This document shows positions 1-64,000 of a stretch of DNA of 64,000 nucleotides, in pieces (the stretch's first letter is position 1; each line of letters opens with the position of its first letter). The notes beneath the pieces were generated by a model, which was given only the letters and a program-made list of their open reading frames with translations, did no database searches and was not told the DNA's origin. This DNA is from Bacteroidota bacterium. GTDB lineage: Bacteria; Bacteroidota; Bacteroidia; UBA7662; JAYUJN01. Location: the NCBI GenBank assembly GCA_043765195.1, contig JAYUJN010000040.1, positions 22,734 to 86,733 of the forward strand, written 5' to 3'. The position numbers were made by a program, and so were the translations under genes.

Positions 1-64
1 TTATTGGTGTTTTTGTAACATTTATACCCAAAAATTTGTTTGTTTTTTACTTACACCCACCACC

Positions 65-1153
65 ATGCAAAACGAACACCTTGACCTAAAAAACGATTGG
101 TTGCAGGCAAATAACACGCCTTACATCATAGCCGGACCTTGCAGTGCCGAGACCGAGGAGCAGGTTTGGAGTACCATCACTGGCATGAAAGACCTGAACA
201 TCAATGCGATACGAGCTGGTATTTGGAAGCCTCGCACACGCCCAGGCGGCTTTGAGGGTGTGGGCGAAGTGGGGCTAAAATGGCTTGTGGAAGCCGCCGC
301 CCACATCAAAAAACCGACGATGGTAGAAATAGCCACGCCCCAACACCTCGAAATAGCCCTAAAAGCAGGCGTGGACATGGTTTGGATTGGCGCACGCACG
401 ACGGTAAATCCTTTTTCGGTGCAAGCCATAGCCGATGCGCTGCGAGGCACAAACATAGCTGTACTGGTAAAAAACCCCGTGAACCCCGACCTAAACCTGT
501 GGATAGGTGCGCTGGAACGGGTAAATAGGGCTGGAATTACGCAAATTGCCGCCATTCACCGTGGGTTTAGCAGCAATACAAAAACGATTTATAGAAACGA
601 ACCCAACTGGGAAATAGCGATAGAACTCAAAACCCGTTTTCCGAACCTGCCCCTAATCTGCGACCCGAGCCACATTTGTGGGCGCACCGACCTACTGCTC
701 GAAACCGCCCAGCACGCCTACAACCTGAACTACCAAGGCGTGATGATAGAAACCCACTGCGACCCCAAAAACGCTTGGAGCGATGCCCAGCAGCAGGTTA
801 CACCCACCGAACTGGCGCAAATACTAACGGCTCTGCACCAGCGGAAACCAGACAATACGAACCAAAAAACCGACGAAATGCTCCAACATTTTAGGTCGGA
901 AATAGACGTGATAGACCAAGAACTGGTGAACCTCATAGCCCGAAGGCTGAACGTGGTACACAACATAGGCACGCACAAAAAACTGCACAACATCGCCATT
1001 TTGCAGCCCGAGCGCTGGACGAAGGTTTTTAAAGACCGCCTCACGCAATCCAACGAACTAAAAATAGACGAAAGTTTTGTGAAGCATTTTTTTAAAATGA
1101 TACACCATCAAAGTATCGAGCTGCAAACCAAAATATTTAACAATGGTAGATAA
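65..1153 (+). CDS. bifunctional 3-deoxy-7-phosphoheptulonate (DAHP) synthase / chorismate mutase
   Basis: N-terminal ~270 aa have type I-beta DAHP/KDO8P-synthase motifs (IIAGPCS, KPRT, GARTT, CDPSH). The C-terminal ~90 aa form an AroQ-type chorismate mutase helix bundle (RSEIDVIDQELVNLIARR). This fusion is typical of Bacteroidota. Confidence 0.85.
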   Translation: MQNEHLDLKNDWLQANNTPYIIAGPCSAETEEQVWSTITGMKDLNINAIRAGIWKPRTRPGGFEGVGEVGLKWLVEAAAHIKKPTMVEIATPQHLEIALKAGVDMVWIGARTTVNPFSVQAIADALRGTNIAVLVKNPVNPDLNLWIGALERVNRAGITQIAAIHRGFSSNTKTIYRNEPNWEIAIELKTRFPNLPLICDPSHICGRTDLLLETAQHAYNLNYQGVMIETHCDPKNAWSDAQQQVTPTELAQILTALHQRKPDNTNQKTDEMLQHFRSEIDVIDQELVNLIARRLNVVHNIGTHKKLHNIAILQPERWTKVFKDRLTQSNELKIDESFVKHFFKMIHHQSIELQTKIFNNGR

Positions 1154-2189
1154 TATTTTATTCGTAAAAAACGAAGCAGCATTCGGCGAAAAACTGGCAG
1201 AAATAATAAAAATACACGACCCCAAAACCCAGTTTTTTGTACTCGTGGACTCAAATACAAAAAAACATTGCTACCCAATTGTTAAGCCATTTTTGCCAAA
1301 AAACAGCTACGCAATTACCATAAAAGCAGGCGAAAAGCACAAAAATTTAGACACCGTTCAGCACATTTGGAGCGAGCTAATACGCAAAAATGCCGACCAA
1401 CACGCCGTTTTAATCGTTTTGGGCGGCGGCACAGTGAGCGACGTAGGTGCGCTGGCGGCATCGCTGTACAAGCGAGGCATTAAATTTATAAACATTCCTA
1501 CCACCAATTTGGCTATGACCGATGCGGCAATGGGCGGAAAAACAGCCGTGAATTTTGGTGGTTTTAAAAACACAATTGGCAATTTTTCAGAACCAGAGAA
1601 AATCGTCATTTTTACCCAGTTTTTGAGTACATTGCCAAAAAAACAACTGCTCAATGGCTTTGCCGAAACCATAAAACACGCACTTATTGCCGACGAAAAT
1701 TTGTTTGAAACGCTGCAAAACACCAATATTTTTACCGAAAACGACTACATTCAAGCCTCCGCTCACATTAAGCAAGCGGTTGTAAAACAAGATTATTACG
1801 AAAAAAACATACGCAAAACCCTCAATTATGGGCATACCATTGGTCATGCCGTGGAGGGTTATTTTTTGAGTACAAAAACGCCCTTGCTACACGGCGAAGC
1901 AGTGGCGATGGGTATGGTTGTAGAAAATTTTTTGGCAGTAGAAATCGGTATTTTAAGCCAAAAAAATGCCAATACCGCCAATGATTTTATTTATAGCCAC
2001 TATAAAAATGATTTTAGACCAATAAACCACGAATTAATAAAAAAATATTTAAAACAAGACAAAAAAAACAAAAACAAAATAATTTATTTTAGTTTAATAA
2101 CTAAAATAGGTACATCTGTTTACAACCAAACAGCTACCGAAGCCCAGCTCCAAACCGCACTAAGCAAATACAATGCAGCCTATACCTAA
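1143..2189 (+). CDS. aroB: 3-dehydroquinate synthase
   Basis: GGGTVSDVGALAAS glycine-rich NAD loop and a metal-binding HGEAVAMG motif. The start overlaps the upstream stop by 11 nt, suggesting translational coupling. Confidence 0.9.
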   Translation: MVDNILFVKNEAAFGEKLAEIIKIHDPKTQFFVLVDSNTKKHCYPIVKPFLPKNSYAITIKAGEKHKNLDTVQHIWSELIRKNADQHAVLIVLGGGTVSDVGALAASLYKRGIKFINIPTTNLAMTDAAMGGKTAVNFGGFKNTIGNFSEPEKIVIFTQFLSTLPKKQLLNGFAETIKHALIADENLFETLQNTNIFTENDYIQASAHIKQAVVKQDYYEKNIRKTLNYGHTIGHAVEGYFLSTKTPLLHGEAVAMGMVVENFLAVEIGILSQKNANTANDFIYSHYKNDFRPINHELIKKYLKQDKKNKNKIIYFSLITKIGTSVYNQTATEAQLQTALSKYNAAYT

Positions 2190-3384
2190 GCCCAAAACAA
2201 TAACATTGCCTACCTCCAAAAGTGAGTGCAACAGGTATTTGATTGTCAATGCTTTGTGTGGAAATAAAACGGAGATAGAACAAGTTTCAGAGGCAAATGA
2301 TACCCAAGTTTTAAAAAACATTTTAGACAATTTAGCGCCCAATCAAACCATCGATTGCCAAGACGCTGGCACGGTTGCGAGGTTTCTTACGGCTTTTTTG
2401 GCGGTGCAGCAGGGCAGCTTTACGCTTGTGGGCAGCCCCCGCCTGCAACAGCGCCCCATCGGCATTTTGGTAGATGCGCTCAATTATTTGGGTGCAGAAA
2501 TAACCTATTTGGGGCAAAACGGCTGCCTGCCCTTGCATATAAAAGGTAAAAATTTGCGCCAGTTCCGCCTAAAAATAGACGCATCTATAAGCTCGCAATA
2601 CATATCGGCACTGATGATGCTCGCACCTACGCTCGAGCAAGGGCTGGAAATAAATTTGTTAAAAAAAGTAAGCTCTGAGCCGTACATTAGGCTGACGGCG
2701 CACTGTTTAAAGGCATTTGGAATAGACGTATTGCTCAAAGAAACAAAAATTACAATAAAAAACCAAGCATTTTCGCCACCCAAAACCATCACACCCGAGG
2801 GCGATTGGTCGGCTGCAAGCTATTGGTATGGGCTAGTAGGCTTGGGTTTTGTGCCTGAATTAATGATACAAAACCTATCCAACAATGGGTTTCAGGGCGA
2901 TGCCATTTTACCCGAAATATTTGGCGATTTGGGTGTAAAAACAACTTATTTACCCGAAAAAAACGGCATTTTACTGACCAAAATCCCCATAAAATACAGC
3001 GTTTTTTGTTATGATTTTACGCCCTGCCCCGACCTTGCGCCCACACTCATGAGCTACTGCGCTGCACAGGGCATCGAGGCTAAGTTCGATGGGTTAGAGA
3101 GCCTGTTTATAAAAGAAAGCGACCGAGTACGGGCTATGGAAACCGAATTAACTAAATTTGGCATAAAAATGCGCTTAGAAAACTCGGTTTTATACATAAA
3201 CGGCGACCAAAAGTTGGTGAGCAACCAAAAAACAATTGAAGTTGGTACGCACCACGACCACCGAATCGCCATGGCGATGGCGTTGTGGCTGGCAAAAGGC
3301 TACAAAATTTTGTTTGAGGACAAAACAGTGGTAGCGAAATCCTACCCTAATTTTTGGGAACACTTACTATATGCGCAGCAATAA
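2173..3384 (+). CDS. aroA: 3-phosphoshikimate 1-carboxyvinyltransferase (EPSP synthase)
   Basis: LPTSKSECNRYLIVNAL N-terminus, ARFL and HHDHRIAMA motifs characteristic of EPSP synthase. Overlaps aroB by 17 nt. Confidence 0.9.
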   Translation: MQPIPKPKTITLPTSKSECNRYLIVNALCGNKTEIEQVSEANDTQVLKNILDNLAPNQTIDCQDAGTVARFLTAFLAVQQGSFTLVGSPRLQQRPIGILVDALNYLGAEITYLGQNGCLPLHIKGKNLRQFRLKIDASISSQYISALMMLAPTLEQGLEINLLKKVSSEPYIRLTAHCLKAFGIDVLLKETKITIKNQAFSPPKTITPEGDWSAASYWYGLVGLGFVPELMIQNLSNNGFQGDAILPEIFGDLGVKTTYLPEKNGILLTKIPIKYSVFCYDFTPCPDLAPTLMSYCAAQGIEAKFDGLESLFIKESDRVRAMETELTKFGIKMRLENSVLYINGDQKLVSNQKTIEVGTHHDHRIAMAMALWLAKGYKILFEDKTVVAKSYPNFWEHLLYAQQ

Positions 3385-3452
3385 ATTAATTGCATTGATT
3401 TGTGCCAAAAAAATGGTTACTTTGCAGTCGCTAATATTTATTTTTACCAAGA

Positions 3453-4172
3453 ATGTCGTTAAAAAATACCATTTTAAAAAAACACGCCCAGCACCGCTAC
3501 CCACAGTATTTGTTTGGTAAGGCGGCGCAAGACATCGCCACAACGCACAAAACGCAGTTTAAATTGAGGGAAATAAAGATTTTAGATGCTCCCTGCGGCA
3601 CGGGCGAAACCACCTACCACCTGGCGCAGGTGAATGGCAGCACCGTAACGGGCATAGATGCGTGGGAGCCTTACTTGGCGCAGGCAAATAGCGATTTTGG
3701 GGCTGCACCCAATGTTTATTTTTATAAACAAGATATTTTTGAACACCTAAAAACTTTTGTTGGTTTTTATGACGTGATAAACATCATAAATTCGTTATTT
3801 TTGTTTAAAGAAGCCGAAAAACTCTTAATGATTGCAAAGAAAAGCCTGACTGAAAACGGAAAATTGGTGGTAATAATACCAAATACAGAAAGCCAGAATT
3901 TTTTGGACTTTCAAAAAAACGATGCCAACAAAACCAATAAATCTGTTTATACCCGAGAGCAAATTGTGGTTTTGTTTGAGAAGTGTGGCTTTGAAATCGC
4001 TCATTTACAAGGACTTGCCTATACCTCGCACGTGGTGGGTACGCCTTTTCAGCAAAAACTATCGATAGCAAAAGATTATTTTTTGCTGGTGAAAGATGCG
4101 CTACAAAAAACCAAAGGCACTCGCCCACCGAGTTATTGGTTGTTTGTGCTTACCCAAAACAATAAAAAATAA
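3453..4172 (+). CDS. class I SAM-dependent methyltransferase
   Basis: Motif I ILDAPCGTGETT followed by an acidic residue after beta-2 (TGIDAWE). No specific substrate is inferable. Confidence 0.7.
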   Translation: MSLKNTILKKHAQHRYPQYLFGKAAQDIATTHKTQFKLREIKILDAPCGTGETTYHLAQVNGSTVTGIDAWEPYLAQANSDFGAAPNVYFYKQDIFEHLKTFVGFYDVINIINSLFLFKEAEKLLMIAKKSLTENGKLVVIIPNTESQNFLDFQKNDANKTNKSVYTREQIVVLFEKCGFEIAHLQGLAYTSHVVGTPFQQKLSIAKDYFLLVKDALQKTKGTRPPSYWLFVLTQNNKK

Positions 4173-4290
4173 GCCTTAAATAAATGTTTTAAAGAGCCGC
4201 TACCCAACTTTTTGTTTTTTCTTCTCGTTTGGTATCATAACGAGTGCATACATATTTGTACCGTTAGGTTTTAAGGTTAGGTTAATGAGA

Positions 4291-4316
4291 AGCCCCACGC
4301 AGTGGGGCTTTTATGT
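4291..4316 (+). terminator. rho-independent terminator
   Basis: GC-rich hairpin agccccac-gc-agtggggct followed by a T-run. Lies 3' of the methyltransferase gene, within the conserved element 4247-4316. Confidence 0.6.
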
Positions 4317-4493
4317 TTTGGGAGTTTTATACGTTTTTTTGTTTGGGAAATAAAAAATATTTTGCGCCATTGTGGGAAAATGGCGTTTTTGGGTTGGTCG
4401 TTTGCAGCGGGAGAGACGCGATTAATTGCGTCTGTACGTAATTCGTTCGGAAAATTGCGTAGTCTGTGCGTTATTTTGGTGGAAATATGATAT

Positions 4494-4762
4494 GAGACAA
4501 GGCAGTGCCTTGTCTCTACAAATAACAACGACAATGTAGAGACAAGGCACTGCCTTGTCTCCGCAACCGTGCCTTGCCTCTACAAATAACAAAAAAAATA
4601 AACGAAATATCGTACAGACCTTGCAATGCAACGTCTGTACGGAATTATGGTAAAATGCAATGGCTGGCGTGAGACGTTCTAATAGAACGTCTCTACAATT
4701 TTGAAATAATAACAAAAAAAATAAACAAAATATCGTACAGACGTTGCAATGCAACGTCTGTG
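4494..4762. repeat. cluster of five 23-25 bp perfect palindromes with shared flanks
   Basis: Palindromes at 4494-4516 and 4539-4561 (gagacaaggca-N-tgccttgtctc), 4614-4638 and 4737-4761 (acagacgttgca-a-tgcaacgtctgt; the first copy has one mismatch), and 4671-4693 (gagacgttcta-a-tagaacgtctc). Each is followed by tacaa(a)taacaa. A ~65-bp direct repeat is also present (4580-4639 vs 4692-4762). Confidence 0.8.
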
Positions 4763-4893
4763 TGAAATTGTGATGGAAAATATTGCAACACTTCTGGCAA
4801 AATTATTGTTTATATGCCATGCCACCCAACCCTTGTAGGTATTCCCTCGTAATAAAAACAGAAAATAGCCTTATTACCGAACCTAACTAAACT

Positions 4894-5466
4894 TTGCAAA
4901 ACCCAACAGATGATATCATTTTAGGCTGCATTAACCAACAAAGACGTGCGCAAAACACACTCTACAACCAGTTTCACTCGGTTTTATTAAGTGTGTGCTA
5001 CCGCTATGTGCGCTCCGAAGACGAAGCTGTAGCCTTGATGAACTTGGGTTTTCTCAAAATTTTGAACAATATGGAACGCTACAATACCGAGCTATCGTTT
5101 GTGGCTTGGGCAAAAAGGATAGTGATAAACACAATAATAGACGAATTTCGCAAAAATAAAAACCACAGAGAGCAAATAAAATACCAAGAATTTGAGGATT
5201 TTCACGACTATGCTGGCTTGGTGGACTTTAATTTTGCGGACAAAAACATAGATGCGGAGCAAATTCACGGCTTTATAAACCAACTGCCAAACATAAGCAA
5301 ACAGGTGTTTAACCTAAGCGTGATAGACGGCTACACGCACATAGAAATAGGCAAAATGCTGGGCATTGCCGAAGGAACATCAAAATGGCACTTATCTTTT
5401 GCAAGGAAATTTTTAATAGAAAAAATAAATAAGTTAAACGATAACTTAAAAACAAAAACGGCATAA
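4894..5466 (+). CDS. RNA polymerase ECF-type sigma-70 factor
   Basis: Region 2 (YRYVRSEDEAVALMNLGFLKILNN...FVAWAKRIVINTIIDEFRK) and region 4 HTH (SKQVFNLSVIDGYTHIEIGKMLGIAEGTSK). Confidence 0.85.
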   Translation: MQNPTDDIILGCINQQRRAQNTLYNQFHSVLLSVCYRYVRSEDEAVALMNLGFLKILNNMERYNTELSFVAWAKRIVINTIIDEFRKNKNHREQIKYQEFEDFHDYAGLVDFNFADKNIDAEQIHGFINQLPNISKQVFNLSVIDGYTHIEIGKMLGIAEGTSKWHLSFARKFLIEKINKLNDNLKTKTA

Positions 5467-5470
5467 TACA

Positions 5471-6670
5471 ATGAATAATTTTGAAAATATAGACGACTTT
5501 TTGAGGCACAAACTAAGCCAAAGCCAGATTGAGCAAAAAGCCTGGCACTGGGAAGCCGCAGAAAAACTAATAGACAACCAAGAGCGAAAAAAACGCCTCG
5601 GCTGGTGGGTACTTACCGTAGCCCTACCCCTCATGCTCGCCCTGCCCCTACTCACGGGCAACAGCTACGCAAGCAAACAAACAGCACGCTACACCCAAAA
5701 CACAGCCAAACTAAGTGGCTTGGCGCAAGGTAAAATTTTGTACAAAGCACTAACCCAAAAATATAAAAACTCAAAAACACAAAACACAAATATCGTAGAA
5801 AGCGAAACAAAAGACCAATATTTGGGTTTAAATGGGGTAAAAACACCCAGCTTCGCCGAGGCATTTGCACAAAAAACGACTTTAAACAACCAAAACAACG
5901 CAACCACCAACGCCAACGATTTGGTAAATTTAGAGCGCAACGGGCTTTTAACCGCAATGAAAAAATTTGCCCCAAAAGCCATAGAAAACACCACCGAAAC
6001 AGCAAACATTGCCACGGCTACCTTGGCACAAAACACGCCCATTTTACCAAAAATAAATACCAGAAACTCAGCCATAAGCCACCAATTGCTGGCAGAAGTG
6101 GGCAGCAACTACTGGCGCAAAACACTGGCTATAAACGAAATAGACACCACCAACCGCCAACACATTGCGCCGCACATTGCCCTGAAATACAACCTAAAAA
6201 TAAACAAAATAATACTAAGCACGGGCGTGGGCTACACCACCCAAAGCCTGCACGAGCCTACCCAAACCGCCAACCAAACAAACTATGGCTTTGGTTTTAC
6301 GCAAAACAGCTACCAAATTAAAAATACGAAGCAGCACCAACTGACCATACCGATTTTGATAGGCTACGAAATACTGCCAAAACACCAAATTATGGCTGGT
6401 ATGAGTGTGCAAAAAACGCTGGTTTCGAAGTATGAAGTGGCGCAAAACCAGCTAAACAGCCTCGCTGGCTTGGGTAGCACCACCCAAACCAACGAATACC
6501 TAAGCACCAGCAGCCCGAGCATTGGCGCAAACAAAACCCAAATGGCGGGCATGGCACGCTACCAAGTGCAAGCCACGCAGCGTTTGGCGGCTTATATAGA
6601 GTACCAAAAATCGTTTGGAAAACCAACGCAAGCCATCGGCGGCGGCGTACAATTTTTTATAAACAAATAA
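5471..6670 (+). CDS. putative anti-sigma factor-like membrane protein with a C-terminal beta-barrel-like domain
   Basis: Starts 5 nt after the sigma-factor stop. A 40-aa N-terminal segment is followed by a single hydrophobic helix (LGWWVLTVALPLMLALPLL). The C-terminal ~170 aa show alternating-hydrophobic strands and end in FFINK, consistent with an outer-membrane barrel. Paralogous to 30548-32068. Confidence 0.4.
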   Translation: MNNFENIDDFLRHKLSQSQIEQKAWHWEAAEKLIDNQERKKRLGWWVLTVALPLMLALPLLTGNSYASKQTARYTQNTAKLSGLAQGKILYKALTQKYKNSKTQNTNIVESETKDQYLGLNGVKTPSFAEAFAQKTTLNNQNNATTNANDLVNLERNGLLTAMKKFAPKAIENTTETANIATATLAQNTPILPKINTRNSAISHQLLAEVGSNYWRKTLAINEIDTTNRQHIAPHIALKYNLKINKIILSTGVGYTTQSLHEPTQTANQTNYGFGFTQNSYQIKNTKQHQLTIPILIGYEILPKHQIMAGMSVQKTLVSKYEVAQNQLNSLAGLGSTTQTNEYLSTSSPSIGANKTQMAGMARYQVQATQRLAAYIEYQKSFGKPTQAIGGGVQFFINK

Positions 6671-6675
6671 TATTT

Positions 6676-7866
6676 ATGTACAATCCATCAGAAAAATACG
6701 AGAAAAAAGCAAAAAATGTGTTCAAAAACCCAGCTATGGCACTCTTTTGCGCCGTAATAGGCACTTTTTTTCTTTGTAATTGCAGCCACGAGCTTCCCGA
6801 TAGCGACGAAGGCACGCCCGTTTTTACTGCCAACGGAATGCTAAACAACAATACCCTGAACATAGAAGCAGGCAGAAACGGCTACTATTTATACACCCAA
6901 AAAACCTTGGGCGCAGACAGCATATACAGTTTTGTGGGCAGTTTTAAGCGCACCAACGCCGACAGCAGCCACGGCATTTTGCGCATAGAACTAAGGGATT
7001 ATAAAAAAAGAACGCCCAACGAACCCATTGACATAGAAAAGGCAAGCGAGCCAAAAATGTACTATTTTCGCAACAGCAACTCCGCCACAGCCAACGGTAG
7101 CCTGCTAAAATTTATTGCAGAACCCATGGGCGTGCCGCCGTTTAGCTACGCCTGGAACTTTGGCGACGGGCAAACCTCCACCGATGCCAACACCACCCAC
7201 CGATTTACGTACTCGGGCAACCACCAAGTGCAGCTTGTGGTGCGTGATGCCCAAAACAGGGTGCAAAACCTGAGCAATCCCATTTATGTGCCGCCCACGT
7301 ACAACGTGTGCAGCGGAAATTTTTCGCACAACCGCACCAACGACCGCACCTTTGATTTTGAGGCAATGCCCACGCCCGACATGATTTGCACAAACATAAG
7401 GTGGGATTTGGGCGACGGCAATAGTGTGGTAAACAACCAATATTTTACGCAGCACACCTACCAAAAAGAAGGCGTTTATTACGTAACCATGACCATGACT
7501 TTGCGAAACCCAGCCGACAGCACGGCTGCGCCCTGCCTCGTTTCTGTATCAAAAAAGGTGGTAACCGCCAGCGTAAATGCCGCAGGTTTGGGCTTTAATT
7601 ATGTGAGCGGCTACGCCCCCACCAATCAAAATTTATCTACAATCGCCATTTATTACACCGACCAAAATGGCGAAACGTACAGCAGCGTCATGGGTTTGCA
7701 GCCGCAATGGAGCAACTTTACCATAGAAAAAACCGAGGGCTATCGGATAAACGAAAACGGCAAAGCCACCCAAAAAATAAAGGCAAATACCAATTGTAGG
7801 CTCTTTGGAGACAATGGGTACATAGATTTTAAAAACGCCGAACTAAACTTTGGCGTGGCGTACTAA
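6676..7866 (+). CDS. PKD domain-containing lipoprotein
   Basis: Lipoprotein-type signal with a lipobox Cys (FFLCNCS). Two PKD-like repeats (WNFGDGQTS...HRFTYSGNHQVQLVV and WDLGDGNSV...HTYQKEGVYYVTMT). Confidence 0.6.
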   Translation: MYNPSEKYEKKAKNVFKNPAMALFCAVIGTFFLCNCSHELPDSDEGTPVFTANGMLNNNTLNIEAGRNGYYLYTQKTLGADSIYSFVGSFKRTNADSSHGILRIELRDYKKRTPNEPIDIEKASEPKMYYFRNSNSATANGSLLKFIAEPMGVPPFSYAWNFGDGQTSTDANTTHRFTYSGNHQVQLVVRDAQNRVQNLSNPIYVPPTYNVCSGNFSHNRTNDRTFDFEAMPTPDMICTNIRWDLGDGNSVVNNQYFTQHTYQKEGVYYVTMTMTLRNPADSTAAPCLVSVSKKVVTASVNAAGLGFNYVSGYAPTNQNLSTIAIYYTDQNGETYSSVMGLQPQWSNFTIEKTEGYRINENGKATQKIKANTNCRLFGDNGYIDFKNAELNFGVAY

Positions 7867-7879
7867 ACCCAAACGCAAC

Positions 7880-10800
7880 TCAATTCAGAGCCGATAAATC
7901 CACGGCTACCACCTTAGAAACGCCCTGCTCTATCATCGTAATGCCGTACATCACGTCCGTAGTGGTCATGGTTCGTTTGTTGTGGGTAACGATGATAAAC
8001 TGCGAATCTTTGGAAAAATCCTTGATAATGTTGTTGAACTTATCGATGTTGTTGTCGTCTAAGGGCGCATCTACCTCATCAAATATACAAAAAGGCGCTG
8101 GTTTATACAAATAAATGGCAAAAAGCAAAGCCGTAGCCGTCAGGGTTTTTTCACCGCCCGAAAGCTGGTTTATGGTCAGCGGTCGTTTGCCTTTGGGGCG
8201 GGCAATGATGTTTATGTCGCTTTCCAAAATTTCGTTCGGGTTGGTAAGCACCAAATCGCAGGCATCATCTTGGGTAAAAAGGCTGCGAAAAACCCGTTGA
8301 AAGTTGTCTTTTACCTGCACAAAAGTTTGGGTAAAGCGCAAAGTTGCCTCCACGTCTATTTCCGCAATGGTATCCAGCAAAATTTGGCGGGCATTCAAAA
8401 GGTCGTTGCGCTGCTCGTCTATAAACGTATAGCGCTCCGTAGCCTCGTGGTAGGCTTCTATCGCCAGCGGATTGATAGCCCCAAAACCCTCAATTTTGGT
8501 TTTTAGTTGCGCCAAACTTTTGCGCACGTCCGCCTCGTTTTGGGTAGAAACTGGCAAATAAGTGCTAAAACTGCGGGCATCTACCTCAAACTCCACCGCC
8601 AACCGCTCGAGCATACTGGCTTTTTGCAGTTTCAGCTCTGCGCTTCGGTCCTTCATTTGAGTTACCACCTCATCGAGGTTGTCTCGCTTGGTGCGGAGCT
8701 GGCGCACATCGGTTTCCGCCTGCTCTATCTCGCCACGCTGGGCATAATACACCTGCTCTATCTCGCCCAAAGCCGCCTCCATCGCCTGCTTTTGTTCGTA
8801 CATTTCCAGCAAATTATCGTCCGTCAAATCCGTTTTAGACAGTTGCACCTGCGTATCTTCGTCTATTTTCGCGAGCGTTTGCACGTGCGTTTCTATCCTT
8901 TGCGCCGCTTGTTTTTGCTGGCTTTCGTTAAAAAAAAGCTCCCGCTCTATGCCGTTCAATTTGTTGCTCACCTGCAAATACTTAATATTCGCAACATTAA
9001 AAGCCTCCGAACTGGTTCTAAAATCATTTTCTGCCCGCTCAAAGGCAGCCAATCCTTCGCTTTGCACCAGCAAAAACGACGTTTTATGCGCCTGCTTTTC
9101 GGTCAGTTCTGCCTGTTCCCTATCCAAAACTTTGGTTAGTTCCGCTTGCTTTTGGTTCAGCTCATTTTTTCTACCAAAGAGCGAGTTCATAAATCCCTCA
9201 AACTGCTCTTGCTTCGTTTTTACCTTCGTAAATTCGGTGTTTAGCTGGTTTATTTTTTGCTGACAACGCTCTATAATTTGTTTTTTATGGCTGTTTTTTA
9301 GCTGAATGAGGTCGTTTTGTAGGCTCAACTGCTCTGCTTTAAGCCCAGCATTTTGTAGCTCCAAAGCATCTATGTCGAGTGTTAGTTGGTCTAAGTTTCG
9401 TTTTTGCCCCAGCCTTTTACCTTCAAATGCACCCACCGAGCCGCCGCCAATTTTTTGGCTGTTGCCCGCAATCCGACCGTTTAAAGCTACAAAAACACGG
9501 TTTTCATTGCCAGTTTTGTGCATGTGCTGCTCAAAATCTGCCTCATTTTCCACCAAAAAAACGTCTTTGAGCAAAAAATCAAACAGCGGCTTGTATTGCT
9601 TTTCGCAAGACACAAAATGGCTAATTTCTTGCTCTTTCAAAACCCTGTTTTCAACCGCTGCGTAGCTTTCGGCTATAAAAAAGTTGGCTTTGCCTTTTTT
9701 CTCATCGTTCAGCAATGCAATGGCTTGAATGGCTTCGCCTGCGTTATTTACCACAAAATAATTCAAAAAAGGCTCTAAAACCGCACTCAAAGCCACTTTG
9801 TAAGCATCTTCACAGCTTATTACATCGGCGAGTATTTGCGGATTTTGCGCCCAAGTGTTCTTTCGCTTCAAAAATTTGAGCGCATCTGGGTAGCCCTCCA
9901 TGTTCTCTACCAAACTTTTTATGAGGCGCAACTCGTTGCGCTTTGCGTCCATATTTCGGTTTATTTCGGCTAACTTTTGTCGGTTTTCGTCCAGCTTTTG
10001 GTTTTTTTCGTCGGTGGCGGCGTGTAGCTGCGTTTCTTGCTCGAGATAAGTTTCCAGCAAGTCGGTTTGCGCCTCTATTTCTATTTCTAAATCGGTGAGC
10101 AGCAGCCCGAACTGGCTTAGTTCTTGGGTTCGGCTGTTCTGCTCCGTATCCGACCTTTGCAGCTCTTGGTTCACGGCATCGAGCTGAATGGTGTTTACGG
10201 CAATGCTTTTTTCGAGCGCAAAAACCACCCGCTGCACCTCCGCCAACTGTTGCTGGGCGTGGTCTTGGCTTTGTTTGAGTTCTAAATAGTTGTTTTGCGC
10301 CAGCTCACGCTTGTTTTTTTGAAACTCCATCGCCGACTGGTCGGCACTTACCGTAAAATTTTCTACATCAAAGGCATCTTGCAGTTGCTCCTGCTTTTGT
10401 TTAAACGAACTGTAATCGTCGTTGTCTCTTTCAAGTTGTTGGTTTACAAGCGTTTTGCGTTCGTATAGCAAGCGCAGCGTTTCACTTTTTAGCCGCTGGT
10501 CGCTCTCTATCCTACGAATTTCGTTCAAAAACTCATTGGTTGCTTTTTGGCGAGAACTCAGCAGTTTTTCATGGTTTAGCAACGCCAGTTTTTGGCTTTC
10601 GCTCTTGGCTTCCGTTTGCTTTATTTGGGCAGAAATAGCCATTTTTTGGTCAGCTTGCCCCTGCTCGTCCGCTATTAATTTGTCCAGCACATCTCTAAAA
10701 CCCTGCATTGTGTAGTAAGCCGCATCTAAACTAAGGGTTTTGTATTCGGACTTCAACTGGTAAAATTGCTCGGTTCTTTTGGCTTGCTTTTTTAGGGTTT

Positions 10801-11407
10801 CTACGTTTTTTGTAATCTCAAAAAGCAAATCTTCTATGCGCTCCAAGTCCGACTCTGTATCTTTTAGCTTGCTTAATGTCTCTTTTTTGCGGGTTTTGTA
10901 CCTCGAAATGCCCGATGCCTCCTCAAACAACGCACGGCGAGAACCGTCTTTGTCGTTCAAAATATCGTCAATCATTTTCAGCTCAATAATGGCATAGCTA
11001 TCGCTGCCTATGCCCGTATCCAAAAACAGGTTTGTGATGTCTTTCAGCCTACAATTTACGCCATTGAGTTGGTAGCCGCTCTCGCCCGTGCGGTAGAGGC
11101 GGCGGGTTATTTTCACCTCCGTAAATTCGGTGGGCAATATGTTTTTTGTGTTCTCAAAAGTGAGCGATACCTCCGCCAAATTGGCTGGTTTGCGCTTGCT
11201 TGTGCCGTTAAAAATGATGTTTTCCATCTTATCCGAGCGCAAAGCCCGAGTTTTTTGCTCGCCCAGCACCCAGCGCATGGCATCTACCACATTGCTTTTT
11301 CCGCAGCCATTCGGACCCACAATGCCCGTTACGCCCTTATCAAAATGAATTACTGCTTTGTCGCCAAAGCTCTTAAAACCTTTTATTTCTATGTTTCTAA
11401 GCTGCAC
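7880..11407 (-). CDS. smc: chromosome segregation protein SMC
   Basis: N-terminal Walker A (GPNGCGKSNVVDAMRWVLGEQ), long coiled-coil arms and a central hinge. C-terminal signature and Walker B (LSGGEKTLTATALLFAIY...FCIFDEVDAPLD). Confidence 0.95.
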   Translation of the reverse strand: MQLRNIEIKGFKSFGDKAVIHFDKGVTGIVGPNGCGKSNVVDAMRWVLGEQKTRALRSDKMENIIFNGTSKRKPANLAEVSLTFENTKNILPTEFTEVKITRRLYRTGESGYQLNGVNCRLKDITNLFLDTGIGSDSYAIIELKMIDDILNDKDGSRRALFEEASGISRYKTRKKETLSKLKDTESDLERIEDLLFEITKNVETLKKQAKRTEQFYQLKSEYKTLSLDAAYYTMQGFRDVLDKLIADEQGQADQKMAISAQIKQTEAKSESQKLALLNHEKLLSSRQKATNEFLNEIRRIESDQRLKSETLRLLYERKTLVNQQLERDNDDYSSFKQKQEQLQDAFDVENFTVSADQSAMEFQKNKRELAQNNYLELKQSQDHAQQQLAEVQRVVFALEKSIAVNTIQLDAVNQELQRSDTEQNSRTQELSQFGLLLTDLEIEIEAQTDLLETYLEQETQLHAATDEKNQKLDENRQKLAEINRNMDAKRNELRLIKSLVENMEGYPDALKFLKRKNTWAQNPQILADVISCEDAYKVALSAVLEPFLNYFVVNNAGEAIQAIALLNDEKKGKANFFIAESYAAVENRVLKEQEISHFVSCEKQYKPLFDFLLKDVFLVENEADFEQHMHKTGNENRVFVALNGRIAGNSQKIGGGSVGAFEGKRLGQKRNLDQLTLDIDALELQNAGLKAEQLSLQNDLIQLKNSHKKQIIERCQQKINQLNTEFTKVKTKQEQFEGFMNSLFGRKNELNQKQAELTKVLDREQAELTEKQAHKTSFLLVQSEGLAAFERAENDFRTSSEAFNVANIKYLQVSNKLNGIERELFFNESQQKQAAQRIETHVQTLAKIDEDTQVQLSKTDLTDDNLLEMYEQKQAMEAALGEIEQVYYAQRGEIEQAETDVRQLRTKRDNLDEVVTQMKDRSAELKLQKASMLERLAVEFEVDARSFSTYLPVSTQNEADVRKSLAQLKTKIEGFGAINPLAIEAYHEATERYTFIDEQRNDLLNARQILLDTIAEIDVEATLRFTQTFVQVKDNFQRVFRSLFTQDDACDLVLTNPNEILESDINIIARPKGKRPLTINQLSGGEKTLTATALLFAIYLYKPAPFCIFDEVDAPLDDNNIDKFNNIIKDFSKDSQFIIVTHNKRTMTTTDVMYGITMIEQGVSKVVAVDLSALN

Positions 11408-11646
11408 TATAAATTGGTTGTTTTGTACTAAATAAAATCAAATAAAGGGCAAAAATAACCATTTTAGTAAAATACTTATACCCATTTTGTTTTTATTTTT
11501 AATTTATAAATAGAAATTTGTAACTTTGTAACGTTACACACGTTTTTTAAAAAAACAGTCCTTCAGCCCAAACATTTTCGCCATTTGGTTCGTTTTGGTT
11601 TTCAGAAACTTGGTTTTCGCAAAAAGCAATTTATCAAACACAAAGC

Positions 11647-13563
11647 ATGAAACAAATAAAAGCGGGAGAAATGCTCTCTACCATAAACGACCCCAAAGAC
11701 CTACGCAAGTTAGCACCCGAGCAGCTCACGCAAGTGTGTACCGAACTCAGGCAGTTTATCATCGATACCGTTTCCATCAATGGCGGGCATTTTGGGGCAA
11801 GTTTGGGCGTGGTAGAGCTTACTGTGGCACTGCACTACGCTTTTGATACGCCATACGACCAGCTCGTGTGGGACGTGGGGCATCAGGCTTACGGGCATAA
11901 AATCCTCACCGAGCGGCGCAATATTTTTCATACCAATCGGTTTTACGGCGGACTTAGCGGCTTTCCCAAGCGCAGCGAAAGTGCCTACGATACCTTTGGT
12001 GTGGGGCATAGCTCTACCTCCATTTCGGCGGCGTTGGGCATGGCAGTAGCCAGCAGGCTAAAAGGCGAAAACGACCGCCAGCACATCGCAATCATCGGCG
12101 ACGGCGCTATGACAGCGGGCATGGCTTTTGAAGCAATGAACCACGCAGGCATCGAAAACTCCAATATTTTGGTGATTTTAAACGACAATTGCATGAGCAT
12201 AGACCCCAACGTGGGCGCACTCAAAGCATACCTCACCGACATTACCACTTCGCCCACCTACAACAAACTCAAAGACGAAATTTGGACTACACTGGGCGGC
12301 TTGGGTAAATTGGGTAAAAAAGCCCAAAAATTAGCCTCCAAACTCGAGCAGGGCGTAAAATCTGCGGTGCTTCAAAAAGGAAATTTGTTCGAATCGCTGA
12401 AATTTAGGTATTTCGGACCCATAGACGGACACGATGTAAACCACCTCGTGGAAGTGCTAAACGACCTAAAAAATATACCTGGTCCCAAACTTTTGCATTG
12501 CGTAACGGTAAAAGGCAAGGGATTTTCGCTCGCAGAACAAGACCAAACCCTGTGGCACGCACCAGGGTTGTTTGACAAAGTAACGGGCGAAATTTACAAA
12601 AAAACACACGATACACCCCAAGCACCCAAATACCAAGATGTGTTCGGGCATACCATTGTAGAGCTTGCCGAAAAAGACCCACGCATTGTGGGCATCACGC
12701 CTGCCATGCCCTCGGGCTGCTCGCTGAACATTATGATGAAAGCCATGCCGCACCGAGCATTTGATGTGGGCATAGCCGAGCAACACGCCGCTACCTTTGC
12801 CGCAGGGCTGGCTACGCAGGGCATGGTGCCGTTTTGCAACATTTATTCGTCGTTTATGCAGCGTGCCTACGACCAAGTAGTACACGACATTGCCCTACAA
12901 AACCTACCCGTAATACTGTGCTTGGATAGAGGCGGGCTGGCTGGTGCCGACGGACCTACGCACCACGGAAACTTCGACTTTGCGTACTTCCGCTGCATAC
13001 CAAATATGGTGGTGAGCGCACCCATGAACGAACAAGAACTGCGCAACCTCATGTACACCGCCACGCTGCACGGGGCACCGTTTAGCATCAGATACCCACG
13101 GGGCGAGGGCGTGATGCCGCAATGGCGCACACCGCTCGAGCTTATAAAAGTAGGCACGGGGCGCAAAATTAAAGATGGCAACGACATAGCCATTTTGACC
13201 ATAGGCACGGCGGGCAACTTAGCCACAAAAGCCATAGCAGAGCTACAAAAATCGGGCTACGACCCAGCACACTACGATATGCGTTTTGTAAAACCACTGG
13301 ACGAAGCCATGCTCCACGAGGTTTTTTCCAATTACCAAAAAGTAATAACCATAGAAGATGCAAGCATCGTAGGCGGTTTTGGTAGCGCCATTGTGGAGTT
13401 TGCAGCCGCAAACCAATACCACGCCAGCATAAAACTACTGGGTATCCCCGACCTATTTATAGAACACGGCACGCCCGATGAGCTTTATAAAGAATGTGGA
13501 TTTGACCCAAACAGCATCGCAGAAGCCGTAAAATCAATGGTAAACGAACCAGTGCTGGCTTAG
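11647..13563 (+). CDS. dxs: 1-deoxy-D-xylulose-5-phosphate synthase
   Basis: TPP-binding motif GDGAMTAGMAFEAMNHAG and a GHxxxxxS/VGH transketolase-like N-terminus (LVWDVGHQAYGHKILT). Length of 638 aa is typical. Confidence 0.95.
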   Translation: MKQIKAGEMLSTINDPKDLRKLAPEQLTQVCTELRQFIIDTVSINGGHFGASLGVVELTVALHYAFDTPYDQLVWDVGHQAYGHKILTERRNIFHTNRFYGGLSGFPKRSESAYDTFGVGHSSTSISAALGMAVASRLKGENDRQHIAIIGDGAMTAGMAFEAMNHAGIENSNILVILNDNCMSIDPNVGALKAYLTDITTSPTYNKLKDEIWTTLGGLGKLGKKAQKLASKLEQGVKSAVLQKGNLFESLKFRYFGPIDGHDVNHLVEVLNDLKNIPGPKLLHCVTVKGKGFSLAEQDQTLWHAPGLFDKVTGEIYKKTHDTPQAPKYQDVFGHTIVELAEKDPRIVGITPAMPSGCSLNIMMKAMPHRAFDVGIAEQHAATFAAGLATQGMVPFCNIYSSFMQRAYDQVVHDIALQNLPVILCLDRGGLAGADGPTHHGNFDFAYFRCIPNMVVSAPMNEQELRNLMYTATLHGAPFSIRYPRGEGVMPQWRTPLELIKVGTGRKIKDGNDIAILTIGTAGNLATKAIAELQKSGYDPAHYDMRFVKPLDEAMLHEVFSNYQKVITIEDASIVGGFGSAIVEFAAANQYHASIKLLGIPDLFIEHGTPDELYKECGFDPNSIAEAVKSMVNEPVLA

Positions 13564-13569
13564 TTTTTA

Positions 13570-14043
13570 ATGAAAATTACACTGGTACAGGTAGGCAAAA
13601 CCACCGAAAAATACATAGAAACTGGCATAGCCGAATACGCAAAACGCCTTCAAAAATACGTTATACTCGACACAAAAACCGTTGCATACCTAAAAAATGC
13701 AGCGGTTTTGAGTACAGATGAGCTAAAAAAGCAAGAGGGAGCGCAAATACTCAAATTGTTCAGCCCAAAAGATTTTGTAATTCTGCTGGACGAAAGCGGC
13801 GGCAGCTACAACTCCGTAGCCTTTGCGGCGCAAGTAGAAAAGTACATGGTGCTGGGCAACGCAAATATTTTTTTTGTAATCGGGGGTGCGTATGGTTTTT
13901 CGCCCGCCATGCTCGAGCGGGCGAGCGCACGGGTGTCGCTGTCGCCGCTCACTTTTTCGCACCAGCTTGTGCGCTTGGTGTTTATGGAGCAGCTATATCG
14001 GGCGTTTAGCATCTTAAACCACCAGCCCTACCACCATCAATAA
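13570..14043 (+). CDS. rlmH: 23S rRNA (pseudouridine1915-N3)-methyltransferase RlmH
   Basis: 157-aa SPOUT-fold protein. MKITLVQVGK N-terminus and a C-terminal LSPLTFSHQLVRLVFMEQLYRAF knot region characteristic of RlmH/YbeA. Confidence 0.85.
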   Translation: MKITLVQVGKTTEKYIETGIAEYAKRLQKYVILDTKTVAYLKNAAVLSTDELKKQEGAQILKLFSPKDFVILLDESGGSYNSVAFAAQVEKYMVLGNANIFFVIGGAYGFSPAMLERASARVSLSPLTFSHQLVRLVFMEQLYRAFSILNHQPYHHQ

Positions 14044-14570
14044 ACCTTTTTTCCTTTTTGTAGCCAGATGCCCCAAGTGCGGTTGTAAGCGTGTACATTT
14101 TCGGTTTCGCCTGCATTGTTATACACCTTGCCGCCCGCATTTTTCCACTCAAATATGCCGCCAACCAAGTTTTTCACATTGGTATAACCCGCTTTTTGGA
14201 GCTGCTCGCTTACTTTTTCGCTGCGGTAGCCCACCGAACAATACACAATAATGGGTTGGTCTTTGGGCGTATTTTGGGGCAGCCTACCCAAATCAAAATC
14301 ATTGAAACCCACAAACACACTGTTTTTCAGGTGGCTAACCTTGTACTCGGCACTGGTGCGGGCATCGAGCAGCAGCGCATTTGGGCTTGCTTGCGCATCC
14401 TTCACCGAGGTTTCGGCGACCGTATGCCCGAGCAGGGTTTTGAGCATGGCTGAGTATGCGCCATTTTGCACTTGCCCTTTGCCGCAACTCGGAAAAAGAC
14501 AAGTAAGTAAACTAAATAGCATAAAACTACGTTTGAGTTGTGATTTCATAAGCAACATAAATAAGTACAA
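14037..14570 (-). CDS. rhodanese-like domain protein (probable lipoprotein)
   Basis: Active-site loop IVYCSVGYRS with a catalytic Cys in a rhodanese fold. The N-terminus has a lipoprotein-like signal (LLTCLFPSCG). The true start is possibly at 14549. Confidence 0.7.
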   Translation of the reverse strand: MYLFMLLMKSQLKRSFMLFSLLTCLFPSCGKGQVQNGAYSAMLKTLLGHTVAETSVKDAQASPNALLLDARTSAEYKVSHLKNSVFVGFNDFDLGRLPQNTPKDQPIIVYCSVGYRSEKVSEQLQKAGYTNVKNLVGGIFEWKNAGGKVYNNAGETENVHAYNRTWGIWLQKGKKVY

Positions 14571-15149
14571 ATGTACAAAATAAATCCGTTTTTAGCAATT
14601 ATTCTCTTTTGTTTTGGGTGCAACAATGATGCCAGTACGCCCAAGCCTACCGCCTACCCAAGGCTCGACTTGCCAGTACAAAAGTACCAAAAAATGGCGG
14701 CGGATTGTCCATACACCTTCGATGTTTCTACCATAGCCAACATAACCCATGCGCCCCAAGCCAATGCGCCAGCTTATTGGTACAACATAAACTATGCCAA
14801 CCAGCAAGCCGTTATTTACCTGACTTACAAGCCTTTAAGCTCCAAATTAGAGCTTATTAGGGCTACCGAAGATGCGCACAAACTCACTTTTAAACACACC
14901 GTAAAAGCCAGTGCGATAGAAGAAAGTTTTATCAATAAAAAAGAAAACCGTGTATATGGCATTTTGTATGATGTAGCGGGCAATGCGGCTTCGCCCATTC
15001 AGTTTTTTGTAACGGATAGCAACCGCCATTTTTTGAGTGCTGCGCTTTATTTTAATGCCTCGCCCAATGCCGACAGCATAGCGCCCGTGGTGCAGTATTT
15101 TAAGCAAGACATTATGCAGCTCATCGACAGTTTTGAGTGGCGAAATTAG
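14571..15149 (+). CDS. small lipoprotein, possibly gliding-motility GldD-like
   Basis: 192 aa with a lipobox (FGCNNDA). The PKPTAYPRLDLP segment after the signal resembles what I remember of GldD family N-termini. This rests on recollection only and the gene context does not support it. Confidence 0.3.
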   Translation: MYKINPFLAIILFCFGCNNDASTPKPTAYPRLDLPVQKYQKMAADCPYTFDVSTIANITHAPQANAPAYWYNINYANQQAVIYLTYKPLSSKLELIRATEDAHKLTFKHTVKASAIEESFINKKENRVYGILYDVAGNAASPIQFFVTDSNRHFLSAALYFNASPNADSIAPVVQYFKQDIMQLIDSFEWRN

Positions 15150-16483
15150 GTTTTTTGCTTTTTCTTTTTGGCGGCTGGAAACAGCACATTGTTTAGTATA
15201 AGCCTGTATCCTGGCGAGTCGGGGTGCAGCGCAAGGTCGGTGGGCGGCTCGCCTATTTGGTGCTGGTAGTCTTCGGGGTCGTGTCCGCTATAAAAAGTCC
15301 ACGTGCCTTTTCCGAACTCACCGTGTACGTAGCGGGCTTCGTTTAGCACTTTGTTTTCGCCCATTACGAGTACTTCGGAGCGCAAATAGTTTTTGTTGAA
15401 AGCGGTTGTTTGCCCATAAAAACCCTTTACGATTTGCTCGTGGTTTTGGCAAAGCATGGTGGGCACGGGGTCCCATTTTGCCGAAAACTCAAACAAAGAA
15501 AAAAAATCGTTGGGTTCGGTAACACGCCTTGTGTTGGATACATCGATGGTGGAATGCTCGTATTCGTAGGGATTTTGGCTTAGGGTGAAGTCTTTGAAGG
15601 CAAAGGTTTTGCTAAAATCCAACATTTTGTTGTAATTGGGCGTAACGCCATCGCCATCGAACATATTTTCGCAAATATCCAAGCCCTCGGAGGCAAGCGC
15701 AATGTCGTAGGTATCGGCAGCACTGCACATGGCGAACAAAAAGCCGCCGCCAGCCGTAAAATCCCTAATTTGTTTGGAAACCGAAAGTTTGAGCTGCGAA
15801 ACCTTAGAAAAACCCCATTTTTTTGCCATCATTTCGTTTTCGGCTACCTCGGCTTTGTACCAAGCTGCGGTGCGGTAGCCAGCATAAAACCTGCCGTATT
15901 GCCCCGTAAAATCCTCGTGGTGCAGGTGCAGCCAATCGTATAAAGGCAGTTTGCCCTGCATTACTTCGTCGTCAAACACGATTTCGTAGGGAATTTCGGC
16001 GTAAGTAAGTGCCAAGGTTACGGCATCGTCCCATGGTTGTTTGGTTTTGGGTGAATAAACGGCGATTTTGGGCATTTTTTCCAGTTTTACCAAGTCCATA
16101 TTTACGTCGGGCTGTGCCATGGCTCGCAAAATTCCGTTGTACGCCGCATCGGTAACCACGGCGTAGCTCACGCCACGTATGCGGCACTCGGCTTCCACAT
16201 TTACATTTTGAACGATGCCAAAACTGCCGCCCTCATAGTTCAGCAGCCAATCCACCTCCACGCCACGCTGCAAGCACCAATAGGCAATGCCGTAGGCTTT
16301 CAGGTGGTTGCTTTGGTTGGCGTTCATTTCTAAAACGAGGTGCGAGCCAAATAGCTGTGCGCTGCTATAAAAAAAAAGTATGGATAATATAAGTAGGTAT
16401 TTTTTCAATATTTGGTGGTTTAAAACACAAATATAACGCATTGGTGGGCTAAAATGGTGCATTCGTATTTTTTTTACAAACAT
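15146..16483 (-). CDS. hypothetical secreted protein
   Basis: A long ORF with a signal peptide (LLILSILFFYSSAQLFG) if translation starts near 16441. No catalytic motifs recognised. Homologues in Bacteroidota are sometimes mis-annotated as asparagine synthetase B-like. Confidence 0.4.
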   Translation of the reverse strand: MFVKKIRMHHFSPPMRYICVLNHQILKKYLLILSILFFYSSAQLFGSHLVLEMNANQSNHLKAYGIAYWCLQRGVEVDWLLNYEGGSFGIVQNVNVEAECRIRGVSYAVVTDAAYNGILRAMAQPDVNMDLVKLEKMPKIAVYSPKTKQPWDDAVTLALTYAEIPYEIVFDDEVMQGKLPLYDWLHLHHEDFTGQYGRFYAGYRTAAWYKAEVAENEMMAKKWGFSKVSQLKLSVSKQIRDFTAGGGFLFAMCSAADTYDIALASEGLDICENMFDGDGVTPNYNKMLDFSKTFAFKDFTLSQNPYEYEHSTIDVSNTRRVTEPNDFFSLFEFSAKWDPVPTMLCQNHEQIVKGFYGQTTAFNKNYLRSEVLVMGENKVLNEARYVHGEFGKGTWTFYSGHDPEDYQHQIGEPPTDLALHPDSPGYRLILNNVLFPAAKKKKQKT

Positions 16484-16605
16484 TTAACAGCTACTTTTTA
16501 TCTTTGTGGCTCGTTAAAATAGGTGTAATTGTAGTGCGCAAGCATTTTGGCTTAATTTTTGCTAAAATGATTACATTGTTAAATCCATAAATTATTATTT
16601 CCATT

Positions 16606-17577
16606 ATGTTTCATTTTTTTAAAAAGACGCTTGTACTTGCCTTCGCTTTGGTTGCATTGCAAGGTGTGAATGCGCAAGCGCAAACTTTTCCAGGTTCGCC
16701 CCTCAGAACCATCGCCAACATTACCAGCGAAGATGCCAACGGCGTAGCCGACTCACTCAATGTTCAATGCCAGATTTTGGGCGTGGTAACCAGCATTGAT
16801 TTTATAAACAGTACTTCACTTGGTTTTGCCATTTCGGATACGAGCAGCAAGGCTGGCGTTTTGATATTTACGGCTCTATCTGAACCTAATTTTGGTTATA
16901 CGCCGATTATCGGCGACTTTTTGAACATAAAAGGCAAGGTGATACAAGACAAAGGTCTGATATTTTTTCAGGCATCGGGCTTGACTAAATTGGGTACGAC
17001 CATGCCGCCGAGCCCGATTGTGGTTTCTCGCCCGAGTGCCAGCACCGAAAGCGATTTGGTGGCTATAAACAACCTACAATTGCTCAACCCTGCGCAATGG
17101 CCCAGCAGTTTGGGCGGACCAGATGCCACGGTTTTTGCTACAAATGGCGTGGATAGCGTAGAAATACTGATAGATGCCGACACGGATATACACGGCACTT
17201 TGCCCCCAACGGGCATTTTTCATCTCATTGGCATTGGCGGTCAGCGTGATTTTAATTTCCCTTACTTGGGCAATTACCGCATTTTGCCACGTTTTACGGG
17301 CGATATAAAGACTGGTTTTGGCGTTGGTAGCAATGAAGTTGTAGCCATGAATGATTTTAAGCTGTATCCAAATCCGTTTAAAAACAATTTATTTATAAAA
17401 ACCCAAACCAGCGAGCCATACCAAATATCTATTTCGAATATTTTGGGGCAAGAAATGCTAAAAAGCACGCTACAAAACAATGCAAATATAAGTACTTCGG
17501 AGTTTGCGCAGGGCGTTTATGTGGTTCAAATAACCCGTAACGGCAAAACCCAGACTTCGAAACTAATATGCGAATAA
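16606..17577 (+). CDS. T9SS C-terminal sorting domain-containing secreted protein
   Basis: N-terminal signal peptide. The C-terminal ~80 aa (LYPNPFKNNLFIKT...GVYVVQITRNGKTQTSKLI) match the type-A Por secretion CTD consensus. Confidence 0.7.
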   Translation: MFHFFKKTLVLAFALVALQGVNAQAQTFPGSPLRTIANITSEDANGVADSLNVQCQILGVVTSIDFINSTSLGFAISDTSSKAGVLIFTALSEPNFGYTPIIGDFLNIKGKVIQDKGLIFFQASGLTKLGTTMPPSPIVVSRPSASTESDLVAINNLQLLNPAQWPSSLGGPDATVFATNGVDSVEILIDADTDIHGTLPPTGIFHLIGIGGQRDFNFPYLGNYRILPRFTGDIKTGFGVGSNEVVAMNDFKLYPNPFKNNLFIKTQTSEPYQISISNILGQEMLKSTLQNNANISTSEFAQGVYVVQITRNGKTQTSKLICE

Positions 17578-17595
17578 TTACACCTATCATGAACG

Positions 17596-17633
17596 CCCCC
17601 AAAACGCCTTCGGCGTTTTGGGGGTTTTTTTTT
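17596..17633 (+). terminator. rho-independent terminator
   Basis: Hairpin cccccaaaacgcc-ttcg-ggcgttttggggg followed by a T9 run. Confidence 0.7.
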
Positions 17634-17651
17634 CTTAATTTTTTCTCAATC

Positions 17652-18242
17652 ATGTTGGCATTTTCACTCTACAACCAAGGCACAGAGGCGGGCATAGACG
17701 AGGCAGGCAGGGGTTGCTTGGCTGGTCCGGTGGTGGCGGCTTGCGTCATTTTACCACAAAATTTTGACATTGGTATATTAAATGACTCCAAAAAACTTAC
17801 CGAAAAACAGCGCACCAACGCCGAAAAAGCCATAAAAGCCATAAAAGCCCAAAGTATATGGGCGATTGGCTGCATAGACAACCATCGAATAGACGAAATA
17901 AACATTTTGAACGCCACCTTTGAAGCTATGCACTTAGCCATTTTGGGGCTGAACGCCCAGCCTGACTTATTTGTAATAGACGGCAACCGCTTTAAAACCA
18001 AACTAAACATAACGTACAGTTGCCAAATAAAAGGCGATGCCCGATTTGCGCACGTGGCGGCGGCGAGCATACTCGCCAAAACCCACCGAGACGCACTGAT
18101 GCAGGAAGCCGACAAGGCTCACAGCCTCTACAATTGGGCAAAAAACAAAGGCTACGGCACTTTGGAACACCGAAAAACCATAGCGGCACACGGGTTTTCG
18201 CCGCTGCACCGCCAAACTTTTGCATGGAACAAAGGGCTGTAA
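17652..18242 (+). CDS. rnhB: ribonuclease HII
   Basis: GIDEAGRGCLAGPVVAA catalytic DEAGRG motif. The start was reassigned to an internal Met after the terminator; the ORF-track start at 17568 overlaps the upstream terminator. Confidence 0.9.
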   Translation: MLAFSLYNQGTEAGIDEAGRGCLAGPVVAACVILPQNFDIGILNDSKKLTEKQRTNAEKAIKAIKAQSIWAIGCIDNHRIDEINILNATFEAMHLAILGLNAQPDLFVIDGNRFKTKLNITYSCQIKGDARFAHVAAASILAKTHRDALMQEADKAHSLYNWAKNKGYGTLEHRKTIAAHGFSPLHRQTFAWNKGL

Positions 18243-18478
18243 AAGCCCTACAAATAAAACTTAATGATAATTACGGCAAGCGCAAAAAGAAACATGATGA
18301 TGGAAATACGGTTGATGCCGTGCATCATTCTTAAATTCACATTTTGCGACTTGTGTTTGCCCCGAAAAACGTCTATAAAATATTTGAACATCTTTATTTT
18401 TACTTGAAACTGTTGGCAAAAATAACAAAAATAAATTGAAAATGTTTGTGTATTTTTGTTTCTAAAATAAATTTAGCC

Positions 18479-18973
18479 ATGTACGTAGCCAAAATAGACG
18501 AAAACCAAGTTTTTGAGATAAAACTGACCGAAAAGCAAATTTTGGTGAACGACCAGCCATTTTCTGCCGATTTTTGCACAATTGACCCAAAAAACCTGCA
18601 CATTTTGCATGAAAATAAAGGTTATAGCGTAAAAATTTTGAGCCAAGAGGGCAATTTGGTGCGGCTAAAAATAAACGAACAATACTACGAAGTAACCGTA
18701 CAAGACGAATTGGAGCAACAATTGGCAAAAATAGGCATAAACCCGAACGCCGACAAAAAAGCCAACGAACTCAAATCGCCGATGCCAGGCATGGTGCTGC
18801 GCCTGCTCGTGGGCGTGGGCGACAAGGTGCAAAAAGGCGACTCGCTCATCGTGCTGGAATCCATGAAAATGGAAAACATACTCAAAGCCACGGGCGAAGG
18901 CACTGTATTGGCGGTGTGCTGCACAGCGGGAAACACCGTGGAAAAGGGCGAAATCCTTTTAAAATTCGGCTAA
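18479..18973 (+). CDS. biotin/lipoyl-attachment domain protein (biotin carboxyl carrier-like)
   Basis: C-terminal hammerhead domain with the biotinyl-lysine motif (LIVLESMKMENIL). Confidence 0.7.
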   Translation: MYVAKIDENQVFEIKLTEKQILVNDQPFSADFCTIDPKNLHILHENKGYSVKILSQEGNLVRLKINEQYYEVTVQDELEQQLAKIGINPNADKKANELKSPMPGMVLRLLVGVGDKVQKGDSLIVLESMKMENILKATGEGTVLAVCCTAGNTVEKGEILLKFG

Positions 18974-19737
18974 ATAGCAAACATTTTTTCGGCATTTTCT
19001 GTGGTTATTGCGTCTATTTCTGCGAGGGTTTTTCCGTAAATTTCCGCTACTTTTTGGGCTATAATGCCCAAATAGCCCGACTCATTGCGCTGCCCACGGT
19101 GAGGCACGGGCGCAAGGTAGGGCGCATCAGTTTCCAGCACAATATGCTGTAAATCAATGGATTGCAGGACATCGCTCAACCCAGATTTTTTGTAGGTAAC
19201 CACGCCCCCGATGCCCAACAAAAAGCCATAGCTTATCAGCTCCTGCGCCTGCGCCACGCTGCCCCCAAAACAATGCAGCACGCCCCTACATTTGGGGTTC
19301 GCACCGTACTTTTGCAGCACGCCCAAAATCACCTCAAAACCCTTGCGGCAATGTACCGAAACCGCCAAATTATAATCCATAGCCCACTGCAACTGCGTTT
19401 CAAAAGCCATTTTTTGCAGCTCGAGCGTATCTTGTCGCCAGTGGAGGTCGATGCCGATTTCGCCCAAACCACAAAAACTGCGGCTTTTCAGCCAAGTTTC
19501 CACCGTTTTTAGCTCCGCATCTACCGTTTCCGGCAGCACATAGCACGGGTGCAGCCCCATCATAGGCAGGCAATGCACCCCAAACTGCCGCTCCACCTCC
19601 AACATAGGCGCTATCGAACTGGTATCGATGTTGGGCATGAGCATCTTTTTTACGCCGCAAGCCACCGCTTTGGCTATCATTTTTTCCCTATCCGCCGCCA
19701 ATTCTTCGGCATACAAATGGGTATGTGTGTCTATCAT
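18970..19737 (-). CDS. TatD family hydrolase
   Basis: MIDTHTHL metal-binding N-terminus and conserved HCF/GG and D residues of the TatD DNase family. Confidence 0.85.
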   Translation of the reverse strand: MIDTHTHLYAEELAADREKMIAKAVACGVKKMLMPNIDTSSIAPMLEVERQFGVHCLPMMGLHPCYVLPETVDAELKTVETWLKSRSFCGLGEIGIDLHWRQDTLELQKMAFETQLQWAMDYNLAVSVHCRKGFEVILGVLQKYGANPKCRGVLHCFGGSVAQAQELISYGFLLGIGGVVTYKKSGLSDVLQSIDLQHIVLETDAPYLAPVPHRGQRNESGYLGIIAQKVAEIYGKTLAEIDAITTENAEKMFAI

Positions 19738-19746
19738 TTTTTTGTT

Positions 19747-20847
19747 TTAAATATTCAAATACAAATTATTCATCTTTTTTGCCAGCAATTCACCATCAAA
19801 TTGCAGCAATTGCGCCTCAAAATGTTGGGTAAACAAAGCCTTATTATCTCTATTTTTTAGCAAAAAATCAATTTTAGAAGCCATTTCATCTACATCATCG
19901 GGGTCAAAATACAAATTTTTATTGCCCAAATCGCCCAAAACCTCTGGAAACGACGAAACGCCCGAAGCCAAAACGGGTACACGGCTTGCCATCGCCTCCA
20001 AAATGGGTATACCAAAACCCTCGAAAATACTCGGATTTACCACCCCGATACAAAGCTGATAAAATGCAGGAAAATCCGAAAATTCCACAGCATTAAATAT
20101 TCTAACATTGGGCATTTTTTGCGCAGCCACATAGCGCTCTACCTCCAACTGGTACGCCGTTTTGTTGCCCAAAAGAACCAAATCCACCTCGCTGCCCACG
20201 TTTAATTGGTGCATGGCTTTAACCAAATTGAGCTGGTTTTTTCGGGTGGCTATGCTGCCCACGCACAGCAAAAATGGCTTGTGCAGCCCATATTTTTGTT
20301 TGGTTTGGCACAAAACCTCGAGCGGCAACACTTGGCTAAACTGGGCGTGGCAGCTCTGGTAAACCACATCAATTTTTTGGGGCGCAGTACCAAAAAAATG
20401 CACAATATCTTGCTTGGTTTGCTCGGACGTAGCCACAATTTTATGCGATTTTTTTAGGGCATAGCCCACTTTTTTTTTGTATATCAGCGCATCTATCGGG
20501 TTGTAAGTGTGCGGATACCTCAAAAAAATAAGGTCGTGTATCGTTACCACAGACTTTGTGCGCTTGGGCAAAACCAAGGGAATTTCGTTGCTTAAACCGT
20601 GAAAAATGTCTATATTGTCATAATTTAGGGCATTTTTTATAAAATAACTCCTCCAAAGGCTCGGCATCTTTTTGGCTAAAAATCCATTAAAACCCTGCAA
20701 AGACGCAGCTTGCGGGTGGCGAGCATCGTAGAGAAAATACTCGTTTTCGGCGCAATGTTTTTTGAGACCATCTACCACAAAACGGCTATAATTGCCCAGC
20801 CCAGTGCGGTTGTAAAAATAACGCTTTGCATCAAAAGCTATGTTCAT
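19747..20847 (-). CDS. glycosyltransferase family 4 (GT-B)
   Basis: C-terminal EGFGIPILEAMASRVPVLAS EX7E-type motif. The start was reassigned to MNIAFDAKRYF. Confidence 0.8.
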   Translation of the reverse strand: MNIAFDAKRYFYNRTGLGNYSRFVVDGLKKHCAENEYFLYDARHPQAASLQGFNGFLAKKMPSLWRSYFIKNALNYDNIDIFHGLSNEIPLVLPKRTKSVVTIHDLIFLRYPHTYNPIDALIYKKKVGYALKKSHKIVATSEQTKQDIVHFFGTAPQKIDVVYQSCHAQFSQVLPLEVLCQTKQKYGLHKPFLLCVGSIATRKNQLNLVKAMHQLNVGSEVDLVLLGNKTAYQLEVERYVAAQKMPNVRIFNAVEFSDFPAFYQLCIGVVNPSIFEGFGIPILEAMASRVPVLASGVSSFPEVLGDLGNKNLYFDPDDVDEMASKIDFLLKNRDNKALFTQHFEAQLLQFDGELLAKKMNNLYLNI

Positions 20848-20977
20848 TGCTAAAAATTTGTGTGCAAAAATACGCCAAAACCACGATTTTTTGTAAGCCG
20901 CACAATAAAATACCATTTAAAACCTTTTTTAGCGTAAATTTGTATAGTAATGGCACAGAGAACGTAAATTTATAAGC

Positions 20978-23137
20978 ATGAAACGAATTGTTGTAGAACG
21001 CATAAAAGGTTATTTGCACAAGTATTTTGAACTTACCGACCACATTCCGACCCACGACTGGCGGCAAAATGAGTGGCAAACGGAGGTAAATTTGGCGGAT
21101 TTTTTATGGAGGTTGGCGGAAACAGACCACAACGAAAAAATTGGGTTTATAGAGCAATATTTGACCACAACTGACTTTGAAGAACTGCTAAAAAACATAG
21201 GCGCACCCTGCATTGTTTTTGATAAAAACAACGACTATCAGCCCATCATTATAGCCCAAGAACGCAAAAGTAGCACGAGGAATAAAGTCATTTTTTTGAG
21301 CATTGACAAAGAAACTGGCGAGGCACAATACATTGATATTAAGGCATTTGGCGCTTTTAATTTGGCTACGGTAGCCGACCTTGCACTGAACTTTAACTAT
21401 ACCATAAAAAACCAAGAAACGACCAAAGATACCGATATTTTTACGGTTGCATCTTACAGCATTTTGCCGTATTTTGAGCAAGGAAACGATGCAAGTGCAA
21501 AGAAAAAAAATCCTTTTCAAAAACTGCTCGCACTTTTAGCCGCCGACAAAAGAGAGATTTGGTATGTGTATTTTTATGCCATTTTGTCGGGGCTTATCAG
21601 CGTACTTTTACCGCTTAGTATGCAGGCTATCGTAAATTATGTGTCTGGTGGCGAAATTTTGAACGTGATTATGGTGCTTATTATAGCCGTAATTTTGGGT
21701 ACTGTGATAGCTGGCGTGCTGCAAATAGTGCAAATGACGCTCGTAGAAGTGCTGCAAAGGCGTATTTTTGTAAAAATTGCGTTTGAATACGCCTACCGCA
21801 TACCCCGCATCAAAGAAAGTGCGCTGCACAATTATTTTACGCCCGAGCTGGTAAACCGTTTTTTTGATGTGCTAACTATACAAAAATCGCTGCCCAAGGT
21901 ACTCATAGACATTACCTCCAACACCTTACAAATTGTTTTTGGGTTGATATTGCTTTCGTTTTACCACCCATTTTTTGTCGGTTTGAGCTTTGTGCTTATC
22001 ATTATTTTGTTTTTAATTTTTAGGTTTATGGGACCCAAAGGCTTGCAAACCAGCCTTTTGGAGTCGGATTACAAATACAAACTGGTGCATTGGCTGCAAG
22101 AAGTAGCCAAGTCGGCGCACTCGTTTAAAATTGCGGGCTTTACCAATGCGCCGATACACAAAACCGATTTTTTGGTACGCAACTACCTAAACGCCCGCTC
22201 CAAGCATTTTCAGATTTTGCGCACGCAATACAGCGCACTTGTGGTTTTTAAGGTGCTTATCATCGCCAGTTTGCTCATTTTTGGTACGGTGCTGGTAACG
22301 GAGCGCACCATTTCGCTGGGTCAGTTTTTGGCAACGGAGGTGGTGGTGGTGCTGCTGCTGGGTGCGGTAGAAAAACTAATACTAAGCCTCGATGTAGTGT
22401 ACGACATACTTACTGCCTGCGAAAAAGTATCGAAACTAACGAATTTACCCTTAGAAAAACAGGGCGGATTGCAGTTTCCGAAGCAAAACACGAAGCAAGG
22501 CGTGGCACTAAAAACGACCAACCTGAGCCTAAAACTGCCGCAGCACAGCCATAAAATTTTGGAAAACATCAACTTTGAAATCAAAGAAAACGAAAAAATT
22601 TGGGTTCGGGGCGATGCCGAAAAATTAAAGGCATTTTCGCAGGTTTTGCAGGGTTTTTATGACTACGGAGGCAATATGCGCATAGATGGGCTGCCCTCGA
22701 GGGAGATTGGCTTGACGCATTGGCGGGATATACTGAGCGCAAACTACCACAAAAACGAGATTTTTGAGGGCAGCATAGAAGAAAATATCAGCATGGGCAA
22801 GAACCACATTACGTTGCAAGATGTGTTTTGGGCGGTAGAAAAAACAGGATTAGCCGACTGGGTTTATGCCCTACCCGACGGGCTGCGCACGCCGATTTTG
22901 GCGGGCGGAAAAGGCATAGCCGAGGCGCATTGTAGCCAAATAATGGTGGCGAGGTGCATTGCCGAGCGACCAAGAATGGTGATTTTTAACACTGAATTTA
23001 TACAAGATTTGCCGCCTGAAACACAAAAAAACATCATAAACTTGCTTTTTGATGCCGAAAACAAATGGTCGCTCTTGCTTTTTTGTAACGATGAGCGCAT
23101 AGGTAAAAATTGCGATAAAACGTTTTTAATAACATAA
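20978..23137 (+). CDS. ABC-exporter-like protein with an N-terminal C39-like domain and a degenerate nucleotide-binding domain
   Basis: N-terminal ~160 aa of unknown function, with no Cys/His protease motif. It has a six-helix ABC exporter transmembrane domain. The C-terminal NBD-like region has Walker A replaced by VRGDAEKLKAF, a signature LAGGKG and Walker B replaced by VIFNTEF. Confidence 0.6.
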   Translation: MKRIVVERIKGYLHKYFELTDHIPTHDWRQNEWQTEVNLADFLWRLAETDHNEKIGFIEQYLTTTDFEELLKNIGAPCIVFDKNNDYQPIIIAQERKSSTRNKVIFLSIDKETGEAQYIDIKAFGAFNLATVADLALNFNYTIKNQETTKDTDIFTVASYSILPYFEQGNDASAKKKNPFQKLLALLAADKREIWYVYFYAILSGLISVLLPLSMQAIVNYVSGGEILNVIMVLIIAVILGTVIAGVLQIVQMTLVEVLQRRIFVKIAFEYAYRIPRIKESALHNYFTPELVNRFFDVLTIQKSLPKVLIDITSNTLQIVFGLILLSFYHPFFVGLSFVLIIILFLIFRFMGPKGLQTSLLESDYKYKLVHWLQEVAKSAHSFKIAGFTNAPIHKTDFLVRNYLNARSKHFQILRTQYSALVVFKVLIIASLLIFGTVLVTERTISLGQFLATEVVVVLLLGAVEKLILSLDVVYDILTACEKVSKLTNLPLEKQGGLQFPKQNTKQGVALKTTNLSLKLPQHSHKILENINFEIKENEKIWVRGDAEKLKAFSQVLQGFYDYGGNMRIDGLPSREIGLTHWRDILSANYHKNEIFEGSIEENISMGKNHITLQDVFWAVEKTGLADWVYALPDGLRTPILAGGKGIAEAHCSQIMVARCIAERPRMVIFNTEFIQDLPPETQKNIINLLFDAENKWSLLLFCNDERIGKNCDKTFLIT

Positions 23138-23138
23138 A

Positions 23139-24482
23139 ATGGAACAAAACAACGAAGTAGAAAAGTACAAACGCTACCAGTTTTCGTCGATAGAGCAGGT
23201 AAGTACGCCCAAAACTTTGGTGTACGGCGCACGGGTTTCGATAGGCATCGCCTTGTTTTTTTTGGGTATCTTGTTTGTTCCGTGGCAGCAAAACATCAAG
23301 GGGTTTGGGTCTTTGACCATACTTAGCCCCCAAGACCGCCCGCAAGATTTGCAAAGCCCGATACCTGGCAGGATAGAAAAGTGGTTTGTGCCAGAGGGCA
23401 GTTTGGTGAAAAAAGGCGATACGATTGTGTTTATTTCGGAGGTAAAAGACGAGTATTTCGACCCCAAAATTACGTTTAGGTTAGATGAGCAAATTGTAGC
23501 CAAAAGAAATGGTTTGCAGGCGATTGACAACAAAATAAATGCTTTGAACAGCCAAATATCGGCACTAAATGATGGGTTGAAACTGACTGTGGCTAAGACG
23601 AAAAACAAGGTAAAACAGGTGAGTTTTAAGCTAAAATCGGATAGTATAGAGTATGTAGCCGCCCAAACCGACAATAAAATAGCCAAGGAACAGGTGCTGC
23701 GCCAAGAAAAACTGTACGAGCAGGGTTTGAAATCGCTTACGGAGCTGGAAAGTCGGCGTTTGAAGTTTCAGGAGAGTACCGCCAAACTTATTTCTACCGA
23801 AAACAAGCTGCTTACGGCACGCAACGAACTGATAAATGCCCGCATAGAGCTTGGGTCGGTGGAGGCGGAATATAGGGACAAAATTGCGAAATCGGAGTCG
23901 GATAAAAGCTCGAGTTTTGCGTATAAATACGAAATAGAAACCGAAATAAGCAAGCTGCAAAACAAGCTGAGTAGCGTGGAAACACGCCAAGATTTGTATT
24001 GTGTAAAAGCACCGCAAACGGGTTATTTGATAAAAGCACACAAGCAAGGCATCGGCGAAAACATCAAAGAGGGCGAGGCGATAGCGACTATTTTGCCTCA
24101 AAATGGCGAAAAAGCCGTGGAACTTTACGTAAAAGCAATGGATTTGCCGCTTTTGAAGCCTGGCATAAAAGTGCGGTTGGAGTTTGACGGGTTTCCTGCG
24201 TTGCAGTTTTCGGGCTGGAACGGCATTTCGGTGGGAACTTTTGGCGGAAAAATAGCCGTGATAGACAATGTACAAACCGAACCCTCGAAGTACCGCATAC
24301 TTGTAATACCCGACCCCGACGACCAAGCCTGGCCCGAGCAATTGCGGGTGGGTTCGGGCAGCTATGGCTGGGCGATGCTCAACGATGTACCCGTTTGGCG
24401 TGAGCTGTGGCGGCAGCTAAACGGTTTCCCGCCCGACCTACCGAATGTGCCGAGCGCAGGTGGTAGTAAAAAAAAGAGTTAA
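23139..24482 (+). CDS. HlyD family membrane-fusion (periplasmic adaptor) protein
   Basis: N-terminal TM helix, a biotinyl-like lipoyl half-domain (IEKWFVPEGSLVKKGDTIVFI) and a long coiled coil. Starts 2 nt after the ABC gene stop. Confidence 0.8.
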   Translation: MEQNNEVEKYKRYQFSSIEQVSTPKTLVYGARVSIGIALFFLGILFVPWQQNIKGFGSLTILSPQDRPQDLQSPIPGRIEKWFVPEGSLVKKGDTIVFISEVKDEYFDPKITFRLDEQIVAKRNGLQAIDNKINALNSQISALNDGLKLTVAKTKNKVKQVSFKLKSDSIEYVAAQTDNKIAKEQVLRQEKLYEQGLKSLTELESRRLKFQESTAKLISTENKLLTARNELINARIELGSVEAEYRDKIAKSESDKSSSFAYKYEIETEISKLQNKLSSVETRQDLYCVKAPQTGYLIKAHKQGIGENIKEGEAIATILPQNGEKAVELYVKAMDLPLLKPGIKVRLEFDGFPALQFSGWNGISVGTFGGKIAVIDNVQTEPSKYRILVIPDPDDQAWPEQLRVGSGSYGWAMLNDVPVWRELWRQLNGFPPDLPNVPSAGGSKKKS

Positions 24483-24501
24483 AAAAACACAGCCAATTAG
24501 T

Positions 24502-25911
24502 ATGAAACATATTTTAACGATGGTTTTTGTGGTGTTTTGGGGCAATGGCGCATTTACGCAGAGCCTAAAAACGGATAGCAGTTATTTTTTGAGCCTCACG
24601 GAGCTGCACCAAATTATTTTGGTGGAGCACCCGATGGTGCAGCGGGCTAACCTTTTGCCGAAACAAGCCCAAAGCCTGATAATGATGGCAAAAGGGAGTT
24701 TTGACCCCGTAGTGGCGGGCGATTTTTCGCAAAAGACGTTTAAAAGCAAAACTTATTGGACTTTTTCTGATGCTTATTTTAAAATTCCGACCTGGATTGG
24801 CGCAGATATAAAGCTGAATTGGCAACAAAATAGCGGCGATTTTTTGGACCAAAGCGACCAAACGCCCCGCACGGGGCTGAACTACGCAGGCATTGCGCTA
24901 CCCATAGGCAGGGGGCTGCTCATAGACCAGCGCAGAGCCAGCCTGATGCAGGCGAAATCTTTTTTGGAGCAAAACCAAGCCGAGCAAGCCGCCATGGTAA
25001 ACAAAATTATGCTGCAAGCCAGCAAAGATTTTGCGGTTTGGTACACGGCGTACAAAAGTTTTTTGTTTATAAACGATGCCTATATTTTGGCAAACCAGCG
25101 TGCCGACCAAGTGAAACAAAGGGTGGTGCTGGGCGATGCCGCCGCCATAGACAGCGTGGAAGCCGTGGTGGCTGCCCAGCAGCGGCTGCTGGAGCGCACC
25201 GCAGCGCAGTTGGAGTTGTATTTGAACAATGTAAATATATCCAATTATTTGTGGAAAAACAACCAACCCATTCAGATTGAGCCGAGCGTTTACCCGATTT
25301 TTAACACCGAAAACACCAGTGCGCTGCTGCCCGATTCGTTGCTGAATGCCATTAAATTTGCGAGGGAAACGCACCCCAACCTGCAAAAAATTAGGTTTAA
25401 AGGCGAAATTTTAGAAACAGAACGCCGTTTAGCCCGAGAAATGCTAAAACCACAGCTCAACCTCGAGGCAGGAATTTTGCAGCAAAACCCCGTTTTTTCG
25501 CAAACGATTACCAGTAATTTTATACAAAACAACTACAAACTGGGCGCATCTGCCTACATTCCGATTTTTTTGCGCAAGGAGCGTGGCAAGCTCAACCTGA
25601 GTAATTTTAAAATAAAAGAGAACGATTTGGAGCTTTCGTTTGGCTACCAAACCATACAAAACGACCTAAGAATGGCGTTTGAGCAGATAAAAACACTGGA
25701 AGCGCAACTGCAACTTGCCCAGCGCATGATAACCAACTACGAAACGCTGCGCAACGGCGAAAAAATAAGGTTTGACAACGGCGAAAGCTCTGTTTTTTTG
25801 ATTAATGCCCGAGAAGCCAAGCTCTTAGAAGCAGAAGTAAAATACGCCGAACTGCAGGGAAAACTCCAAAAAGCCATCGCCGAGTGGCGGTTTGCACTTG
25901 GCGGTTTTTAA
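24502..25911 (+). CDS. TolC family outer-membrane efflux protein
   Basis: Signal peptide and two tandem TolC-type repeat halves with coiled-coil/alpha-barrel periodicity. Third gene of the ABC-HlyD-TolC operon. Confidence 0.7.
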   Translation: MKHILTMVFVVFWGNGAFTQSLKTDSSYFLSLTELHQIILVEHPMVQRANLLPKQAQSLIMMAKGSFDPVVAGDFSQKTFKSKTYWTFSDAYFKIPTWIGADIKLNWQQNSGDFLDQSDQTPRTGLNYAGIALPIGRGLLIDQRRASLMQAKSFLEQNQAEQAAMVNKIMLQASKDFAVWYTAYKSFLFINDAYILANQRADQVKQRVVLGDAAAIDSVEAVVAAQQRLLERTAAQLELYLNNVNISNYLWKNNQPIQIEPSVYPIFNTENTSALLPDSLLNAIKFARETHPNLQKIRFKGEILETERRLAREMLKPQLNLEAGILQQNPVFSQTITSNFIQNNYKLGASAYIPIFLRKERGKLNLSNFKIKENDLELSFGYQTIQNDLRMAFEQIKTLEAQLQLAQRMITNYETLRNGEKIRFDNGESSVFLINAREAKLLEAEVKYAELQGKLQKAIAEWRFALGGF

Positions 25912-25970
25912 TTGCACCAAAAGAATTTGGGCTTATAAAACTACGATAAATGAGTATTTTAAGCAGTTTT

Positions 25971-26070
25971 GAATTGTGTCTGCAGTGCGGACATAATTCG
26001 GAGGGTGAATGATAAAAACCAGTAGGATTTAAGTCAATTTTGAATTGTGCCCGCAGTGCGGACACAATTC
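25971..26070. repeat. pair of 29-bp imperfect palindromes (direct copies)
   Basis: gaattgtgtctgcagtgcggacataattc (25971-25999) and gaattgtgcccgcagtgcggacacaattc (26042-26070). Both are preceded by ttttgaattgtg. They lie in the 310-bp gap between tolC and the AT-rich island. Confidence 0.7.
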
Positions 26071-26221
26071 AGTTAGATGGACTGGTAGCCCAAACTACTA
26101 ACTTTTTTATTTTCAATAATTAAAAAATAAAACCTATAAAATTTGCAGATTGCAAAAAAATGGTTTAGATTTGTAGGGTAGTGTAAAATGTGCCTGTGTA
26201 CATGGATTAGCTATCATTATT

Positions 26222-27490
26222 ATGACCCACAAGCAGGAACTTTTCAAAAACTACCTAATCAAAAAAATTGGCTTCATTGAGGACACTTTTTTGAATAAGT
26301 ATATTCCGCTTCTTGAAGCGGCTAGCCCTAAACTTAAACTCTTAGGTAAACAGAAAAAAGTGTGGAGTGAAGATAGACAAAGATATTTGCCAGAAAAAGA
26401 AGACAGTCACAATACATACATTGAAAAAGAAAATTATTTCATACCTGAAAAATTCAATGTTATAGACCTCCTGAACATTGAACTTAACACTAAAAAAAGT
26501 AACGACTACACGTCAAAAGATTTAAATCTAAAATTTATTTCAGCGACTGACATATCAAACTTTACATACTGCCCAGTGAGTTTTGCAATCTCTAAAACTT
26601 TTGAATTGCCAAAACTCGAATCAGCAATTTTGGGAACATCACAACATGAAAAACAAATATTAATTAGGTGTTTGCGACCTTCTATAGCAAATGAATATAT
26701 TTCGTTCCATGATGCGATGATGACGGACTTCACTAGATTTGAAAATCCATTTTCACTCCATTCAGTTTTAAACGATGAAAATAAATTATTTTTTGACGAA
26801 CTAAGCGAATCATCAGTCATTTTCTATGGACACCACAATAACGAAACTAAAAACAAATATTTTAAAAGCACCAATGGAGGTTTTGTTGGGCAACCTGACT
26901 ATATTTTTAAAAACGATACCACAAACGATATTTTTGTGGTAGAAGAAAAATTCCAATTCGTGCCTAAAGACCCGTCAAATTTTTATTATAGCTCTTATTC
27001 TGAGGAGGAAGAAAAAAAAATTATAGAAAAAAGAACAAGGAAGTCTTTTTTCAACAATCATATTAATCAATTAAGCTCATATATTTACGGCATTGGAGAA
27101 TATGACATTAGGTATGGCTACCTGGTTTATTGGAAATATGAACTTGATAATAAAAATCCAAATATTGTCGGATGTGACGTTTTACGAATAGAAAAAACTG
27201 AAAACGGAAGGAAACAAATTAGAGATATATTTATCAGTCTTAAAAAATTGATAACAGATAAAAGTGGAGTTTTTGACATAGATAAACGAGTTCCAGCTAA
27301 GTGTGCAAATTGTGTTTCAAATCTTCTTTGCGGACATAAAACAGGAAGATTTACTGCTTTTAGCGTACCATATTCAAAGGACTACTTGAAAATATATTTT
27401 GCTCCATTTCCAGAGGGACTTAAAAAAGAAGTTCTGCCGACAGAATCAAACTCAACATCTGCACAAACACCAACTGACAGCCCACCATAA
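26222..27490 (+). CDS. Cas4/RecB-like PD-(D/E)xK nuclease with a predicted 4Fe-4S cluster (DUF83-type)
   Basis: Motif order matches Cas4/AddB nuclease domains: an N-proximal Cys (NFTYCPVSF), motif II D (GQPDYIF), motif III ExK (VVEEKF), a QhxxY motif (NQLSSYIYG) and C-terminal C-x2-C-x5-C (CANCVSNLLC). AT-rich codon usage unlike the flanking genes. Confidence 0.6.
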   Translation: MTHKQELFKNYLIKKIGFIEDTFLNKYIPLLEAASPKLKLLGKQKKVWSEDRQRYLPEKEDSHNTYIEKENYFIPEKFNVIDLLNIELNTKKSNDYTSKDLNLKFISATDISNFTYCPVSFAISKTFELPKLESAILGTSQHEKQILIRCLRPSIANEYISFHDAMMTDFTRFENPFSLHSVLNDENKLFFDELSESSVIFYGHHNNETKNKYFKSTNGGFVGQPDYIFKNDTTNDIFVVEEKFQFVPKDPSNFYYSSYSEEEEKKIIEKRTRKSFFNNHINQLSSYIYGIGEYDIRYGYLVYWKYELDNKNPNIVGCDVLRIEKTENGRKQIRDIFISLKKLITDKSGVFDIDKRVPAKCANCVSNLLCGHKTGRFTAFSVPYSKDYLKIYFAPFPEGLKKEVLPTESNSTSAQTPTDSPP

Positions 27491-27611
27491 CGGCATAAAA
27501 TAGACGGTTTTGCAACAGTGCTGCTAACGAAAGTCATTAAACATTAATACATCTATTCCCCTTCTTCGCAAATACCCAAAACATTGATGCCAACCTTAAA
27601 ACAACAACACG

Positions 27612-28619
27612 ATGGATAAAAAACGACCAATAGACAAAAAAAGAGAATCTGGTGGATACACTGATATTGGAACTCTTGAAGACGGCGCCATTGTAGAAAT
27701 GAAAGAAATAGCTGGAAGATTTTTGATTATCAAAGAACGTTCAATATATGAAATGATTTTTGCGGACAAAATAGACCCAGCAAGAACGAATATAAATTTA
27801 CCCAATACAATTCACAAACTCATTATAGATAAGGGGACAGAGTCTGAATTAGTTGCAAGGACTTTATTAACAGCAAAGACAGTTTTTAAAAAAGAATACT
27901 TAAACGATAGAATAAACTGCAATTCCGTTTTGAGTCTATGTGTTGATTTGCTGTCAGAACTTTCACTATTAGAAAAAGAAATAAAAGAATACTTAGACGA
28001 AGAAAATAAAGTATCGCTTGAATACGAAAAAAGAAGAAATGAAAAAGTTTCTTTCCAACTTCCTGCTATCATAAATTTGGAATCAAGGTGTAAAACTATT
28101 TATCAAAAAACTGACCACATTGAACAAACCCTAATGGAGATAATAACTTATTTTTATCCTAACAAACAATTGACAAAACAATCCCATTTCCCAAAGTTTC
28201 ACGAAGTATTAAAGGTAAAATATGGAGAAAATGACGGTTTTTCAAAGTTTATTGGTAAGAAAGCTTGTTTTATGAGAGTTATTAGAGAATTAAGAAATGG
28301 ACTTGACCATAGGCTTGCAACATACAAAGTTACAGATTTTGAATTAAAACCTGACGGCGATATTCTTTCACCTACAATTGAACTTAATCACAAAGACGTG
28401 AAAGTTGAACGAATATCACTTAGTGAATTTCTAAGAATTACATCCAGTAATTTAATTGAAATTATTGAAGTAACTTTTGCGTTTCTTGCAGGACGTGCTG
28501 TAAAAACGACAGGAATGCCTTACCAACTCAGGGAAATTCCAAAAGAAAAAAGACGACACAAATTTGTAAGATTTTGTTTTTGGATGCCAATTGGTGTTGA
28601 AGGATATTATTGTCAATAA
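27612..28619 (+). CDS. hypothetical protein with a HEPN-like Rx4H motif
   Basis: No family recognised. Contains RELRNGLDHR, which fits the HEPN Rx4-6H RNase motif, in a predicted helical context. AT-rich. Confidence 0.3.
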   Translation: MDKKRPIDKKRESGGYTDIGTLEDGAIVEMKEIAGRFLIIKERSIYEMIFADKIDPARTNINLPNTIHKLIIDKGTESELVARTLLTAKTVFKKEYLNDRINCNSVLSLCVDLLSELSLLEKEIKEYLDEENKVSLEYEKRRNEKVSFQLPAIINLESRCKTIYQKTDHIEQTLMEIITYFYPNKQLTKQSHFPKFHEVLKVKYGENDGFSKFIGKKACFMRVIRELRNGLDHRLATYKVTDFELKPDGDILSPTIELNHKDVKVERISLSEFLRITSSNLIEIIEVTFAFLAGRAVKTTGMPYQLREIPKEKRRHKFVRFCFWMPIGVEGYYCQ

Positions 28620-28796
28620 ATAAAGGCTACCACCAACATCAAACCATTGCAAACTATGCGTAATATTGAGTTTGGTGTTATTTTGGGCTTGTTATAAGGC
28701 GCTTTGAGCTGGGGCAAGTTTATGTATCACTCCAAAAACACGCACTATAATTGAAACGAAAAATCATAAATTTGCAACCATATTCAACCAAATAAA

Positions 28797-29669
28797 ATGA
28801 GCAAGAAATTAATACGATTTGATTGGGCTATAAAACGACTTTTAAGAAACAAAGCTAATTTCGTTGTTTTAGAAGGCTTTTTGAGCGAACTGTTGTTTGA
28901 TAACATTAAAATTGAGCAAATTTTAGAAAGTGAAAGCAACCAAGAAACAGACGATGACAAATTTAATCGTGTGGATATTTTAACTCAAAATTCAAAGAAT
29001 GAACTCATCATTATTGAAATTCAAAGCAGTTACGAAATTGATTATTTCCACAGAATGGCTTACGGTGTTTCAAAAAGTATTACTGAAAACCATAAATTAG
29101 GCAGTAAATACAAAGAAATCAAAAAAGTAATTTCTGTAAACATCGTTTACTTTGACCTCGGACAGGGACAAGACTACATTTACAGGGGAAAAACAAACTT
29201 TATTGGACTTCACCAAAAAGACTTGTTGGCATTATCTGATAAGCAAAAAAGTACGTTTATAAAAGAAAACGTATCTGATATTTTTCCAGAATTTTATTTG
29301 TTGAAAGTTAATCAATTCAACGACGTTGCAAAAGACACTTTGGACGAGTGGATTTACTTTTTGAAAAACAGCGAAGTAAAAGATGATTTTAAAGCCAAAG
29401 GACTCAAAGAAGCAGGCGAAGTATTGGATATTATGCGACTTGAAAAACAAGACGTATATGGCTACAATCGTTATATGGATAGTTTGAGTTTGAAAGCCAG
29501 TGAAATTTTTACTTTACAAACTGAGGCAGAGTTTAAAGCAATGGATGCGAGGAGTATTGAAATTGCTGAAAATGGAATTATTGAGGGTTTTGACAACTTG
29601 ACAATTGGTAAAATGACAAAATTGTCAATAGAAAAAATTGAAGAATTACGAATTAAACTAAACAAATAA
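28797..29669 (+). CDS. Rpn/YhgA-family PD-(D/E)xK recombination-promoting nuclease (putative transposase)
   Basis: N-terminal FDWAIKRLL...FLSELL matches the TIGR01784-type FDYAFKxLF start. It has a D...E-I-Q/K core (RVDILTQNSKNELIIIEIQ) and a C-terminal repeated KLSIEKIEEL-like helix. Confidence 0.7.
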   Translation: MSKKLIRFDWAIKRLLRNKANFVVLEGFLSELLFDNIKIEQILESESNQETDDDKFNRVDILTQNSKNELIIIEIQSSYEIDYFHRMAYGVSKSITENHKLGSKYKEIKKVISVNIVYFDLGQGQDYIYRGKTNFIGLHQKDLLALSDKQKSTFIKENVSDIFPEFYLLKVNQFNDVAKDTLDEWIYFLKNSEVKDDFKAKGLKEAGEVLDIMRLEKQDVYGYNRYMDSLSLKASEIFTLQTEAEFKAMDARSIEIAENGIIEGFDNLTIGKMTKLSIEKIEELRIKLNK

Positions 29670-29701
29670 ACCCCCACCCAAACAGAAACCCTACCCCCAA
29701 A

Positions 29702-30310
29702 TCACTCGGCGCTTTTTTCGTTTAGCATTCCAGAGCCGCTGTTGAGGCTAAAATTCATTTGCCAGTTCACCGAAAGCGACATTTGTTTGAGCATTTCGTT
29801 TAGCTGCTGCTGGGCGGTTACAAACAAGTGGCTTTCCTTTACCTTTTGCGCTATTTCTGCCTTGGCTTGCTGCTGCATTTCGGTGAGCTGCTCGGGCGAA
29901 AAACGACTAAACGCATTGGCATCTAAGTCATAAAACTTTACGTTGGTGTCTATGGATAAAATTTCGGGCTCGGGCAAATAATCTATAATCAACTGGCGTG
30001 AACCCTCGGTGGCGGTGTAGCGAAACTTCGCAAAATCAAAGCCTACCAGAACCTTGGAATTGGTAAGCAATATGGCTTTTTTGTTGTTCGTAAATGCGCC
30101 CCACATCACTGGTTCTGTGGTTTTAAAATCATGGATTTCCGAAAAATGCCCCTCCGCCAGCACCACTTTAAACACCTTTTCGATGCGCTCGAGCAGCACA
30201 TTGCTCTCCTTTTTTAGGTTGTGCTGGTTGTTTTTATAATAATTATTATAAATCAATACCGCTATCATACCCAATAAAAGCCCCATAAATGCAATAATAA
30301 GATAACCCAT
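29702..30310 (-). CDS. membrane-anchored hypothetical protein (DUF4230-like)
   Basis: N-terminal TM helix (YLIIAFMGLLLGMIAVLI) followed by a soluble ~170-aa domain. The DUF4230 family assignment is by resemblance only. Confidence 0.35.
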   Translation of the reverse strand: MGYLIIAFMGLLLGMIAVLIYNNYYKNNQHNLKKESNVLLERIEKVFKVVLAEGHFSEIHDFKTTEPVMWGAFTNNKKAILLTNSKVLVGFDFAKFRYTATEGSRQLIIDYLPEPEILSIDTNVKFYDLDANAFSRFSPEQLTEMQQQAKAEIAQKVKESHLFVTAQQQLNEMLKQMSLSVNWQMNFSLNSGSGMLNEKSAE

Positions 30311-30392
30311 GCTTTTTTTTAAATGGTAGTTGCAATTTTTGTACCAAAACACAAAGTTAAAGTTATTTGGGCAAAATATGCTTTAAAAAATA

Positions 30393-30418
30393 AAACCCCG
30401 CTGTCGCAGCGGGGTTTT
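30393..30418 (-). terminator. rho-independent terminator (minus strand)
   Basis: Hairpin aaaaccccgctg-tcgc-agcggggtttt. On the minus strand it is followed by a T-run. It sits 3' of the anti-sigma-like gene, within the second copy of the conserved element (30384-30466). Confidence 0.6.
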
Positions 30419-30547
30419 CCATTAACCTAACCTTAAAACCTAACTGTACAAATAAAGTATGTACCGTATGCTTATTAGACGCTTAACAACGCCCACAAGT
30501 TGGGTAAAAAACAAAGTTTAACACCGAATGAGCGTTTTTTATTTTTC

Positions 30548-32068
30548 TTAACGCAACCTGTATTTTACATATACTTGCACATCGGTATTTCTATAAAAAA
30601 CATTGCTGTTAAAGTAAGAGCCGTCGTACATATTCCTAAAACTTTTTGCGAACCGAACGCCCGTAGCCAGGCTCTGGCTTTGCCTAATTTCGTAGCTCGC
30701 CAAAAGCTGAAAATTAACTTTTTGCAGGTATTCGTTTTGGGCATCGTACTGAACATTCAATATTTTAGCCGTTTGCGTGGGCAATGTAATATTGCCGCCT
30801 GCATCTATATCTATGGTATCCGTGGCTGTAACCATGCGGCTACCAAACAGATACGAGGCTTTTATGCCCGCTTGCGCCGCCGATTTTGCGGTAACCTGAT
30901 AGCTCACCACCAACGGCACTTCTATAAAGTGCATTTTATCTACGGCGAACGTGTTTTTTACGGCTCTATAATTGCTCGGGTTCGAGTTTACCTGCATTAT
31001 TTCGGCTCTATAAAGGCTTTTTGGGCTTATATTTTTATACTCGATGCCCGTTTCTAAGCCCAGTTTTGGGCTAATGTCCCCGCCCAAAAAAGCACCAAAG
31101 CTCGGCGACAGCGAGGCTTCGTATTTCTTGGTATTGTAATTGTAAGCGGCGTTATAAACCGCAGCAGCCCTCACCCCAAAATAAATATTCGGGTTCAATT
31201 TTATGCCTTTTTTAGGCATTGTTGGGCTTTGCAGTTGCTCTATTTTAACCCTCGGGGTTTCCATTGCCGCAAATGTATTTTTTATTGGTTCTTCTACTGC
31301 TGCTATCTGGCTTTGGTTTGTATTTACGCTTTTATCAGTGAGCATATCGGTATTATTTTTCACTAAACCATTTGTTTTCAAGTCGTTGTGTGCTGCATTT
31401 GGGTCGTTTGTGCGCCGTGTTTCACTTACATCGTTGGCTGCTAAGTAGCCGTTTTCGGCCTGGCTATGGCGTAAAACTTTGGAATTATCTACCATTTTAC
31501 CCGAAATAGCTTGGGCGTACAGCTCCGTTTTAGCGGTATTTGAGTTTGCAATACTCGGCTTCGCCACGTTGCTTTTCGGGGCATTTGGTTTGCGTATATC
31601 CAACAAATCGTACCTTTTGGCTTGGGAGGCAAACAGCGATTTTTTGTGTACATTGGGTGCGTACCCAAAGCAAAACAAAACGGCAAATGCGGTAAGTATG
31701 TACTTTTTTAGCGAGCGCATGGTCAGCGCCTTGGGCATTTCGGGCATAAACGCCGCATCGAGCAGTTGGCTCATTTGATGCCACGCTTTTTCGGTGGGTT
31801 CGTGGTGCAGGTTGCTCAGTTTTACGTAAATAGCGTTGTTTTGCTGGTCTATTTTATCGTTCATGTTTTGCCAATGCGTTTGGGGCATCGGGTGCTGTAC
31901 CTCGCTTATTTTATTGGGCATGGTTTGCTCAAAAAACAAGGGTTCGGGCTGGTAGCTTTTATCCAAAATGGCATTCATCTTCTGCCAATTTTGCTCGGTT
32001 GCATCGGCATTTTGTGCCTCAATTTTAGACTGTAAAAGCTCCGCAAATATTTTTTCTTGGTTGTTCAT
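30548..32068 (-). CDS. putative anti-sigma factor-like membrane protein with a C-terminal beta-barrel-like domain
   Basis: Begins MNNQEK. It starts within 3 nt of the upstream ECF sigma stop (the ORF-track frame, open to 32143, would overlap sigma by ~70 nt). Has repeated WxxM motifs and a single TM helix (ILTAFAVLFCFGY). The C-terminal ~200 aa show beta-strand periodicity. Paralogue of 5471-6670. Confidence 0.4.
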   Translation of the reverse strand: MNNQEKIFAELLQSKIEAQNADATEQNWQKMNAILDKSYQPEPLFFEQTMPNKISEVQHPMPQTHWQNMNDKIDQQNNAIYVKLSNLHHEPTEKAWHQMSQLLDAAFMPEMPKALTMRSLKKYILTAFAVLFCFGYAPNVHKKSLFASQAKRYDLLDIRKPNAPKSNVAKPSIANSNTAKTELYAQAISGKMVDNSKVLRHSQAENGYLAANDVSETRRTNDPNAAHNDLKTNGLVKNNTDMLTDKSVNTNQSQIAAVEEPIKNTFAAMETPRVKIEQLQSPTMPKKGIKLNPNIYFGVRAAAVYNAAYNYNTKKYEASLSPSFGAFLGGDISPKLGLETGIEYKNISPKSLYRAEIMQVNSNPSNYRAVKNTFAVDKMHFIEVPLVVSYQVTAKSAAQAGIKASYLFGSRMVTATDTIDIDAGGNITLPTQTAKILNVQYDAQNEYLQKVNFQLLASYEIRQSQSLATGVRFAKSFRNMYDGSYFNSNVFYRNTDVQVYVKYRLR

Positions 32069-32070
32069 TT

Positions 32071-32637
32071 TTAGGCAAATAGTTCGGCTAAATGTGGTTG
32101 TGCGATGGCGATAAACTGGTTTTTGGCATTGCACAAATGCCATTTCGAGGTATTTTCGCTGATTTGTAGCGTTTGCGCTATTTCTTTGTGCGAATATCCA
32201 TCTATCAAAAACATAGAGAACACCGTGCGGCTGGCGGGCGATATTTTCTGAATTATTTTATTAATCATCTCGCCGTGCATACTGTTTAGCACGTTGTTAT
32301 ACACTTCTCCGTCGTAGTCTATTTGGTTGTCGCTCAGTGCAATGTTGGCTTTATAGCTCTTATTTTGGCGAATAAAATCCAGTGCGGTGCGGAACATAAT
32401 GCGCTTTATCCAGCCCTCGAACGACCCCGTAAACTCATACAAGGCTACTTTGTTAAATACTTTTAGAAATCCGTCGTTGAGTATTTGCATTGTATCGTCT
32501 TCGTTGCAGGTGTAGCGTGCGCAAAGGCTAAACATGGTGCTATAATATTTTTCATATAGGCTGCGCTGCGCCACACGGTCGCCTTTGGAGCAACCTGCGA
32601 TGAGCAGTTCGTCGCTGGTTTTTTTGGTGTATTCCAT
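32071..32637 (-). CDS. RNA polymerase ECF-type sigma-70 factor
   Basis: Region 2 (FSLCARYTCNEDDTMQILNDGFLKVFNK...FEGWIKRIMFRTALDFIRQ) and region 4 HTH (SRTVFSMFLIDGYSHKEIAQTLQISENTSK). Confidence 0.85.
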   Translation of the reverse strand: MEYTKKTSDELLIAGCSKGDRVAQRSLYEKYYSTMFSLCARYTCNEDDTMQILNDGFLKVFNKVALYEFTGSFEGWIKRIMFRTALDFIRQNKSYKANIALSDNQIDYDGEVYNNVLNSMHGEMINKIIQKISPASRTVFSMFLIDGYSHKEIAQTLQISENTSKWHLCNAKNQFIAIAQPHLAELFA

Positions 32638-33082
32638 ACAAATATACTTAAGGTTGGTTATTGCTATAAACGCCACAAAAACGAATAAAGTTGGGTGGTA
32701 AAATTAGGGGTAATGATTGGTACAGATTGTAGTTTTAAACACAAAACAGATACTTAACTCTTAAAACATGATTTTGATGGCTATTTCGCTGTATCTTTTT
32801 TTTAGAAAAACGAACCCTCACCCAAAAATCGCTTATTTTGCCCTCGTAACGGGCGACTTACGCCTGTGCAAATGTAGTCAAACTAAAATTATTTTTTGCA
32901 CAAGGTACAAAGAAAAATTCGGATACCGTTGTATTTATGACCATTCTTGTTTAATTTTGCCTTACAACAATCAGGGCAAACTACCTCTAAAATTTGTGGC
33001 ATACAGCCCAAAAATACGCATTCATTACCACTTTTCGCCGTCGCACACGCTACTCCACAACCAAATAACAAATTACAAAACA

Positions 33083-33664
33083 ATGAACAGAGAAAACATA
33101 CAAAATTACGTGCAGGCAACGATACAAATGCCAAGCGAAAAAGCAAAACTGCTGGCAGATAAATTTGAGTTTTTTGAACTTCAAAAAAATGAAATATTTA
33201 TAGCCGAAAATAAAATTTCTAAAAATACCTACATTTTAGAAAGCGGATTTATCCGCTCATTTACAATGGACAACGAAGGCAATGAGGTAACGACCAATAT
33301 TTATTCGCCTTTTTGTTTTATCAATGATGTAATGGCATTTTTCAAACAACAGCCCGCTACCGAGAGTTTTCAAGCCCTCACGCCCTGCAAACTTTGGGCG
33401 ATGAGCTATGAAGAAGTACAAGCAAATTTTCACGGGATACCTGAATTTAGGGAGTTTGGGCGAATGATGCTCATAACTAACTATGCCAACTTGAAAGACC
33501 GAATGTTGGGAATGATAAAAGATACTGCCGAAAATCGTTACTTGAAACTGATGAAAAATCACCCAGATATTTTCCAAAATGTTCCGCTGAAAATTATCGC
33601 TTCTTACCTTGGTATTACCGACACTTCTTTGAGCAGAATTAGAAAAGAAATTTTAAGCAAATAG
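33083..33664 (+). CDS. Crp/Fnr family transcriptional regulator
   Basis: N-terminal cNMP-binding beta-roll (FELQKNEIFIAENKISKNTYILESGFIRSF) and C-terminal HTH (LKIIASYLGITDTSLSRIRKEI). The start was reassigned to the internal Met at 33083; the upstream part of the ORF-track entry lacks coding character. Confidence 0.75.
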   Translation: MNRENIQNYVQATIQMPSEKAKLLADKFEFFELQKNEIFIAENKISKNTYILESGFIRSFTMDNEGNEVTTNIYSPFCFINDVMAFFKQQPATESFQALTPCKLWAMSYEEVQANFHGIPEFREFGRMMLITNYANLKDRMLGMIKDTAENRYLKLMKNHPDIFQNVPLKIIASYLGITDTSLSRIRKEILSK

Positions 33665-33776
33665 ATTCATCGTTCTTGCCAAATGGCAATTAAACTTTTC
33701 CAAAATACGAACTTGCCAAATGGCAACCCTGCACAATTTAATGTACCTTAACTTTGTACCATAAAATTTATACAAA

Positions 33777-36146
33777 ATGGTACACAAAACACTCGTTACT
33801 TCCCTTTTGCTTTTTGCATCAATTACTGCATTTAGCCAAAACATTACGCAAACCATCAGAGGCACTGTAATTGACAAAGAAAGCAAAGCTCCACTCGGTT
33901 TTTCATCTGTGGTTTTGCTCAATTCAAATCCAATTATTGGAGCTTTAACCGATACCTTGGGCAATTTTACTTTACCAAACATCGCCATTGGCAGGCAAAG
34001 TATTCAAGTAAGTTATCAGGGCTATAAAACGGCTGTGGTTTCAGATATTCAGCTGAGTGCAGGCAAAGAAATTGTGCTTCAAATTGAGTTGGAAGAAAAC
34101 GCCATAAGTTTAAATGCTGTAACAATAACCGCAGGAAACACCAAAGACAGAACCGTGAATGACATGATTGGCATTAGCGGTAGGACTTTTAGTGTGAGCG
34201 AAGCCAACCGTTTTGCGGGCAGCCAAAACGACCCTTCTCGCATGGCACGCAACTATGCGGGTGTGTCGGGCTCAAGCGACCAACGAAACGACATAATTAT
34301 TAGGGGCAACTCGCCACAAGGTTTGCTTTGGCGGATTGAGGGCATTCCTGTTCCTAACCCCAATCACTTTGCGGGGCAAGGCAGTACAGGCGGTCCAATC
34401 AGCATCATTAATTACAAATTACTCTCCAATTCTGATTTTATTACGGGTGCTTTCCCCGCAGAATATGGCAATGCCACATCGGGCGTTTTTGACATAAAAA
34501 TGAGAAACGGCAACAACAAACGCTCGGAACGCACCCTTCAACTCGGAGCTTTGGGCATAGAGGCTATTGTGGAAGGACCTTTTAGCAAAAAAAGCAATTC
34601 CAGCTATTTGGTCGCCTATCGCTACTCTACACTTTCTTTGCTGACTTCACTTAATCTAAAAATCGGCTTTGCGTCCATTCCTTCTTACCAAGATTTATCG
34701 TTCAAATTTAATTTTGTAACCCAAAAAGCAGGCACGTTCAAACTATTTGGATTGGGCGGCGTGAGCAGCACCGATTTTTTGGATAGCAAACGTGATACTA
34801 CGCAATTTTCGCCAGCCAACAAGGGAGAAAATCTGCGTTTTGGCTCCAAAACAGGTATTTTGGGTTTGAGCCACACCTATTTTTTAGACAATACCACCTT
34901 TATAAAAACTACTATTGCCACCACTTACGAAGGCAACGCAAGCAAAAGAGATAGCATTTTAGCCGATGGAAACACCAAATCAACAGGCGGTTTTGGTTAT
35001 GATAACTACAAATTTGTGCTAAGTTCTTACCTCAACAAAAAAATTAACGCCAAGCATACCATTCAAACAGGAATAATACTTGAAAATATCCATTACCAAA
35101 CAAAAGACAGTTTGCTGTTATACAAACCTGTTTCAGGCGAGCAGTTTTGGGGTTATAACAACGATTTTGGTGGCACTACAAACTTAATTCAGGCTTATGG
35201 TCAGTGGAAATACAGCATAAATGAACAAATCACGCTCAACTCGGGCTTGCATTTTCAGTACCTGACGCTTAACAATAAGTTTGCCGTAGAGCCACGGGTT
35301 GCCCTCAATTATCAGGTAGCAGAAAACCAAAGATTGAGCATTGGCTACGGATTGCACAATCAGGTGCAGCCTTACGCCATGTATTTTTACAAAGATAGAT
35401 TTAGTAGCCAAACCGAAACCAATAAAAATTTGGGTTTTACTCGTAGCAATCAAATTATTGCGGGGTATGATGTGAATTTAAAAAACGATTTTAGGATAAA
35501 AACCGAAGTCTATTATCAATATTTATCCAACGTACCAGTTGAAAAAGACTCGTCGTCTTATTCAGTAATGAACTACGGAGCAACGTTCAACAATACCTAC
35601 AAACCCAATTTGGTAAACAATGGCGTTGGGCAAAATTATGGTATAGAACTGACTTTGGAGAAATTTTTTAGTAACAACTATTACTTTTTACTCACCACTT
35701 CTCTATTCAACTCCAAATACAAAGGGAGCGACGGCATAGAGCGAAACACCGCATTCAACGGTAATTATGTGGTAAACGCTTTGGGCGGATATGAGCTAAA
35801 ATTGAAAAAGAACCTCGCTATTTTGTTTGATGCAAAAATGACTTTTGCGGGTGGATTGCGTTACACACCAATAGATATAAATGCCTCTATCCAAAACCAA
35901 GAGGCAAATTATAAAGATAATGCAGCATTTTCGCTACAAAATGCACCTTATTTTAAACCCGATGCAAAAATCACCGTCCGAAAAGACTTCAAAAATAAAG
36001 TGGCTTTGGAGTTTGCGTTGGACATACAAAATGTAGTGGGTTATCAAAATGTTTTTGTAAAACTATACGACAAAAATACAAAAACAGAACGCACCGCTTA
36101 CCAAAACGGGAGATTTCCAACGGTACAATTAAAATTAGAATTTTAA
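33777..36146 (+). CDS. TonB-dependent receptor with an N-terminal carboxypeptidase-regulatory-like domain
   Basis: Signal peptide and a CarbopepD_reg-like beta-sandwich (IRGTVIDKESKAPLGFSSVVLL). Has a plug domain with a TonB box region and a 22-strand barrel, with a C-terminal aromatic residue (LKLEF). Confidence 0.85.
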   Translation: MVHKTLVTSLLLFASITAFSQNITQTIRGTVIDKESKAPLGFSSVVLLNSNPIIGALTDTLGNFTLPNIAIGRQSIQVSYQGYKTAVVSDIQLSAGKEIVLQIELEENAISLNAVTITAGNTKDRTVNDMIGISGRTFSVSEANRFAGSQNDPSRMARNYAGVSGSSDQRNDIIIRGNSPQGLLWRIEGIPVPNPNHFAGQGSTGGPISIINYKLLSNSDFITGAFPAEYGNATSGVFDIKMRNGNNKRSERTLQLGALGIEAIVEGPFSKKSNSSYLVAYRYSTLSLLTSLNLKIGFASIPSYQDLSFKFNFVTQKAGTFKLFGLGGVSSTDFLDSKRDTTQFSPANKGENLRFGSKTGILGLSHTYFLDNTTFIKTTIATTYEGNASKRDSILADGNTKSTGGFGYDNYKFVLSSYLNKKINAKHTIQTGIILENIHYQTKDSLLLYKPVSGEQFWGYNNDFGGTTNLIQAYGQWKYSINEQITLNSGLHFQYLTLNNKFAVEPRVALNYQVAENQRLSIGYGLHNQVQPYAMYFYKDRFSSQTETNKNLGFTRSNQIIAGYDVNLKNDFRIKTEVYYQYLSNVPVEKDSSSYSVMNYGATFNNTYKPNLVNNGVGQNYGIELTLEKFFSNNYYFLLTTSLFNSKYKGSDGIERNTAFNGNYVVNALGGYELKLKKNLAILFDAKMTFAGGLRYTPIDINASIQNQEANYKDNAAFSLQNAPYFKPDAKITVRKDFKNKVALEFALDIQNVVGYQNVFVKLYDKNTKTERTAYQNGRFPTVQLKLEF

Positions 36147-36297
36147 AAATGAATACCTAACCAACGCAGTTCCTCAGTAGTTTCAAAATCTAAAATAGTC
36201 GAATAAATGCTTTGCAGCAAATCATATAAATTACAACCAAAACAACCGTAATATATTATCAAAAATGTGTAACTTTGTGGCATTAATCAAAAAATAG

Positions 36298-37554
36298 ATG
36301 CTTACTACCCACACCACACACGACGCAACCACCAGCTCCGTAGATGCCATAGCCCTCGAAGAACTTTATGGCGCACACAACTACCACCCCTTAGATGTGG
36401 TACTGAGCCGAGGCGAAGGCGTGTTTTTGTGGTCGCCCGAGGGCAAGCGCTACTTCGACTTTTTGAGTGCGTACTCCGCCGTAAACCAAGGGCATTGCCA
36501 CCCAAAAATAATTGGTGCGCTCGTAGCACAAGCCCAAAAACTCACGCTCACCTCGAGGGCTTTTTACAACGATATGTTGGGCAAATACGCCCAGTTCCTC
36601 ACCCAATATTTTGGGTTTGATAGGGTTTTGCCCATGAATACAGGCGTAGAAGCATGCGAAACAGCCATTAAGCTCGCCCGCAGGTGGGGCTATTTGCACA
36701 AAAACATACCCGAAAACGAAGCCAAAATCGTGTTTGTGGCTGGAAACTTTTGGGGGCGCACCTTAGCCGCCATCTCCTCCTCTACCGACCCAAGCTCCTA
36801 CCAAGGGTTTGGTCCATATATGCCAGGGTTCGAAATTATAGCCTACAACGACCTAAATGCGCTGGAAACCGCCCTGCAAAACCCCCACGTGGCGGGTTTT
36901 ATGTTCGAACCCATACAAGGTGAAGCGGGCGTGGTAGTGCCACACGAGGGTTATATAACTGGCGTGCGGCAGCTCTGCACCCAGTACAACGTGCTAATGA
37001 TAGCCGACGAAGTGCAAACTGGCATAGCCCGCACGGGCAAAATGCTGGCTTGCGACCACGAAAACACAAAACCCGACATTTTGGTACTGGGCAAAGCCAT
37101 ATCGGGCGGCGTGCTGCCCGTGTCGGTGGTACTGAGCAGCCACGAGGTAATACTGGGCATAAAACCTGGCGAACACGGCAGCACCTACGGCGGCAATCCG
37201 CTGGCTTGCGCCGTAGCCATAGCCGCCCTGCAAGTGGTAACGGACGAAAATTTAGCCGAAAATGCCGAAAATTTGGGCATTGTATTCAGAGCAGAAATGC
37301 AAAAACTGGTGGACAAATACCCGATTTTGCGCCTTGTGCGGGGCAAAGGCTTGCTCAATGCCTTGGTTATAAACGACAGCGAAGACGGCAAAACCGCCTG
37401 GAAACTCTGCCTAAAACTAAAAGACTTGGGGCTGCTCGCCAAACCCACGCACGGCAATATAATTCGTTTTGCGCCGCCGCTCTGCATCACAAAACCGCAA
37501 ATGCTCGAGTGCTGCCAAATCATAGAGCAAGCCGTAGCCACCATAGAAAACTAA
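36298..37554 (+). CDS. rocD: ornithine--oxo-acid aminotransferase (class III PLP aminotransferase)
   Basis: [18 protein letters not shown] and the PLP-lysine region ([19 protein letters not shown]). It is closer to the OAT subfamily than to ArgD. Confidence 0.85.
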
Positions 37555-37593
37555 AAATCCTTACTTAAAAAACAAAATACATCACCCAAAAAA

Positions 37594-38787
37594 ATGAATA
37601 TACACGAATATCAAGCAAAAAACATTTTGGCGACCTACGGCGTAGCCATACAGCAAGGCATTGTGGCAGAAACGCCCGAGCAAGCCGTAGAAGCCGCCAA
37701 GCAACTGACGACCCAAACAGGCACAAAAGTTTGGGTAATTAAAGCACAAATACACGCTGGCGGGCGTGGCAAGGGCGGCGGCGTAAAAGTAGCTACGAGC
37801 CTCAATGCGGTTCTGGAAAAATCAAAAGCAATTTTGGGTATGCAGCTCATCACGCCCCAAACCAGCGCCGAAGGCAAACTGGTGCGCAAGGTACTCATAG
37901 CCCAAGATGTATATTATGAGGGCGCAACCGAAATCAAAGAACTGTATATGAGCATATTGCTGGACAGAAAAACGGGCAGAAACACCATCATTTACTCCAC
38001 ACAAGGCGGCATGGACATAGAAGAAGTAGCCGACCACACGCCCGAACTCATTTTTAAGGAAGAAATAGACCCAAAAATAGGCATACAGGCTTTTCAGGCT
38101 CGAAAAATAGCCTTTAAACTCGGCTTGGAGGGCGATGCCTTTAAAAGCATGATAAAATTTATAGACAGCCTATACCGAGCCTACACCGATATTGATGCCT
38201 CGCTTTTTGAAATTAATCCAGTACTAAAAACCTCCGACAACAAAATAATAGCCGTAGATGCCAAGGTTTCGCTGGACGAAAATGCGCTTTACCGCCACAA
38301 AGACCTGGCGGAACTCCGAGACATTACCGAAGAAAACCCGATAGACGTGGAAGCCAAACAATACGACCTAAACTACGTGAAGCTGGACGGCAACGTGGGC
38401 TGTATGGTGAACGGCGCAGGCTTGGCTATGGCTACCATGGACCTAATAAAACTGTGCGGCGGCGAACCAGCCAACTTTTTGGACGTGGGCGGCACCGCCA
38501 ACGCCGAGCGTGTAGCCAATGCGTTTAAAATAATTTTGAAGGATACGACGGTGAAAGCCATTTTGATTAATATTTTTGGTGGCATAGTGCGCTGCGACCG
38601 TGTGGCGCAAGGCGTGGTAGATGCCTACAAACTGATAGGCAACATTCCCGTACCCATTATAGTGCGCTTGCAAGGCACAAATGCGATAGAAGCCAAAAAA
38701 ATACTGGACGACTCGGGGCTAAAAGTGTATTCTGCCGTGGAGTTTCAGGAAGCCGCCGACTTAGTAGCCGACATATTGGCTGCCTAA
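37594..38787 (+). CDS. sucC: succinate--CoA ligase [ADP-forming] subunit beta
   Basis: [13 protein letters not shown]-terminus, an ATP-grasp domain and a C-terminal CoA-ligase domain ([19 protein letters not shown]). Confidence 0.95.
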
Positions 38788-38867
38788 GCCCACCCTTTTA
38801 AACGCCCCACAGTTTCGCCTTTTTGGGTAAATCTGTGGGGTTTTTGTTTACCCAAAAACCCAAACCC

Positions 38868-39470
38868 ATGCTCATAAAGCTCTACGACAACAACCAAAAA
38901 CAACTGCAACAGGTCATAGATTGCCTGCAAAACGGCGGCGTAATTATTTACCCCACCGACACCATTTATGCCATAGGTTGCAATTTGCTCGACAAAAAAG
39001 CCATAGAGCGTGTAAGCCGAATTATGGGTTACAGCGAAAGCAAGCACAATTTTTCGATTATTTGCCACGATTTTAGCAATTTGTCGGAGTACGCAGGGCA
39101 AATACCCAACCACATTTTTAGGCTGATGAAACAACTGCTGCCTGGCGCATTTACGTTTATTTTGCCAGCGAGCCGCCAAGTGCCTAAGCTATTTGCCTCC
39201 AAAAAAAGCACCGTGGGCATACGAGTACCCAACAATGCCATAGCCAGGGGAATTGTGGCGCAGCTCGGCAACCCAATTATAGCTGCCTCGATACACAACC
39301 CCGAGTTTGAGGACGAATATAGCACCGACCCCGAGCTGATTTTTGAGCGGTTTGGGAGCTTGGTGGATATGGTGATAGACGGCGGCATGGGCGAAAACGA
39401 ACCGAGTACCGTTTTGGACTGCACAACCGACGAAATAGAAATAATACGCCAAGGCAAAGGCATTTTTTAA
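38868..39470 (+). CDS. tsaC: L-threonylcarbamoyladenylate synthase (YrdC/TsaC domain)
   Basis: YPTDTIYAIGCN motif of the YrdC/Sua5 fold. Length ~200 aa, i.e. YrdC-only. The start was reassigned to MLIKLYD. Confidence 0.8.
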   Translation: MLIKLYDNNQKQLQQVIDCLQNGGVIIYPTDTIYAIGCNLLDKKAIERVSRIMGYSESKHNFSIICHDFSNLSEYAGQIPNHIFRLMKQLLPGAFTFILPASRQVPKLFASKKSTVGIRVPNNAIARGIVAQLGNPIIAASIHNPEFEDEYSTDPELIFERFGSLVDMVIDGGMGENEPSTVLDCTTDEIEIIRQGKGIF

Positions 39471-39483
39471 ATCCATATTTTAC

Positions 39484-40050
39484 ATGAAAATAATATTAGC
39501 ATCGGCATCGCCACGCCGCCAAGAACTACTAAAAGGCTTAGGCATAAACTTCGAAATTTGCATAAAAAGCATCGATGAGTGCTTTGATGCCAGCCTTAGC
39601 TCCACCGAAATAGCCAATTATTTGGCAAACGAAAAAATGCAGCCGTTTTTGCCCATCGCACCCGATACTTTAACCATTACCGCCGATACTTTGGTGTTTA
39701 TAGATGGCGTGGCGCTGGGCAAACCAGACGATTTGGCGCACGCCGCCGCTATGCTGCAAACGCTCTCGGGGCGGGCGCACACGGTTGTTACGGGCGTTTG
39801 CGTGGCTACCGCCGCCAGCCAAGAGACTTTTTGCGTGGCATCTACCGTTTATTTCAGGCACATAACCCAAGTCGAAATAGCGCATTACCTAAAAAACCAC
39901 GCACCGCTCGACCGTGCGGGCAGCTACGGCATACAAGACTGGATAGGCTACGCTTTCATAGAAAAAATAGACGGCTGCTACTACAATGTAATGGGTTTGC
40001 CTACTTCGGAGCTGTACGAAAGGCTGAAAAAATACATTAACTTTATTTAA
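39484..40050 (+). CDS. maf: Maf family nucleoside-triphosphate pyrophosphatase
   Basis: MKIILASASPRRQELL N-terminus and conserved GxxxDxxK/GKP motifs (DGVALGKPDD). Confidence 0.85.
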   Translation: MKIILASASPRRQELLKGLGINFEICIKSIDECFDASLSSTEIANYLANEKMQPFLPIAPDTLTITADTLVFIDGVALGKPDDLAHAAAMLQTLSGRAHTVVTGVCVATAASQETFCVASTVYFRHITQVEIAHYLKNHAPLDRAGSYGIQDWIGYAFIEKIDGCYYNVMGLPTSELYERLKKYINFI

Positions 40051-40194
40051 CTAACGCACAACAAGCTCACTATCAATTACTTGAAAAATAAAAGACAAAA
40101 ATGTTCGTGTTTTTAATATGCACGCATTGTTTATACAATTATTGGCATTAACTTTGCAGTATCAAAACAAATACACATTAAAATTTTAAAAAAA

Positions 40195-40749
40195 ATGGAA
40201 GATTTTGTAAAGAAATTTATTTACACAGGCGTAGGTTTGGTTTCGCTTACTGCCGAGCGTATGCAAAAATTGGTGGCTGATTTTGTAACCGATGAAAAAA
40301 TAAGCGAGGCGGAAGGCAAAAAAATAATAGACGAGATTTTGGACAAAACCAACGCCAAGCGCAGCGAGTTTGAGGCGCAAATAAGGGAAGTAGCCGACGA
40401 AATTTCGGTGAAGCTCAAAGGCGCAAAAATGGATAGCAGCTTAGAGCAACGCCTAAAAGCCATAGAAGCAAAATTGGGCATAGAAAAAACTGCGAGCCTA
40501 CTTTCAGAAGAGCCTACAACTGCGGCAAATATGGTGAAAAAAGTGGTAGCCAAAGCCGATAAACTACAAAACATAGCCGAAAAAGCTGCGAAAACAGTTT
40601 CGAGCGATATAAAAATTACTGCTATAAAAGCACAAGACAACGCAAGCACAGCCGCCAAAGCCACGGTAAAAGAAGTAAAGAAAACGATGGCAAAAGTAGA
40701 AAAAACGACCAAAAGCGCAATCAAACAAGCGCAAGAAGTAATGGCTTAG
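40195..40749 (+). CDS. hypothetical Ala/Lys-rich helical protein (phasin-like)
   Basis: Low-complexity, predicted all-helical. The N-terminal FIYTGVGLVSLTAERMQKLVADFV resembles PHA granule-associated phasin N-termini. The assignment is weak. Confidence 0.35.
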   Translation: MEDFVKKFIYTGVGLVSLTAERMQKLVADFVTDEKISEAEGKKIIDEILDKTNAKRSEFEAQIREVADEISVKLKGAKMDSSLEQRLKAIEAKLGIEKTASLLSEEPTTAANMVKKVVAKADKLQNIAEKAAKTVSSDIKITAIKAQDNASTAAKATVKEVKKTMAKVEKTTKSAIKQAQEVMA

Positions 40750-40995
40750 TGAACTGCATTTTGGTTTTTATAACCAACAAACAGTTTTACAGCCTGATGC
40801 CGTAGGCATCAAACATTTGTAGAAAAAACACGTGGTACACACGTTCGACTCCGAAGGAGTCGCAGATATAGCGCATTTATTTCTATAAACGTTTAATCCC
40901 TACGGGATTTTTACACCAATAAAATTATGCGTAAGCACTTAGTGCGGGCAAACGACCTATGTATCATTTCATAGATTTTCGGGTTTAAAGGTTGA

Positions 40996-41028
40996 GCCGC
41001 TGCCCCTTCGGGGCAGCGGCTTTTTTTT
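40996..41028 (+). terminator. rho-independent terminator
   Basis: Perfect 11-bp GC-rich stem gccgctgcccc-ttcg-ggggcagcggc followed by T8. Confidence 0.7.
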
Positions 41029-41183
41029 GTTTGAGCGGTTTTATTGTCTTTTTATTTGAGCGGTTTTGTTATCTTTTTTATTTGAGGGGCTTTTATTGTC
41101 TTTTTGTTTGATGGGTTTTGTTGTCTTTTTGTTTGAGAGGTTTTATTCTCTTTTTGTTTGATGGGTTTTGTTTTATTCCCCTT
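41029..41183. repeat. tandem repeat, ~26-bp unit x6
   Basis: Six consecutive units of tttgagNggttttRttgtctttttR lying between the terminator and the ytxJ promoter region. Confidence 0.75.
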
Positions 41184-41312
41184 CCCTCCCCTTTATTTTT
41201 GCGTAATACGCACACACAAAACTTTTCGGAACATTTTTTCGTTTGTATCATAGTACGAAGTGCGCCGTACTTATTTTTTGAGCATCGCACTTCCAACCTT
41301 AATTAACCTGTA

Positions 41313-41693
41313 ATGTTTTCAAAATTATTTTCTGCACCCAAAGCAGACAGCCTGGCGTGGAACTCACTTAGCTCCGAAGCCCAACTCAACAACATATTCG
41401 CAGCCTCTTTTGAAGTGCCGCAACTCATATTTAAGCACAGCACACGCTGCTCCATCAGCACCATGGCGCTCAACCGTTTGGAGCGAGACTGGACATTTGA
41501 CCACGAAATCTTAGTGCCACACTACTTAGATTTACTCGATTTTAGAGCCATTTCCGACAAAGTAACCCAAATGTTTGGCGTAACGCACGAGTCGCCGCAG
41601 GCTTTGGTTATAGACCAAGGCAAGTGCGTTTTTCATGCCGAACACAACCTCATTGGCGTAAAAACCATCAGCGAGTTTTTACAGAACAATTAG
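41313..41693 (+). CDS. ytxJ: bacillithiol-system-type monothiol redox protein YtxJ (DUF2847)
   Basis: 126 aa thioredoxin-like protein with a single active-site Cys in the TRCSIS (TxxC-like) motif, typical of YtxJ. Confidence 0.7.
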   Translation: MFSKLFSAPKADSLAWNSLSSEAQLNNIFAASFEVPQLIFKHSTRCSISTMALNRLERDWTFDHEILVPHYLDLLDFRAISDKVTQMFGVTHESPQALVIDQGKCVFHAEHNLIGVKTISEFLQNN

Positions 41694-42346
41694 GGCGTAC
41701 ACCAAGCGACGGGCAAGTTTTTGTATAGCAACAACGCAACTTTTACCTCCGTTTTTTGTAACAATTCGATATTTAGGTACATAAAATCGGTGGTTTCTTG
41801 CTTGTAAAAAGCCACAATTTTCATGTCTTGCCTAAAATTCAGACCCTTTGTGCCGTACATTTTGTACAGTGCTTCTTTGGCGCACCACGCAAAATTAACC
41901 ATGGTTTCTAAACCCATGGCGTTTTCAGCCGCCGCTTCATCGAGGTAATCCAGCTCATTTTGGGTCAGAAACCGCAGCCTAATTTGCATAATTTTGGGGC
42001 TAAACACCTCTATATCAATGCCCACGGGCTTGCTATCGGTGTTTATAGCCGCAGCCGCCCAGCCCTTGCCATGCGAAAGGCTAAGGGTACAGTTGGGTTC
42101 TTGGCTAAAAAAAGGCTTGTTGTACTCGTCCTTACTAACCACAATATCGGCGTGCGGCAGCAGCGCACGCACCACGAGCCTGCTCGCCAGCCACTCCATT
42201 TGGCGGGTGTCCAGCTTGTACGCCCGCAGCTCCGCCATTTCGGCTGCCGAGGGCTGGTACAACGCCCGCAGCTCCGCCTGCGTTTCGGCTATTTGCCACA
42301 GCCCAATGTGCGTGTGGGCTTGGTATATAAATTTGTGTACAAGCAA
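41690..42346 (-). CDS. 4'-phosphopantetheinyl transferase superfamily protein
   Basis: Sfp-type two-half fold. GIDIE metal-binding motif and a W/FxxKEAxxK motif (WCAKEALYKMYG). Confidence 0.8.
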   Translation of the reverse strand: MLVHKFIYQAHTHIGLWQIAETQAELRALYQPSAAEMAELRAYKLDTRQMEWLASRLVVRALLPHADIVVSKDEYNKPFFSQEPNCTLSLSHGKGWAAAAINTDSKPVGIDIEVFSPKIMQIRLRFLTQNELDYLDEAAAENAMGLETMVNFAWCAKEALYKMYGTKGLNFRQDMKIVAFYKQETTDFMYLNIELLQKTEVKVALLLYKNLPVAWCTP

Positions 42347-42365
42347 TTTGGGTTAGTCCAAAATT

Positions 42366-42779
42366 TTATTCGCCAAAATATTCTACAAAATTTCGCTCTG
42401 TTTCGTAAAGTTTTACGCTGTGCAATTGGTAGTTGGGTGCGGTGAGTTTGGGCTGCAATTGCTTCCAAATACCAATGGCAAAGTTTTCGGTAGATGCCAT
42501 AATGCCGTGCATAAATGCCACATCGAGGTTCAGGTTTTTGTGGTCCACCAAATCCACTACTTCATTTTCTATGATGCTTTTTAGGTCTTTTAGGTCTATT
42601 ACAAAACCAGTTTCTGGGTCGGGCTTGCCTTTTACGGTTACAAAAAGCTCGAAATTATGCCCGTGCCAGTTCGGATTTGAGCATTTTCCGAACACCGCAG
42701 CGTTTTTTTCATCTGTCCATTCGGGTTTAAATAGCTTGTGCGCCGCATTAAAGTGCACTTTTCGGGTAATGTGTATCAT
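42366..42779 (-). CDS. queD: 6-carboxy-5,6,7,8-tetrahydropterin synthase
   Basis: CSNPNWHGHNF (Cx5HGH) zinc and catalytic motif, a ~135 aa PTPS fold. The start was reassigned to MIHITRK. Confidence 0.85.
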   Translation of the reverse strand: MIHITRKVHFNAAHKLFKPEWTDEKNAAVFGKCSNPNWHGHNFELFVTVKGKPDPETGFVIDLKDLKSIIENEVVDLVDHKNLNLDVAFMHGIMASTENFAIGIWKQLQPKLTAPNYQLHSVKLYETERNFVEYFGE

Positions 42780-42858
42780 CTTTTCTTTTTTATTTGAAAA
42801 ATTGCACAAATATAAGCATTTTTGCACTTTATTTTAAACCCAACCCAAACTAAAAAAC

Positions 42859-43815
42859 ATGATAGTAATTACAGGCGCAGCGGGCTTCATCGGCAGCTCT
42901 TTGGTAGGTGCGCTAAACCAAGCGGGCTACCACGATTTGGTTTTGGTGGACCATTTTGGGGTGGAGGCAAAAAAGGCAAACTGGCAAACAAAATCTTTTA
43001 GCCAAACGGTGGAGCGCAGCCTGTTTTTGGAGTGGTTGGAGGCAAACCACGAGCAGGTTACCTACATTTTTCACTTGGGCGCACGCACCGACACCACCGA
43101 TTTTTCTACCCAAGTTTTTTTGGACCTAAACCTGCACTACACCCAAAATATTTGGAATGTGTGCGTAAAGTACGGGCTACCAATGCTTTATGCCTCGTCT
43201 GCTGCCACTTATGGCTTGGGCGAGCTGGGTTTTAGCGACCAAAACGACGACCTTGCCCAAAAACTTGCGCCGCTCAACCCTTATGCCGTTTCAAAAAATG
43301 AAATGGATAAATGGGCTTTTGCCCAAAGCCGAAAACCGTTTCAGTGGGTTGGATTAAAATTTTTTAATGTTTTTGGGGCAAACGAAACCCACAAAAACCG
43401 CATGGCTTCGGTGGTTTTTCATGCCTACAACCAAATAAAAGCCAACGGCGTGGTAAAACTTTTTAGGAGCAATGCGCCCGAGTTTGCAGACGGCGAGCAG
43501 CTCCGAGATTTTATTTATGTAAATGACATTTGCAACATTTGCATTTTTTTTATGGAAAACAGGCATATTTCTGGTATTTTTAACGCTGGAACGGGCAAAG
43601 CCCGCACTTTCAACGATTTGGCTGCCGCTTGCTTTGCAGCCCTAAACCAAAAAACCAACATACAATACACAGATATGCCAACCGACATAGCGGCTACCTA
43701 CCAAAATTTTACGCAAGCCGATACAGCAAAGCTGCGCTCGGTGGGCTACCAGCAGCCATTTACCGATTTGGAAACGGCAATAACCCAGTACATTCAAACT
43801 CATTTAGACAAATAA
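42859..43815 (+). CDS. hldD: ADP-L-glycero-D-manno-heptose 6-epimerase
   Basis: MIVITGAAGFIGSSLVGALN Rossmann start, YASSAATYG, a YAVSK catalytic Yxx(x)K, and FFNVFGANETHKNRMASVVFH. Collinear with E. coli HldD/RfaD throughout. Confidence 0.85.
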   Translation: MIVITGAAGFIGSSLVGALNQAGYHDLVLVDHFGVEAKKANWQTKSFSQTVERSLFLEWLEANHEQVTYIFHLGARTDTTDFSTQVFLDLNLHYTQNIWNVCVKYGLPMLYASSAATYGLGELGFSDQNDDLAQKLAPLNPYAVSKNEMDKWAFAQSRKPFQWVGLKFFNVFGANETHKNRMASVVFHAYNQIKANGVVKLFRSNAPEFADGEQLRDFIYVNDICNICIFFMENRHISGIFNAGTGKARTFNDLAAACFAALNQKTNIQYTDMPTDIAATYQNFTQADTAKLRSVGYQQPFTDLETAITQYIQTHLDK

Positions 43816-43839
43816 CCCAACAAAACGCTTTACCCAAAA

Positions 43840-44868
43840 ATGAAAAAACACGCAGTTTATATACTACTCATAACCATCGCTTTATGCAGTTGTAACCAAA
43901 AAAATACCCAAAAATTGGAGGGCAAAGCCACCGATTTGAAGGAAATTTTGAAGAACGACAGCATTTCTAAAATAGAAAAACTGAACGCAATGGTGAACAG
44001 CTACCCCGCCGACCCCGAGAGCTACTACAAACGGGCGCTGGCGTACATGGACATAGACAGTTTGGAGCTGGCTGCCTCCGACATGAAAAGCGTGATGATG
44101 CTAGATACCACGAATGCCAAATATTTTAATAGTTTGGGCGAGCTGTACGTGCGCCTCACCGAGTTTAGTGCCGCCGATGCCGCCTTCGAAAAAAGTTTGG
44201 GCTTGGATAGCAGCTTTGCTACGCCTTGCACCAACAAAGGCGAGCTGCTTTACTACAAAAAAGCCTACAATCCTGCTTTTGAGTACATAAATAAAGGCTT
44301 GCGCCGCAACCCAAACGACCCGAAGGCTTATTTTTTGAAGGGCTTGATTTATTTGGACCAAAAAAACATAGAACGCAGCGTTTCGTCGTTTCAAACCGCC
44401 TTGGAGCAAGACCCAAGCTACTACCAAGCCTACATTCAACTGGGCATTATAAGCGAGCTGCAAAAAAAACCAGCCCAAGCCTACTTGTATTATAACAATG
44501 CCATAAAAATAGACAGCCTCCAAACCGACGGCTACTACAACCGTGGAATGTACTATTTAAAAGCGGACTCGGTGCAAAAAGCCCAGCAGGATTTTAAAAA
44601 ACTCCTTAGCCTAAACGAAAAAAGCCCAAGAGCCAACTACAATTTGGGTACAATAGCCCTGCGAAACCTAAACTACGCCGAGGCGTTTCAGTATTTTAGT
44701 GCAGCCATAAGCCTGAACCTGGAGTACGCCGAAGCCTACGCTGCCCGAGGCTACGCCAGCGAACTACAAGGCAAAAAAGCCGATGCCGTGGCAGATTACA
44801 ACCGTTGTTTGGAAATAAACCCCAAAAACAACATAGCCACCCAAGGCAAAAAACGCCTGCGAAACTAA
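43840..44868 (+). CDS. tetratricopeptide-repeat lipoprotein
   Basis: Lipoprotein-type signal (ITIALCSCNQ) followed by about eight TPR units (A/YxxxG/AxxYxxxxxYxxA periodicity). Confidence 0.75.
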   Translation: MKKHAVYILLITIALCSCNQKNTQKLEGKATDLKEILKNDSISKIEKLNAMVNSYPADPESYYKRALAYMDIDSLELAASDMKSVMMLDTTNAKYFNSLGELYVRLTEFSAADAAFEKSLGLDSSFATPCTNKGELLYYKKAYNPAFEYINKGLRRNPNDPKAYFLKGLIYLDQKNIERSVSSFQTALEQDPSYYQAYIQLGIISELQKKPAQAYLYYNNAIKIDSLQTDGYYNRGMYYLKADSVQKAQQDFKKLLSLNEKSPRANYNLGTIALRNLNYAEAFQYFSAAISLNLEYAEAYAARGYASELQGKKADAVADYNRCLEINPKNNIATQGKKRLRN

Positions 44869-44874
44869 CCCAAA

Positions 44875-45492
44875 ATGCTGCTCATAGAAAGCCAATACCT
44901 GCCGCCGATACACTTGTTTTACGTGCTTTTAGCCCAAAAAATGCCCGAGCTATGCCTCGAAGTGCATGAAAACTTTGATAAGCCTGGCTACCGCAACCGC
45001 TGCCACATACTTACTGCCGACGGCGTGCAGGCACTGAGCATACCGCTGGTGGGAGGGCGCAACCACAAAAAAAACCTGCGCACCGCCCACATAGACTATA
45101 CCCAGCCCTGGCTGCGCAAACACTGGCACGCACTGGTCTCGGCATACAACAATGCTCCGTATTTTGAGCATTACGAGCATTTGTTTGCGCCGCTGTACGC
45201 CCAAAAAACCCACGAAACCCTGCTGGGTTTCAATACCGCTTTGCTACAAATTTGCATGGAAATAATGTGTGTGAAACCGCTCATTTCGCATACCCAAAGC
45301 TACCAAACGCACCACCCCAACACCGTGGATTTGCGCAATGCGCTGCTGCCCAATCGCACGCCGCCCCCGCCCCACGCACGAGCTTACCTACAAGTTTTTG
45401 CCGACAGGCAGCCGTTTGCACCCAATTTGAGCATTATAGACCTAATTTTTAGTGAGGGTGCGCAGACCAAAAATTTCTTAAAATCGGAATAA
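44875..45492 (+). CDS. WbqC-like family protein
   Basis: N-terminal ESQYLPPIHLFYVLLAQ...HENFDKPGYRNRCHILTADG matches the conserved WbqC family start. Function unknown; these often occur in LPS/O-antigen loci. Confidence 0.6.
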   Translation: MLLIESQYLPPIHLFYVLLAQKMPELCLEVHENFDKPGYRNRCHILTADGVQALSIPLVGGRNHKKNLRTAHIDYTQPWLRKHWHALVSAYNNAPYFEHYEHLFAPLYAQKTHETLLGFNTALLQICMEIMCVKPLISHTQSYQTHHPNTVDLRNALLPNRTPPPPHARAYLQVFADRQPFAPNLSIIDLIFSEGAQTKNFLKSE

Positions 45493-45544
45493 AATTAGCG
45501 TAACTAAAAAAAAATTAGTAATTTGCACGCAATTCAGCCCAAAA

Positions 45545-46636
45545 ATGATGCACAAAGTTTACAACGAACACTACGACCCCGCTTTTTCGAGAAATGCAGC
45601 ACTGATGACCGATTTTGTGGACAAAAACTATTTTCGTTCGGAGCTAATCGGTTTTGAGGAGCTGCCCGAGCGCAACAACCCCAATGCGCCGCTCATTTAT
45701 ATTAGCAACCACTCGGGCATGGCTTTTCCGTGGGACGGCATTATTTTTGCCGCCAAGCTGCTGATGCACTGCAATTTTGAGCTAAAAAATGCCTTTCGTC
45801 CCTTGTCCGCACCCATGCTATCCAAGTCGGTGCTTTCGAACCCGTTTATGGTCAAAGAAATGTGGAAAAAAGTGGGCTGCATAGATGCCACATTCGAAAA
45901 CTTTGAGGCAATGATGCACTACAAAGACTCGAATGTACTCATTTACCCCGAGGGCGTGCCTGGCATTTCCAAGGGTTTTAACAACAAATACCAGCTTCAA
46001 AAATTTTCGTCGTCGTGCGTGTATATGGCTATAAAGCACCAAACCAACATCGTACCCGTGATGAGCGTGGGCGCAGAGTACATCAATCCGTGCAGCTACA
46101 AGAGCGAAATGCTGAACAAGCTGGTGAATAAAATTGGCGTGCTGTTTTTGCCCATTACGCCCATTTTAATTTTGTTGGTGCTGCAACCGTGGATTTTTTA
46201 CATGGCTTTTCCTGCAAAATTGCGGTTTGTGCGCCTTGCCACCATCGATTACAAAACCCTAAGCGACAAAAATGCCGACGAGCTAACCAAGCCAGAGCTA
46301 CAAGCCATAGCCGAAACGCTGCGGCAAAAAGTGCAGCTACAACTGAACGAAACCGTAAAAAAGTACGAGAACGAGCCGTTTGAGCTAAAAAACCTGCTAA
46401 AAAGCCTTTTTTCCAACAAAAAACACTTGCCTTTTCTTACCTGCGCTGGCTGGGCTTTTTTGTTTGCCGAATTTGAGTACCAACAAAAGCGAGGCAAGGT
46501 CATTGAGTTTGACAAACTAAACTTTTGGAGCATTTTTCGCATCATTGCACACTCGCCGCTGGTACTGTGCTATTACATACCCGTTTTGGGCTGGATACCC
46601 CTGCTCATAAAAGGCTACAAAGGCAATAAACTGTAA
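45545..46636 (+). CDS. lysophospholipid acyltransferase (PlsC/LPLAT)-family membrane protein
   Basis: HX4D acyltransferase motif (SNHSGMAFPWD). Hydrophobic C-terminal helices. Confidence 0.55.
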   Translation: MMHKVYNEHYDPAFSRNAALMTDFVDKNYFRSELIGFEELPERNNPNAPLIYISNHSGMAFPWDGIIFAAKLLMHCNFELKNAFRPLSAPMLSKSVLSNPFMVKEMWKKVGCIDATFENFEAMMHYKDSNVLIYPEGVPGISKGFNNKYQLQKFSSSCVYMAIKHQTNIVPVMSVGAEYINPCSYKSEMLNKLVNKIGVLFLPITPILILLVLQPWIFYMAFPAKLRFVRLATIDYKTLSDKNADELTKPELQAIAETLRQKVQLQLNETVKKYENEPFELKNLLKSLFSNKKHLPFLTCAGWAFLFAEFEYQQKRGKVIEFDKLNFWSIFRIIAHSPLVLCYYIPVLGWIPLLIKGYKGNKL

Positions 46637-46796
46637 AAAAACTGCATTTTATGACCCAACAAGCCAAACCAACGCTGCATTTTTGACGTAACGGAAATTA
46701 GATTATTTTTTTTTGCCCAAAATTGCAAAATTGCAAAAATATTACTACCTTTAACCCACAAAACCCAATCATTATTTTCTACAACTTATCCTTGTA

Positions 46797-49700
46797 ATGA
46801 TTAAATACTACAAAACCCTACTCATTATTGCCTCTGTTTTGGCTGCTACGGCTGCCAATGCGCAATTCAACCCCGCCCTCATCGACACCGTTTACTACGA
46901 AAACTTTGAGGCTGCCACCACCCAAACAAGTACATCTGGCGCACCCGCTTGGGTTGTGGACAATATTTACTCCAAATCGGGCTTGAAATCCTACAAAGGT
47001 AAGGCGCAGCAAACCTCTGTGAGTTATTTGGAAACAAATGCCTTTTCTACGGTAAACAAGTTCCAAGTTTGGCTGGATTTTGAACACATCAGCAAAATTT
47101 TGTTTTCGAACGGAGGAACGTTAGAAATTTCGGGCGACAACGGTGCTACCTGGACGCAAGTGAGCGTGGGTACTACTGGAAACACAAAATACCTAAACGC
47201 TGGTGCGCCAGGCGTGGGTAGCGCCACTGGTTTTAGTGGTGTGGCTACCAACGAGTTCAGCGAATCGGCGTACAGCGCATGGTTGGCTGGCAACCCGAGC
47301 AGCCCCACCAATGCGTGGTGGAAGCACGAGCGCTTCGATATTTCGACGCTGGCGGGCAACAAAGCCGCCGTAAAAATCCGCTTTAAATTAGACGACAAAG
47401 GCTCAGGACCGGGTCCGGGCGCAGGTCGCTACGGCTGGTTGGTAGATGACATTCGCATTACACGTGCGCCCTCGGAGCTAGACCCACCCGTGATTACGCT
47501 CACCGCACCGCTTTTAACTGGTTTGCAATTCAGCGCAGGTCCTTTTACAATAAAAGCCTCCATACAAGATGCCTCGAGCGTGCGCAACGCCTGGGTAATG
47601 TTTACAAAAACAGGCAGCCCCGCCCTGGACTCCGTACTAATGACCCGCACAGGGCGCACTGGCTTAAACTATTTGTACGAAGGCATACTACAAAACCCAA
47701 AAATCATAGACGGCGACGAACTTTGCTATTTCGTAAAAGCGGTGGATAGCTCCATTAGTTTTAACGTAGGGCGTGGACCGCTGGCTACGGCGGCAGTAAC
47801 CTGCAATACCTTTAAGGCAAGCGGCGCACCCACCATTACGCAAGTTACACAACTTACTGGCAACCAGTTTTTTACTGGACCATTTGCCATTTCTGCCAAC
47901 ATTGTAGATGCCTCGGGCATAGCCAACGCCAGCGTTAAATTTACGATAAACGGCGGTGCTTTGCAAAGCGCAGCCATGTCGCCTATTTTTGCAGGGAGCA
48001 ATGTTTTTCAGGGCAATATGCCCATATTTAGCATGGGCGATGTGGTGTGTTACTACATAGAAGCCGCCGATGCCTCCGTGCGCAACAACTTGGCTCGTAG
48101 CCCGCTTGCCACCGCCAACCCAAGCTGCATTACGTTTACGGTAGTAGGCGGCGGGCAGCTCATACCTTATACAGATACCTTCGATGGTGCGAACAACTGG
48201 GTAGCCAGCCCCGCCACAGGCGGCTGGGAACTGGGTACGCCCACCAAAACGTTTTTAAACAACACACGCAGCGGCGCAAATGCGTGGACCACAAGGCTAA
48301 CTGGAAACTACGTAGCCTCCGCCACCAATACGCTCACTTCGCCCGTTTTCTTTTTTAATGGCAACCACAACGCCACATTTGTTTTTTGGCAAAAAAGGAA
48401 AATAGACCCAGGCACAGCAGTGCCTACCTCGCTCACCAGCAACGGCGATGCGTTTTACATAGAATACACCCAAGACGTAAACAACGCCAACCCAGCATGG
48501 GCAACGCTCGGCACAGGCACAGCCACCGACCAGTTTGCACAGCTAAACTGGTACAACCGCAGCAACATATCGGCACCCATAAACAAACCAGGCTGGAACG
48601 CCCAAACCACAGGCTGGCAACGCTGCGAATACAAACTTACGGCACTAAACAATGTGGGCAACATCAAGTTCAGGTTTGTATTTAGGTCGAACACCACGGG
48701 GCAAGACGAGGGCGTTTCGATAGACGACTTAGCCATAAACCTACCTTTTGCAAACGATGCGGGCGCAACCCAAATTATAAGTGCCAGAGACGAAGTAGTG
48801 GCTGGCGACTCGATAGGCGTTTCCATCAAGTTCAAAAACTTTGGGGCTACACCCATAGCCACTGTGCCTGTAAAATACCTCATAAATGGCAACATCACGC
48901 AGAGCTTCAACGCCACGGTAAACCTTACCCCAGGCGCAAATATAACGCTTACTGCGGCGCAACTACCCAAGTTTTTAGCACCTGCGTACAATTTTAGCTT
49001 TTGTGCCGTAACAGCACTTGGCGGCGATGGCGATGCCCTAAACGACACGGCTTGCTTCAACTTTTATGGCGTGCCTACCATTGCGCCTACATTCAGCGAC
49101 AACTTTGATGTAGCCCAACCCAACAACCCGTGGAGGCTAACCGCAGCAACAAACAATGTAATAGATTGGCAAAAAGGCGCACCGACAAAAACCGTGATTA
49201 ATGCGGCAGCATCGGCACCAAATGCCTACGTTACCAAGCTTGCGGGCAACTACACGGCAAACAACATTTCTTGGCTTACCACGCCACTGATAGATTTTTC
49301 GGGTAAGGTAAACTGCTACCTTTCCTTCAAACAACTGCGCCGTTTAGCCAACGGCTCGGTAGCCAGAATACAATACTCGGTGGACAACGGTGCTACGTGG
49401 CTACCACTTTCGGGCGGTACAAACGGATTTAACTGGTTCAACAGCGGCAACGGATTTAGCGGAAACTCGGCTGGAACTGGCTACATAATGAGCGAGTTTT
49501 ACCTAAATCAGTTTGACAACAACACCGCCAAGGTGAAATTTAGGGTAGAAATGAGCGCAAGCTCGGCAGTAGGCGAAGGAATAGCGATAGACGATTTTAA
49601 AATAAAACTACCCGAACCCTACGACGTGGGCGTAACCGCAATAGATACACCACTGAGCAACCCGCCGCTACCCGCTGTGGTGCAAGTAAGGGTAAAAGTG

Positions 49701-52118
49701 AAAAACTTCGGTGGCACTACCGTAACTTCTATACCACTCGCCTACTCATTCAACGGCAACGAGCAACCAGCATCTAACTTTGTGTGGACTGGCAGCCTTG
49801 CACCAGGCGCAACTACGGTGATAAATATGCCCACCTACCCATCGGTAATTGTGGGGCAATACAACCTGCGTGTATATACAAAAGGCAGCACCGACGGCAG
49901 GCTCTACAACGATACGCTGGGCAGAACGGTAACTGGGCTATCCAGGTTCGAAGCGAAAGTAAGCAAAATAAGCAACCCATTTGCGACCAAATGCTACCCC
50001 GCTGGCTTGGACAACCCCATACGATTTGAGCTAAGAAACGCTGGTCATACCGCCATCAACACCTTTACGGCTAATTATAAATTAGACAACGGTGCGCTGG
50101 TTACACAAGTATTTTCGGGCGTGAACATACCACGTGACTCCACGAGGGCATTTACATTTACGACCAAAGCCGATATTTCTTTGGGCGCACACAGCCTAAA
50201 AATACACATCAATAGAATTGCGCCTTGGGATACCATACAAGTAAACAGCGATACGCTAAAAGTGGCATTTATAGCCATACAGCCTTTGCCGCTAAACTAC
50301 GAAAACAATTTTGATAGAACCTGCGCCAACAACCAACTGTACAGCGTGTTGTGTACCGAACTTGCGCCCGCTTCGCTTATTAATTGTGAACTACTGGCAA
50401 ACAACAACGGTTTGATACCTGGCTACGGCTTTGAAATGGGCGTAACAGGCGGCGGCGTTTGGAATGCCGCTACCATAAACAACATTTGGAATCCGACTGT
50501 AAACCCCGACTTTTTGGGTAGGGCAACGCTTACTTTTAGAAGCACCTACCAAGAAAACCTGCACATTCAGTTTGATTTGGCGCAGTTAGCTGTGGGCGGC
50601 AACAACTCTTATTTTAGGGTTTTGTGCAATGGCGTGCCAGTACCCGATACGATGTTTAACACCGTTTCGAGGCAGGGCGATTTGGCAAACAGTGGTGTTT
50701 TTCAGGCATTGAACTACGACCTAAGCAACTACTACGCACCTGGCGACCCCATTATTATAGAGCTGCAATCTAAGTGCGAAAACCGCTCGTTTGGTGGTGG
50801 CACGGCGGCAAGCAACGGCAATTTCATAGACAATGTGCTGGTTTACAACCAAATACCAATTACGGTTTCACCCATTGACATTCAAACAAATCCACCGCTA
50901 TTGCTACCTACCCTGCCTATAACCGTAAAAACGGTGATAAAAAACACGGGTGCTACCAAGCTGAATACCATTAGGGCATCGCTCTATTTGAACGGAACTG
51001 TGGTGCAAGCCAACCAGTTGGTTTCGCCGCTGAATAACCTGGCTTTCAACAGAACTACCTCGTTTAACTTTACGAACACCATAAGTCCAGTGGCGGGCGT
51101 AAATGAGGTTTGCGTAATTACTTCGTTGCCAAACAACCAAAACGATATGTTTGTGGACGACGATACGACCTGCAGCACCATTGTGGCGTTTGACCAAAAA
51201 GCACAGTTTCCGTATTGCAATAATTTTGATGCCAACGACCCACTTTGGGTAACGCTTAACTCAAAAACCTACAAAAACAAAGGAAATATTTGGCAATTGG
51301 GTGCGCCCAACAAGCCATTTATAAACGGTGCTTTTAGCGGCACACGTAGCTGGGCTACCGACTTAGATAGCCTATACAGCGATACGTTGCAAAGTGCGCT
51401 ATACACGCCCGTTTTTGTGATGCAAGCCAACGATTGCTACCTCATTAAGTTCCAACACAAATACCAAATAGACAGCACTGGCGACGGTGGAACGATAGAA
51501 TATACCATAGACAATGGCGTAACGTGGCACACCATAGGCAATGTGGGCGATGCCGACTGGTACAACCAAGGCAATATTTCTACGCTGATAGTACCCGCAG
51601 TAGGTACGCAAGAGCGCATAAGGGGCAAGGGCTGGACGGGCAACTCGAACGGCTGGGTGCCAGCACGCAGGGATTTTAAACTGCCGACCACGGTTACAGG
51701 GCTGCAAAATGTGATATTCAGGTTTAGGTTTGCGAGCGACTTTACGAGCAATCCGCTTGCCATAAACAGAGAAGGCTGGGCAGTAGATGACTTTTGCGTA
51801 GAGCCGTTTATCGGCAACTGTAAGCCACTTGCCACCGACGACGAAAACATGGATTTGGGCTTGGAGCTAAATGCGGCTTACCCCAACCCTACCAGCGAGT
51901 GGTGCAAAATAAACTATGTACTACCCACCGCAGGCAAAGTAAGCCTGAGCCTAAAAGATGTTTTGGGTAAAACGATTCAGAACCATGCGTTTGGCAAGCA
52001 AGATGCGGGCAACCACAATTTCAATTTGGATTTGAGCAACTTAGAGTCTGGTATTTATTTTTATACCGTGGATTTTGAAGGTATGCAGCTAACCCAAAAA
52101 ATTACCTTGATTAAATAA
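46797..52118 (+). CDS. large T9SS-secreted multi-domain surface protein (1773 aa)
   Basis: Signal peptide and at least four repeated beta-sandwich modules, each ending in a G(W/V/I)x(V/I)DD(I/L/F)x(I/V) motif. These are MAM/CARDB-like. The C-terminal 80 aa form a T9SS sorting domain (LNAAYPNPTSEWCKINYVLP...GIYFYTV). Confidence 0.7.
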   Translation: MIKYYKTLLIIASVLAATAANAQFNPALIDTVYYENFEAATTQTSTSGAPAWVVDNIYSKSGLKSYKGKAQQTSVSYLETNAFSTVNKFQVWLDFEHISKILFSNGGTLEISGDNGATWTQVSVGTTGNTKYLNAGAPGVGSATGFSGVATNEFSESAYSAWLAGNPSSPTNAWWKHERFDISTLAGNKAAVKIRFKLDDKGSGPGPGAGRYGWLVDDIRITRAPSELDPPVITLTAPLLTGLQFSAGPFTIKASIQDASSVRNAWVMFTKTGSPALDSVLMTRTGRTGLNYLYEGILQNPKIIDGDELCYFVKAVDSSISFNVGRGPLATAAVTCNTFKASGAPTITQVTQLTGNQFFTGPFAISANIVDASGIANASVKFTINGGALQSAAMSPIFAGSNVFQGNMPIFSMGDVVCYYIEAADASVRNNLARSPLATANPSCITFTVVGGGQLIPYTDTFDGANNWVASPATGGWELGTPTKTFLNNTRSGANAWTTRLTGNYVASATNTLTSPVFFFNGNHNATFVFWQKRKIDPGTAVPTSLTSNGDAFYIEYTQDVNNANPAWATLGTGTATDQFAQLNWYNRSNISAPINKPGWNAQTTGWQRCEYKLTALNNVGNIKFRFVFRSNTTGQDEGVSIDDLAINLPFANDAGATQIISARDEVVAGDSIGVSIKFKNFGATPIATVPVKYLINGNITQSFNATVNLTPGANITLTAAQLPKFLAPAYNFSFCAVTALGGDGDALNDTACFNFYGVPTIAPTFSDNFDVAQPNNPWRLTAATNNVIDWQKGAPTKTVINAAASAPNAYVTKLAGNYTANNISWLTTPLIDFSGKVNCYLSFKQLRRLANGSVARIQYSVDNGATWLPLSGGTNGFNWFNSGNGFSGNSAGTGYIMSEFYLNQFDNNTAKVKFRVEMSASSAVGEGIAIDDFKIKLPEPYDVGVTAIDTPLSNPPLPAVVQVRVKVKNFGGTTVTSIPLAYSFNGNEQPASNFVWTGSLAPGATTVINMPTYPSVIVGQYNLRVYTKGSTDGRLYNDTLGRTVTGLSRFEAKVSKISNPFATKCYPAGLDNPIRFELRNAGHTAINTFTANYKLDNGALVTQVFSGVNIPRDSTRAFTFTTKADISLGAHSLKIHINRIAPWDTIQVNSDTLKVAFIAIQPLPLNYENNFDRTCANNQLYSVLCTELAPASLINCELLANNNGLIPGYGFEMGVTGGGVWNAATINNIWNPTVNPDFLGRATLTFRSTYQENLHIQFDLAQLAVGGNNSYFRVLCNGVPVPDTMFNTVSRQGDLANSGVFQALNYDLSNYYAPGDPIIIELQSKCENRSFGGGTAASNGNFIDNVLVYNQIPITVSPIDIQTNPPLLLPTLPITVKTVIKNTGATKLNTIRASLYLNGTVVQANQLVSPLNNLAFNRTTSFNFTNTISPVAGVNEVCVITSLPNNQNDMFVDDDTTCSTIVAFDQKAQFPYCNNFDANDPLWVTLNSKTYKNKGNIWQLGAPNKPFINGAFSGTRSWATDLDSLYSDTLQSALYTPVFVMQANDCYLIKFQHKYQIDSTGDGGTIEYTIDNGVTWHTIGNVGDADWYNQGNISTLIVPAVGTQERIRGKGWTGNSNGWVPARRDFKLPTTVTGLQNVIFRFRFASDFTSNPLAINREGWAVDDFCVEPFIGNCKPLATDDENMDLGLELNAAYPNPTSEWCKINYVLPTAGKVSLSLKDVLGKTIQNHAFGKQDAGNHNFNLDLSNLESGIYFYTVDFEGMQLTQKITLIK

Positions 52119-52145
52119 CATCGAGCCATAGCAACAAAGAAAAAA

Positions 52146-52168
52146 CCTGCGGTTACGCAGGTTTTTTT
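52146..52168 (+). terminator. rho-independent terminator
   Basis: Hairpin cctgcg-gtta-cgcagg followed by T7, 28 nt after the stop. Confidence 0.7.
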
Positions 52169-52277
52169 ATGCCTTTTATCACATTAATTTTATTCATATT
52201 CAATGTTATGCGCTATATTTGTAGGCAGAACACCAAAGAACCTAATCCAACCCTTCATATTAAAATCCGTTGCTATA

Positions 52278-54437
52278 ATGCAAAAAAAACTATTTACGAC
52301 GACCATTTATTTACTGATAGCCTGCACCTTGGGTTATGCCCAAAAACCCACCCAAAAACTCACCATAGAACAAGCAGTACTCAATACTGGGCTGACTGCT
52401 CAAAACATAAAACAACTAAAATGGCGGGGAAAAACCGATATTTATACCTACGTTGATACTTTAAATGGAAACGATGCGCTGTTTGGGGTAAGTTTGCCCA
52501 AATTCGAAAAAAGCACGCTCCTTACCCTAAACGACCTAAATGCTTCGCTGAAACAAATTGAAATTGCGGCGCAAAAACGTATGCCTGCGCTCACGTGGGT
52601 TACGGACAATGTGATGCGTTTTGAGGCGGAAGACCACCTTTTCACGTTTGACATCACAAAAAAATCGTTTGAAACCGTGCTGGCGATACCCGAAAATAGC
52701 GCCAACCACGAGTATAGCGGCGGTGCTATAACCAAAATTGCTTATACCAACGACAATAATTTTGGGATTAAGGCAAGCGAGCAAAGCGAGCGCATGGTGA
52801 GCAACGAACCCAACCCAAACATTGTGTATGGAAAAAGCGTGCATAGGCAGGAGTTCGGCATAGATAAAGGGCTTTTTTGGAGCAACAACGGCACGCAAAT
52901 TGCTTTTTATAAAATGAACGAGGACATGGTTACAAATTACCCAATAGTGAATATAACCAGCACGCCAGCGCAAGAAAATGCCATAAAATACCCGATGGCG
53001 GGCGGCAAAAGCCACGAGGTAACCTTGGGCATTTATAATTTTGAGAGCAACAACATCAGGTACTTAAAAATAGACGGCGACCCCGAGCATTATGTAACCA
53101 ACATTACGTGGGGAAAAAACGATAAATTTATTTATGTAGTGGTGGTAAATCGGGCGCAAAACCACCTGTGGCTGCACGAATTTGATGCCTATACTGGCGA
53201 GCAAACCAAAACGATACTCGAGGAAGTAAACGAAAAATACGTAGAACCCGAGCATGGTTTGTATTTTTTGCCCAATGCCGACAATGAGTTTTTGTGGTTT
53301 AGCGAGCGTGATGGCTACAACCATTTGTACCACTACAACACCAACGGCAAAATGCTTGGGCAGCTTACGCAAGGAAATTTTGTGGTGAGCAACTTTTTGG
53401 GCTTTGACGACAAGGGTACAACGGCTTACTATTTGGCAAACAAAGAAAATTTTATGCAGCAGCACGCATACAGCGTTCAGTTTAAAACGAAAAAAACCAC
53501 CTTGCTTACGCCCAACGAAGGCACGCACAACGCACAAATAAGCCACAACGGAAAGTATGTTTTGGATAGCTACACCGCCAATTATACGCCACGGGTAATA
53601 AACATTTGTAATGCCAAGGGTGAAATTGTAAAAAACTTGCTCACCGCCGAAAACCCACTAAAAAATTATGAGTTGGGCGAAATGCGCCCCGTAACCCTAA
53701 AAACCAAAGACGGAACGCCGCTTTATGGAAAGCTAATGCTGCCCTACAACTTTGATTCCACCAAAAAATATCCAGTAGTTGTGTATTTATATGGCGGTCC
53801 GCACCTGCAATTGGTTACCAACAGGTTTCCTGCATCGGGCAATTTATGGTACAATTACATGAATCAAAAAGGATACATTGTTTTTACGATGGACAACAGG
53901 GGCAGCGAAAACAGGGGTTTGGCGTTTGAGCAGGCTACGTTTCGCCAGCTTGGCAATGTAGAAATGCAAGACCAACTACTGGGCGTGGAGTACCTAAAAA
54001 GCCTCAATTTTGTGGACAGTAGCCGCTTGGGCGTGCATGGTTGGAGTTTTGGTGGGTTTATGGCTACGAGTTTGGCTACCCGCTACCCAAGTGTGTTTAA
54101 GGTGGCGGTGGCTGGCGGTCCGGTGATAGACTGGAAACTCTACGAAATTATGTACACCGAGCGGTACATGGACACCCCAAAAGAAAACCCCGAGGGCTAC
54201 AACCAAGCGAATTTACTCAATTATACGGCAGATTTGAAGGCAAAATTGCTCATGATACACGGCACCATAGACGATGTGGTGGTGTGGCAGCACAGCCTAA
54301 GTTTTGTAAAAAAATGCGTGGAAGACGGCGTTTTGCTGGATTATTTTGTGTACCCCGAACACCCGCACAACGTGCGAGGCAAGGATAGAGTACACCTGAT
54401 GCGCAAAATCACGGCTTATTTTGAAGACAATTTATAA
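52278..54437 (+). CDS. S9B family dipeptidyl-peptidase IV
   Basis: Signal peptide, an N-terminal beta-propeller region and a C-terminal alpha/beta hydrolase with the catalytic triad motifs GWSFGG...D...H (HGTIDDVVVWQHS). The start was reassigned to MQKKLF. Confidence 0.85.
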   Translation: MQKKLFTTTIYLLIACTLGYAQKPTQKLTIEQAVLNTGLTAQNIKQLKWRGKTDIYTYVDTLNGNDALFGVSLPKFEKSTLLTLNDLNASLKQIEIAAQKRMPALTWVTDNVMRFEAEDHLFTFDITKKSFETVLAIPENSANHEYSGGAITKIAYTNDNNFGIKASEQSERMVSNEPNPNIVYGKSVHRQEFGIDKGLFWSNNGTQIAFYKMNEDMVTNYPIVNITSTPAQENAIKYPMAGGKSHEVTLGIYNFESNNIRYLKIDGDPEHYVTNITWGKNDKFIYVVVVNRAQNHLWLHEFDAYTGEQTKTILEEVNEKYVEPEHGLYFLPNADNEFLWFSERDGYNHLYHYNTNGKMLGQLTQGNFVVSNFLGFDDKGTTAYYLANKENFMQQHAYSVQFKTKKTTLLTPNEGTHNAQISHNGKYVLDSYTANYTPRVINICNAKGEIVKNLLTAENPLKNYELGEMRPVTLKTKDGTPLYGKLMLPYNFDSTKKYPVVVYLYGGPHLQLVTNRFPASGNLWYNYMNQKGYIVFTMDNRGSENRGLAFEQATFRQLGNVEMQDQLLGVEYLKSLNFVDSSRLGVHGWSFGGFMATSLATRYPSVFKVAVAGGPVIDWKLYEIMYTERYMDTPKENPEGYNQANLLNYTADLKAKLLMIHGTIDDVVVWQHSLSFVKKCVEDGVLLDYFVYPEHPHNVRGKDRVHLMRKITAYFEDNL

Positions 54438-54443
54438 TTGTCT

Positions 54444-56138
54444 TCAAAATTTGTAGGTAACGCCGACCAGCGCACTGATACCAAAAGTGGGGTAATTGTA
54501 AAGCCTAAAATAATTGCTGGCGGCGAGGTTGTTGAAATTTGCGAAGAAAGTAAGGTCGTTTTTGAGCCTGTATTCCGCCGTCAAATTTAAGTCCACAACG
54601 CCTTTTAGGGTGTTGGTGCTGCCTGTTTTACTCAAATATTTTATGCCGCTATACCCAAAAATTTCGGCACCAAAGTATAGTTTTTGGTCATAGTTGTACC
54701 TAACACTGAGGTTACTGCTAAGGTTTGGCTGCATATAAGGCTGGCGCAGGGTGCTATCCAGCTTGAATATTTTGTAACCGCCTATCAAAATTATTTCTAA
54801 GTTTGCATTTGGGTTGTACTGGGTCTCGAAGGCAATTTCTGTGATTGTACCAGAGTTTGCGTACACAGGGTTGAGCTTGCGAAAATCGGTGGTATCGTTT
54901 TGGTAAAACAGTAGGTTTCGGGCTTCTTTTACGCCAATTTGCGCTTTGTAGCCAATGTTTTCTATGATTTTGCCATTGATGCCTCCAAAAATATGGGTTT
55001 TTATGAGCGTATTTTTAATGTCTAAATTGTTTTGTAGAAACGGATTGCGCCTCGTTAGGTTGTCAAAAGTGTTTTGCACAAACCCGCCATCTATGCCCAC
55101 AAAAGCGGTTAAGCCCTGCTCTGGCACGACGTTAAAACCGATTTTTGCGAATGGAAACACATGAAACGAGCTGCTATCTGTAACAAATAGCGCATTTTTT
55201 TGGAGCTTTTGGTAGGTTGTATTGATGCCCACTTCAAAACCAAAACGCTCTTTTTGCATACCAAATTTTGGGCTTAAAACGAACAATGAGGTATTGTTTT
55301 GGGCGGATATAAAGCCAGTATTGGGTTTGTATTTTCGGTAATCGTATATAATGGGTATGGTTATGTGGCTTTCGCCAAAGCCTGCGAACAAGTTGGCGGC
55401 GATGTTAAAATTTTGCTCCGATTCCTGATATTTGTTTGTGGTAAGGTGGTAGCTCGGGGTAAGGGTGTAGCTCGGCACGCCTTTTTTGGTGGGCGTACCC
55501 TGGAGTTTGGCAAAAACGCCGACCCTATTGAGGGTTTGGGTGGATTGTTCGGTGGTAAAATTGGTGTCTAAGGGGTTGTAACCATAAAAATTTCGGTTGT
55601 TGCGCTCGTAGTTTACGCCCGCCCCTACGCTCATTTGTTTGAAAATACGCTTGCCGCTCAACCCCAATTTGTTGTCGCTGTACGCCATATTTTTATAGCT
55701 TTGGTCGGTTTGAACATTTTTTTCTATTGTGCCTCGAGAAGAAATATGGTGCGCATTTGCCTCCAATTCGTACTTAGAATTTCTACCAGTTTGGTAATGC
55801 GCATCAAAAAGAGGCGTGAGGTAGTTGCCAAAACCAGCCCTAATAAAAACATTTTTCAGCGGATTGGGCGTTTCCGATTTGGGTTTCATTGCCTGAATTG
55901 GCTCCACGGTAAAATCGGTGTTTATGCTGCGGGTTACGGCGGCGTAGTTCATTTTGGGTCGGTCGTCGTTGGTGGCATCGGGCGCAGCTTGCGGGTTGGT
56001 GGGTATTTTTAGGCTCTCTATGAGCTTGGGCTGATATGTTTTTACCACTTTTATGGGGTCGCTGGTAAAATCACGCTGGGCGTGGGCTACGGTGGCGTAC
56101 ACGAGCAGACAAGAGAGTAAAATGGATTTTTTGTTCAT
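54444..56138 (-). CDS. outer-membrane beta-barrel protein, possibly a PorP/SprF-like T9SS cargo partner
   Basis: Signal peptide (LLVYATVAHAQ), amphipathic beta-strand periodicity throughout and a C-terminal aromatic residue (GVTYKF). It is encoded immediately downstream of the giant T9SS adhesin on the same strand. Confidence 0.45.
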   Translation of the reverse strand: MNKKSILLSCLLVYATVAHAQRDFTSDPIKVVKTYQPKLIESLKIPTNPQAAPDATNDDRPKMNYAAVTRSINTDFTVEPIQAMKPKSETPNPLKNVFIRAGFGNYLTPLFDAHYQTGRNSKYELEANAHHISSRGTIEKNVQTDQSYKNMAYSDNKLGLSGKRIFKQMSVGAGVNYERNNRNFYGYNPLDTNFTTEQSTQTLNRVGVFAKLQGTPTKKGVPSYTLTPSYHLTTNKYQESEQNFNIAANLFAGFGESHITIPIIYDYRKYKPNTGFISAQNNTSLFVLSPKFGMQKERFGFEVGINTTYQKLQKNALFVTDSSSFHVFPFAKIGFNVVPEQGLTAFVGIDGGFVQNTFDNLTRRNPFLQNNLDIKNTLIKTHIFGGINGKIIENIGYKAQIGVKEARNLLFYQNDTTDFRKLNPVYANSGTITEIAFETQYNPNANLEIILIGGYKIFKLDSTLRQPYMQPNLSSNLSVRYNYDQKLYFGAEIFGYSGIKYLSKTGSTNTLKGVVDLNLTAEYRLKNDLTFFANFNNLAASNYFRLYNYPTFGISALVGVTYKF

Positions 56139-56254
56139 TTTTATGGTCTTAGGTTCTGTATAAAACGTTTTGTGCGGTTAATTATTTTATGCAATTTTAC
56201 GGCTTTTTATCTGTACTTTTTACACAAATCGCCCACAAAAAAGCACACAACACC

Positions 56255-56300
56255 ACCCACAAAAAAGCCCACGGCGAACCCGATAGGGTTCGCCGTGGGC
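56255..56300 (-). terminator. rho-independent terminator (minus strand)
   Basis: 15-bp stem gcccacggcgaaccc-gata-gggttcgccgtgggc. On the minus strand it is followed by a T-rich run. Lies 26 nt downstream of the adhesin stop. Confidence 0.6.
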
Positions 56301-56325
56301 TACACTTAATTTGAATACTCTATAA

Positions 56326-59300
56326 TTATTTAGAAATAATTAAACGCTGTATTTTCTCACTCTCGCCTTGTACTACTTTTAGGGTATAGTTGCCAGATTG
56401 GAACTGACGTACATCTATTTGGGTACGTACTTCCACACCTCGTTCCAAGTCCATCTCAGAAGCATACACTACTTTGCCCCTGGCATCGTACATTACTATG
56501 CTCGCCTCACCTGCATCTCCTTTTAGTACTACATTAAACACTGTGTTGCTCGGGTTCGGATACACTTTCAAAGTAAGCTCTTTGGTTATGTCCGCCAAAA
56601 CTACTTTTATCCAATTGCCTCTCAACACCTCGCTCTTGCCATCAAAGTCAAACTGTACTACTCGGTAGTAGCTCTCGCCTGTGTATGGTTCGTAGTCTAT
56701 CACACCGTATTTCTGGCGTATGTTCGTTGTGCCGAAGCCTTTTTTGGTAGCTATCAACTCTGGTGTTTCGCCGATGTTGCGTACTCGCTCCACCTCAAAC
56801 CTGTCGTTGTTTATCTCGCTGGCTGTACTCCAATCTACATACACGTGCCTATCTACAGCCCTCACGCTCAAATCTATCAGCGTTACTGGCGTAGGTGTGG
56901 CGTTGAACAAACCTACATCTATCGTAGTGTTGTTTTCGCCGCTACCCAATACGATTGGGTTTATGCGACCCGTTGCTGGGTTGGCATCACTGTCTTTGGT
57001 TGGGTCTGTGCCTATTTGTTGTGGGCTGTAATCAAAACCTGATGGCTTGCCAAACTCTACAATATAGGGTTTGCCTGGCATCAATCCGCTGAACACATAA
57101 TTGCCGTTGGCATCTGTGGTCGTGGTGGCTATCGTCGCTCCATTGCCGTCAAGCAATTTCACTACAATACCCGATACACCTGGTTCTCCTGGGTCTTGCA
57201 CGCCGTCTTTGTCCGTGTCGTTAAACACCTTGTCGCCTAAGCTCGCAGGTATGTAAATACCCATGTCCACCGTCAAGTTGCTTGCACCTGAACCCAGGGT
57301 ATATGTACCCGTTTTGCCAGTAGCCACGTCGGCATCGCTGTCTTTGGTGTCATCGCTGCCAGCATCTTTTGTGGTTATCACGCTGCCTGCTGGCTTGGTG
57401 AATATTACATAGTAGCTGCCTGGGGTTAAGTTGTCAAACAAATAATTACCATTGACATCTGTAACCTTCGTGCTTATTACCCCATTCGTAGTGGCATCGT
57501 ATAGCGTAGCTGTTACACCAGCAATACCTTGCTCACCCACATCTTGCACGCCATTGGCGTTCTTATCCATAAATACTTTATCACCTAATTTAGCAGGTAT
57601 ATATATACCCATATCTACGGTCAAATTGTTTTCGCCCGCTGCAAGGGTATATGTACCCGTTTTTCCAGTAGTTACGTCGGCATCGCTGTCTTTGGTATCA
57701 TCGCCACCAGCATCTTTGGTCGTTATTATGCTACCCGCTGGCTTGGTAAATATTACATAGTAGCTTCCTGGGGTAAGGTTGTCAAACAAATAGTTGCCAT
57801 TGGCATCTGTAACCTTGGTGCTTACTACCGCATTTGTGGTGGCATCGTATAGCGTGGCTGTTACACCTGCTACACCTGGCTCACCCGCATCTTGCACGCC
57901 GTTGGCATTGCTGTCGGTAAATACTTTATCACCTAATTTAGCAAGTTTCACAAAACCTGCATCTATGTCCGTGCGTACCTGACCTTGACCCAATACGATT
58001 GGCTGTGTGCGACCGTTCGTGCCAGCATCGCTGTCTTTCGTGCCATCGCCACCTGCGCCACCTATTGTGCCTATATAGCCCGTTGGTGTGGTAAAGCCTA
58101 CGGTGTATGTACCTGCTGGCAAGCCATTAAATACATATTCTCCGTTTGGTCCTGTAACAACACTCGCTATCGGGTTGCCGCTTGCATCGAACAACGTTAC
58201 CGTTACACCTGCAATGCCTGGCTCTCCTGGGTCTTGTACACCATCGCCGTCTCTGTCTTCCCATACAAAATTACCAATAGAACCTGGTACATAAATACCT
58301 GCATCTACCGTCGGATTGTATTGTCCACCTACCAAGGTGTAAGCAACTGTTTTACCAGTAACTGGGTCTGCATCACTGTCTGTACCATCAGCACCTATGT
58401 CTTTTTTGGTAAATATCGCATTTGCAGGCAAAGTGCTAAATCCTACGCTGTACGTGCCAGGCTGCAAGTTCACAAATGTGTATGCGCCGTTTTGGTCGGT
58501 TATCGTAGTAGATATTGGCGTACCTGCGCTGTTAAACAACGTTACTGTTACACCTGGTACACCCACTTCTGTGGCTTCTTGTATGCCATTGGCATTCACA
58601 TCGTTCCATACAAAGTTACCCAAACCAGCAAGCGGTGTATTGCTTTTCACACCTGCATCAAGGTCTCTGTTGTTCTGACCAGCAGCCAGCGTTACAGTTG
58701 GCGTTCTGCCAGTTGTAGCATCTGCATCGCTGTCTTTGGTATCGTCTGTGCCAGCATCTTTTGTGGTAAATACAAATCCTTGCGGCAAGTTGTTAAATCC
58801 TACACTGTACGTGCCAGGCGTTAAGTTGGGGAACAAATAGAACCCGTTTACGTCCGTAACCGTACTACCTACTGCGTTGCCAGCTCCGTCATACAACGTT
58901 ACTGATACGCCCTCTACACCAGGTTCGTTTGCATCTTGTACGCCATCGCCATTCAAATCATTGAATACAAAGTCGCCAAGGCTCGCCAACGCCGCATTCG
59001 GTTTGTTGATGCCCGCATCTAAGGTTTGGTTGTACTCACCCGTTACCAAGGTAACTTGTTGGGTTTCGCCAGTTGTAGTGCTTGCATCGCTGTCTTTGGT
59101 GTCGTCTGTTCCACTGTTTGATGGGCTAAATGAATAGCCAGTTGGTAAATTGCGGAATTTTACGCTGTACGTGCCAGGGGCTAATCCATTAAATATGTAT
59201 TCACCCAATGCGTCTGTTATCGTTGTGGCTATTACATTGCCCGATACGTCTAACAAATCTACTACCACGCCTTGTACACCTACTTCACCTGCATCTTGTA

Positions 59301-62300
59301 CACCGTTTGTGTTGGTATCGTACCATACAAAATTGCCCAAGCTCGCATTATTTGGCGGAGGAGTAAGGTAAATACCCGCATCTACTGTTGGGTTAAACTG
59401 ACCGCTTGTAAGCGTATAGTTGCCAGTTCTGCCTGTTTGTACGTCTGCATCGCTATCTTTGGTGTCATTTCCACCCAAATCTTTGCCCGTAAATGTATAA
59501 CCAATCGGCAATGTGAAGCCTACGCTGTACGTGCCTGGTACTAAATTATTGAACGAGTAAAAGCCTGTGGCATCGGTAATTGTGGTCGCCACTGGGCTTC
59601 CGTTTACGTCAAACAAGGTTACGGTTACACCCGATACACCTGTTTCGCCAGCGTCTTGTACGCCGTCTTTGTTGCTATCTATCCACACATAATTACCTAA
59701 ACCTGCATTCGGAGTTGAGTACAAACCTGCATCTATTGTGGTGTTGTTTTCACCAGATGCCAAAGTTACTGGGGCAGAGCGTCCACTTGATGTGTTGGCG
59801 TTGCTGTCTTTGGTTGGGTCTGTGCCTTGGCTCGCAGGGCTAAATGTAAGTCCGTTCGGACGGATAAATTCTACTGTGTAAGTGCCAGGAGCTAAGTTTG
59901 TAAAACTATATGCACCCAAAGCGTCGGTGGTCGTTGTGCCTACGGTGTTGCCACCAGCATCAAGTAAATTCACCGTTACGCCTACGATACCTGCCTCGCC
60001 TGCATCTTGTATGCCGTTTTGGTTGGCATCTGCAAATACAAAGTTACCAAGTGCGGCTGGTTGGAAAAATCCAAAGTCCACTGTTAGGTTTGAGTTGGCA
60101 TCTGGTACGCCCGCTGGGTTGTTGCTTGGGTTTTCGCCCGTTGGCTCGCCGCCTACTGTAAGGGCTACCGTGCCGCTGCGGGTTTCACCTGCTACGGTTG
60201 TTACGCCATTGTCGTTGTTATCGCCGTTGGTATTTGGGTTCGCCTCCTGACCTGCGCCTGTGCTGCTGTTGAAGCCCAATGGGTTTACAACGCCTACAAT
60301 GTAGCTGCCAGGTTTTAGGTTGTTGAACAAATAATTGCCGTTGGCATCTGTGGTGGTGGTATTGATAGCCGCTCCGTCAGGTTGTCCATCGTTGTTGGCA
60401 TCGGCATATAATTTTACCGTTGCGCCTGCTATTGGTGCTTCGCCTGCATCTTTCAAACCGTTATTGTTGGCATCTAACCACACTTGGTTACCCAAGTTCA
60501 ATGGCTGATAAAAACCTGCATCTACGTCTGTTTTTGCATCGCCACTGTTTAAAGTTACAGCATTGCTACGTCCAGTTGTGGTGTTGGCATCACTGTCTTT
60601 GGTTGGGTCTGTGCCTGTACCTTGTGGTGATGAGGTAAAGTTCGCTGGTTTCACAAATTCTACGATGTAACTACCTGGTGCCAAGTTTGCAAACAAATAG
60701 TTGCCGTTGGCATCGGTTGTGGTTGTAACTGGCTGACCGTTTGCACCCAATACTGGGTTGCCTGCTGCATCAAGTAATTTTACAATTACACCTGCTATGC
60801 CTGGCTCTGTTGGGTCTTGTACGCCGTCTTGGTTGTCATCACGGAATACTTTATCGCCCAAACTCGCTGGAACGTAAAATCCGAAGTCCACTGTTAGGTT
60901 GCTGCTGTTGTCGGCAGTACCTGCTGGGTTGTTGCTTGGGTTTTCGCCAGTTGGCTCTGTTCCTGCTGCAAGACTTACTACACCGCTGCGGGTTTCACCT
61001 GCTGTGGTTGTTACACCGTTGTCGTTGTTGTCGCCGTTGGTATTCGGATTTGCCTCCTGACCTGCACCTGTGCTACTCACATAAGTACCGCCTGGGGTTA
61101 CACCTACCACATAATCACCTGCTCTTAAGCCTGTGAATATATACAAACCGTTTGCATCGGTGGTAGTTGTAGCCAAAACCGTAGTGCCTGCTGCATTATA
61201 CAACTTAACCGTTGCGCCTGCTATCGGCAATTCACTGGCATCTTTTATGCCGTTGTTGTTGGTATCTATCCATACTTGGTTACCCAAGTTGAGTGGTTTT
61301 GTAAATCCAGCATCAATCGTGTTGTCCGTTTGTCCGCTACCCAATGTGATGGGTTGAGTACGTCCAGTTGTAACGCTTGCGTTGCTGTCCTTGGTTGGGT
61401 CTGTGCCTGCATTCGGGTTTGATGGGTCGAAGCCACTTGGTTTCACAAACTCTACAATGTATGTGCCTGGTACTACATCAAAGAAGTAATTACCATTTGC
61501 ATCGGTTACAGTGGTAACTGGCTGACCAGTTGGTCCCAATACTGGGTTGCCTGCACCATCAAGTAATTTTACAATTACGCCTGCTATGCCTGACTCGCCT
61601 GCATCTTGTATGCCATCGCCGTTTAAATCATCAAATACTTTGTCGCCTATGCGGGCTGGTTTATAGAAACCAAAATCCACTGTTAGGTTGCTGCTGTTGT
61701 CGGCTATGGTTGAACCATTATTGCTCGGGTTTTCACCAGTTGGCTCTGTTCCCGCTGCAAGGCTTACTACACCGCTACGGGTTTCGCCTGCTGTGGTTGT
61801 TACACCGTTGTCGTTGTTGTCGCCATTGGTATTCGGGTTCGCCTCCTGACCTGCACCTGTGCTACTCACAAAAGTGCTGCCTGGGGTTACGCCCACTACA
61901 TAATCACCTGGTTTTAGGTTGTCAAACAAGTATAAACCATTGGCATCAGTGGTGGTGGTAGCCAAAACCGTAGTGCCTGCGGCATTGTACAACTTAACCG
62001 TTGCACCTGCTATGATTGGCTCGCCAGCGTCTTTTACGCCGTTGTTGTTCGTATCTTCCCACACTTGGTTACCCAAGTTTACTGGTTTGTAAAAACCTGC
62101 ATCAAGCGTTTGATTGCTCTGACCTGATGTAAGTGTTACGGTTTGTGTTTTACCAGTTGTTACGTCTGCATCGCTGTCTAATTCATCATCGTTACCAGCA
62201 TTGGCAATGGTTGGCGTATAGCCAGCAGGGTTTGCAAACCCAACTGAATAAGTACCTGGTGCCAAGTTTGTAAATTGGTAGAAACCAAGTGCATCGGTGG

Positions 62301-64000
62301 TTGTAGTACCTATGCTCGCACCTGCTGCATCAAAAAGGGTTACGGTTACGCCCGCAAGTCCATTTTCGCCTACTTCTTGTACGCCGTTGGCATTTTTATC
62401 TTCCCATACGTAATTGCCCAAGGTAGCAGGGGCATAAAACCCGAAGTCCACCGTTAAGTTGCTATTGTTGTCGGCTGTGCCTGCTGGGTTGTTGCTTGGG
62501 TTTTCGCCCGTTGGCTCTGTACCTACTGCAAGGGTTACTACACCGCTGCGGGTTTCGCCTGCTGCTGTGGTTACACCGTTGTCGTTGTTGTCGCCGTTGG
62601 TATTTGGATTCGCCTCCTGACCTGCACCTGTGCTACTTACAAAAGTACCACCTGGCGTTACGCCTACTACATAATCGCCTGCGGTTAAGCCTGTAAATAT
62701 GTACAAACCGTTGGCATCGGTAGTCGTAGTAGCCAAAACCGTAGTGCCTGCTGCATTGTACAATTTAACGGTTGCACCTGCTATGATTGGCTCGCCAGCA
62801 TCTTTCACACCGTTGTTGTTGGTGTCTATCCATACTTGGTTACCCAAGTTCATTAGTGGTGTTATGGCAATGTCGGAAATATCGGAGTCATCTTGGTCGC
62901 CGTTTCCACCGTTTATTTCATCGTCGGTTACAGTACCGTCGTTGTTTGGGTCGGTGTCGGGCGTAGAATCTACGTCGTTGCCGCTGTCGTTAGAAATTTC
63001 GGCTGTGTTGCGCAAAGATGTACCTGCGTTTGCATTTACAGTCAAAACGATGTTTACGCTCTGAGACGCACCTGCGGCTATGCTTGCAATGGTTGTAGTG
63101 GCGTTGCTGCCACTTGCTGTCCATGCTGCGTTGTCGGCTGGTACAAATGTAAATCCTGCTGGAATGTAGTCCGTTACTTGGGTATTGGTTGCTACTACGT
63201 TTCCTTGGTTAAATACCTCTACTTTAAAGGTTACTTTGCTACCAATTACGATTGGCGTAGGTGCAGAAGCAACGGTTTTGCGTAGTGCAAGGTCAAAGCG
63301 TATGCTGTTGAAACCAAAGTCGTAGGTATGGTTGTTTTCGCCATAACCGCCTGTGGTAAGTGCTTTTATTACGTTTGAGCCGCTGGTTGTGCCATCGTTG
63401 TCTATGGCATCGTTTGAGCCTTGGTCGGCTGGGCTAAGGGTTAAGCCAGCAAGTGCCGTGGCGTTTGCGCCTGCGGTTGGTATGCGTATTTCGTAGTTTG
63501 TGTTTGGTGCCAGACCCGTAAAAATGTAATTACCGTTGGCATCAGTGATTTTTGTAGCCACTAAGTTGCCATTTTGGTATAGTTGCACGGTTACGCCTGC
63601 TCTGCCTGTTTCGCCAGCATCTTGTATGCCGTCGCCGTCGGTATCGTTCCATACACGGTTACCTATTTCTATCGGAGCCAAGCCACACATTACTTCTATG
63701 TCGCCCACACCGTTTGCCTTACTAAACGTAGAAGCATCAAAAGATTCATATAACTCATACTGAGTACCTATTTGTCCGTTTGTATTAGACATGTGGGCTA
63801 TACCACCCGTTCTTATCCTACCACCTGGGTCCATGATTGTGGTTAGCACTTCACCAGAACCTGGTAACGTGGCTATACCACCTTGGGCAGATTCTTGGTG
63901 CGCAGGAAATGGGTCTTCTTGGTAGTAAAATTCACCACCGCCTATGCCTTGTCCGTTGTTTGCGCCTGATGTAGTAGTTGTAATGCCGTTGCTTGTGATA
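56326..64000 (-). CDS. giant T9SS-secreted repetitive adhesin built from SdrD B-like/Cna-B-type calcium-binding repeats (5' end beyond the window)
   Basis: More than 2500 aa. The reading frame stays open to the window edge and the ORF-track start is a GTG. Contains at least 20 ~110-aa repeats, each with a DxNxDGxxDxxE-like motif and a TDANGxYxF core (e.g. LGNQVWIDTNNNGVKDAGEPIIAGATVKLY...TTTDANGLYIF). C-terminal T9SS sorting domain (LKVYPNPSNTVFNVVL...GNYTLKVV). Confidence 0.8.
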   Translation of the reverse strand, partial: ITSNGITTTTSGANNGQGIGGGEFYYQEDPFPAHQESAQGGIATLPGSGEVLTTIMDPGGRIRTGGIAHMSNTNGQIGTQYELYESFDASTFSKANGVGDIEVMCGLAPIEIGNRVWNDTDGDGIQDAGETGRAGVTVQLYQNGNLVATKITDANGNYIFTGLAPNTNYEIRIPTAGANATALAGLTLSPADQGSNDAIDNDGTTSGSNVIKALTTGGYGENNHTYDFGFNSIRFDLALRKTVASAPTPIVIGSKVTFKVEVFNQGNVVATNTQVTDYIPAGFTFVPADNAAWTASGSNATTTIASIAAGASQSVNIVLTVNANAGTSLRNTAEISNDSGNDVDSTPDTDPNNDGTVTDDEINGGNGDQDDSDISDIAITPLMNLGNQVWIDTNNNGVKDAGEPIIAGATVKLYNAAGTTVLATTTTDANGLYIFTGLTAGDYVVGVTPGGTFVSSTGAGQEANPNTNGDNNDNGVTTAAGETRSGVVTLAVGTEPTGENPSNNPAGTADNNSNLTVDFGFYAPATLGNYVWEDKNANGVQEVGENGLAGVTVTLFDAAGASIGTTTTDALGFYQFTNLAPGTYSVGFANPAGYTPTIANAGNDDELDSDADVTTGKTQTVTLTSGQSNQTLDAGFYKPVNLGNQVWEDTNNNGVKDAGEPIIAGATVKLYNAAGTTVLATTTTDANGLYLFDNLKPGDYVVGVTPGSTFVSSTGAGQEANPNTNGDNNDNGVTTTAGETRSGVVSLAAGTEPTGENPSNNGSTIADNSSNLTVDFGFYKPARIGDKVFDDLNGDGIQDAGESGIAGVIVKLLDGAGNPVLGPTGQPVTTVTDANGNYFFDVVPGTYIVEFVKPSGFDPSNPNAGTDPTKDSNASVTTGRTQPITLGSGQTDNTIDAGFTKPLNLGNQVWIDTNNNGIKDASELPIAGATVKLYNAAGTTVLATTTTDANGLYIFTGLRAGDYVVGVTPGGTYVSSTGAGQEANPNTNGDNNDNGVTTTAGETRSGVVSLAAGTEPTGENPSNNPAGTADNSSNLTVDFGFYVPASLGDKVFRDDNQDGVQDPTEPGIAGVIVKLLDAAGNPVLGANGQPVTTTTDANGNYLFANLAPGSYIVEFVKPANFTSSPQGTGTDPTKDSDANTTTGRSNAVTLNSGDAKTDVDAGFYQPLNLGNQVWLDANNNGLKDAGEAPIAGATVKLYADANNDGQPDGAAINTTTTDANGNYLFNNLKPGSYIVGVVNPLGFNSSTGAGQEANPNTNGDNNDNGVTTVAGETRSGTVALTVGGEPTGENPSNNPAGVPDANSNLTVDFGFFQPAALGNFVFADANQNGIQDAGEAGIVGVTVNLLDAGGNTVGTTTTDALGAYSFTNLAPGTYTVEFIRPNGLTFSPASQGTDPTKDSNANTSSGRSAPVTLASGENNTTIDAGLYSTPNAGLGNYVWIDSNKDGVQDAGETGVSGVTVTLFDVNGSPVATTITDATGFYSFNNLVPGTYSVGFTLPIGYTFTGKDLGGNDTKDSDADVQTGRTGNYTLTSGQFNPTVDAGIYLTPPPNNASLGNFVWYDTNTNGVQDAGEVGVQGVVVDLLDVSGNVIATTITDALGEYIFNGLAPGTYSVKFRNLPTGYSFSPSNSGTDDTKDSDASTTTGETQQVTLVTGEYNQTLDAGINKPNAALASLGDFVFNDLNGDGVQDANEPGVEGVSVTLYDGAGNAVGSTVTDVNGFYLFPNLTPGTYSVGFNNLPQGFVFTTKDAGTDDTKDSDADATTGRTPTVTLAAGQNNRDLDAGVKSNTPLAGLGNFVWNDVNANGIQEATEVGVPGVTVTLFNSAGTPISTTITDQNGAYTFVNLQPGTYSVGFSTLPANAIFTKKDIGADGTDSDADPVTGKTVAYTLVGGQYNPTVDAGIYVPGSIGNFVWEDRDGDGVQDPGEPGIAGVTVTLFDASGNPIASVVTGPNGEYVFNGLPAGTYTVGFTTPTGYIGTIGGAGGDGTKDSDAGTNGRTQPIVLGQGQVRTDIDAGFVKLAKLGDKVFTDSNANGVQDAGEPGVAGVTATLYDATTNAVVSTKVTDANGNYLFDNLTPGSYYVIFTKPAGSIITTKDAGGDDTKDSDADVTTGKTGTYTLAAGENNLTVDMGIYIPAKLGDKVFMDKNANGVQDVGEQGIAGVTATLYDATTNGVISTKVTDVNGNYLFDNLTPGSYYVIFTKPAGSVITTKDAGSDDTKDSDADVATGKTGTYTLGSGASNLTVDMGIYIPASLGDKVFNDTDKDGVQDPGEPGVSGIVVKLLDGNGATIATTTTDANGNYVFSGLMPGKPYIVEFGKPSGFDYSPQQIGTDPTKDSDANPATGRINPIVLGSGENNTTIDVGLFNATPTPVTLIDLSVRAVDRHVYVDWSTASEINNDRFEVERVRNIGETPELIATKKGFGTTNIRQKYGVIDYEPYTGESYYRVVQFDFDGKSEVLRGNWIKVVLADITKELTLKVYPNPSNTVFNVVLKGDAGEASIVMYDARGKVVYASEMDLERGVEVRTQIDVRQFQSGNYTLKVVQGESEKIQRLIISK

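Follow-up and report, generated by a model that had tools for sequence, protein, structure and literature searches.

What is the function of a 335-amino-acid protein whose gene lies, complete from ATG start to stop codon, at positions 27612-28619 of the forward strand (stop codon included) in the 64,000-nucleotide stretch of Bacteroidota DNA analysed here (the window)? The initial annotation had described an orphan protein with an Rx4H motif and proposed it as the RNA-targeting HEPN effector or toxin of a small genomic island. Our reading, to which we give a probability of roughly 60%, is that this gene stands alone, that its product is a cytoplasmic, metal-independent endoribonuclease of the HEPN type from a family without previous annotation, and that it is carried as mobile conflict cargo of the abortive-infection or toxin type. 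The gene lies in a low-GC block of three co-oriented genes, encoding a Cas4-like nuclease, the 335-aa protein and an Rpn/PDDEXK_2 nuclease, with a GC content of 0.31 to 0.33 compared with about 0.45 in the flanks. The intergenic spacings in the block are 121 and 177 bp, and a 15-nt perfect direct repeat occurs on both sides of it. A search of metagenome contigs for an empty site, using the flanking OEP gene as a probe, found no relatives. The Rfam scan of the island gave no match at the gathering score and the tRNA scan nothing credible, while sigma-70 promoter and terminator predictions stayed at background level, the sigma-70 model being unsuited to Bacteroidota promoters. The features considered below are collected in Table 1.

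Table 1. Positions in the window of the neighbouring genes and of the segments, motifs and codons of the 335-aa protein; secondary structure refers to the predicted model.
Feature	Position	Strand	Description
Cas4-like nuclease gene	26222-27490		Co-oriented with the 335-aa gene
N-terminal module, residues 1-95	27612-27896	+	Charged tail with R11, four beta strands (27-72), helix 79-91; model
ADKIDPARTN, second conserved motif, residues 51-60	27762-27791	+	Translation; family consensus ADxIDPxRTN
HEPN-like helical core, residues 98-300	27903-28511	+	H1 103-143, H2 156-181, insert helix 193-204, H3 209-232, beta insert 238-269, H4 270-295 (proposed)
QKTDHI, polar patch on proposed helix 2, residues 165-170	28104-28121	+	Translation; family consensus QKADH
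RELRNGLDHR, residues 225-234	28284-28313	+	Translation; R228-N229-x3-H233 as putative catalytic Rx4H
R228 codon	28293-28295	+	
H233 codon	28308-28310	+	
Beta insertion between H3 and H4, residues 238-269	28323-28418	+	Strands 238-241, 255-259, 264-269; P254 100%
Proposed helix 4, residues 270-295	28419-28496	+	E286 kept in 96% of sequences
C-terminal beta segment, residues 296-335	28497-28616	+	Strands 305-308, 321-325, 332-334; conserved I309-P310, R314
Rpn/PDDEXK_2 nuclease gene	28797-29669		Co-oriented with the 335-aa gene

The 335-aa protein is a member of a large, previously unannotated bacterial family with one fixed architecture. The label of orphan is contradicted by 186 homologues at E ≤ 1e-3, the majority with a length of exactly 335 aa, and by a profile search that gathered 793 clusters at 50% identity (560 at E ≤ 1e-10). 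Among 270 collected family proteins, 250 reach at least 300 aa, with a median of 335 aa for those 250, and the mean column identity in the family alignment A1 is 62%. Conservation of both sequence and length is unusually tight for a fast-evolving defence gene. The family is present in Bacteroidota, Ignavibacteria, Rhizobium, one Photobacterium plasmid and a few prophages, and every homologue is labelled "hypothetical". The earlier remark that the protein has no recognisable family holds, since the window protein matched nothing at threshold in Pfam, PADLOC, NCBIfam, PHROGs or PDB sequences; likewise, no homologue exceeded a Pfam, NCBIfam, PADLOC or PHROG threshold. Against PADLOC-DB v2.0.0, the window protein retrieved 0 families at E ≤ 1, and 91 family members gave scattered matches at E ≥ 5.7e-4, one member each. 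The distribution is patchy and tied to mobile elements. A pattern scan of 185,579 species genomes returned only 40 family loci, and two paralogues occur in one metagenome-assembled genome. The plasmid and phage collections held no match to the window protein, and the consensus of alignment A2 gave a single match in the plasmid collection.

It is at the level of the family that the motif acquires its significance. In a single sequence it does not exceed chance, because 37% of shuffled versions of the window protein contain Rx4H (4.8% contain R[NDH]x3H). What makes R-x4-H significant is its conservation: R228 and H233 are unchanged in 91 of 91 sequences, with a constant four-residue spacing, and are two of only seven invariant positions in the alignment. 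The residue after R228 is N in 68 sequences, H in 12 and D in 9, that is, N, H or D in 89 of the 91, and position 232 is E in 74 and D in 13. The HEPN superfamily (Pfam clan CL0291) is defined by a conserved Rx4-6H whose arginine is directly followed by a polar residue, in most cases N, D or H (Anantharaman et al. 2013, PMC3710099), and both features were found across the 91 sequences. The initial annotation had placed RELRNGLDHR in a helical segment near residue 230 and had named poor conservation among homologues as grounds for abandoning the idea; the motif is real, spans residues 225-234 at the end of a predicted helix and is kept down to 25% identity.

Other positions are conserved to a similar degree. 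In the second motif, ADxIDPxRTN, D52 and D55 are present in 100% of the 91 sequences, P56 in 99%, R58 in 98% and N60 in 89%, and the motif is retained in prophage-borne homologues; R11 and G75 are invariant in 91 of 91. The polar patch on the proposed helix 2 is more variable (Q165 77%, D168 as D or E 69%, H169 81% in the same set). HEPN proteins frequently, but not universally, have a conserved acidic residue on helix 2 near the motif (PMC3710099), and the QKTDHI patch is a candidate for this residue, which is part of many HEPN active sites.

The AF2 model of the full-length protein is of high confidence (pLDDT 91.3, pTM 0.87), and the core modelled alone (residues 98-300) keeps its topology with a pLDDT of 93.6. 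In the model, R228 occupies the last turn of the predicted helix 209-232, which ends at D232, so that H233 is the first non-helical residue. In the HEPN description (PMC3710099), helices H2 and H3 may be separated by inserts, and H3 ends with the motif; given the proposed H1-H4 assignment, the predicted model has it there too. The initial annotation had held that a structure without a helical bundle would speak against a HEPN protein; the predicted structure does contain a helical core, whose third helix carries the motif at its C-terminal end. Around this core, the C-terminal beta segment is less strictly conserved (P310 77%, R314 86% in the 91 sequences), and the N-terminal module may act as a sensor or substrate-binding module. 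With Foldseek, small beta domains from phage tail proteins, and FCCH domains as well, were matched over short local stretches (50-70 residues, probability >0.9, E 0.3-1); that these matches belong to the N-terminal module is a guess.

Homology of the helical core to HEPN domains appears likely to us, and several weak matches point in this direction. Individual members among the 91 scanned matched the Pfam families HEPN_Cthe2314 (E = 0.0018), HEPN_Apea (0.0057) and DUF4145 (0.065), and a single-protein E-value of 0.17 was obtained for Ribonuc_2-5A/KEN, all of the weak HEPN-family matches being below the curated cut-offs. When the helical regions were concatenated, HEPN_Apea, DUF4145 and Ribonuc_2-5A/KEN ranked at the top, DUF4145 with 30.6 bits summed over concatenated, non-independent sequences. 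The matches to HEPN_Apea, DUF4145 and Ribonuc_2-5A fall on residues 161-243, comprising H2, H3 and the motif, and are seen on single proteins too; the HEPN_Cthe2314 match was absent from the concatenated scans of residues 98-300. Additionally, PADLOC gave a weak Cas13-ApeA match among the 91 members. The window protein itself had no HEPN match in Pfam, nor did the consensus sequences of alignments A1 and A2, full length or helical region, match anything there, and a profile search of PDB sequences with the deep alignment returned no HEPN protein, only de novo helical designs. The HEPN core is an up-and-down bundle of four helices, arranged as two alpha-hairpins (Anantharaman et al. 2013). At the level of fold, HEPN proteins accounted for 9 of the best 50 Foldseek matches of the isolated core (HepT structures 7bxo, 7ae9, 8yuf, 8xeh and 8xdj, plus 4nqf). 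The HepT matches (E 0.3-1.5, TM 0.33-0.40, rmsd 9-12 A) were intermixed with helical bundles of a generic kind, among them gp41 mimetics, STAT coiled coils and de novo designs. No Foldseek match had an E-value below 0.1, and neither the PDB nor BFVD yielded a significant one.

The lack of significant fold matches, of profile matches over threshold and of any match to the consensus sequences would also fit an explanation in which the core is not a HEPN homologue and R-N-x3-H is a convergent or unrelated site in a new fold, for example for ligand or phosphate binding, or a different hydrolase centre formed with the ADxIDPxRTN loop. The extensive beta elements that surround the helical bundle in the model are compatible with such a fold, and R11, D52, D55 and R58, as invariant as the R/H pair, suggest that the centre may be more complex or of another kind, since canonical HEPN sites need none of them. 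We nevertheless consider this explanation unlikely, as the weak matches to different HEPN families meet on the same helix, and both the N/H/D spectrum after the arginine and the helix-end position agree with the HEPN definition (PMC3710099). Furthermore, diverged or split HEPN domains, such as those of ApeA and Csx1, likewise tend to escape searches by sequence or by fold.

Several known HEPN systems are close to the family in some respects and differ from it in others. HepT proteins are about 130 aa long and always come with an MNT antitoxin, by which they are AMPylated; the 335-aa protein, by comparison, has no partner, is longer and contains large inserts. HepT/DUF86 is the most recurrent natural family in the non-significant Foldseek matches of the isolated core (7bxo, 7ae8/7ae9, 8xdj, 8yuf) and carries its Rx4H on the third helix of a bundle of four (PMC3710099; bioRxiv 10.64898/2026.01.26.701840). 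DUF4145 and KEN are also classed as HEPN families (PMC3710099), and one family member (P0256) matches DUF4145 profile positions 52-80 of 88 with its residues 214-244, covering helix 3 and R-N-x3-H, and KEN profile positions 59-81 of 127 with residues 216-238; this likeness spans only about 25-30 residues at the single-protein E-values given above. In Csx1, a CRISPR ancillary RNase, a beta-hairpin directly follows the motif (PMC3710099), in the same place as the beta insert of the 335-aa protein, which differs from Csx1 in having neither a CARF domain nor a CRISPR context nor detectable Csx1 similarity.

ApeA (PF18739), a single-protein anti-phage tRNA anticodon nuclease, has a diverged, split HEPN domain in which H3 bears the catalytic residues and is separated from H4 by an insertion (bioRxiv 10.64898/2026.01.26.701840). 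It shares with the 335-aa protein this H3-H4 insertion, a single gene without a partner, and a C-terminal HEPN or HEPN-like core behind an N-terminal region without recognisable homology. However, ApeA is much larger, the HEPN domain of Ec2ApeA alone comprising residues 335-583, and Ec2ApeA has N-terminal and Mid domains that consist mostly of helices (bioRxiv 10.64898/2026.01.26.701840), whereas the 335-aa protein has beta-rich accessory elements. The best HEPN_Apea match of a family member covers H2-H3 and reaches 17.5 bits against a cut-off of 24.4, and the window protein has no match, so with these differences in size and N-terminal architecture membership of the ApeA family was rejected. 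DARNA (PD-T7-3) combines a HEPN RNase with an R-x4-H site and a non-catalytic sensor in one polypeptide; this tRNase is switched on by phage SSB-bound ssDNA and acts by abortive infection (bioRxiv 10.64898/2026.02.22.705581). The concept, RNase and sensor in one chain, would be the same for the 335-aa protein as we read it. In contrast, the domain order of the 456-aa DARNA is reversed, with HEPN at the N-terminus (residues 1-159), its sensor is all-helical and Pds5-like, unlike the beta-rich elements seen here, and no sequence or PADLOC match to DARNA was found with the window protein or the 91 members.

The 335-aa gene is a solitary gene without a conserved partner. No neighbour family is conserved across the 40 genomes, and the flanks of 41 loci contain no recurrent small ORF (30-130 aa) that could represent an antitoxin. 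The few small-ORF clusters overlap, in other frames, with conserved ends of the family gene itself. The gaps upstream of family genes are mostly 100-500 bp, and TRF detected no recurrent tandem repeat array, upstream or elsewhere, in the 500-bp flanks of the 41 loci. A HEPN-MNT (HepT/MntA) type II/VII toxin-antitoxin pair was rejected on the absence of an adjacent MNT antitoxin and of any conserved neighbour or small ORF, and a type III toxin-antitoxin or AbiF-like system with an RNA antitoxin on the absence of an upstream repeat array at these loci and of an Rfam match at the gathering score in the island.

The neighbourhoods of the homologues point to mobility and, in part, to defence. Within two genes of homologues we found four tyrosine integrases, Gabija GajA/GajB, an MmeI type IIG restriction-modification gene, MADS components, AbiLi/AAA_21 and Schlafen. 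The Aequorivita homologue adjoins an integrase, the Dyadobacter homologue has Mrr_cat nearby, and the Photobacterium homologue resides on a mobilizable plasmid beside qnrS2, a recombinase and a PIN protein, while prophage homologues are cargo between the ParB-methylase and portal genes. At one locus, a homologue lies 27 bp upstream of Pnkp, with Hen1 and RlaP nearby; the Pnkp/Hen1 system repairs RNA breaks of the ribotoxin type, and the linkage to Pnkp and Hen1 was seen at only 1 of 50 loci. The association of the family with defence islands is only moderate because many homologues stand amid housekeeping genes, such as heme-biosynthesis genes in Flavobacterium sp. J372 and PEPCK, ZnuA, Sua5 and Nuo51 elsewhere.

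Those housekeeping settings, where no defence gene is near, raise the possibility that the family is a HEPN-fold host enzyme of RNA processing or turnover, or a stress-response RNase, horizontally mobile by chance and not a conflict gene. Its strong conservation across orders, in column identity as in length, would suit such a role, and the Pnkp, Hen1 and RlaP neighbourhood could equally mean a shared role in RNA metabolism. We regard a host enzyme as rather improbable in view of the very patchy distribution in the pattern scan and the two paralogues in one genome. Moreover, family members occur by integrases, on a plasmid and in prophages, the window gene lies in a low-GC insertion, and the family has no conserved syntenic position, whereas synteny and vertical inheritance would be expected of a core processing enzyme. 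It is highly improbable that the protein forms a three-gene system with the Cas4-like and Rpn/PDDEXK_2 nucleases and serves as its RNA-targeting effector: although the genes are co-oriented in one low-GC block bracketed by the direct repeat, and the 422-aa and 335-aa genes stand together on every contig with this exact protein, those contigs come from the same or nearly the same strain, since protein and gene order are identical, the intergenic gaps do not suggest tight translational coupling, and the Cas4-like, Rpn and DUF4230 neighbours gave zero tblastn matches at 40 homologous loci in other genomes, on which the system was rejected. The earlier idea of an RNA-targeting HEPN effector or toxin gains from the invariant motif, its helix-end position and the weak HEPN Pfam matches, and loses its island role.

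The reading we prefer, a solitary HEPN-type RNase carried as mobile cargo, allows a mechanism to be outlined by analogy with characterized HEPN enzymes. RNase activity of the 335-aa protein is in our view probable. Two subunits would pair through their helical cores, bringing R228-N229 and H233 of both into a composite active site. H233 would activate the 2'-OH of the RNA, and R228, N229 and possibly D168/H169 of helix 2 and E286 of helix 4 would stabilize the transition state, leaving 2',3'-cyclic-phosphate and 5'-OH ends. Since the gene has neither an antitoxin gene nor an antitoxin RNA beside it, the protein most likely restrains its own activity. A beta-rich module, to which the two termini and the insert between H3 and H4 contribute and which includes the invariant ADxIDPxRTN loop, is the candidate for this control. 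Phage infection, for example, or some other stress might then trigger release of the RNase, as in the single-protein HEPN tRNases ApeA and DARNA. A defence or toxin role with such intramolecular control has, in our view, slightly less than an even chance of being correct, and the gene would be mobile accessory cargo, not a component of the three-gene low-GC block. A more ambitious version appears doubtful: that the widespread family, with about 800 clusters at 50% identity, consists of compact single-protein immune RNases with a split HEPN core fused in three dimensions to a composite beta-sheet sensor, in which the ADxIDPxRTN loop beside R-N-x3-H gates the site on a phage-derived trigger. Sensor and HEPN core would then be coupled in a new way, and the defence system, itself new, would reside on chromosomal islands, plasmids and prophages of Bacteroidota and Proteobacteria.

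The conceptual advance would be moderate because this would be a further family in a well-known superfamily, with a known defence and toxin logic. If the assignment is correct, several hundred clusters of "hypothetical proteins" would gain a testable function as metal-independent RNases, and a compact solitary HEPN protein of 335 aa would join the short list of single-protein HEPN defence nucleases, with ApeA and DARNA. Being small, without a partner and equipped with a second invariant motif, the protein would lend itself well to studying how HEPN sites are silenced and switched on. The finding would be relevant for Bacteroidota in particular, whose defence repertoire is poorly charted.

The protein encoded by the 335-aa target ORF is best read as a solitary, metal-independent endoRNase of the HEPN type, and we place the probability that its family is homologous to HEPN at roughly 0.7. 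The ORF and its RELRNGLDHR (Rx4H) motif are both present as the initial annotation described them (ORF listing and translation; see the table). Its statement that no family is recognizable also holds, as searches of Pfam, PADLOC, and NCBIfam gave nothing meaningful and those of PHROGs and PDB sequences only noise. The protein is, however, no orphan: 186 homologues were found at E<=1e-3, nearly all of 335 aa and all "hypothetical protein" or unnamed. A profile search against 1.84 billion cluster representatives recovered 793 proteins at the E<=1e-3 cut-off, of which 560 also passed E<=1e-10; nearly all were full-length (315 to 345 aa). Family proteins reached at least 300 aa in 250 of 270 cases, with a median of 335 aa for those 250. 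Two paralogues, 64% and 50% identical to the window protein, occur on different contigs of one bin (loci L005 and L026, Flavobacterium sp. MAG SE1527_metabat2.bin.6). ApeA, HepT-MNT, type III toxin-antitoxin, and every PADLOC system were considered, and the target belongs to none of them.

Features of the window (nucleotide positions), of the target protein (residues), and of homologue loci (local coordinates)
Feature	Location	Strand	Basis or detail
Low-GC block	~26.0-29.7 kb		GC 0.31-0.33 vs ~0.45 in flanking DNA
Two ~47-nt elements, 71 nt apart	25953-26071
Direct repeat TTAAAAAATAAAACC, two copies	26120-26134; 30383-30397		perfect, 15 nt
Cas4-like PD-(D/E)XK protein, 422 aa	26222-27490	+	PADLOC Cas4 3e-8; Pfam Cas_Cas4 0.075, sub-threshold
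Target, 335 aa	27612 (ATG)-28619 (stop)	+	ORF listing
Small-beta-domain matches (tentative)	27612-27896 (residues 1-95)		Foldseek
RELRNGLDHR	28284-28313 (residues 225-234)	+	translation
Rpn/PDDEXK_2 protein, 290 aa	downstream of target	+	PF12784 5.6e-23; TIGR01784
Weak Rfam matches	30308-30502		all E>0.1
Charged N-terminal tail	start of protein		AlphaFold2 model
Four beta strands	residues 27-72		AlphaFold2 model
Helix	residues 79-91		AlphaFold2 model
Long helix, assigned H1	residues 103-143		AlphaFold2 model
Long helix, assigned H2	residues 156-181		AlphaFold2 model
Short helix, assigned insert	residues 193-204		AlphaFold2 model
Helix, assigned H3	residues 209-232		AlphaFold2 model
Three strands, assigned beta insert	residues 238-269		AlphaFold2 model
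Helix, assigned H4	residues 270-295		AlphaFold2 model
C-terminal strands	after helix 270-295		AlphaFold2 model
433-aa downstream protein	L017:7026-8324 (= L048:9026-10327); L015:7038-8342; L018:3426-4604		18-33 bp downstream of homologue
Pnkp, 910 aa	L050:8001-11761		kinase, phosphatase, and ligase domains
Hen1	L050:1961-3457
RlaP-family gene	from L050:16653
Prophage region with homologue	L053:1515-8431; L052		IMG/VR UViG_2778261098_000005; UViG_3300022693_003710

Within the single target sequence, the Rx4H pattern is no more than chance would give, as it arose in 37% of shuffles of the protein (R[NDH]x3H in 4.8%), whereas across the family its conservation exceeds chance. R228, N229, D232, and H233 are invariant in 43 sequences at >=52% identity, and widening the set to 91 sequences, with identities as low as 25%, leaves just seven such positions (R11, D52, D55, G75, R228, H233, and P254). 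The motif is conserved among homologues, R-x4-H being kept in 91/91 with a spacing that never varies. The residue following the arginine is N in 68, H in 12, and D in 9 of these sequences, which matches the description of catalytic HEPN domains, where it is "typically polar (mostly N, D or H)" (Anantharaman et al. 2013, PMC3710099). Additionally, a Q165/D168/H169 patch on the proposed helix 2 is conserved, and E286 on the proposed helix 4 is 96% conserved.

The AlphaFold2 model, built from the 43-sequence alignment, reached a pLDDT of 91.3 and a pTM of 0.87. Residues 98 to 300 modeled alone kept the same topology (pLDDT 93.6), so this helical core is predicted to be an autonomous domain. R228 is predicted in the last turn of the helix assigned as H3 and H233 as the first residue beyond it, and under the proposed H1-H4 assignment the model fits the published HEPN description, which puts the motif at the C-terminal end of the third core helix, point by point. 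When the full-length model was compared by Foldseek with PDB and BFVD, nothing reached E<=1e-3, and HepT and HEPN-MNT toxins came up at E ~1. No match of the core alone was significant (best E, 0.16); HEPN proteins made up nine of the top 50 (7bxo, 7ae9, 8yuf, 8xeh, 8xdj, 4nqf; TM 0.33 to 0.40, rmsd 9 to 12 A), interspersed with gp41 mimetics, STAT coiled coils, SPX domains, and de novo bundles. Foldseek also returned repeated short matches (50 to 70 residues; probability 0.9 to 0.99, rmsd 2 to 3 A, E 0.3 to 1) to small beta domains of phage tail/"stabilization" proteins and the ubiquitin-E1 FCCH domain, tentatively placed on the N-terminal region, and this beta module may be of a common small beta-barrel type.

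At the sequence level, neither the window protein nor family consensus sequences matched Pfam. Scanning the 91 members singly gave, each in a single member and among ~25 noise-level families, HEPN_Cthe2314 (0.0018), HEPN_Apea (0.0057; protein P0205, residues 151-230, profile 34-100 of 136), and DUF4145 (0.065; protein P0256, which also matched KEN at 0.17). PMC3710099 counts DUF4145, ApeA, and Cthe_2314 among the HEPN families and regards KEN as a HEPN RNase. The weak matches were located by concatenating residues 98-300 of all 91 members and scanning the result. The less divergent half yielded only the earlier noise families, so the method recovers known matches. The concatenated scans also brought HEPN_Apea, DUF4145, and Ribonuc_2-5A/KEN to the top, with MauJ alongside. 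All of these map within 161-259 of the query, and the three verified HEPN matches within 161-243, those of DUF4145 and KEN covering exactly helix 3 and the motif (215-243). Each HEPN-family match is individually under its curated cut-off. Of the 24,736 models in Pfam, far fewer than 1% belong to the HEPN clan, and three among ~26 weak matches, all on one helix, make coincidence unlikely. The HEPN reading is favored by motif invariance, end-of-helix position, and weak HEPN matches, but all of the matches lie below threshold.

The initial annotation had also proposed that the target, if its motif is real, would be the RNA-targeting effector or toxin of the island. A role as the island's effector is not borne out by the comparison: neither the Cas4-like nor the Rpn neighbor occurs at any of 40 loci with homologues among GTDB species genomes, and there is no sign that the block genes cooperate. 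The block, in which the target is co-oriented with both neighbors, may be a simple accretion of independent nuclease genes. Judged from its D226...E243-K244 motif and cysteine set (C117/C361-x2-C364-x5-C370), the 422-aa protein, which has no CRISPR context, is predicted to be a Cas4-like Fe-S nuclease that stands alone and has a long extension at its N terminus. The 64 kb contain just two copies of the TTAAAAAATAAAACC repeat (expected count, 0.07). They enclose four genes (Cas4-like, target, Rpn, and DUF4230), which may represent a ~4.3-kb insertion with duplicated ends; no integrase was found within it, nor was an empty site when sought. The island holds no tRNA or credible RNA family. Overlapping Rfam matches to several unrelated models in the intergenic stretch by the right-hand repeat point to a region rich in hairpins and not to a known RNA. 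Each ~47-nt element, located immediately before the island, holds a 30-nt palindrome (TGAATTGTGyCyGCAGTGCGGACAyAATTC) and looks REP-like.

The 40 loci span Flavobacteriia, Cytophagia, Chitinophagia, Saprospiria, Sphingobacteriia, Bacteroidales, Ignavibacteriaceae, and Balneolaceae. Clustering of all ORFs revealed no conserved neighbor except a 433-aa protein at three loci (L015, L017, and L018; L017 and L048 are one site), which has no Pfam match, carries its own R-N-x3-H motif (LPYRNGILHGRD), and may be a second HEPN-like protein. Neither small ORFs nor tandem repeats recur in the flanks, and the gap upstream of the gene is mostly 100 to 500 bp. Neighbors are of mixed kinds, with housekeeping genes (PEPCK, ZnuA, Sua5, Nuo51, lipid A acyltransferase) occurring alongside four tyrosine integrases, Gabija GajA/GajB, an MmeI type IIG RM, MADS mad3/mad8, AbiLi/AAA_21, Schlafen, and a Mut7-C RNase. 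The homologue is inserted on its own between MatE and heme genes in Flavobacterium sp. J372, lies downstream of Mrr_cat and several unknown genes in Dyadobacter frigoris, and adjoins an integrase in Aequorivita. At one of 50 loci (L050, JGI 3300012894 Ga0160427_10000001), Pnkp follows homologue P0113 after 27 bp, and Hen1 and RlaP are encoded close by; bacteria use these genes to repair RNA breaks of the ribotoxin type. A divergent branch includes Rhizobium leguminosarum, a mobilizable plasmid of Photobacterium damselae (where the neighbors are qnrS2, an endonuclease, a recombinase, and a PIN protein), and three IMG/VR contigs. A prophage-borne homologue (27% identity, both motifs intact) starts 4 bp within the end of a ParB-domain DNA methyltransferase gene and is followed by two ORFs (166 and 672 aa) that presumably encode terminase subunits, with a portal gene after them (L053 packaging module; E ~1e-80 to solved portals). 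The family is absent from a curated phage collection. Overall, the gene stands alone, is accessory, and moves horizontally, with a moderate, non-exclusive association with mobile and defense loci.

For the HEPN-type endoRNase, R228, N229, and H233 would form the putative catalytic site, probably in a dimer, with D168/H169 and E286 as possible helpers. RNase activity is probable, if a little less so than the homology, and a defense, abortive-infection, or toxin role is a tentative proposal. Since there is no antitoxin, control is probably intramolecular, with the beta-rich module and the invariant ADxIDPxRTN loop as the candidate regulator. This mode would resemble ApeA, whose ligand pocket forms between its N-terminal and HEPN domains, and DARNA, which has a sensor domain and a HEPN domain. 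The target represents a new family, so far unannotated, within a known superfamily and a known functional logic, and this family is of interest chiefly for its size, its complete lack of annotation, and its compact, partner-free proteins.

Follow-up and report, generated by a model that had tools for sequence, protein, structure and literature searches.

A very large predicted surface protein of a Bacteroidota bacterium is built from old, diverged SdrD_B modules that probably still recombine

The window, a stretch of 64,000 nucleotides analysed here as a whole, ends within a gene that most probably encodes an intact, functional and very large cell-surface protein of an uncultured Bacteroidota bacterium, whose modules are old duplicates under purifying selection that continue to recombine. 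The protein is an ordinary member of a common class, and its small-scale evolutionary history is well documented. Translation of the minus strand gave 2557 codons from the window edge to a stop at 56326–56328 with zero internal stops, and Pfam together with a parse of the modules resolved the product into 17 SdrD_B modules and one DUF11/CLIPPER domain, with a spacer leading to a type A sorting domain of the type IX secretion system (T9SS); a strong terminator comes after the gene (Table 1). A sequence-only reading of this DNA had described a T9SS protein of more than 2500 aa with SdrD-B-type modules, in agreement with the codon count and with the SdrD_B and Por_Secre_tail matches in Pfam. Its figure of at least 20 repeats was too high for the window, where Pfam and the motif parse both count 17, with one more upstream in the orthologue on metagenome contig L002.

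The gene runs beyond the window edge, as had been proposed. The L002 orthologue is 100% identical to the window from 64000 to 61967, the first 2034 nt of the overlap (0 mismatches), and starts 1460 nt farther upstream. By comparison with it, the full protein is predicted to have ~3044 aa, of which ~487 codons are missing from the window; in L002 these 487 codons comprise a putative signal peptide, one further module and a beta-propeller-like head. Of the N-terminus and signal peptide that the earlier reading sought upstream, L002 shows the former, which reads MNPIVQKPMNGTGIKRLLSLLAFTLLSVIAHA and then Q, and by eye a putative form of the latter. For the window allele itself, the gene start, the signal peptide and the head fall beyond the 64-kb window and are predicted from L002. 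A pseudogene reading was rejected because the frame is open and because 60861–59701 differs from L002 by 30 synonymous and 3 non-synonymous changes, a ~3% divergence that is almost purely synonymous. Plus-strand open reading frames within the gene (e.g. 57985–58824) were taken as antisense shadows of the long frame.

The SdrD_B family (PF17210) matched in 17 stretches with 1774.8 bits, above its gathering score. An EF-hand-like DxNxNGxxDxxE-type loop is found in 17/17 modules, and the motifs TDxxGxY and D[ST][DN] in 16/17 each. A phmmer search against the PDB matched SdrD B domains (10ps, 4jdz) with E = 5e-46 to 1e-20. Half of the modules in the 59.7–62.85 kb block are long, and the long modules carry two conserved insertions. 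The U15/U16 tandem pair near the 3' end had not been mentioned in the earlier reading.

The sorting domain (PF18962, 64.7 bits against a cutoff of 27) occupies residues 2479–2555 of 2557, the extreme C-terminus, and the L002 orthologue scored 73.9 bits against a cutoff of 23 for TIGR04183. The NCBIfam scan of the full orthologues gave type A only and did not find the type B C-terminal domain TIGR04131. The signal peptide read in the orthologue would carry the protein over the inner membrane by the Sec route, and the type A domain would direct it through the T9SS; as in characterised type A cargo, that domain would then be cleaved, leaving the protein tethered C-terminally to the outer-membrane surface. 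T9SS machinery genes were not seen within the 64-kb window.

Table 1. Features of the gene and its surroundings in window coordinates.
Feature	Position	Strand	Basis or remark
Giant predicted surface-protein CDS	56329..64000	-	Stop-free translation; 5' end outside window
N-terminal head, C-terminal ~111 residues	63667..63999	-	Without Pfam family; remainder of head outside window
SdrD_B module U1	63292..63666	-	Pfam PF17210, module parse
DUF11/CLIPPER (PF01345) beta-sandwich domain, residues 236-350	62950..63294	-	Pfam E = 2.2e-16
Four super-repeats, U2-U9	59701..62847	-	Each a long module (142-148 aa) then a short module (115-122 aa)
U2, U3	62847-62422, 62421-62077	-	Super-repeat block, module parse
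U4, U5	62076-61651, 61650-61288	-	Super-repeat block, module parse
U6, U7	61287-60862, 60861-60496	-	Super-repeat block, module parse
U8, U9	60495-60052, 60051-59701	-	Super-repeat block, module parse
U4 patch, 64 nt	61903..61966	-	17 differences from L002, within ~2.9 kb of otherwise perfect identity
Crossover interval within U5	61436..61491	-	Upstream, L002 module 5; downstream, L002 module 7, register shifted 789 bp
U10-U14, five short SdrD_B modules	57937..59700	-	1764 bp, 588 codons; cross-contig comparison
U15/U16 tandem pair	57241..57936	-	348 bp each, 84.5% identical; TRF, self-BLAST
SdrD_B module U17	56893..57240	-	Pfam, module parse
Spacer, ~110 aa, last module to sorting domain	56563..56892	-	Without Pfam family
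T9SS type A C-terminal sorting domain	56329..56562	-	PF18962 E = 9.9e-18
Intrinsic-terminator-like hairpin	56266..56301	-	16-bp stem, 12 G-C pairs, then T run; 25 nt past stop codon

The DNA repeats are simply the coding sequence of the modules, and the modules are old, diverged duplicates (dS 0.6–0.7 or more). The ~780–810-bp periodicity reported earlier is real and reflects four pairs of long and short modules at 59.7–62.85 kb; self-BLAST (E from 0 to 1e-139) and repeat families gave a ~771–810-bp period across 59.94–62.85 kb, and the strings originally quoted as recurring were each found 3–4 times in the places given for them, with 0 expected in shuffles. The copies are not near-identical, as had been claimed. 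The 1.4-kb super-repeat alignment showed 75.8% identity, with the best 420-bp stretches at 85–88%. In codon alignments the long modules were 82.6–86.4% identical, the fourth being at ~70%, and the short modules 57–70%; the ~200-bp core ranged from 68 to 91% among copies. Between the most similar (long) modules dS is 0.6–0.7, dN/dS among modules is 0.1–0.3, and the longest exact repeat within the gene is 38 nt. The best module pair (86.4% identical, dS 0.6) lies below the ~95% set for near-identical repeats under concerted evolution. Because the modules have diverged to this extent, there is no sign of the ongoing gene conversion that had been thought to homogenise them; and because exact internal repeats are so short, this allele is unlikely to have suffered the suspected assembly collapse. 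The modules would be kept alike by purifying selection on the protein, strongest in the two invariant insertions of the long modules, rather than by ongoing homogenisation.

To compare alleles, we used L002 and two further contigs, L001 and L003, which are three of the five contigs carrying the gene for a 564-aa neighbour protein and come from three samples, all metagenome assemblies (ERZ27314325, ERZ27314326 and ERZ28574377). The flanks are 99.9–100% identical to the window, with 0 mismatches over 7 kb in one contig, and within them the gene differs in length: L002 carries an extra 789-bp module pair relative to the window, and the 1764-bp U10–U14 block of the window allele is missing, in frame, from all three contigs. 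Length polymorphism between strains, as put forward earlier, is thus seen between these assemblies, and all indels keep the reading frame and the module register. Window module U5 is an exact chimera of L002 modules 5 and 7, with 0 mismatches to L002 over 61902–61472 (register 0) and over 61470–60644 (register +789) and a private base at 61471. The chimera and the register shift bear the mark of an unequal crossover, a process that the sequence-only reading had also invoked. Starting from an L002-like ancestor, the window allele would have lost one 789-bp pair through unequal crossover in module 5, so that the modules, though diverged, would remain substrates for homologous recombination.

Further traces of recombination may be found in the five modules absent from the other alleles, in short mosaic patches, in the ~3% synonymous segment and in the different head that one strain carries on the same 3' stalk. 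The five-module indel lacks a clean junction: in its place stands a hybrid module, only ~80% identical to U10 and ~93% to U15, and both hybrid module and junction are identical in the three contigs. The 64-nt patch in U4 resembles a short tract of recombination or conversion, and among all sequences compared no donor was found within 9–14 substitutions of either its window or its L002 version. In L001 the head differs, and homology between L001 and L002 starts inside a long-module core.

Since every sequence compared is an assembly, the differences between the window and the three contigs could instead be artefacts of short-read metagenome assembly, in which paths through repeats or paralogues had collapsed or become chimeric. 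The L001 contig ends in a paralogue, indicating that this contig breaks at repeats, and contains a 626-nt exact repeat; modules 5 and 7 of L002 have a 56-nt exact stretch in common at the crossover, across which a small-k graph could jump. We nevertheless regard such artefacts as quite unlikely. The L002 contig name (k141_...) indicates that assembly ended at k = 141, and from their names the contigs would come from two different assemblers; the longest internal exact repeats are only 38 nt in the window and 65 nt in L002. The agreement of three samples on the hybrid module and its junction and the in-frame, in-register placement of all indels also argue against artefacts. Nor is the window a collapsed version of L002: it has its own 17-difference patch, its private base and five extra modules, besides 33 mostly synonymous differences downstream of the crossover. 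The model of the earlier reading, in which concerted evolution keeps the repeats near-identical and the locus is prone to collapse and to fast, contingency-type length variation, is less probable still and, for the window allele, largely refuted. It would fit the gain and loss of modules and the patchy mosaicism that are observed from allele to allele, and in L001 one 789-bp pair, the one with the long exact repeat, is almost perfectly duplicated (98–100% identical). Against it, corresponding modules are 96–100% alike across alleles, far above neighbours within one allele, which is the opposite of concerted evolution; the divergence of the window modules (83–86% for the best pairs) points the same way, and the conserved ~170-bp core is accounted for by invariant amino acids.

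The architecture suggests a function for this surface protein of old, recombining modules. The 17 SdrD-B-type beta-sandwich modules, together with the DUF11 domain, are predicted to make up a long stalk, stiffened by calcium, that presents the N-terminal beta-propeller-like head far from the cell for ligand binding; calcium binding and adhesion, and with them the label adhesin, are predictions from domain layout. In B domains three Ca2+ ions are bound, and the Ca-loaded form is extremely mechanostable (PMC6232131). The head of the L002 orthologue has no Pfam family; for a homologue 47% identical to it, the AF2 model (pLDDT 89) gave Foldseek matches that include 6/7-bladed beta-propellers. Instead of an adhesin, the protein might be something else that the T9SS secretes or places on the surface (an S-layer-like coat, for instance, a motility-track protein, or the carrier of an enzymatic head), which we consider possible though doubtful. 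The head's lack of a family and of a known ligand would fit this, as would its fold matches, which besides binding propellers include lactonase-like and 6-phosphogluconolactonase-like enzyme propellers. However, the sorting domain is of type A and not the type B typical of SprB-like motility adhesins, the relatives are annotated only generically, as SdrD B-like, and known adhesins are built in this way, with the head on a long stalk of B-type modules that bind Ca (SdrD; PMC6232131).

The staphylococcal Sdr B-repeats (SdrD, SdrG, UafA; PF17210; PDB 4JDZ, 10PS, 3IRP) have the same fold and belong to the same sequence family (phmmer E to 5e-46); shared as well are the EF-hand-like Ca loops, conserved here in every module, and the tandem arrangement of modules between a binding region, putative in the present protein, and the anchor. 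Unlike the Sdr adhesins, the present protein is predicted to be T9SS cargo of a Gram-negative cell, ends in a type A C-terminal domain and is not LPXTG-sorted; it is without the N2-N3 'dock, lock and latch' A region and the Ser-Asp repeat, has 17–18 modules rather than 2–5, and bears the two extra insertions in half of the modules of the 59.7–62.85 kb block. The MSCRAMM Sdr profiles (SdrC/D/E, NF012181 / NF000535) matched over the B-repeat part only and scored below their cutoffs (903 bits against 2500, for MSCRAMM_SdrD, and 744 against 1700). SprB-type gliding adhesins are T9SS type B cargo, in contrast to the type A domain here. In giant RTX adhesins rigidified by Ca2+ (MpIBP, LapA/LapF class), a long extender of Ca-binding Ig-like modules holds the ligand-binding region far from the cell, as the stalk proposed here would, but their modules are of the BIg family, secretion is by T1SS and the anchoring polarity is opposite. 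Whole modules are also won and lost in frame by intragenic repeat recombination, with length differences between strains, in repeat-variable surface proteins such as the group B streptococcal alpha C protein, S. aureus SasG / S. epidermidis Aap and the yeast Flo/Als adhesins. There the repeats are usually above 90–100% identical in DNA and change at high frequency, whereas the recombining modules here are 83–93% identical; events should therefore be much rarer.

A wider role for recombination at this locus can be imagined. Tandem paralogous T9SS genes share a 3' module, made up of the last stalk units, spacer, sorting domain and terminator, that is 95–100% identical, and they also have conserved long-module cores in common; the heads seen are beta-propeller-like in window/L002 and choice-of-anchor-A with SprB-like repeats in L001. 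The shared parts could let strains exchange whole ligand-binding heads, and the slot upstream of the 564-aa gene might be a recombination hot spot where cassette-like surface variation swaps heads and changes stalk length. We offer this as speculation that is unlikely to hold; if true, a free-living lineage of Bacteroidota would vary its surface in this way, perhaps under pressure from phages or grazers.

Generic SdrD B-like/T9SS type A proteins of Bacteroidota (Saprospiraceae, Chitinophagaceae, Spirosoma) have PF17210 arrays, PF01345 and PF18962 in common with the window protein, and also a ~450-aa unannotated head adjoining the SdrD_B modules; the best relatives found in homologous-protein searches are only ~45–53% identical to it. 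To our knowledge no member has been characterised, and a full-text literature search for SdrD with T9SS or type IX secretion found no paper. The homologue searches brought up no further alleles and no independent confirmation of the U10–U14 block, and no match greatly exceeded its query in length (at most 672, 872 and 1434 aa). Scans with the 564-aa neighbour found no relative in the genome collection and nothing in the JGI metagenomes; with Dxs, the best identity in the genome collection was 74%, to assorted Bacteroidota. Since the neighbour is unmatched and Dxs reaches at best 74%, the organism is without a close representative in that collection.

Environmental Bacteroidota have many large T9SS surface proteins built from repeats, and hardly any of these has been characterised. 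Biologically the locus varies a common theme in an expected way; it also shows, base by base, how such a gene differs among strains that are locally identical apart from it, the difference between the window and L002 being most simply read as one module pair lost via crossover between modules only 93% identical. Periodic repeats in such genes need not mean that the copies are near-identical or the assembly wrong, and comparison of surface proteins at strain level needs module-aware alignment. Elsewhere in the window, a second Por_Secre_tail protein is encoded at 46797–52118, and paralogues lie upstream in L001 and L002.

The giant gene for the repeat-built surface protein read as a single uninterrupted frame on the minus strand, comprising 2557 codons by translation from 63999 to the stop at 56326-56328. 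An ORF caller placed its start at an internal GTG (63849); translating from 63999 gave no stop, so the gene extends beyond the window, as the sequence-only reading had proposed, with the frame open right up to 63999. A motif parse of the protein returned 17 modules (U1-U17, numbered in order) with boundaries agreeing with Pfam, and NCBIfam assigned its tail as a T9SS type A sorting domain. The hairpin and T run that follow the gene indicate that the 564-aa gene downstream, which has the same orientation, is probably transcribed separately. Elsewhere the window has the usual content of a chromosome: genes for SMC, Dxs, an aminotransferase, succinyl-CoA ligase and a TonB-dependent receptor, among others. 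The closest relatives of Dxs are from diverse Bacteroidota at ≤74% identity, by which the source organism is an uncultured Bacteroidota lineage.

Features of the giant gene, its protein and the genes around it (window positions unless stated)
Feature	Position	Strand	Details
SdrD_B (PF17210)	17 stretches in giant protein		Pfam, 1775 bits total
DUF11/CLIPPER domain (one)	residues 236-350 of giant protein		Pfam
Por_Secre_tail domain	residues 2479-2555 of giant protein		Pfam
Hairpin with T run	25 nt past giant-gene stop		16-bp, G+C-rich
Tandem pair U15/U16	57241-57936		348-bp, 84.5% identical
564-aa protein	54444-56138	-	directly downstream of giant gene; signal peptide, C-terminal ...GVTYKF
Second T9SS type A cargo, 1773 aa	46797-52118	+	weak CARDB and Reelin-subrepeat matches, Por_Secre_tail
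719-aa ABC transporter and the two ORFs after it	20978-25911	+	transporter NHLP/bacteriocin-export permease-ATPase-like, below equivalog cutoffs
Slot gene of contig L001, 2355 aa	L001 1597-8664		choice-of-anchor A / pAdhesive_15 head, about 78-aa SprB-like repeats
Upstream paralogue, 3' end	L001 1-782		94.9% identical to window 57020-56237

The ~790-bp periodicity proposed for the array was confirmed. Four pairs of a long (142-148 aa) and then a short (115-122 aa) module lie at 59701-62847 with spacings of 771, 789 and 810 bp, and the strings quoted as recurring were each found 3-4 times. The claim that these repeats are near-identical did not hold: the super-repeats, as we call the pairs, were 75.8% identical over a 1.4-kb alignment and the longest exact repeat within the gene was 38 nt, so that it does not qualify as a near-identical tandem repeat. 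Pairwise identity was 82.6-86.4% among three long modules, about 70% between the fourth and the others, 57-70% among short modules, and 68-91% over the most conserved ~200 bp of the repeat. The best module pairs had dS of 0.60-0.70 and dN/dS of 0.08-0.13; to judge from their sequences, the modules duplicated long ago and are held by purifying selection. The conserved DNA core codes for a pair of insertions that only the long modules carry, AGQEANPNTNGDNNDNG... and TEPTGENPSNN...; these do not vary at the protein level, and nowhere else is the repeat as conserved, whether in protein or in DNA. Across U2, U4, U6 and U8, the two invariant insertions are rich in Asn/Gly/Asp/Pro (AGQEANPNTNGD... 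and EPTGENPSNNPAGTADNNS). An AF2 model of one long/short pair gave confident folds for both modules and pLDDT <50 for the two insertions, which may serve as additional loops for Ca or ligand binding.

The exact 564-aa neighbour sequence was present on five metagenome contigs, three of which (L001, L002 and L003) were compared with the window and carry the gene in the same position. Their flanks matched the window nearly perfectly (0 mismatches for L003 across 50001-57000), with 66-75 mismatches to all three concentrated at 57000-57903. L002 carries the giant gene's orthologue (2719 aa), which matches the window base for base over 64000-61967 and reaches 1460 nt further upstream. This extra sequence encodes a signal peptide (…SVIAHA, then Q), one further SdrD_B module and a head, some 460 aa long, that matched no Pfam family. 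If its 5' end is the same, the window allele would encode ~3044 aa with 18 modules.

After 2034 identical bases, the window and L002 differ at 17 positions in a 64-nt patch (61966-61903), then agree again to 61472; from 61470 to 60644 a perfect match to L002 requires a shift of register by 789 bp. By this switch U5 is a chimera, its first 179 nt corresponding to L002 module 5 and the remainder to L002 module 7, with one private junction base; by our own estimate, 12 and 14 differences would segregate to opposite halves of U5 by chance at ~1e-8. Since no window module comes closer than 10% divergence to the extra long module of L002, parsimony points to a window lineage that lost one pair through unequal crossover of 93%-identical modules. 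Between 60861 and 59701, 33 codons differ from L002, 30 synonymously and 3 non-synonymously, and this ~3%, almost purely synonymous divergence is flanked by 0% divergence. Read from its substitutions, the segment shows a history different from that of its identical flanks, with the protein under selection, and suggests that homologous recombination brought in this stretch from the allele of another strain. Between U16 and the corresponding L002 module there are 25 differences, all in the first 137 nt and many of them agreeing with the neighbouring module, a conversion-like patch.

Larger differences were also found. U10-U14 (1764 bp, exactly 588 codons) are absent from all three contigs, replaced by one hybrid module whose first ~87 nt are nearest U10 (about 80%) and whose remainder is nearest U15 (about 93%); the indel is in register, yet does not look like a recent clean event. 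Every sequence compared is an assembly, and the differences from the window might be assembly artefacts. We consider this unlikely, as three contigs, each from a different sample, carry the hybrid module without a single difference, with contig names suggesting two different assemblers, all indels are in frame, and the longest internal exact repeats reach only 38 nt in the window and 65 nt in L002. Private variants in the window further argue that it is not a collapsed L002.

The contigs also differ in the head. At this locus L001 carries a gene whose 5' part of 5 kb is different, encoding a choice-of-anchor A / pAdhesive_15 domain and SprB-like repeats, and is joined to the 3' 2.2 kb shared with the window gene; the start of homology to L002 (~L001 6487) falls within a conserved long-module core. 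In this contig one 789-bp pair is present twice with hardly a difference (98-100% identical, exact repeat 626 nt). Upstream, the contig ends in a paralogue whose final 780 bp, running from the last module over the spacer and the sorting domain to the terminator, are 95% identical to the window, so tandem paralogues probably break assembly at this point. The earlier observation holds in part, and its interpretation, of ongoing exchange among repeats and length polymorphism, is partly supported.

In SdrD and UafA of staphylococci, the B domains are homologues of these modules (E as low as 5e-46), and an EF-hand-like loop is kept in 17/17. A staphylococcal B domain takes up three Ca2+ ions and, once loaded, has extreme mechanical stability (PMC6232131). 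For a homologue with 47% identity to the L002 head, a model (pLDDT 89, pTM 0.90) placed SdrD_B modules on either side of a beta-propeller-like domain, with Foldseek matches including 3hfq, 1jof, 3fgb and 1l0q at target TM-scores of ~0.4-0.5. From the type A sorting domain and by analogy with T9SS cargo and adhesins, the protein is expected to be anchored to the surface at its C-terminus, its modules forming a Ca-stiffened stalk of tens of nanometres with a distal propeller head that would bind ligand.

The giant protein belongs to the SdrD_B domain family and qualifies by sequence as type A T9SS cargo. Identity as an MSCRAMM Sdr protein was ruled out, with NCBIfam scores below cutoffs and no A region, Ser-Asp repeat or LPXTG motif. 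Among the candidates scored, 1933 matched at E ≤1e-30, the domain vocabulary being numerous in Bacteroidota and beyond, and the closest relatives were 45-53% identical with generic annotation only. A literature search found no paper that treats SdrD together with T9SS or type IX secretion. This gene is an unremarkable new instance of a common class; the one result of some interest is the base-resolved evidence that strains identical in other respects lose modules, have or lack a module block and exchange heads.

The 564-aa protein, possibly an outer-membrane beta-barrel, had no Pfam or NCBIfam match, and no relatives were found in genome-collection or JGI metagenome scans. The 1773-aa T9SS cargo gene is conserved in L001 and L003. 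The ABC transporter is followed by two co-oriented ORFs of 447 and 488 aa, with which it may form a peptide-export system.
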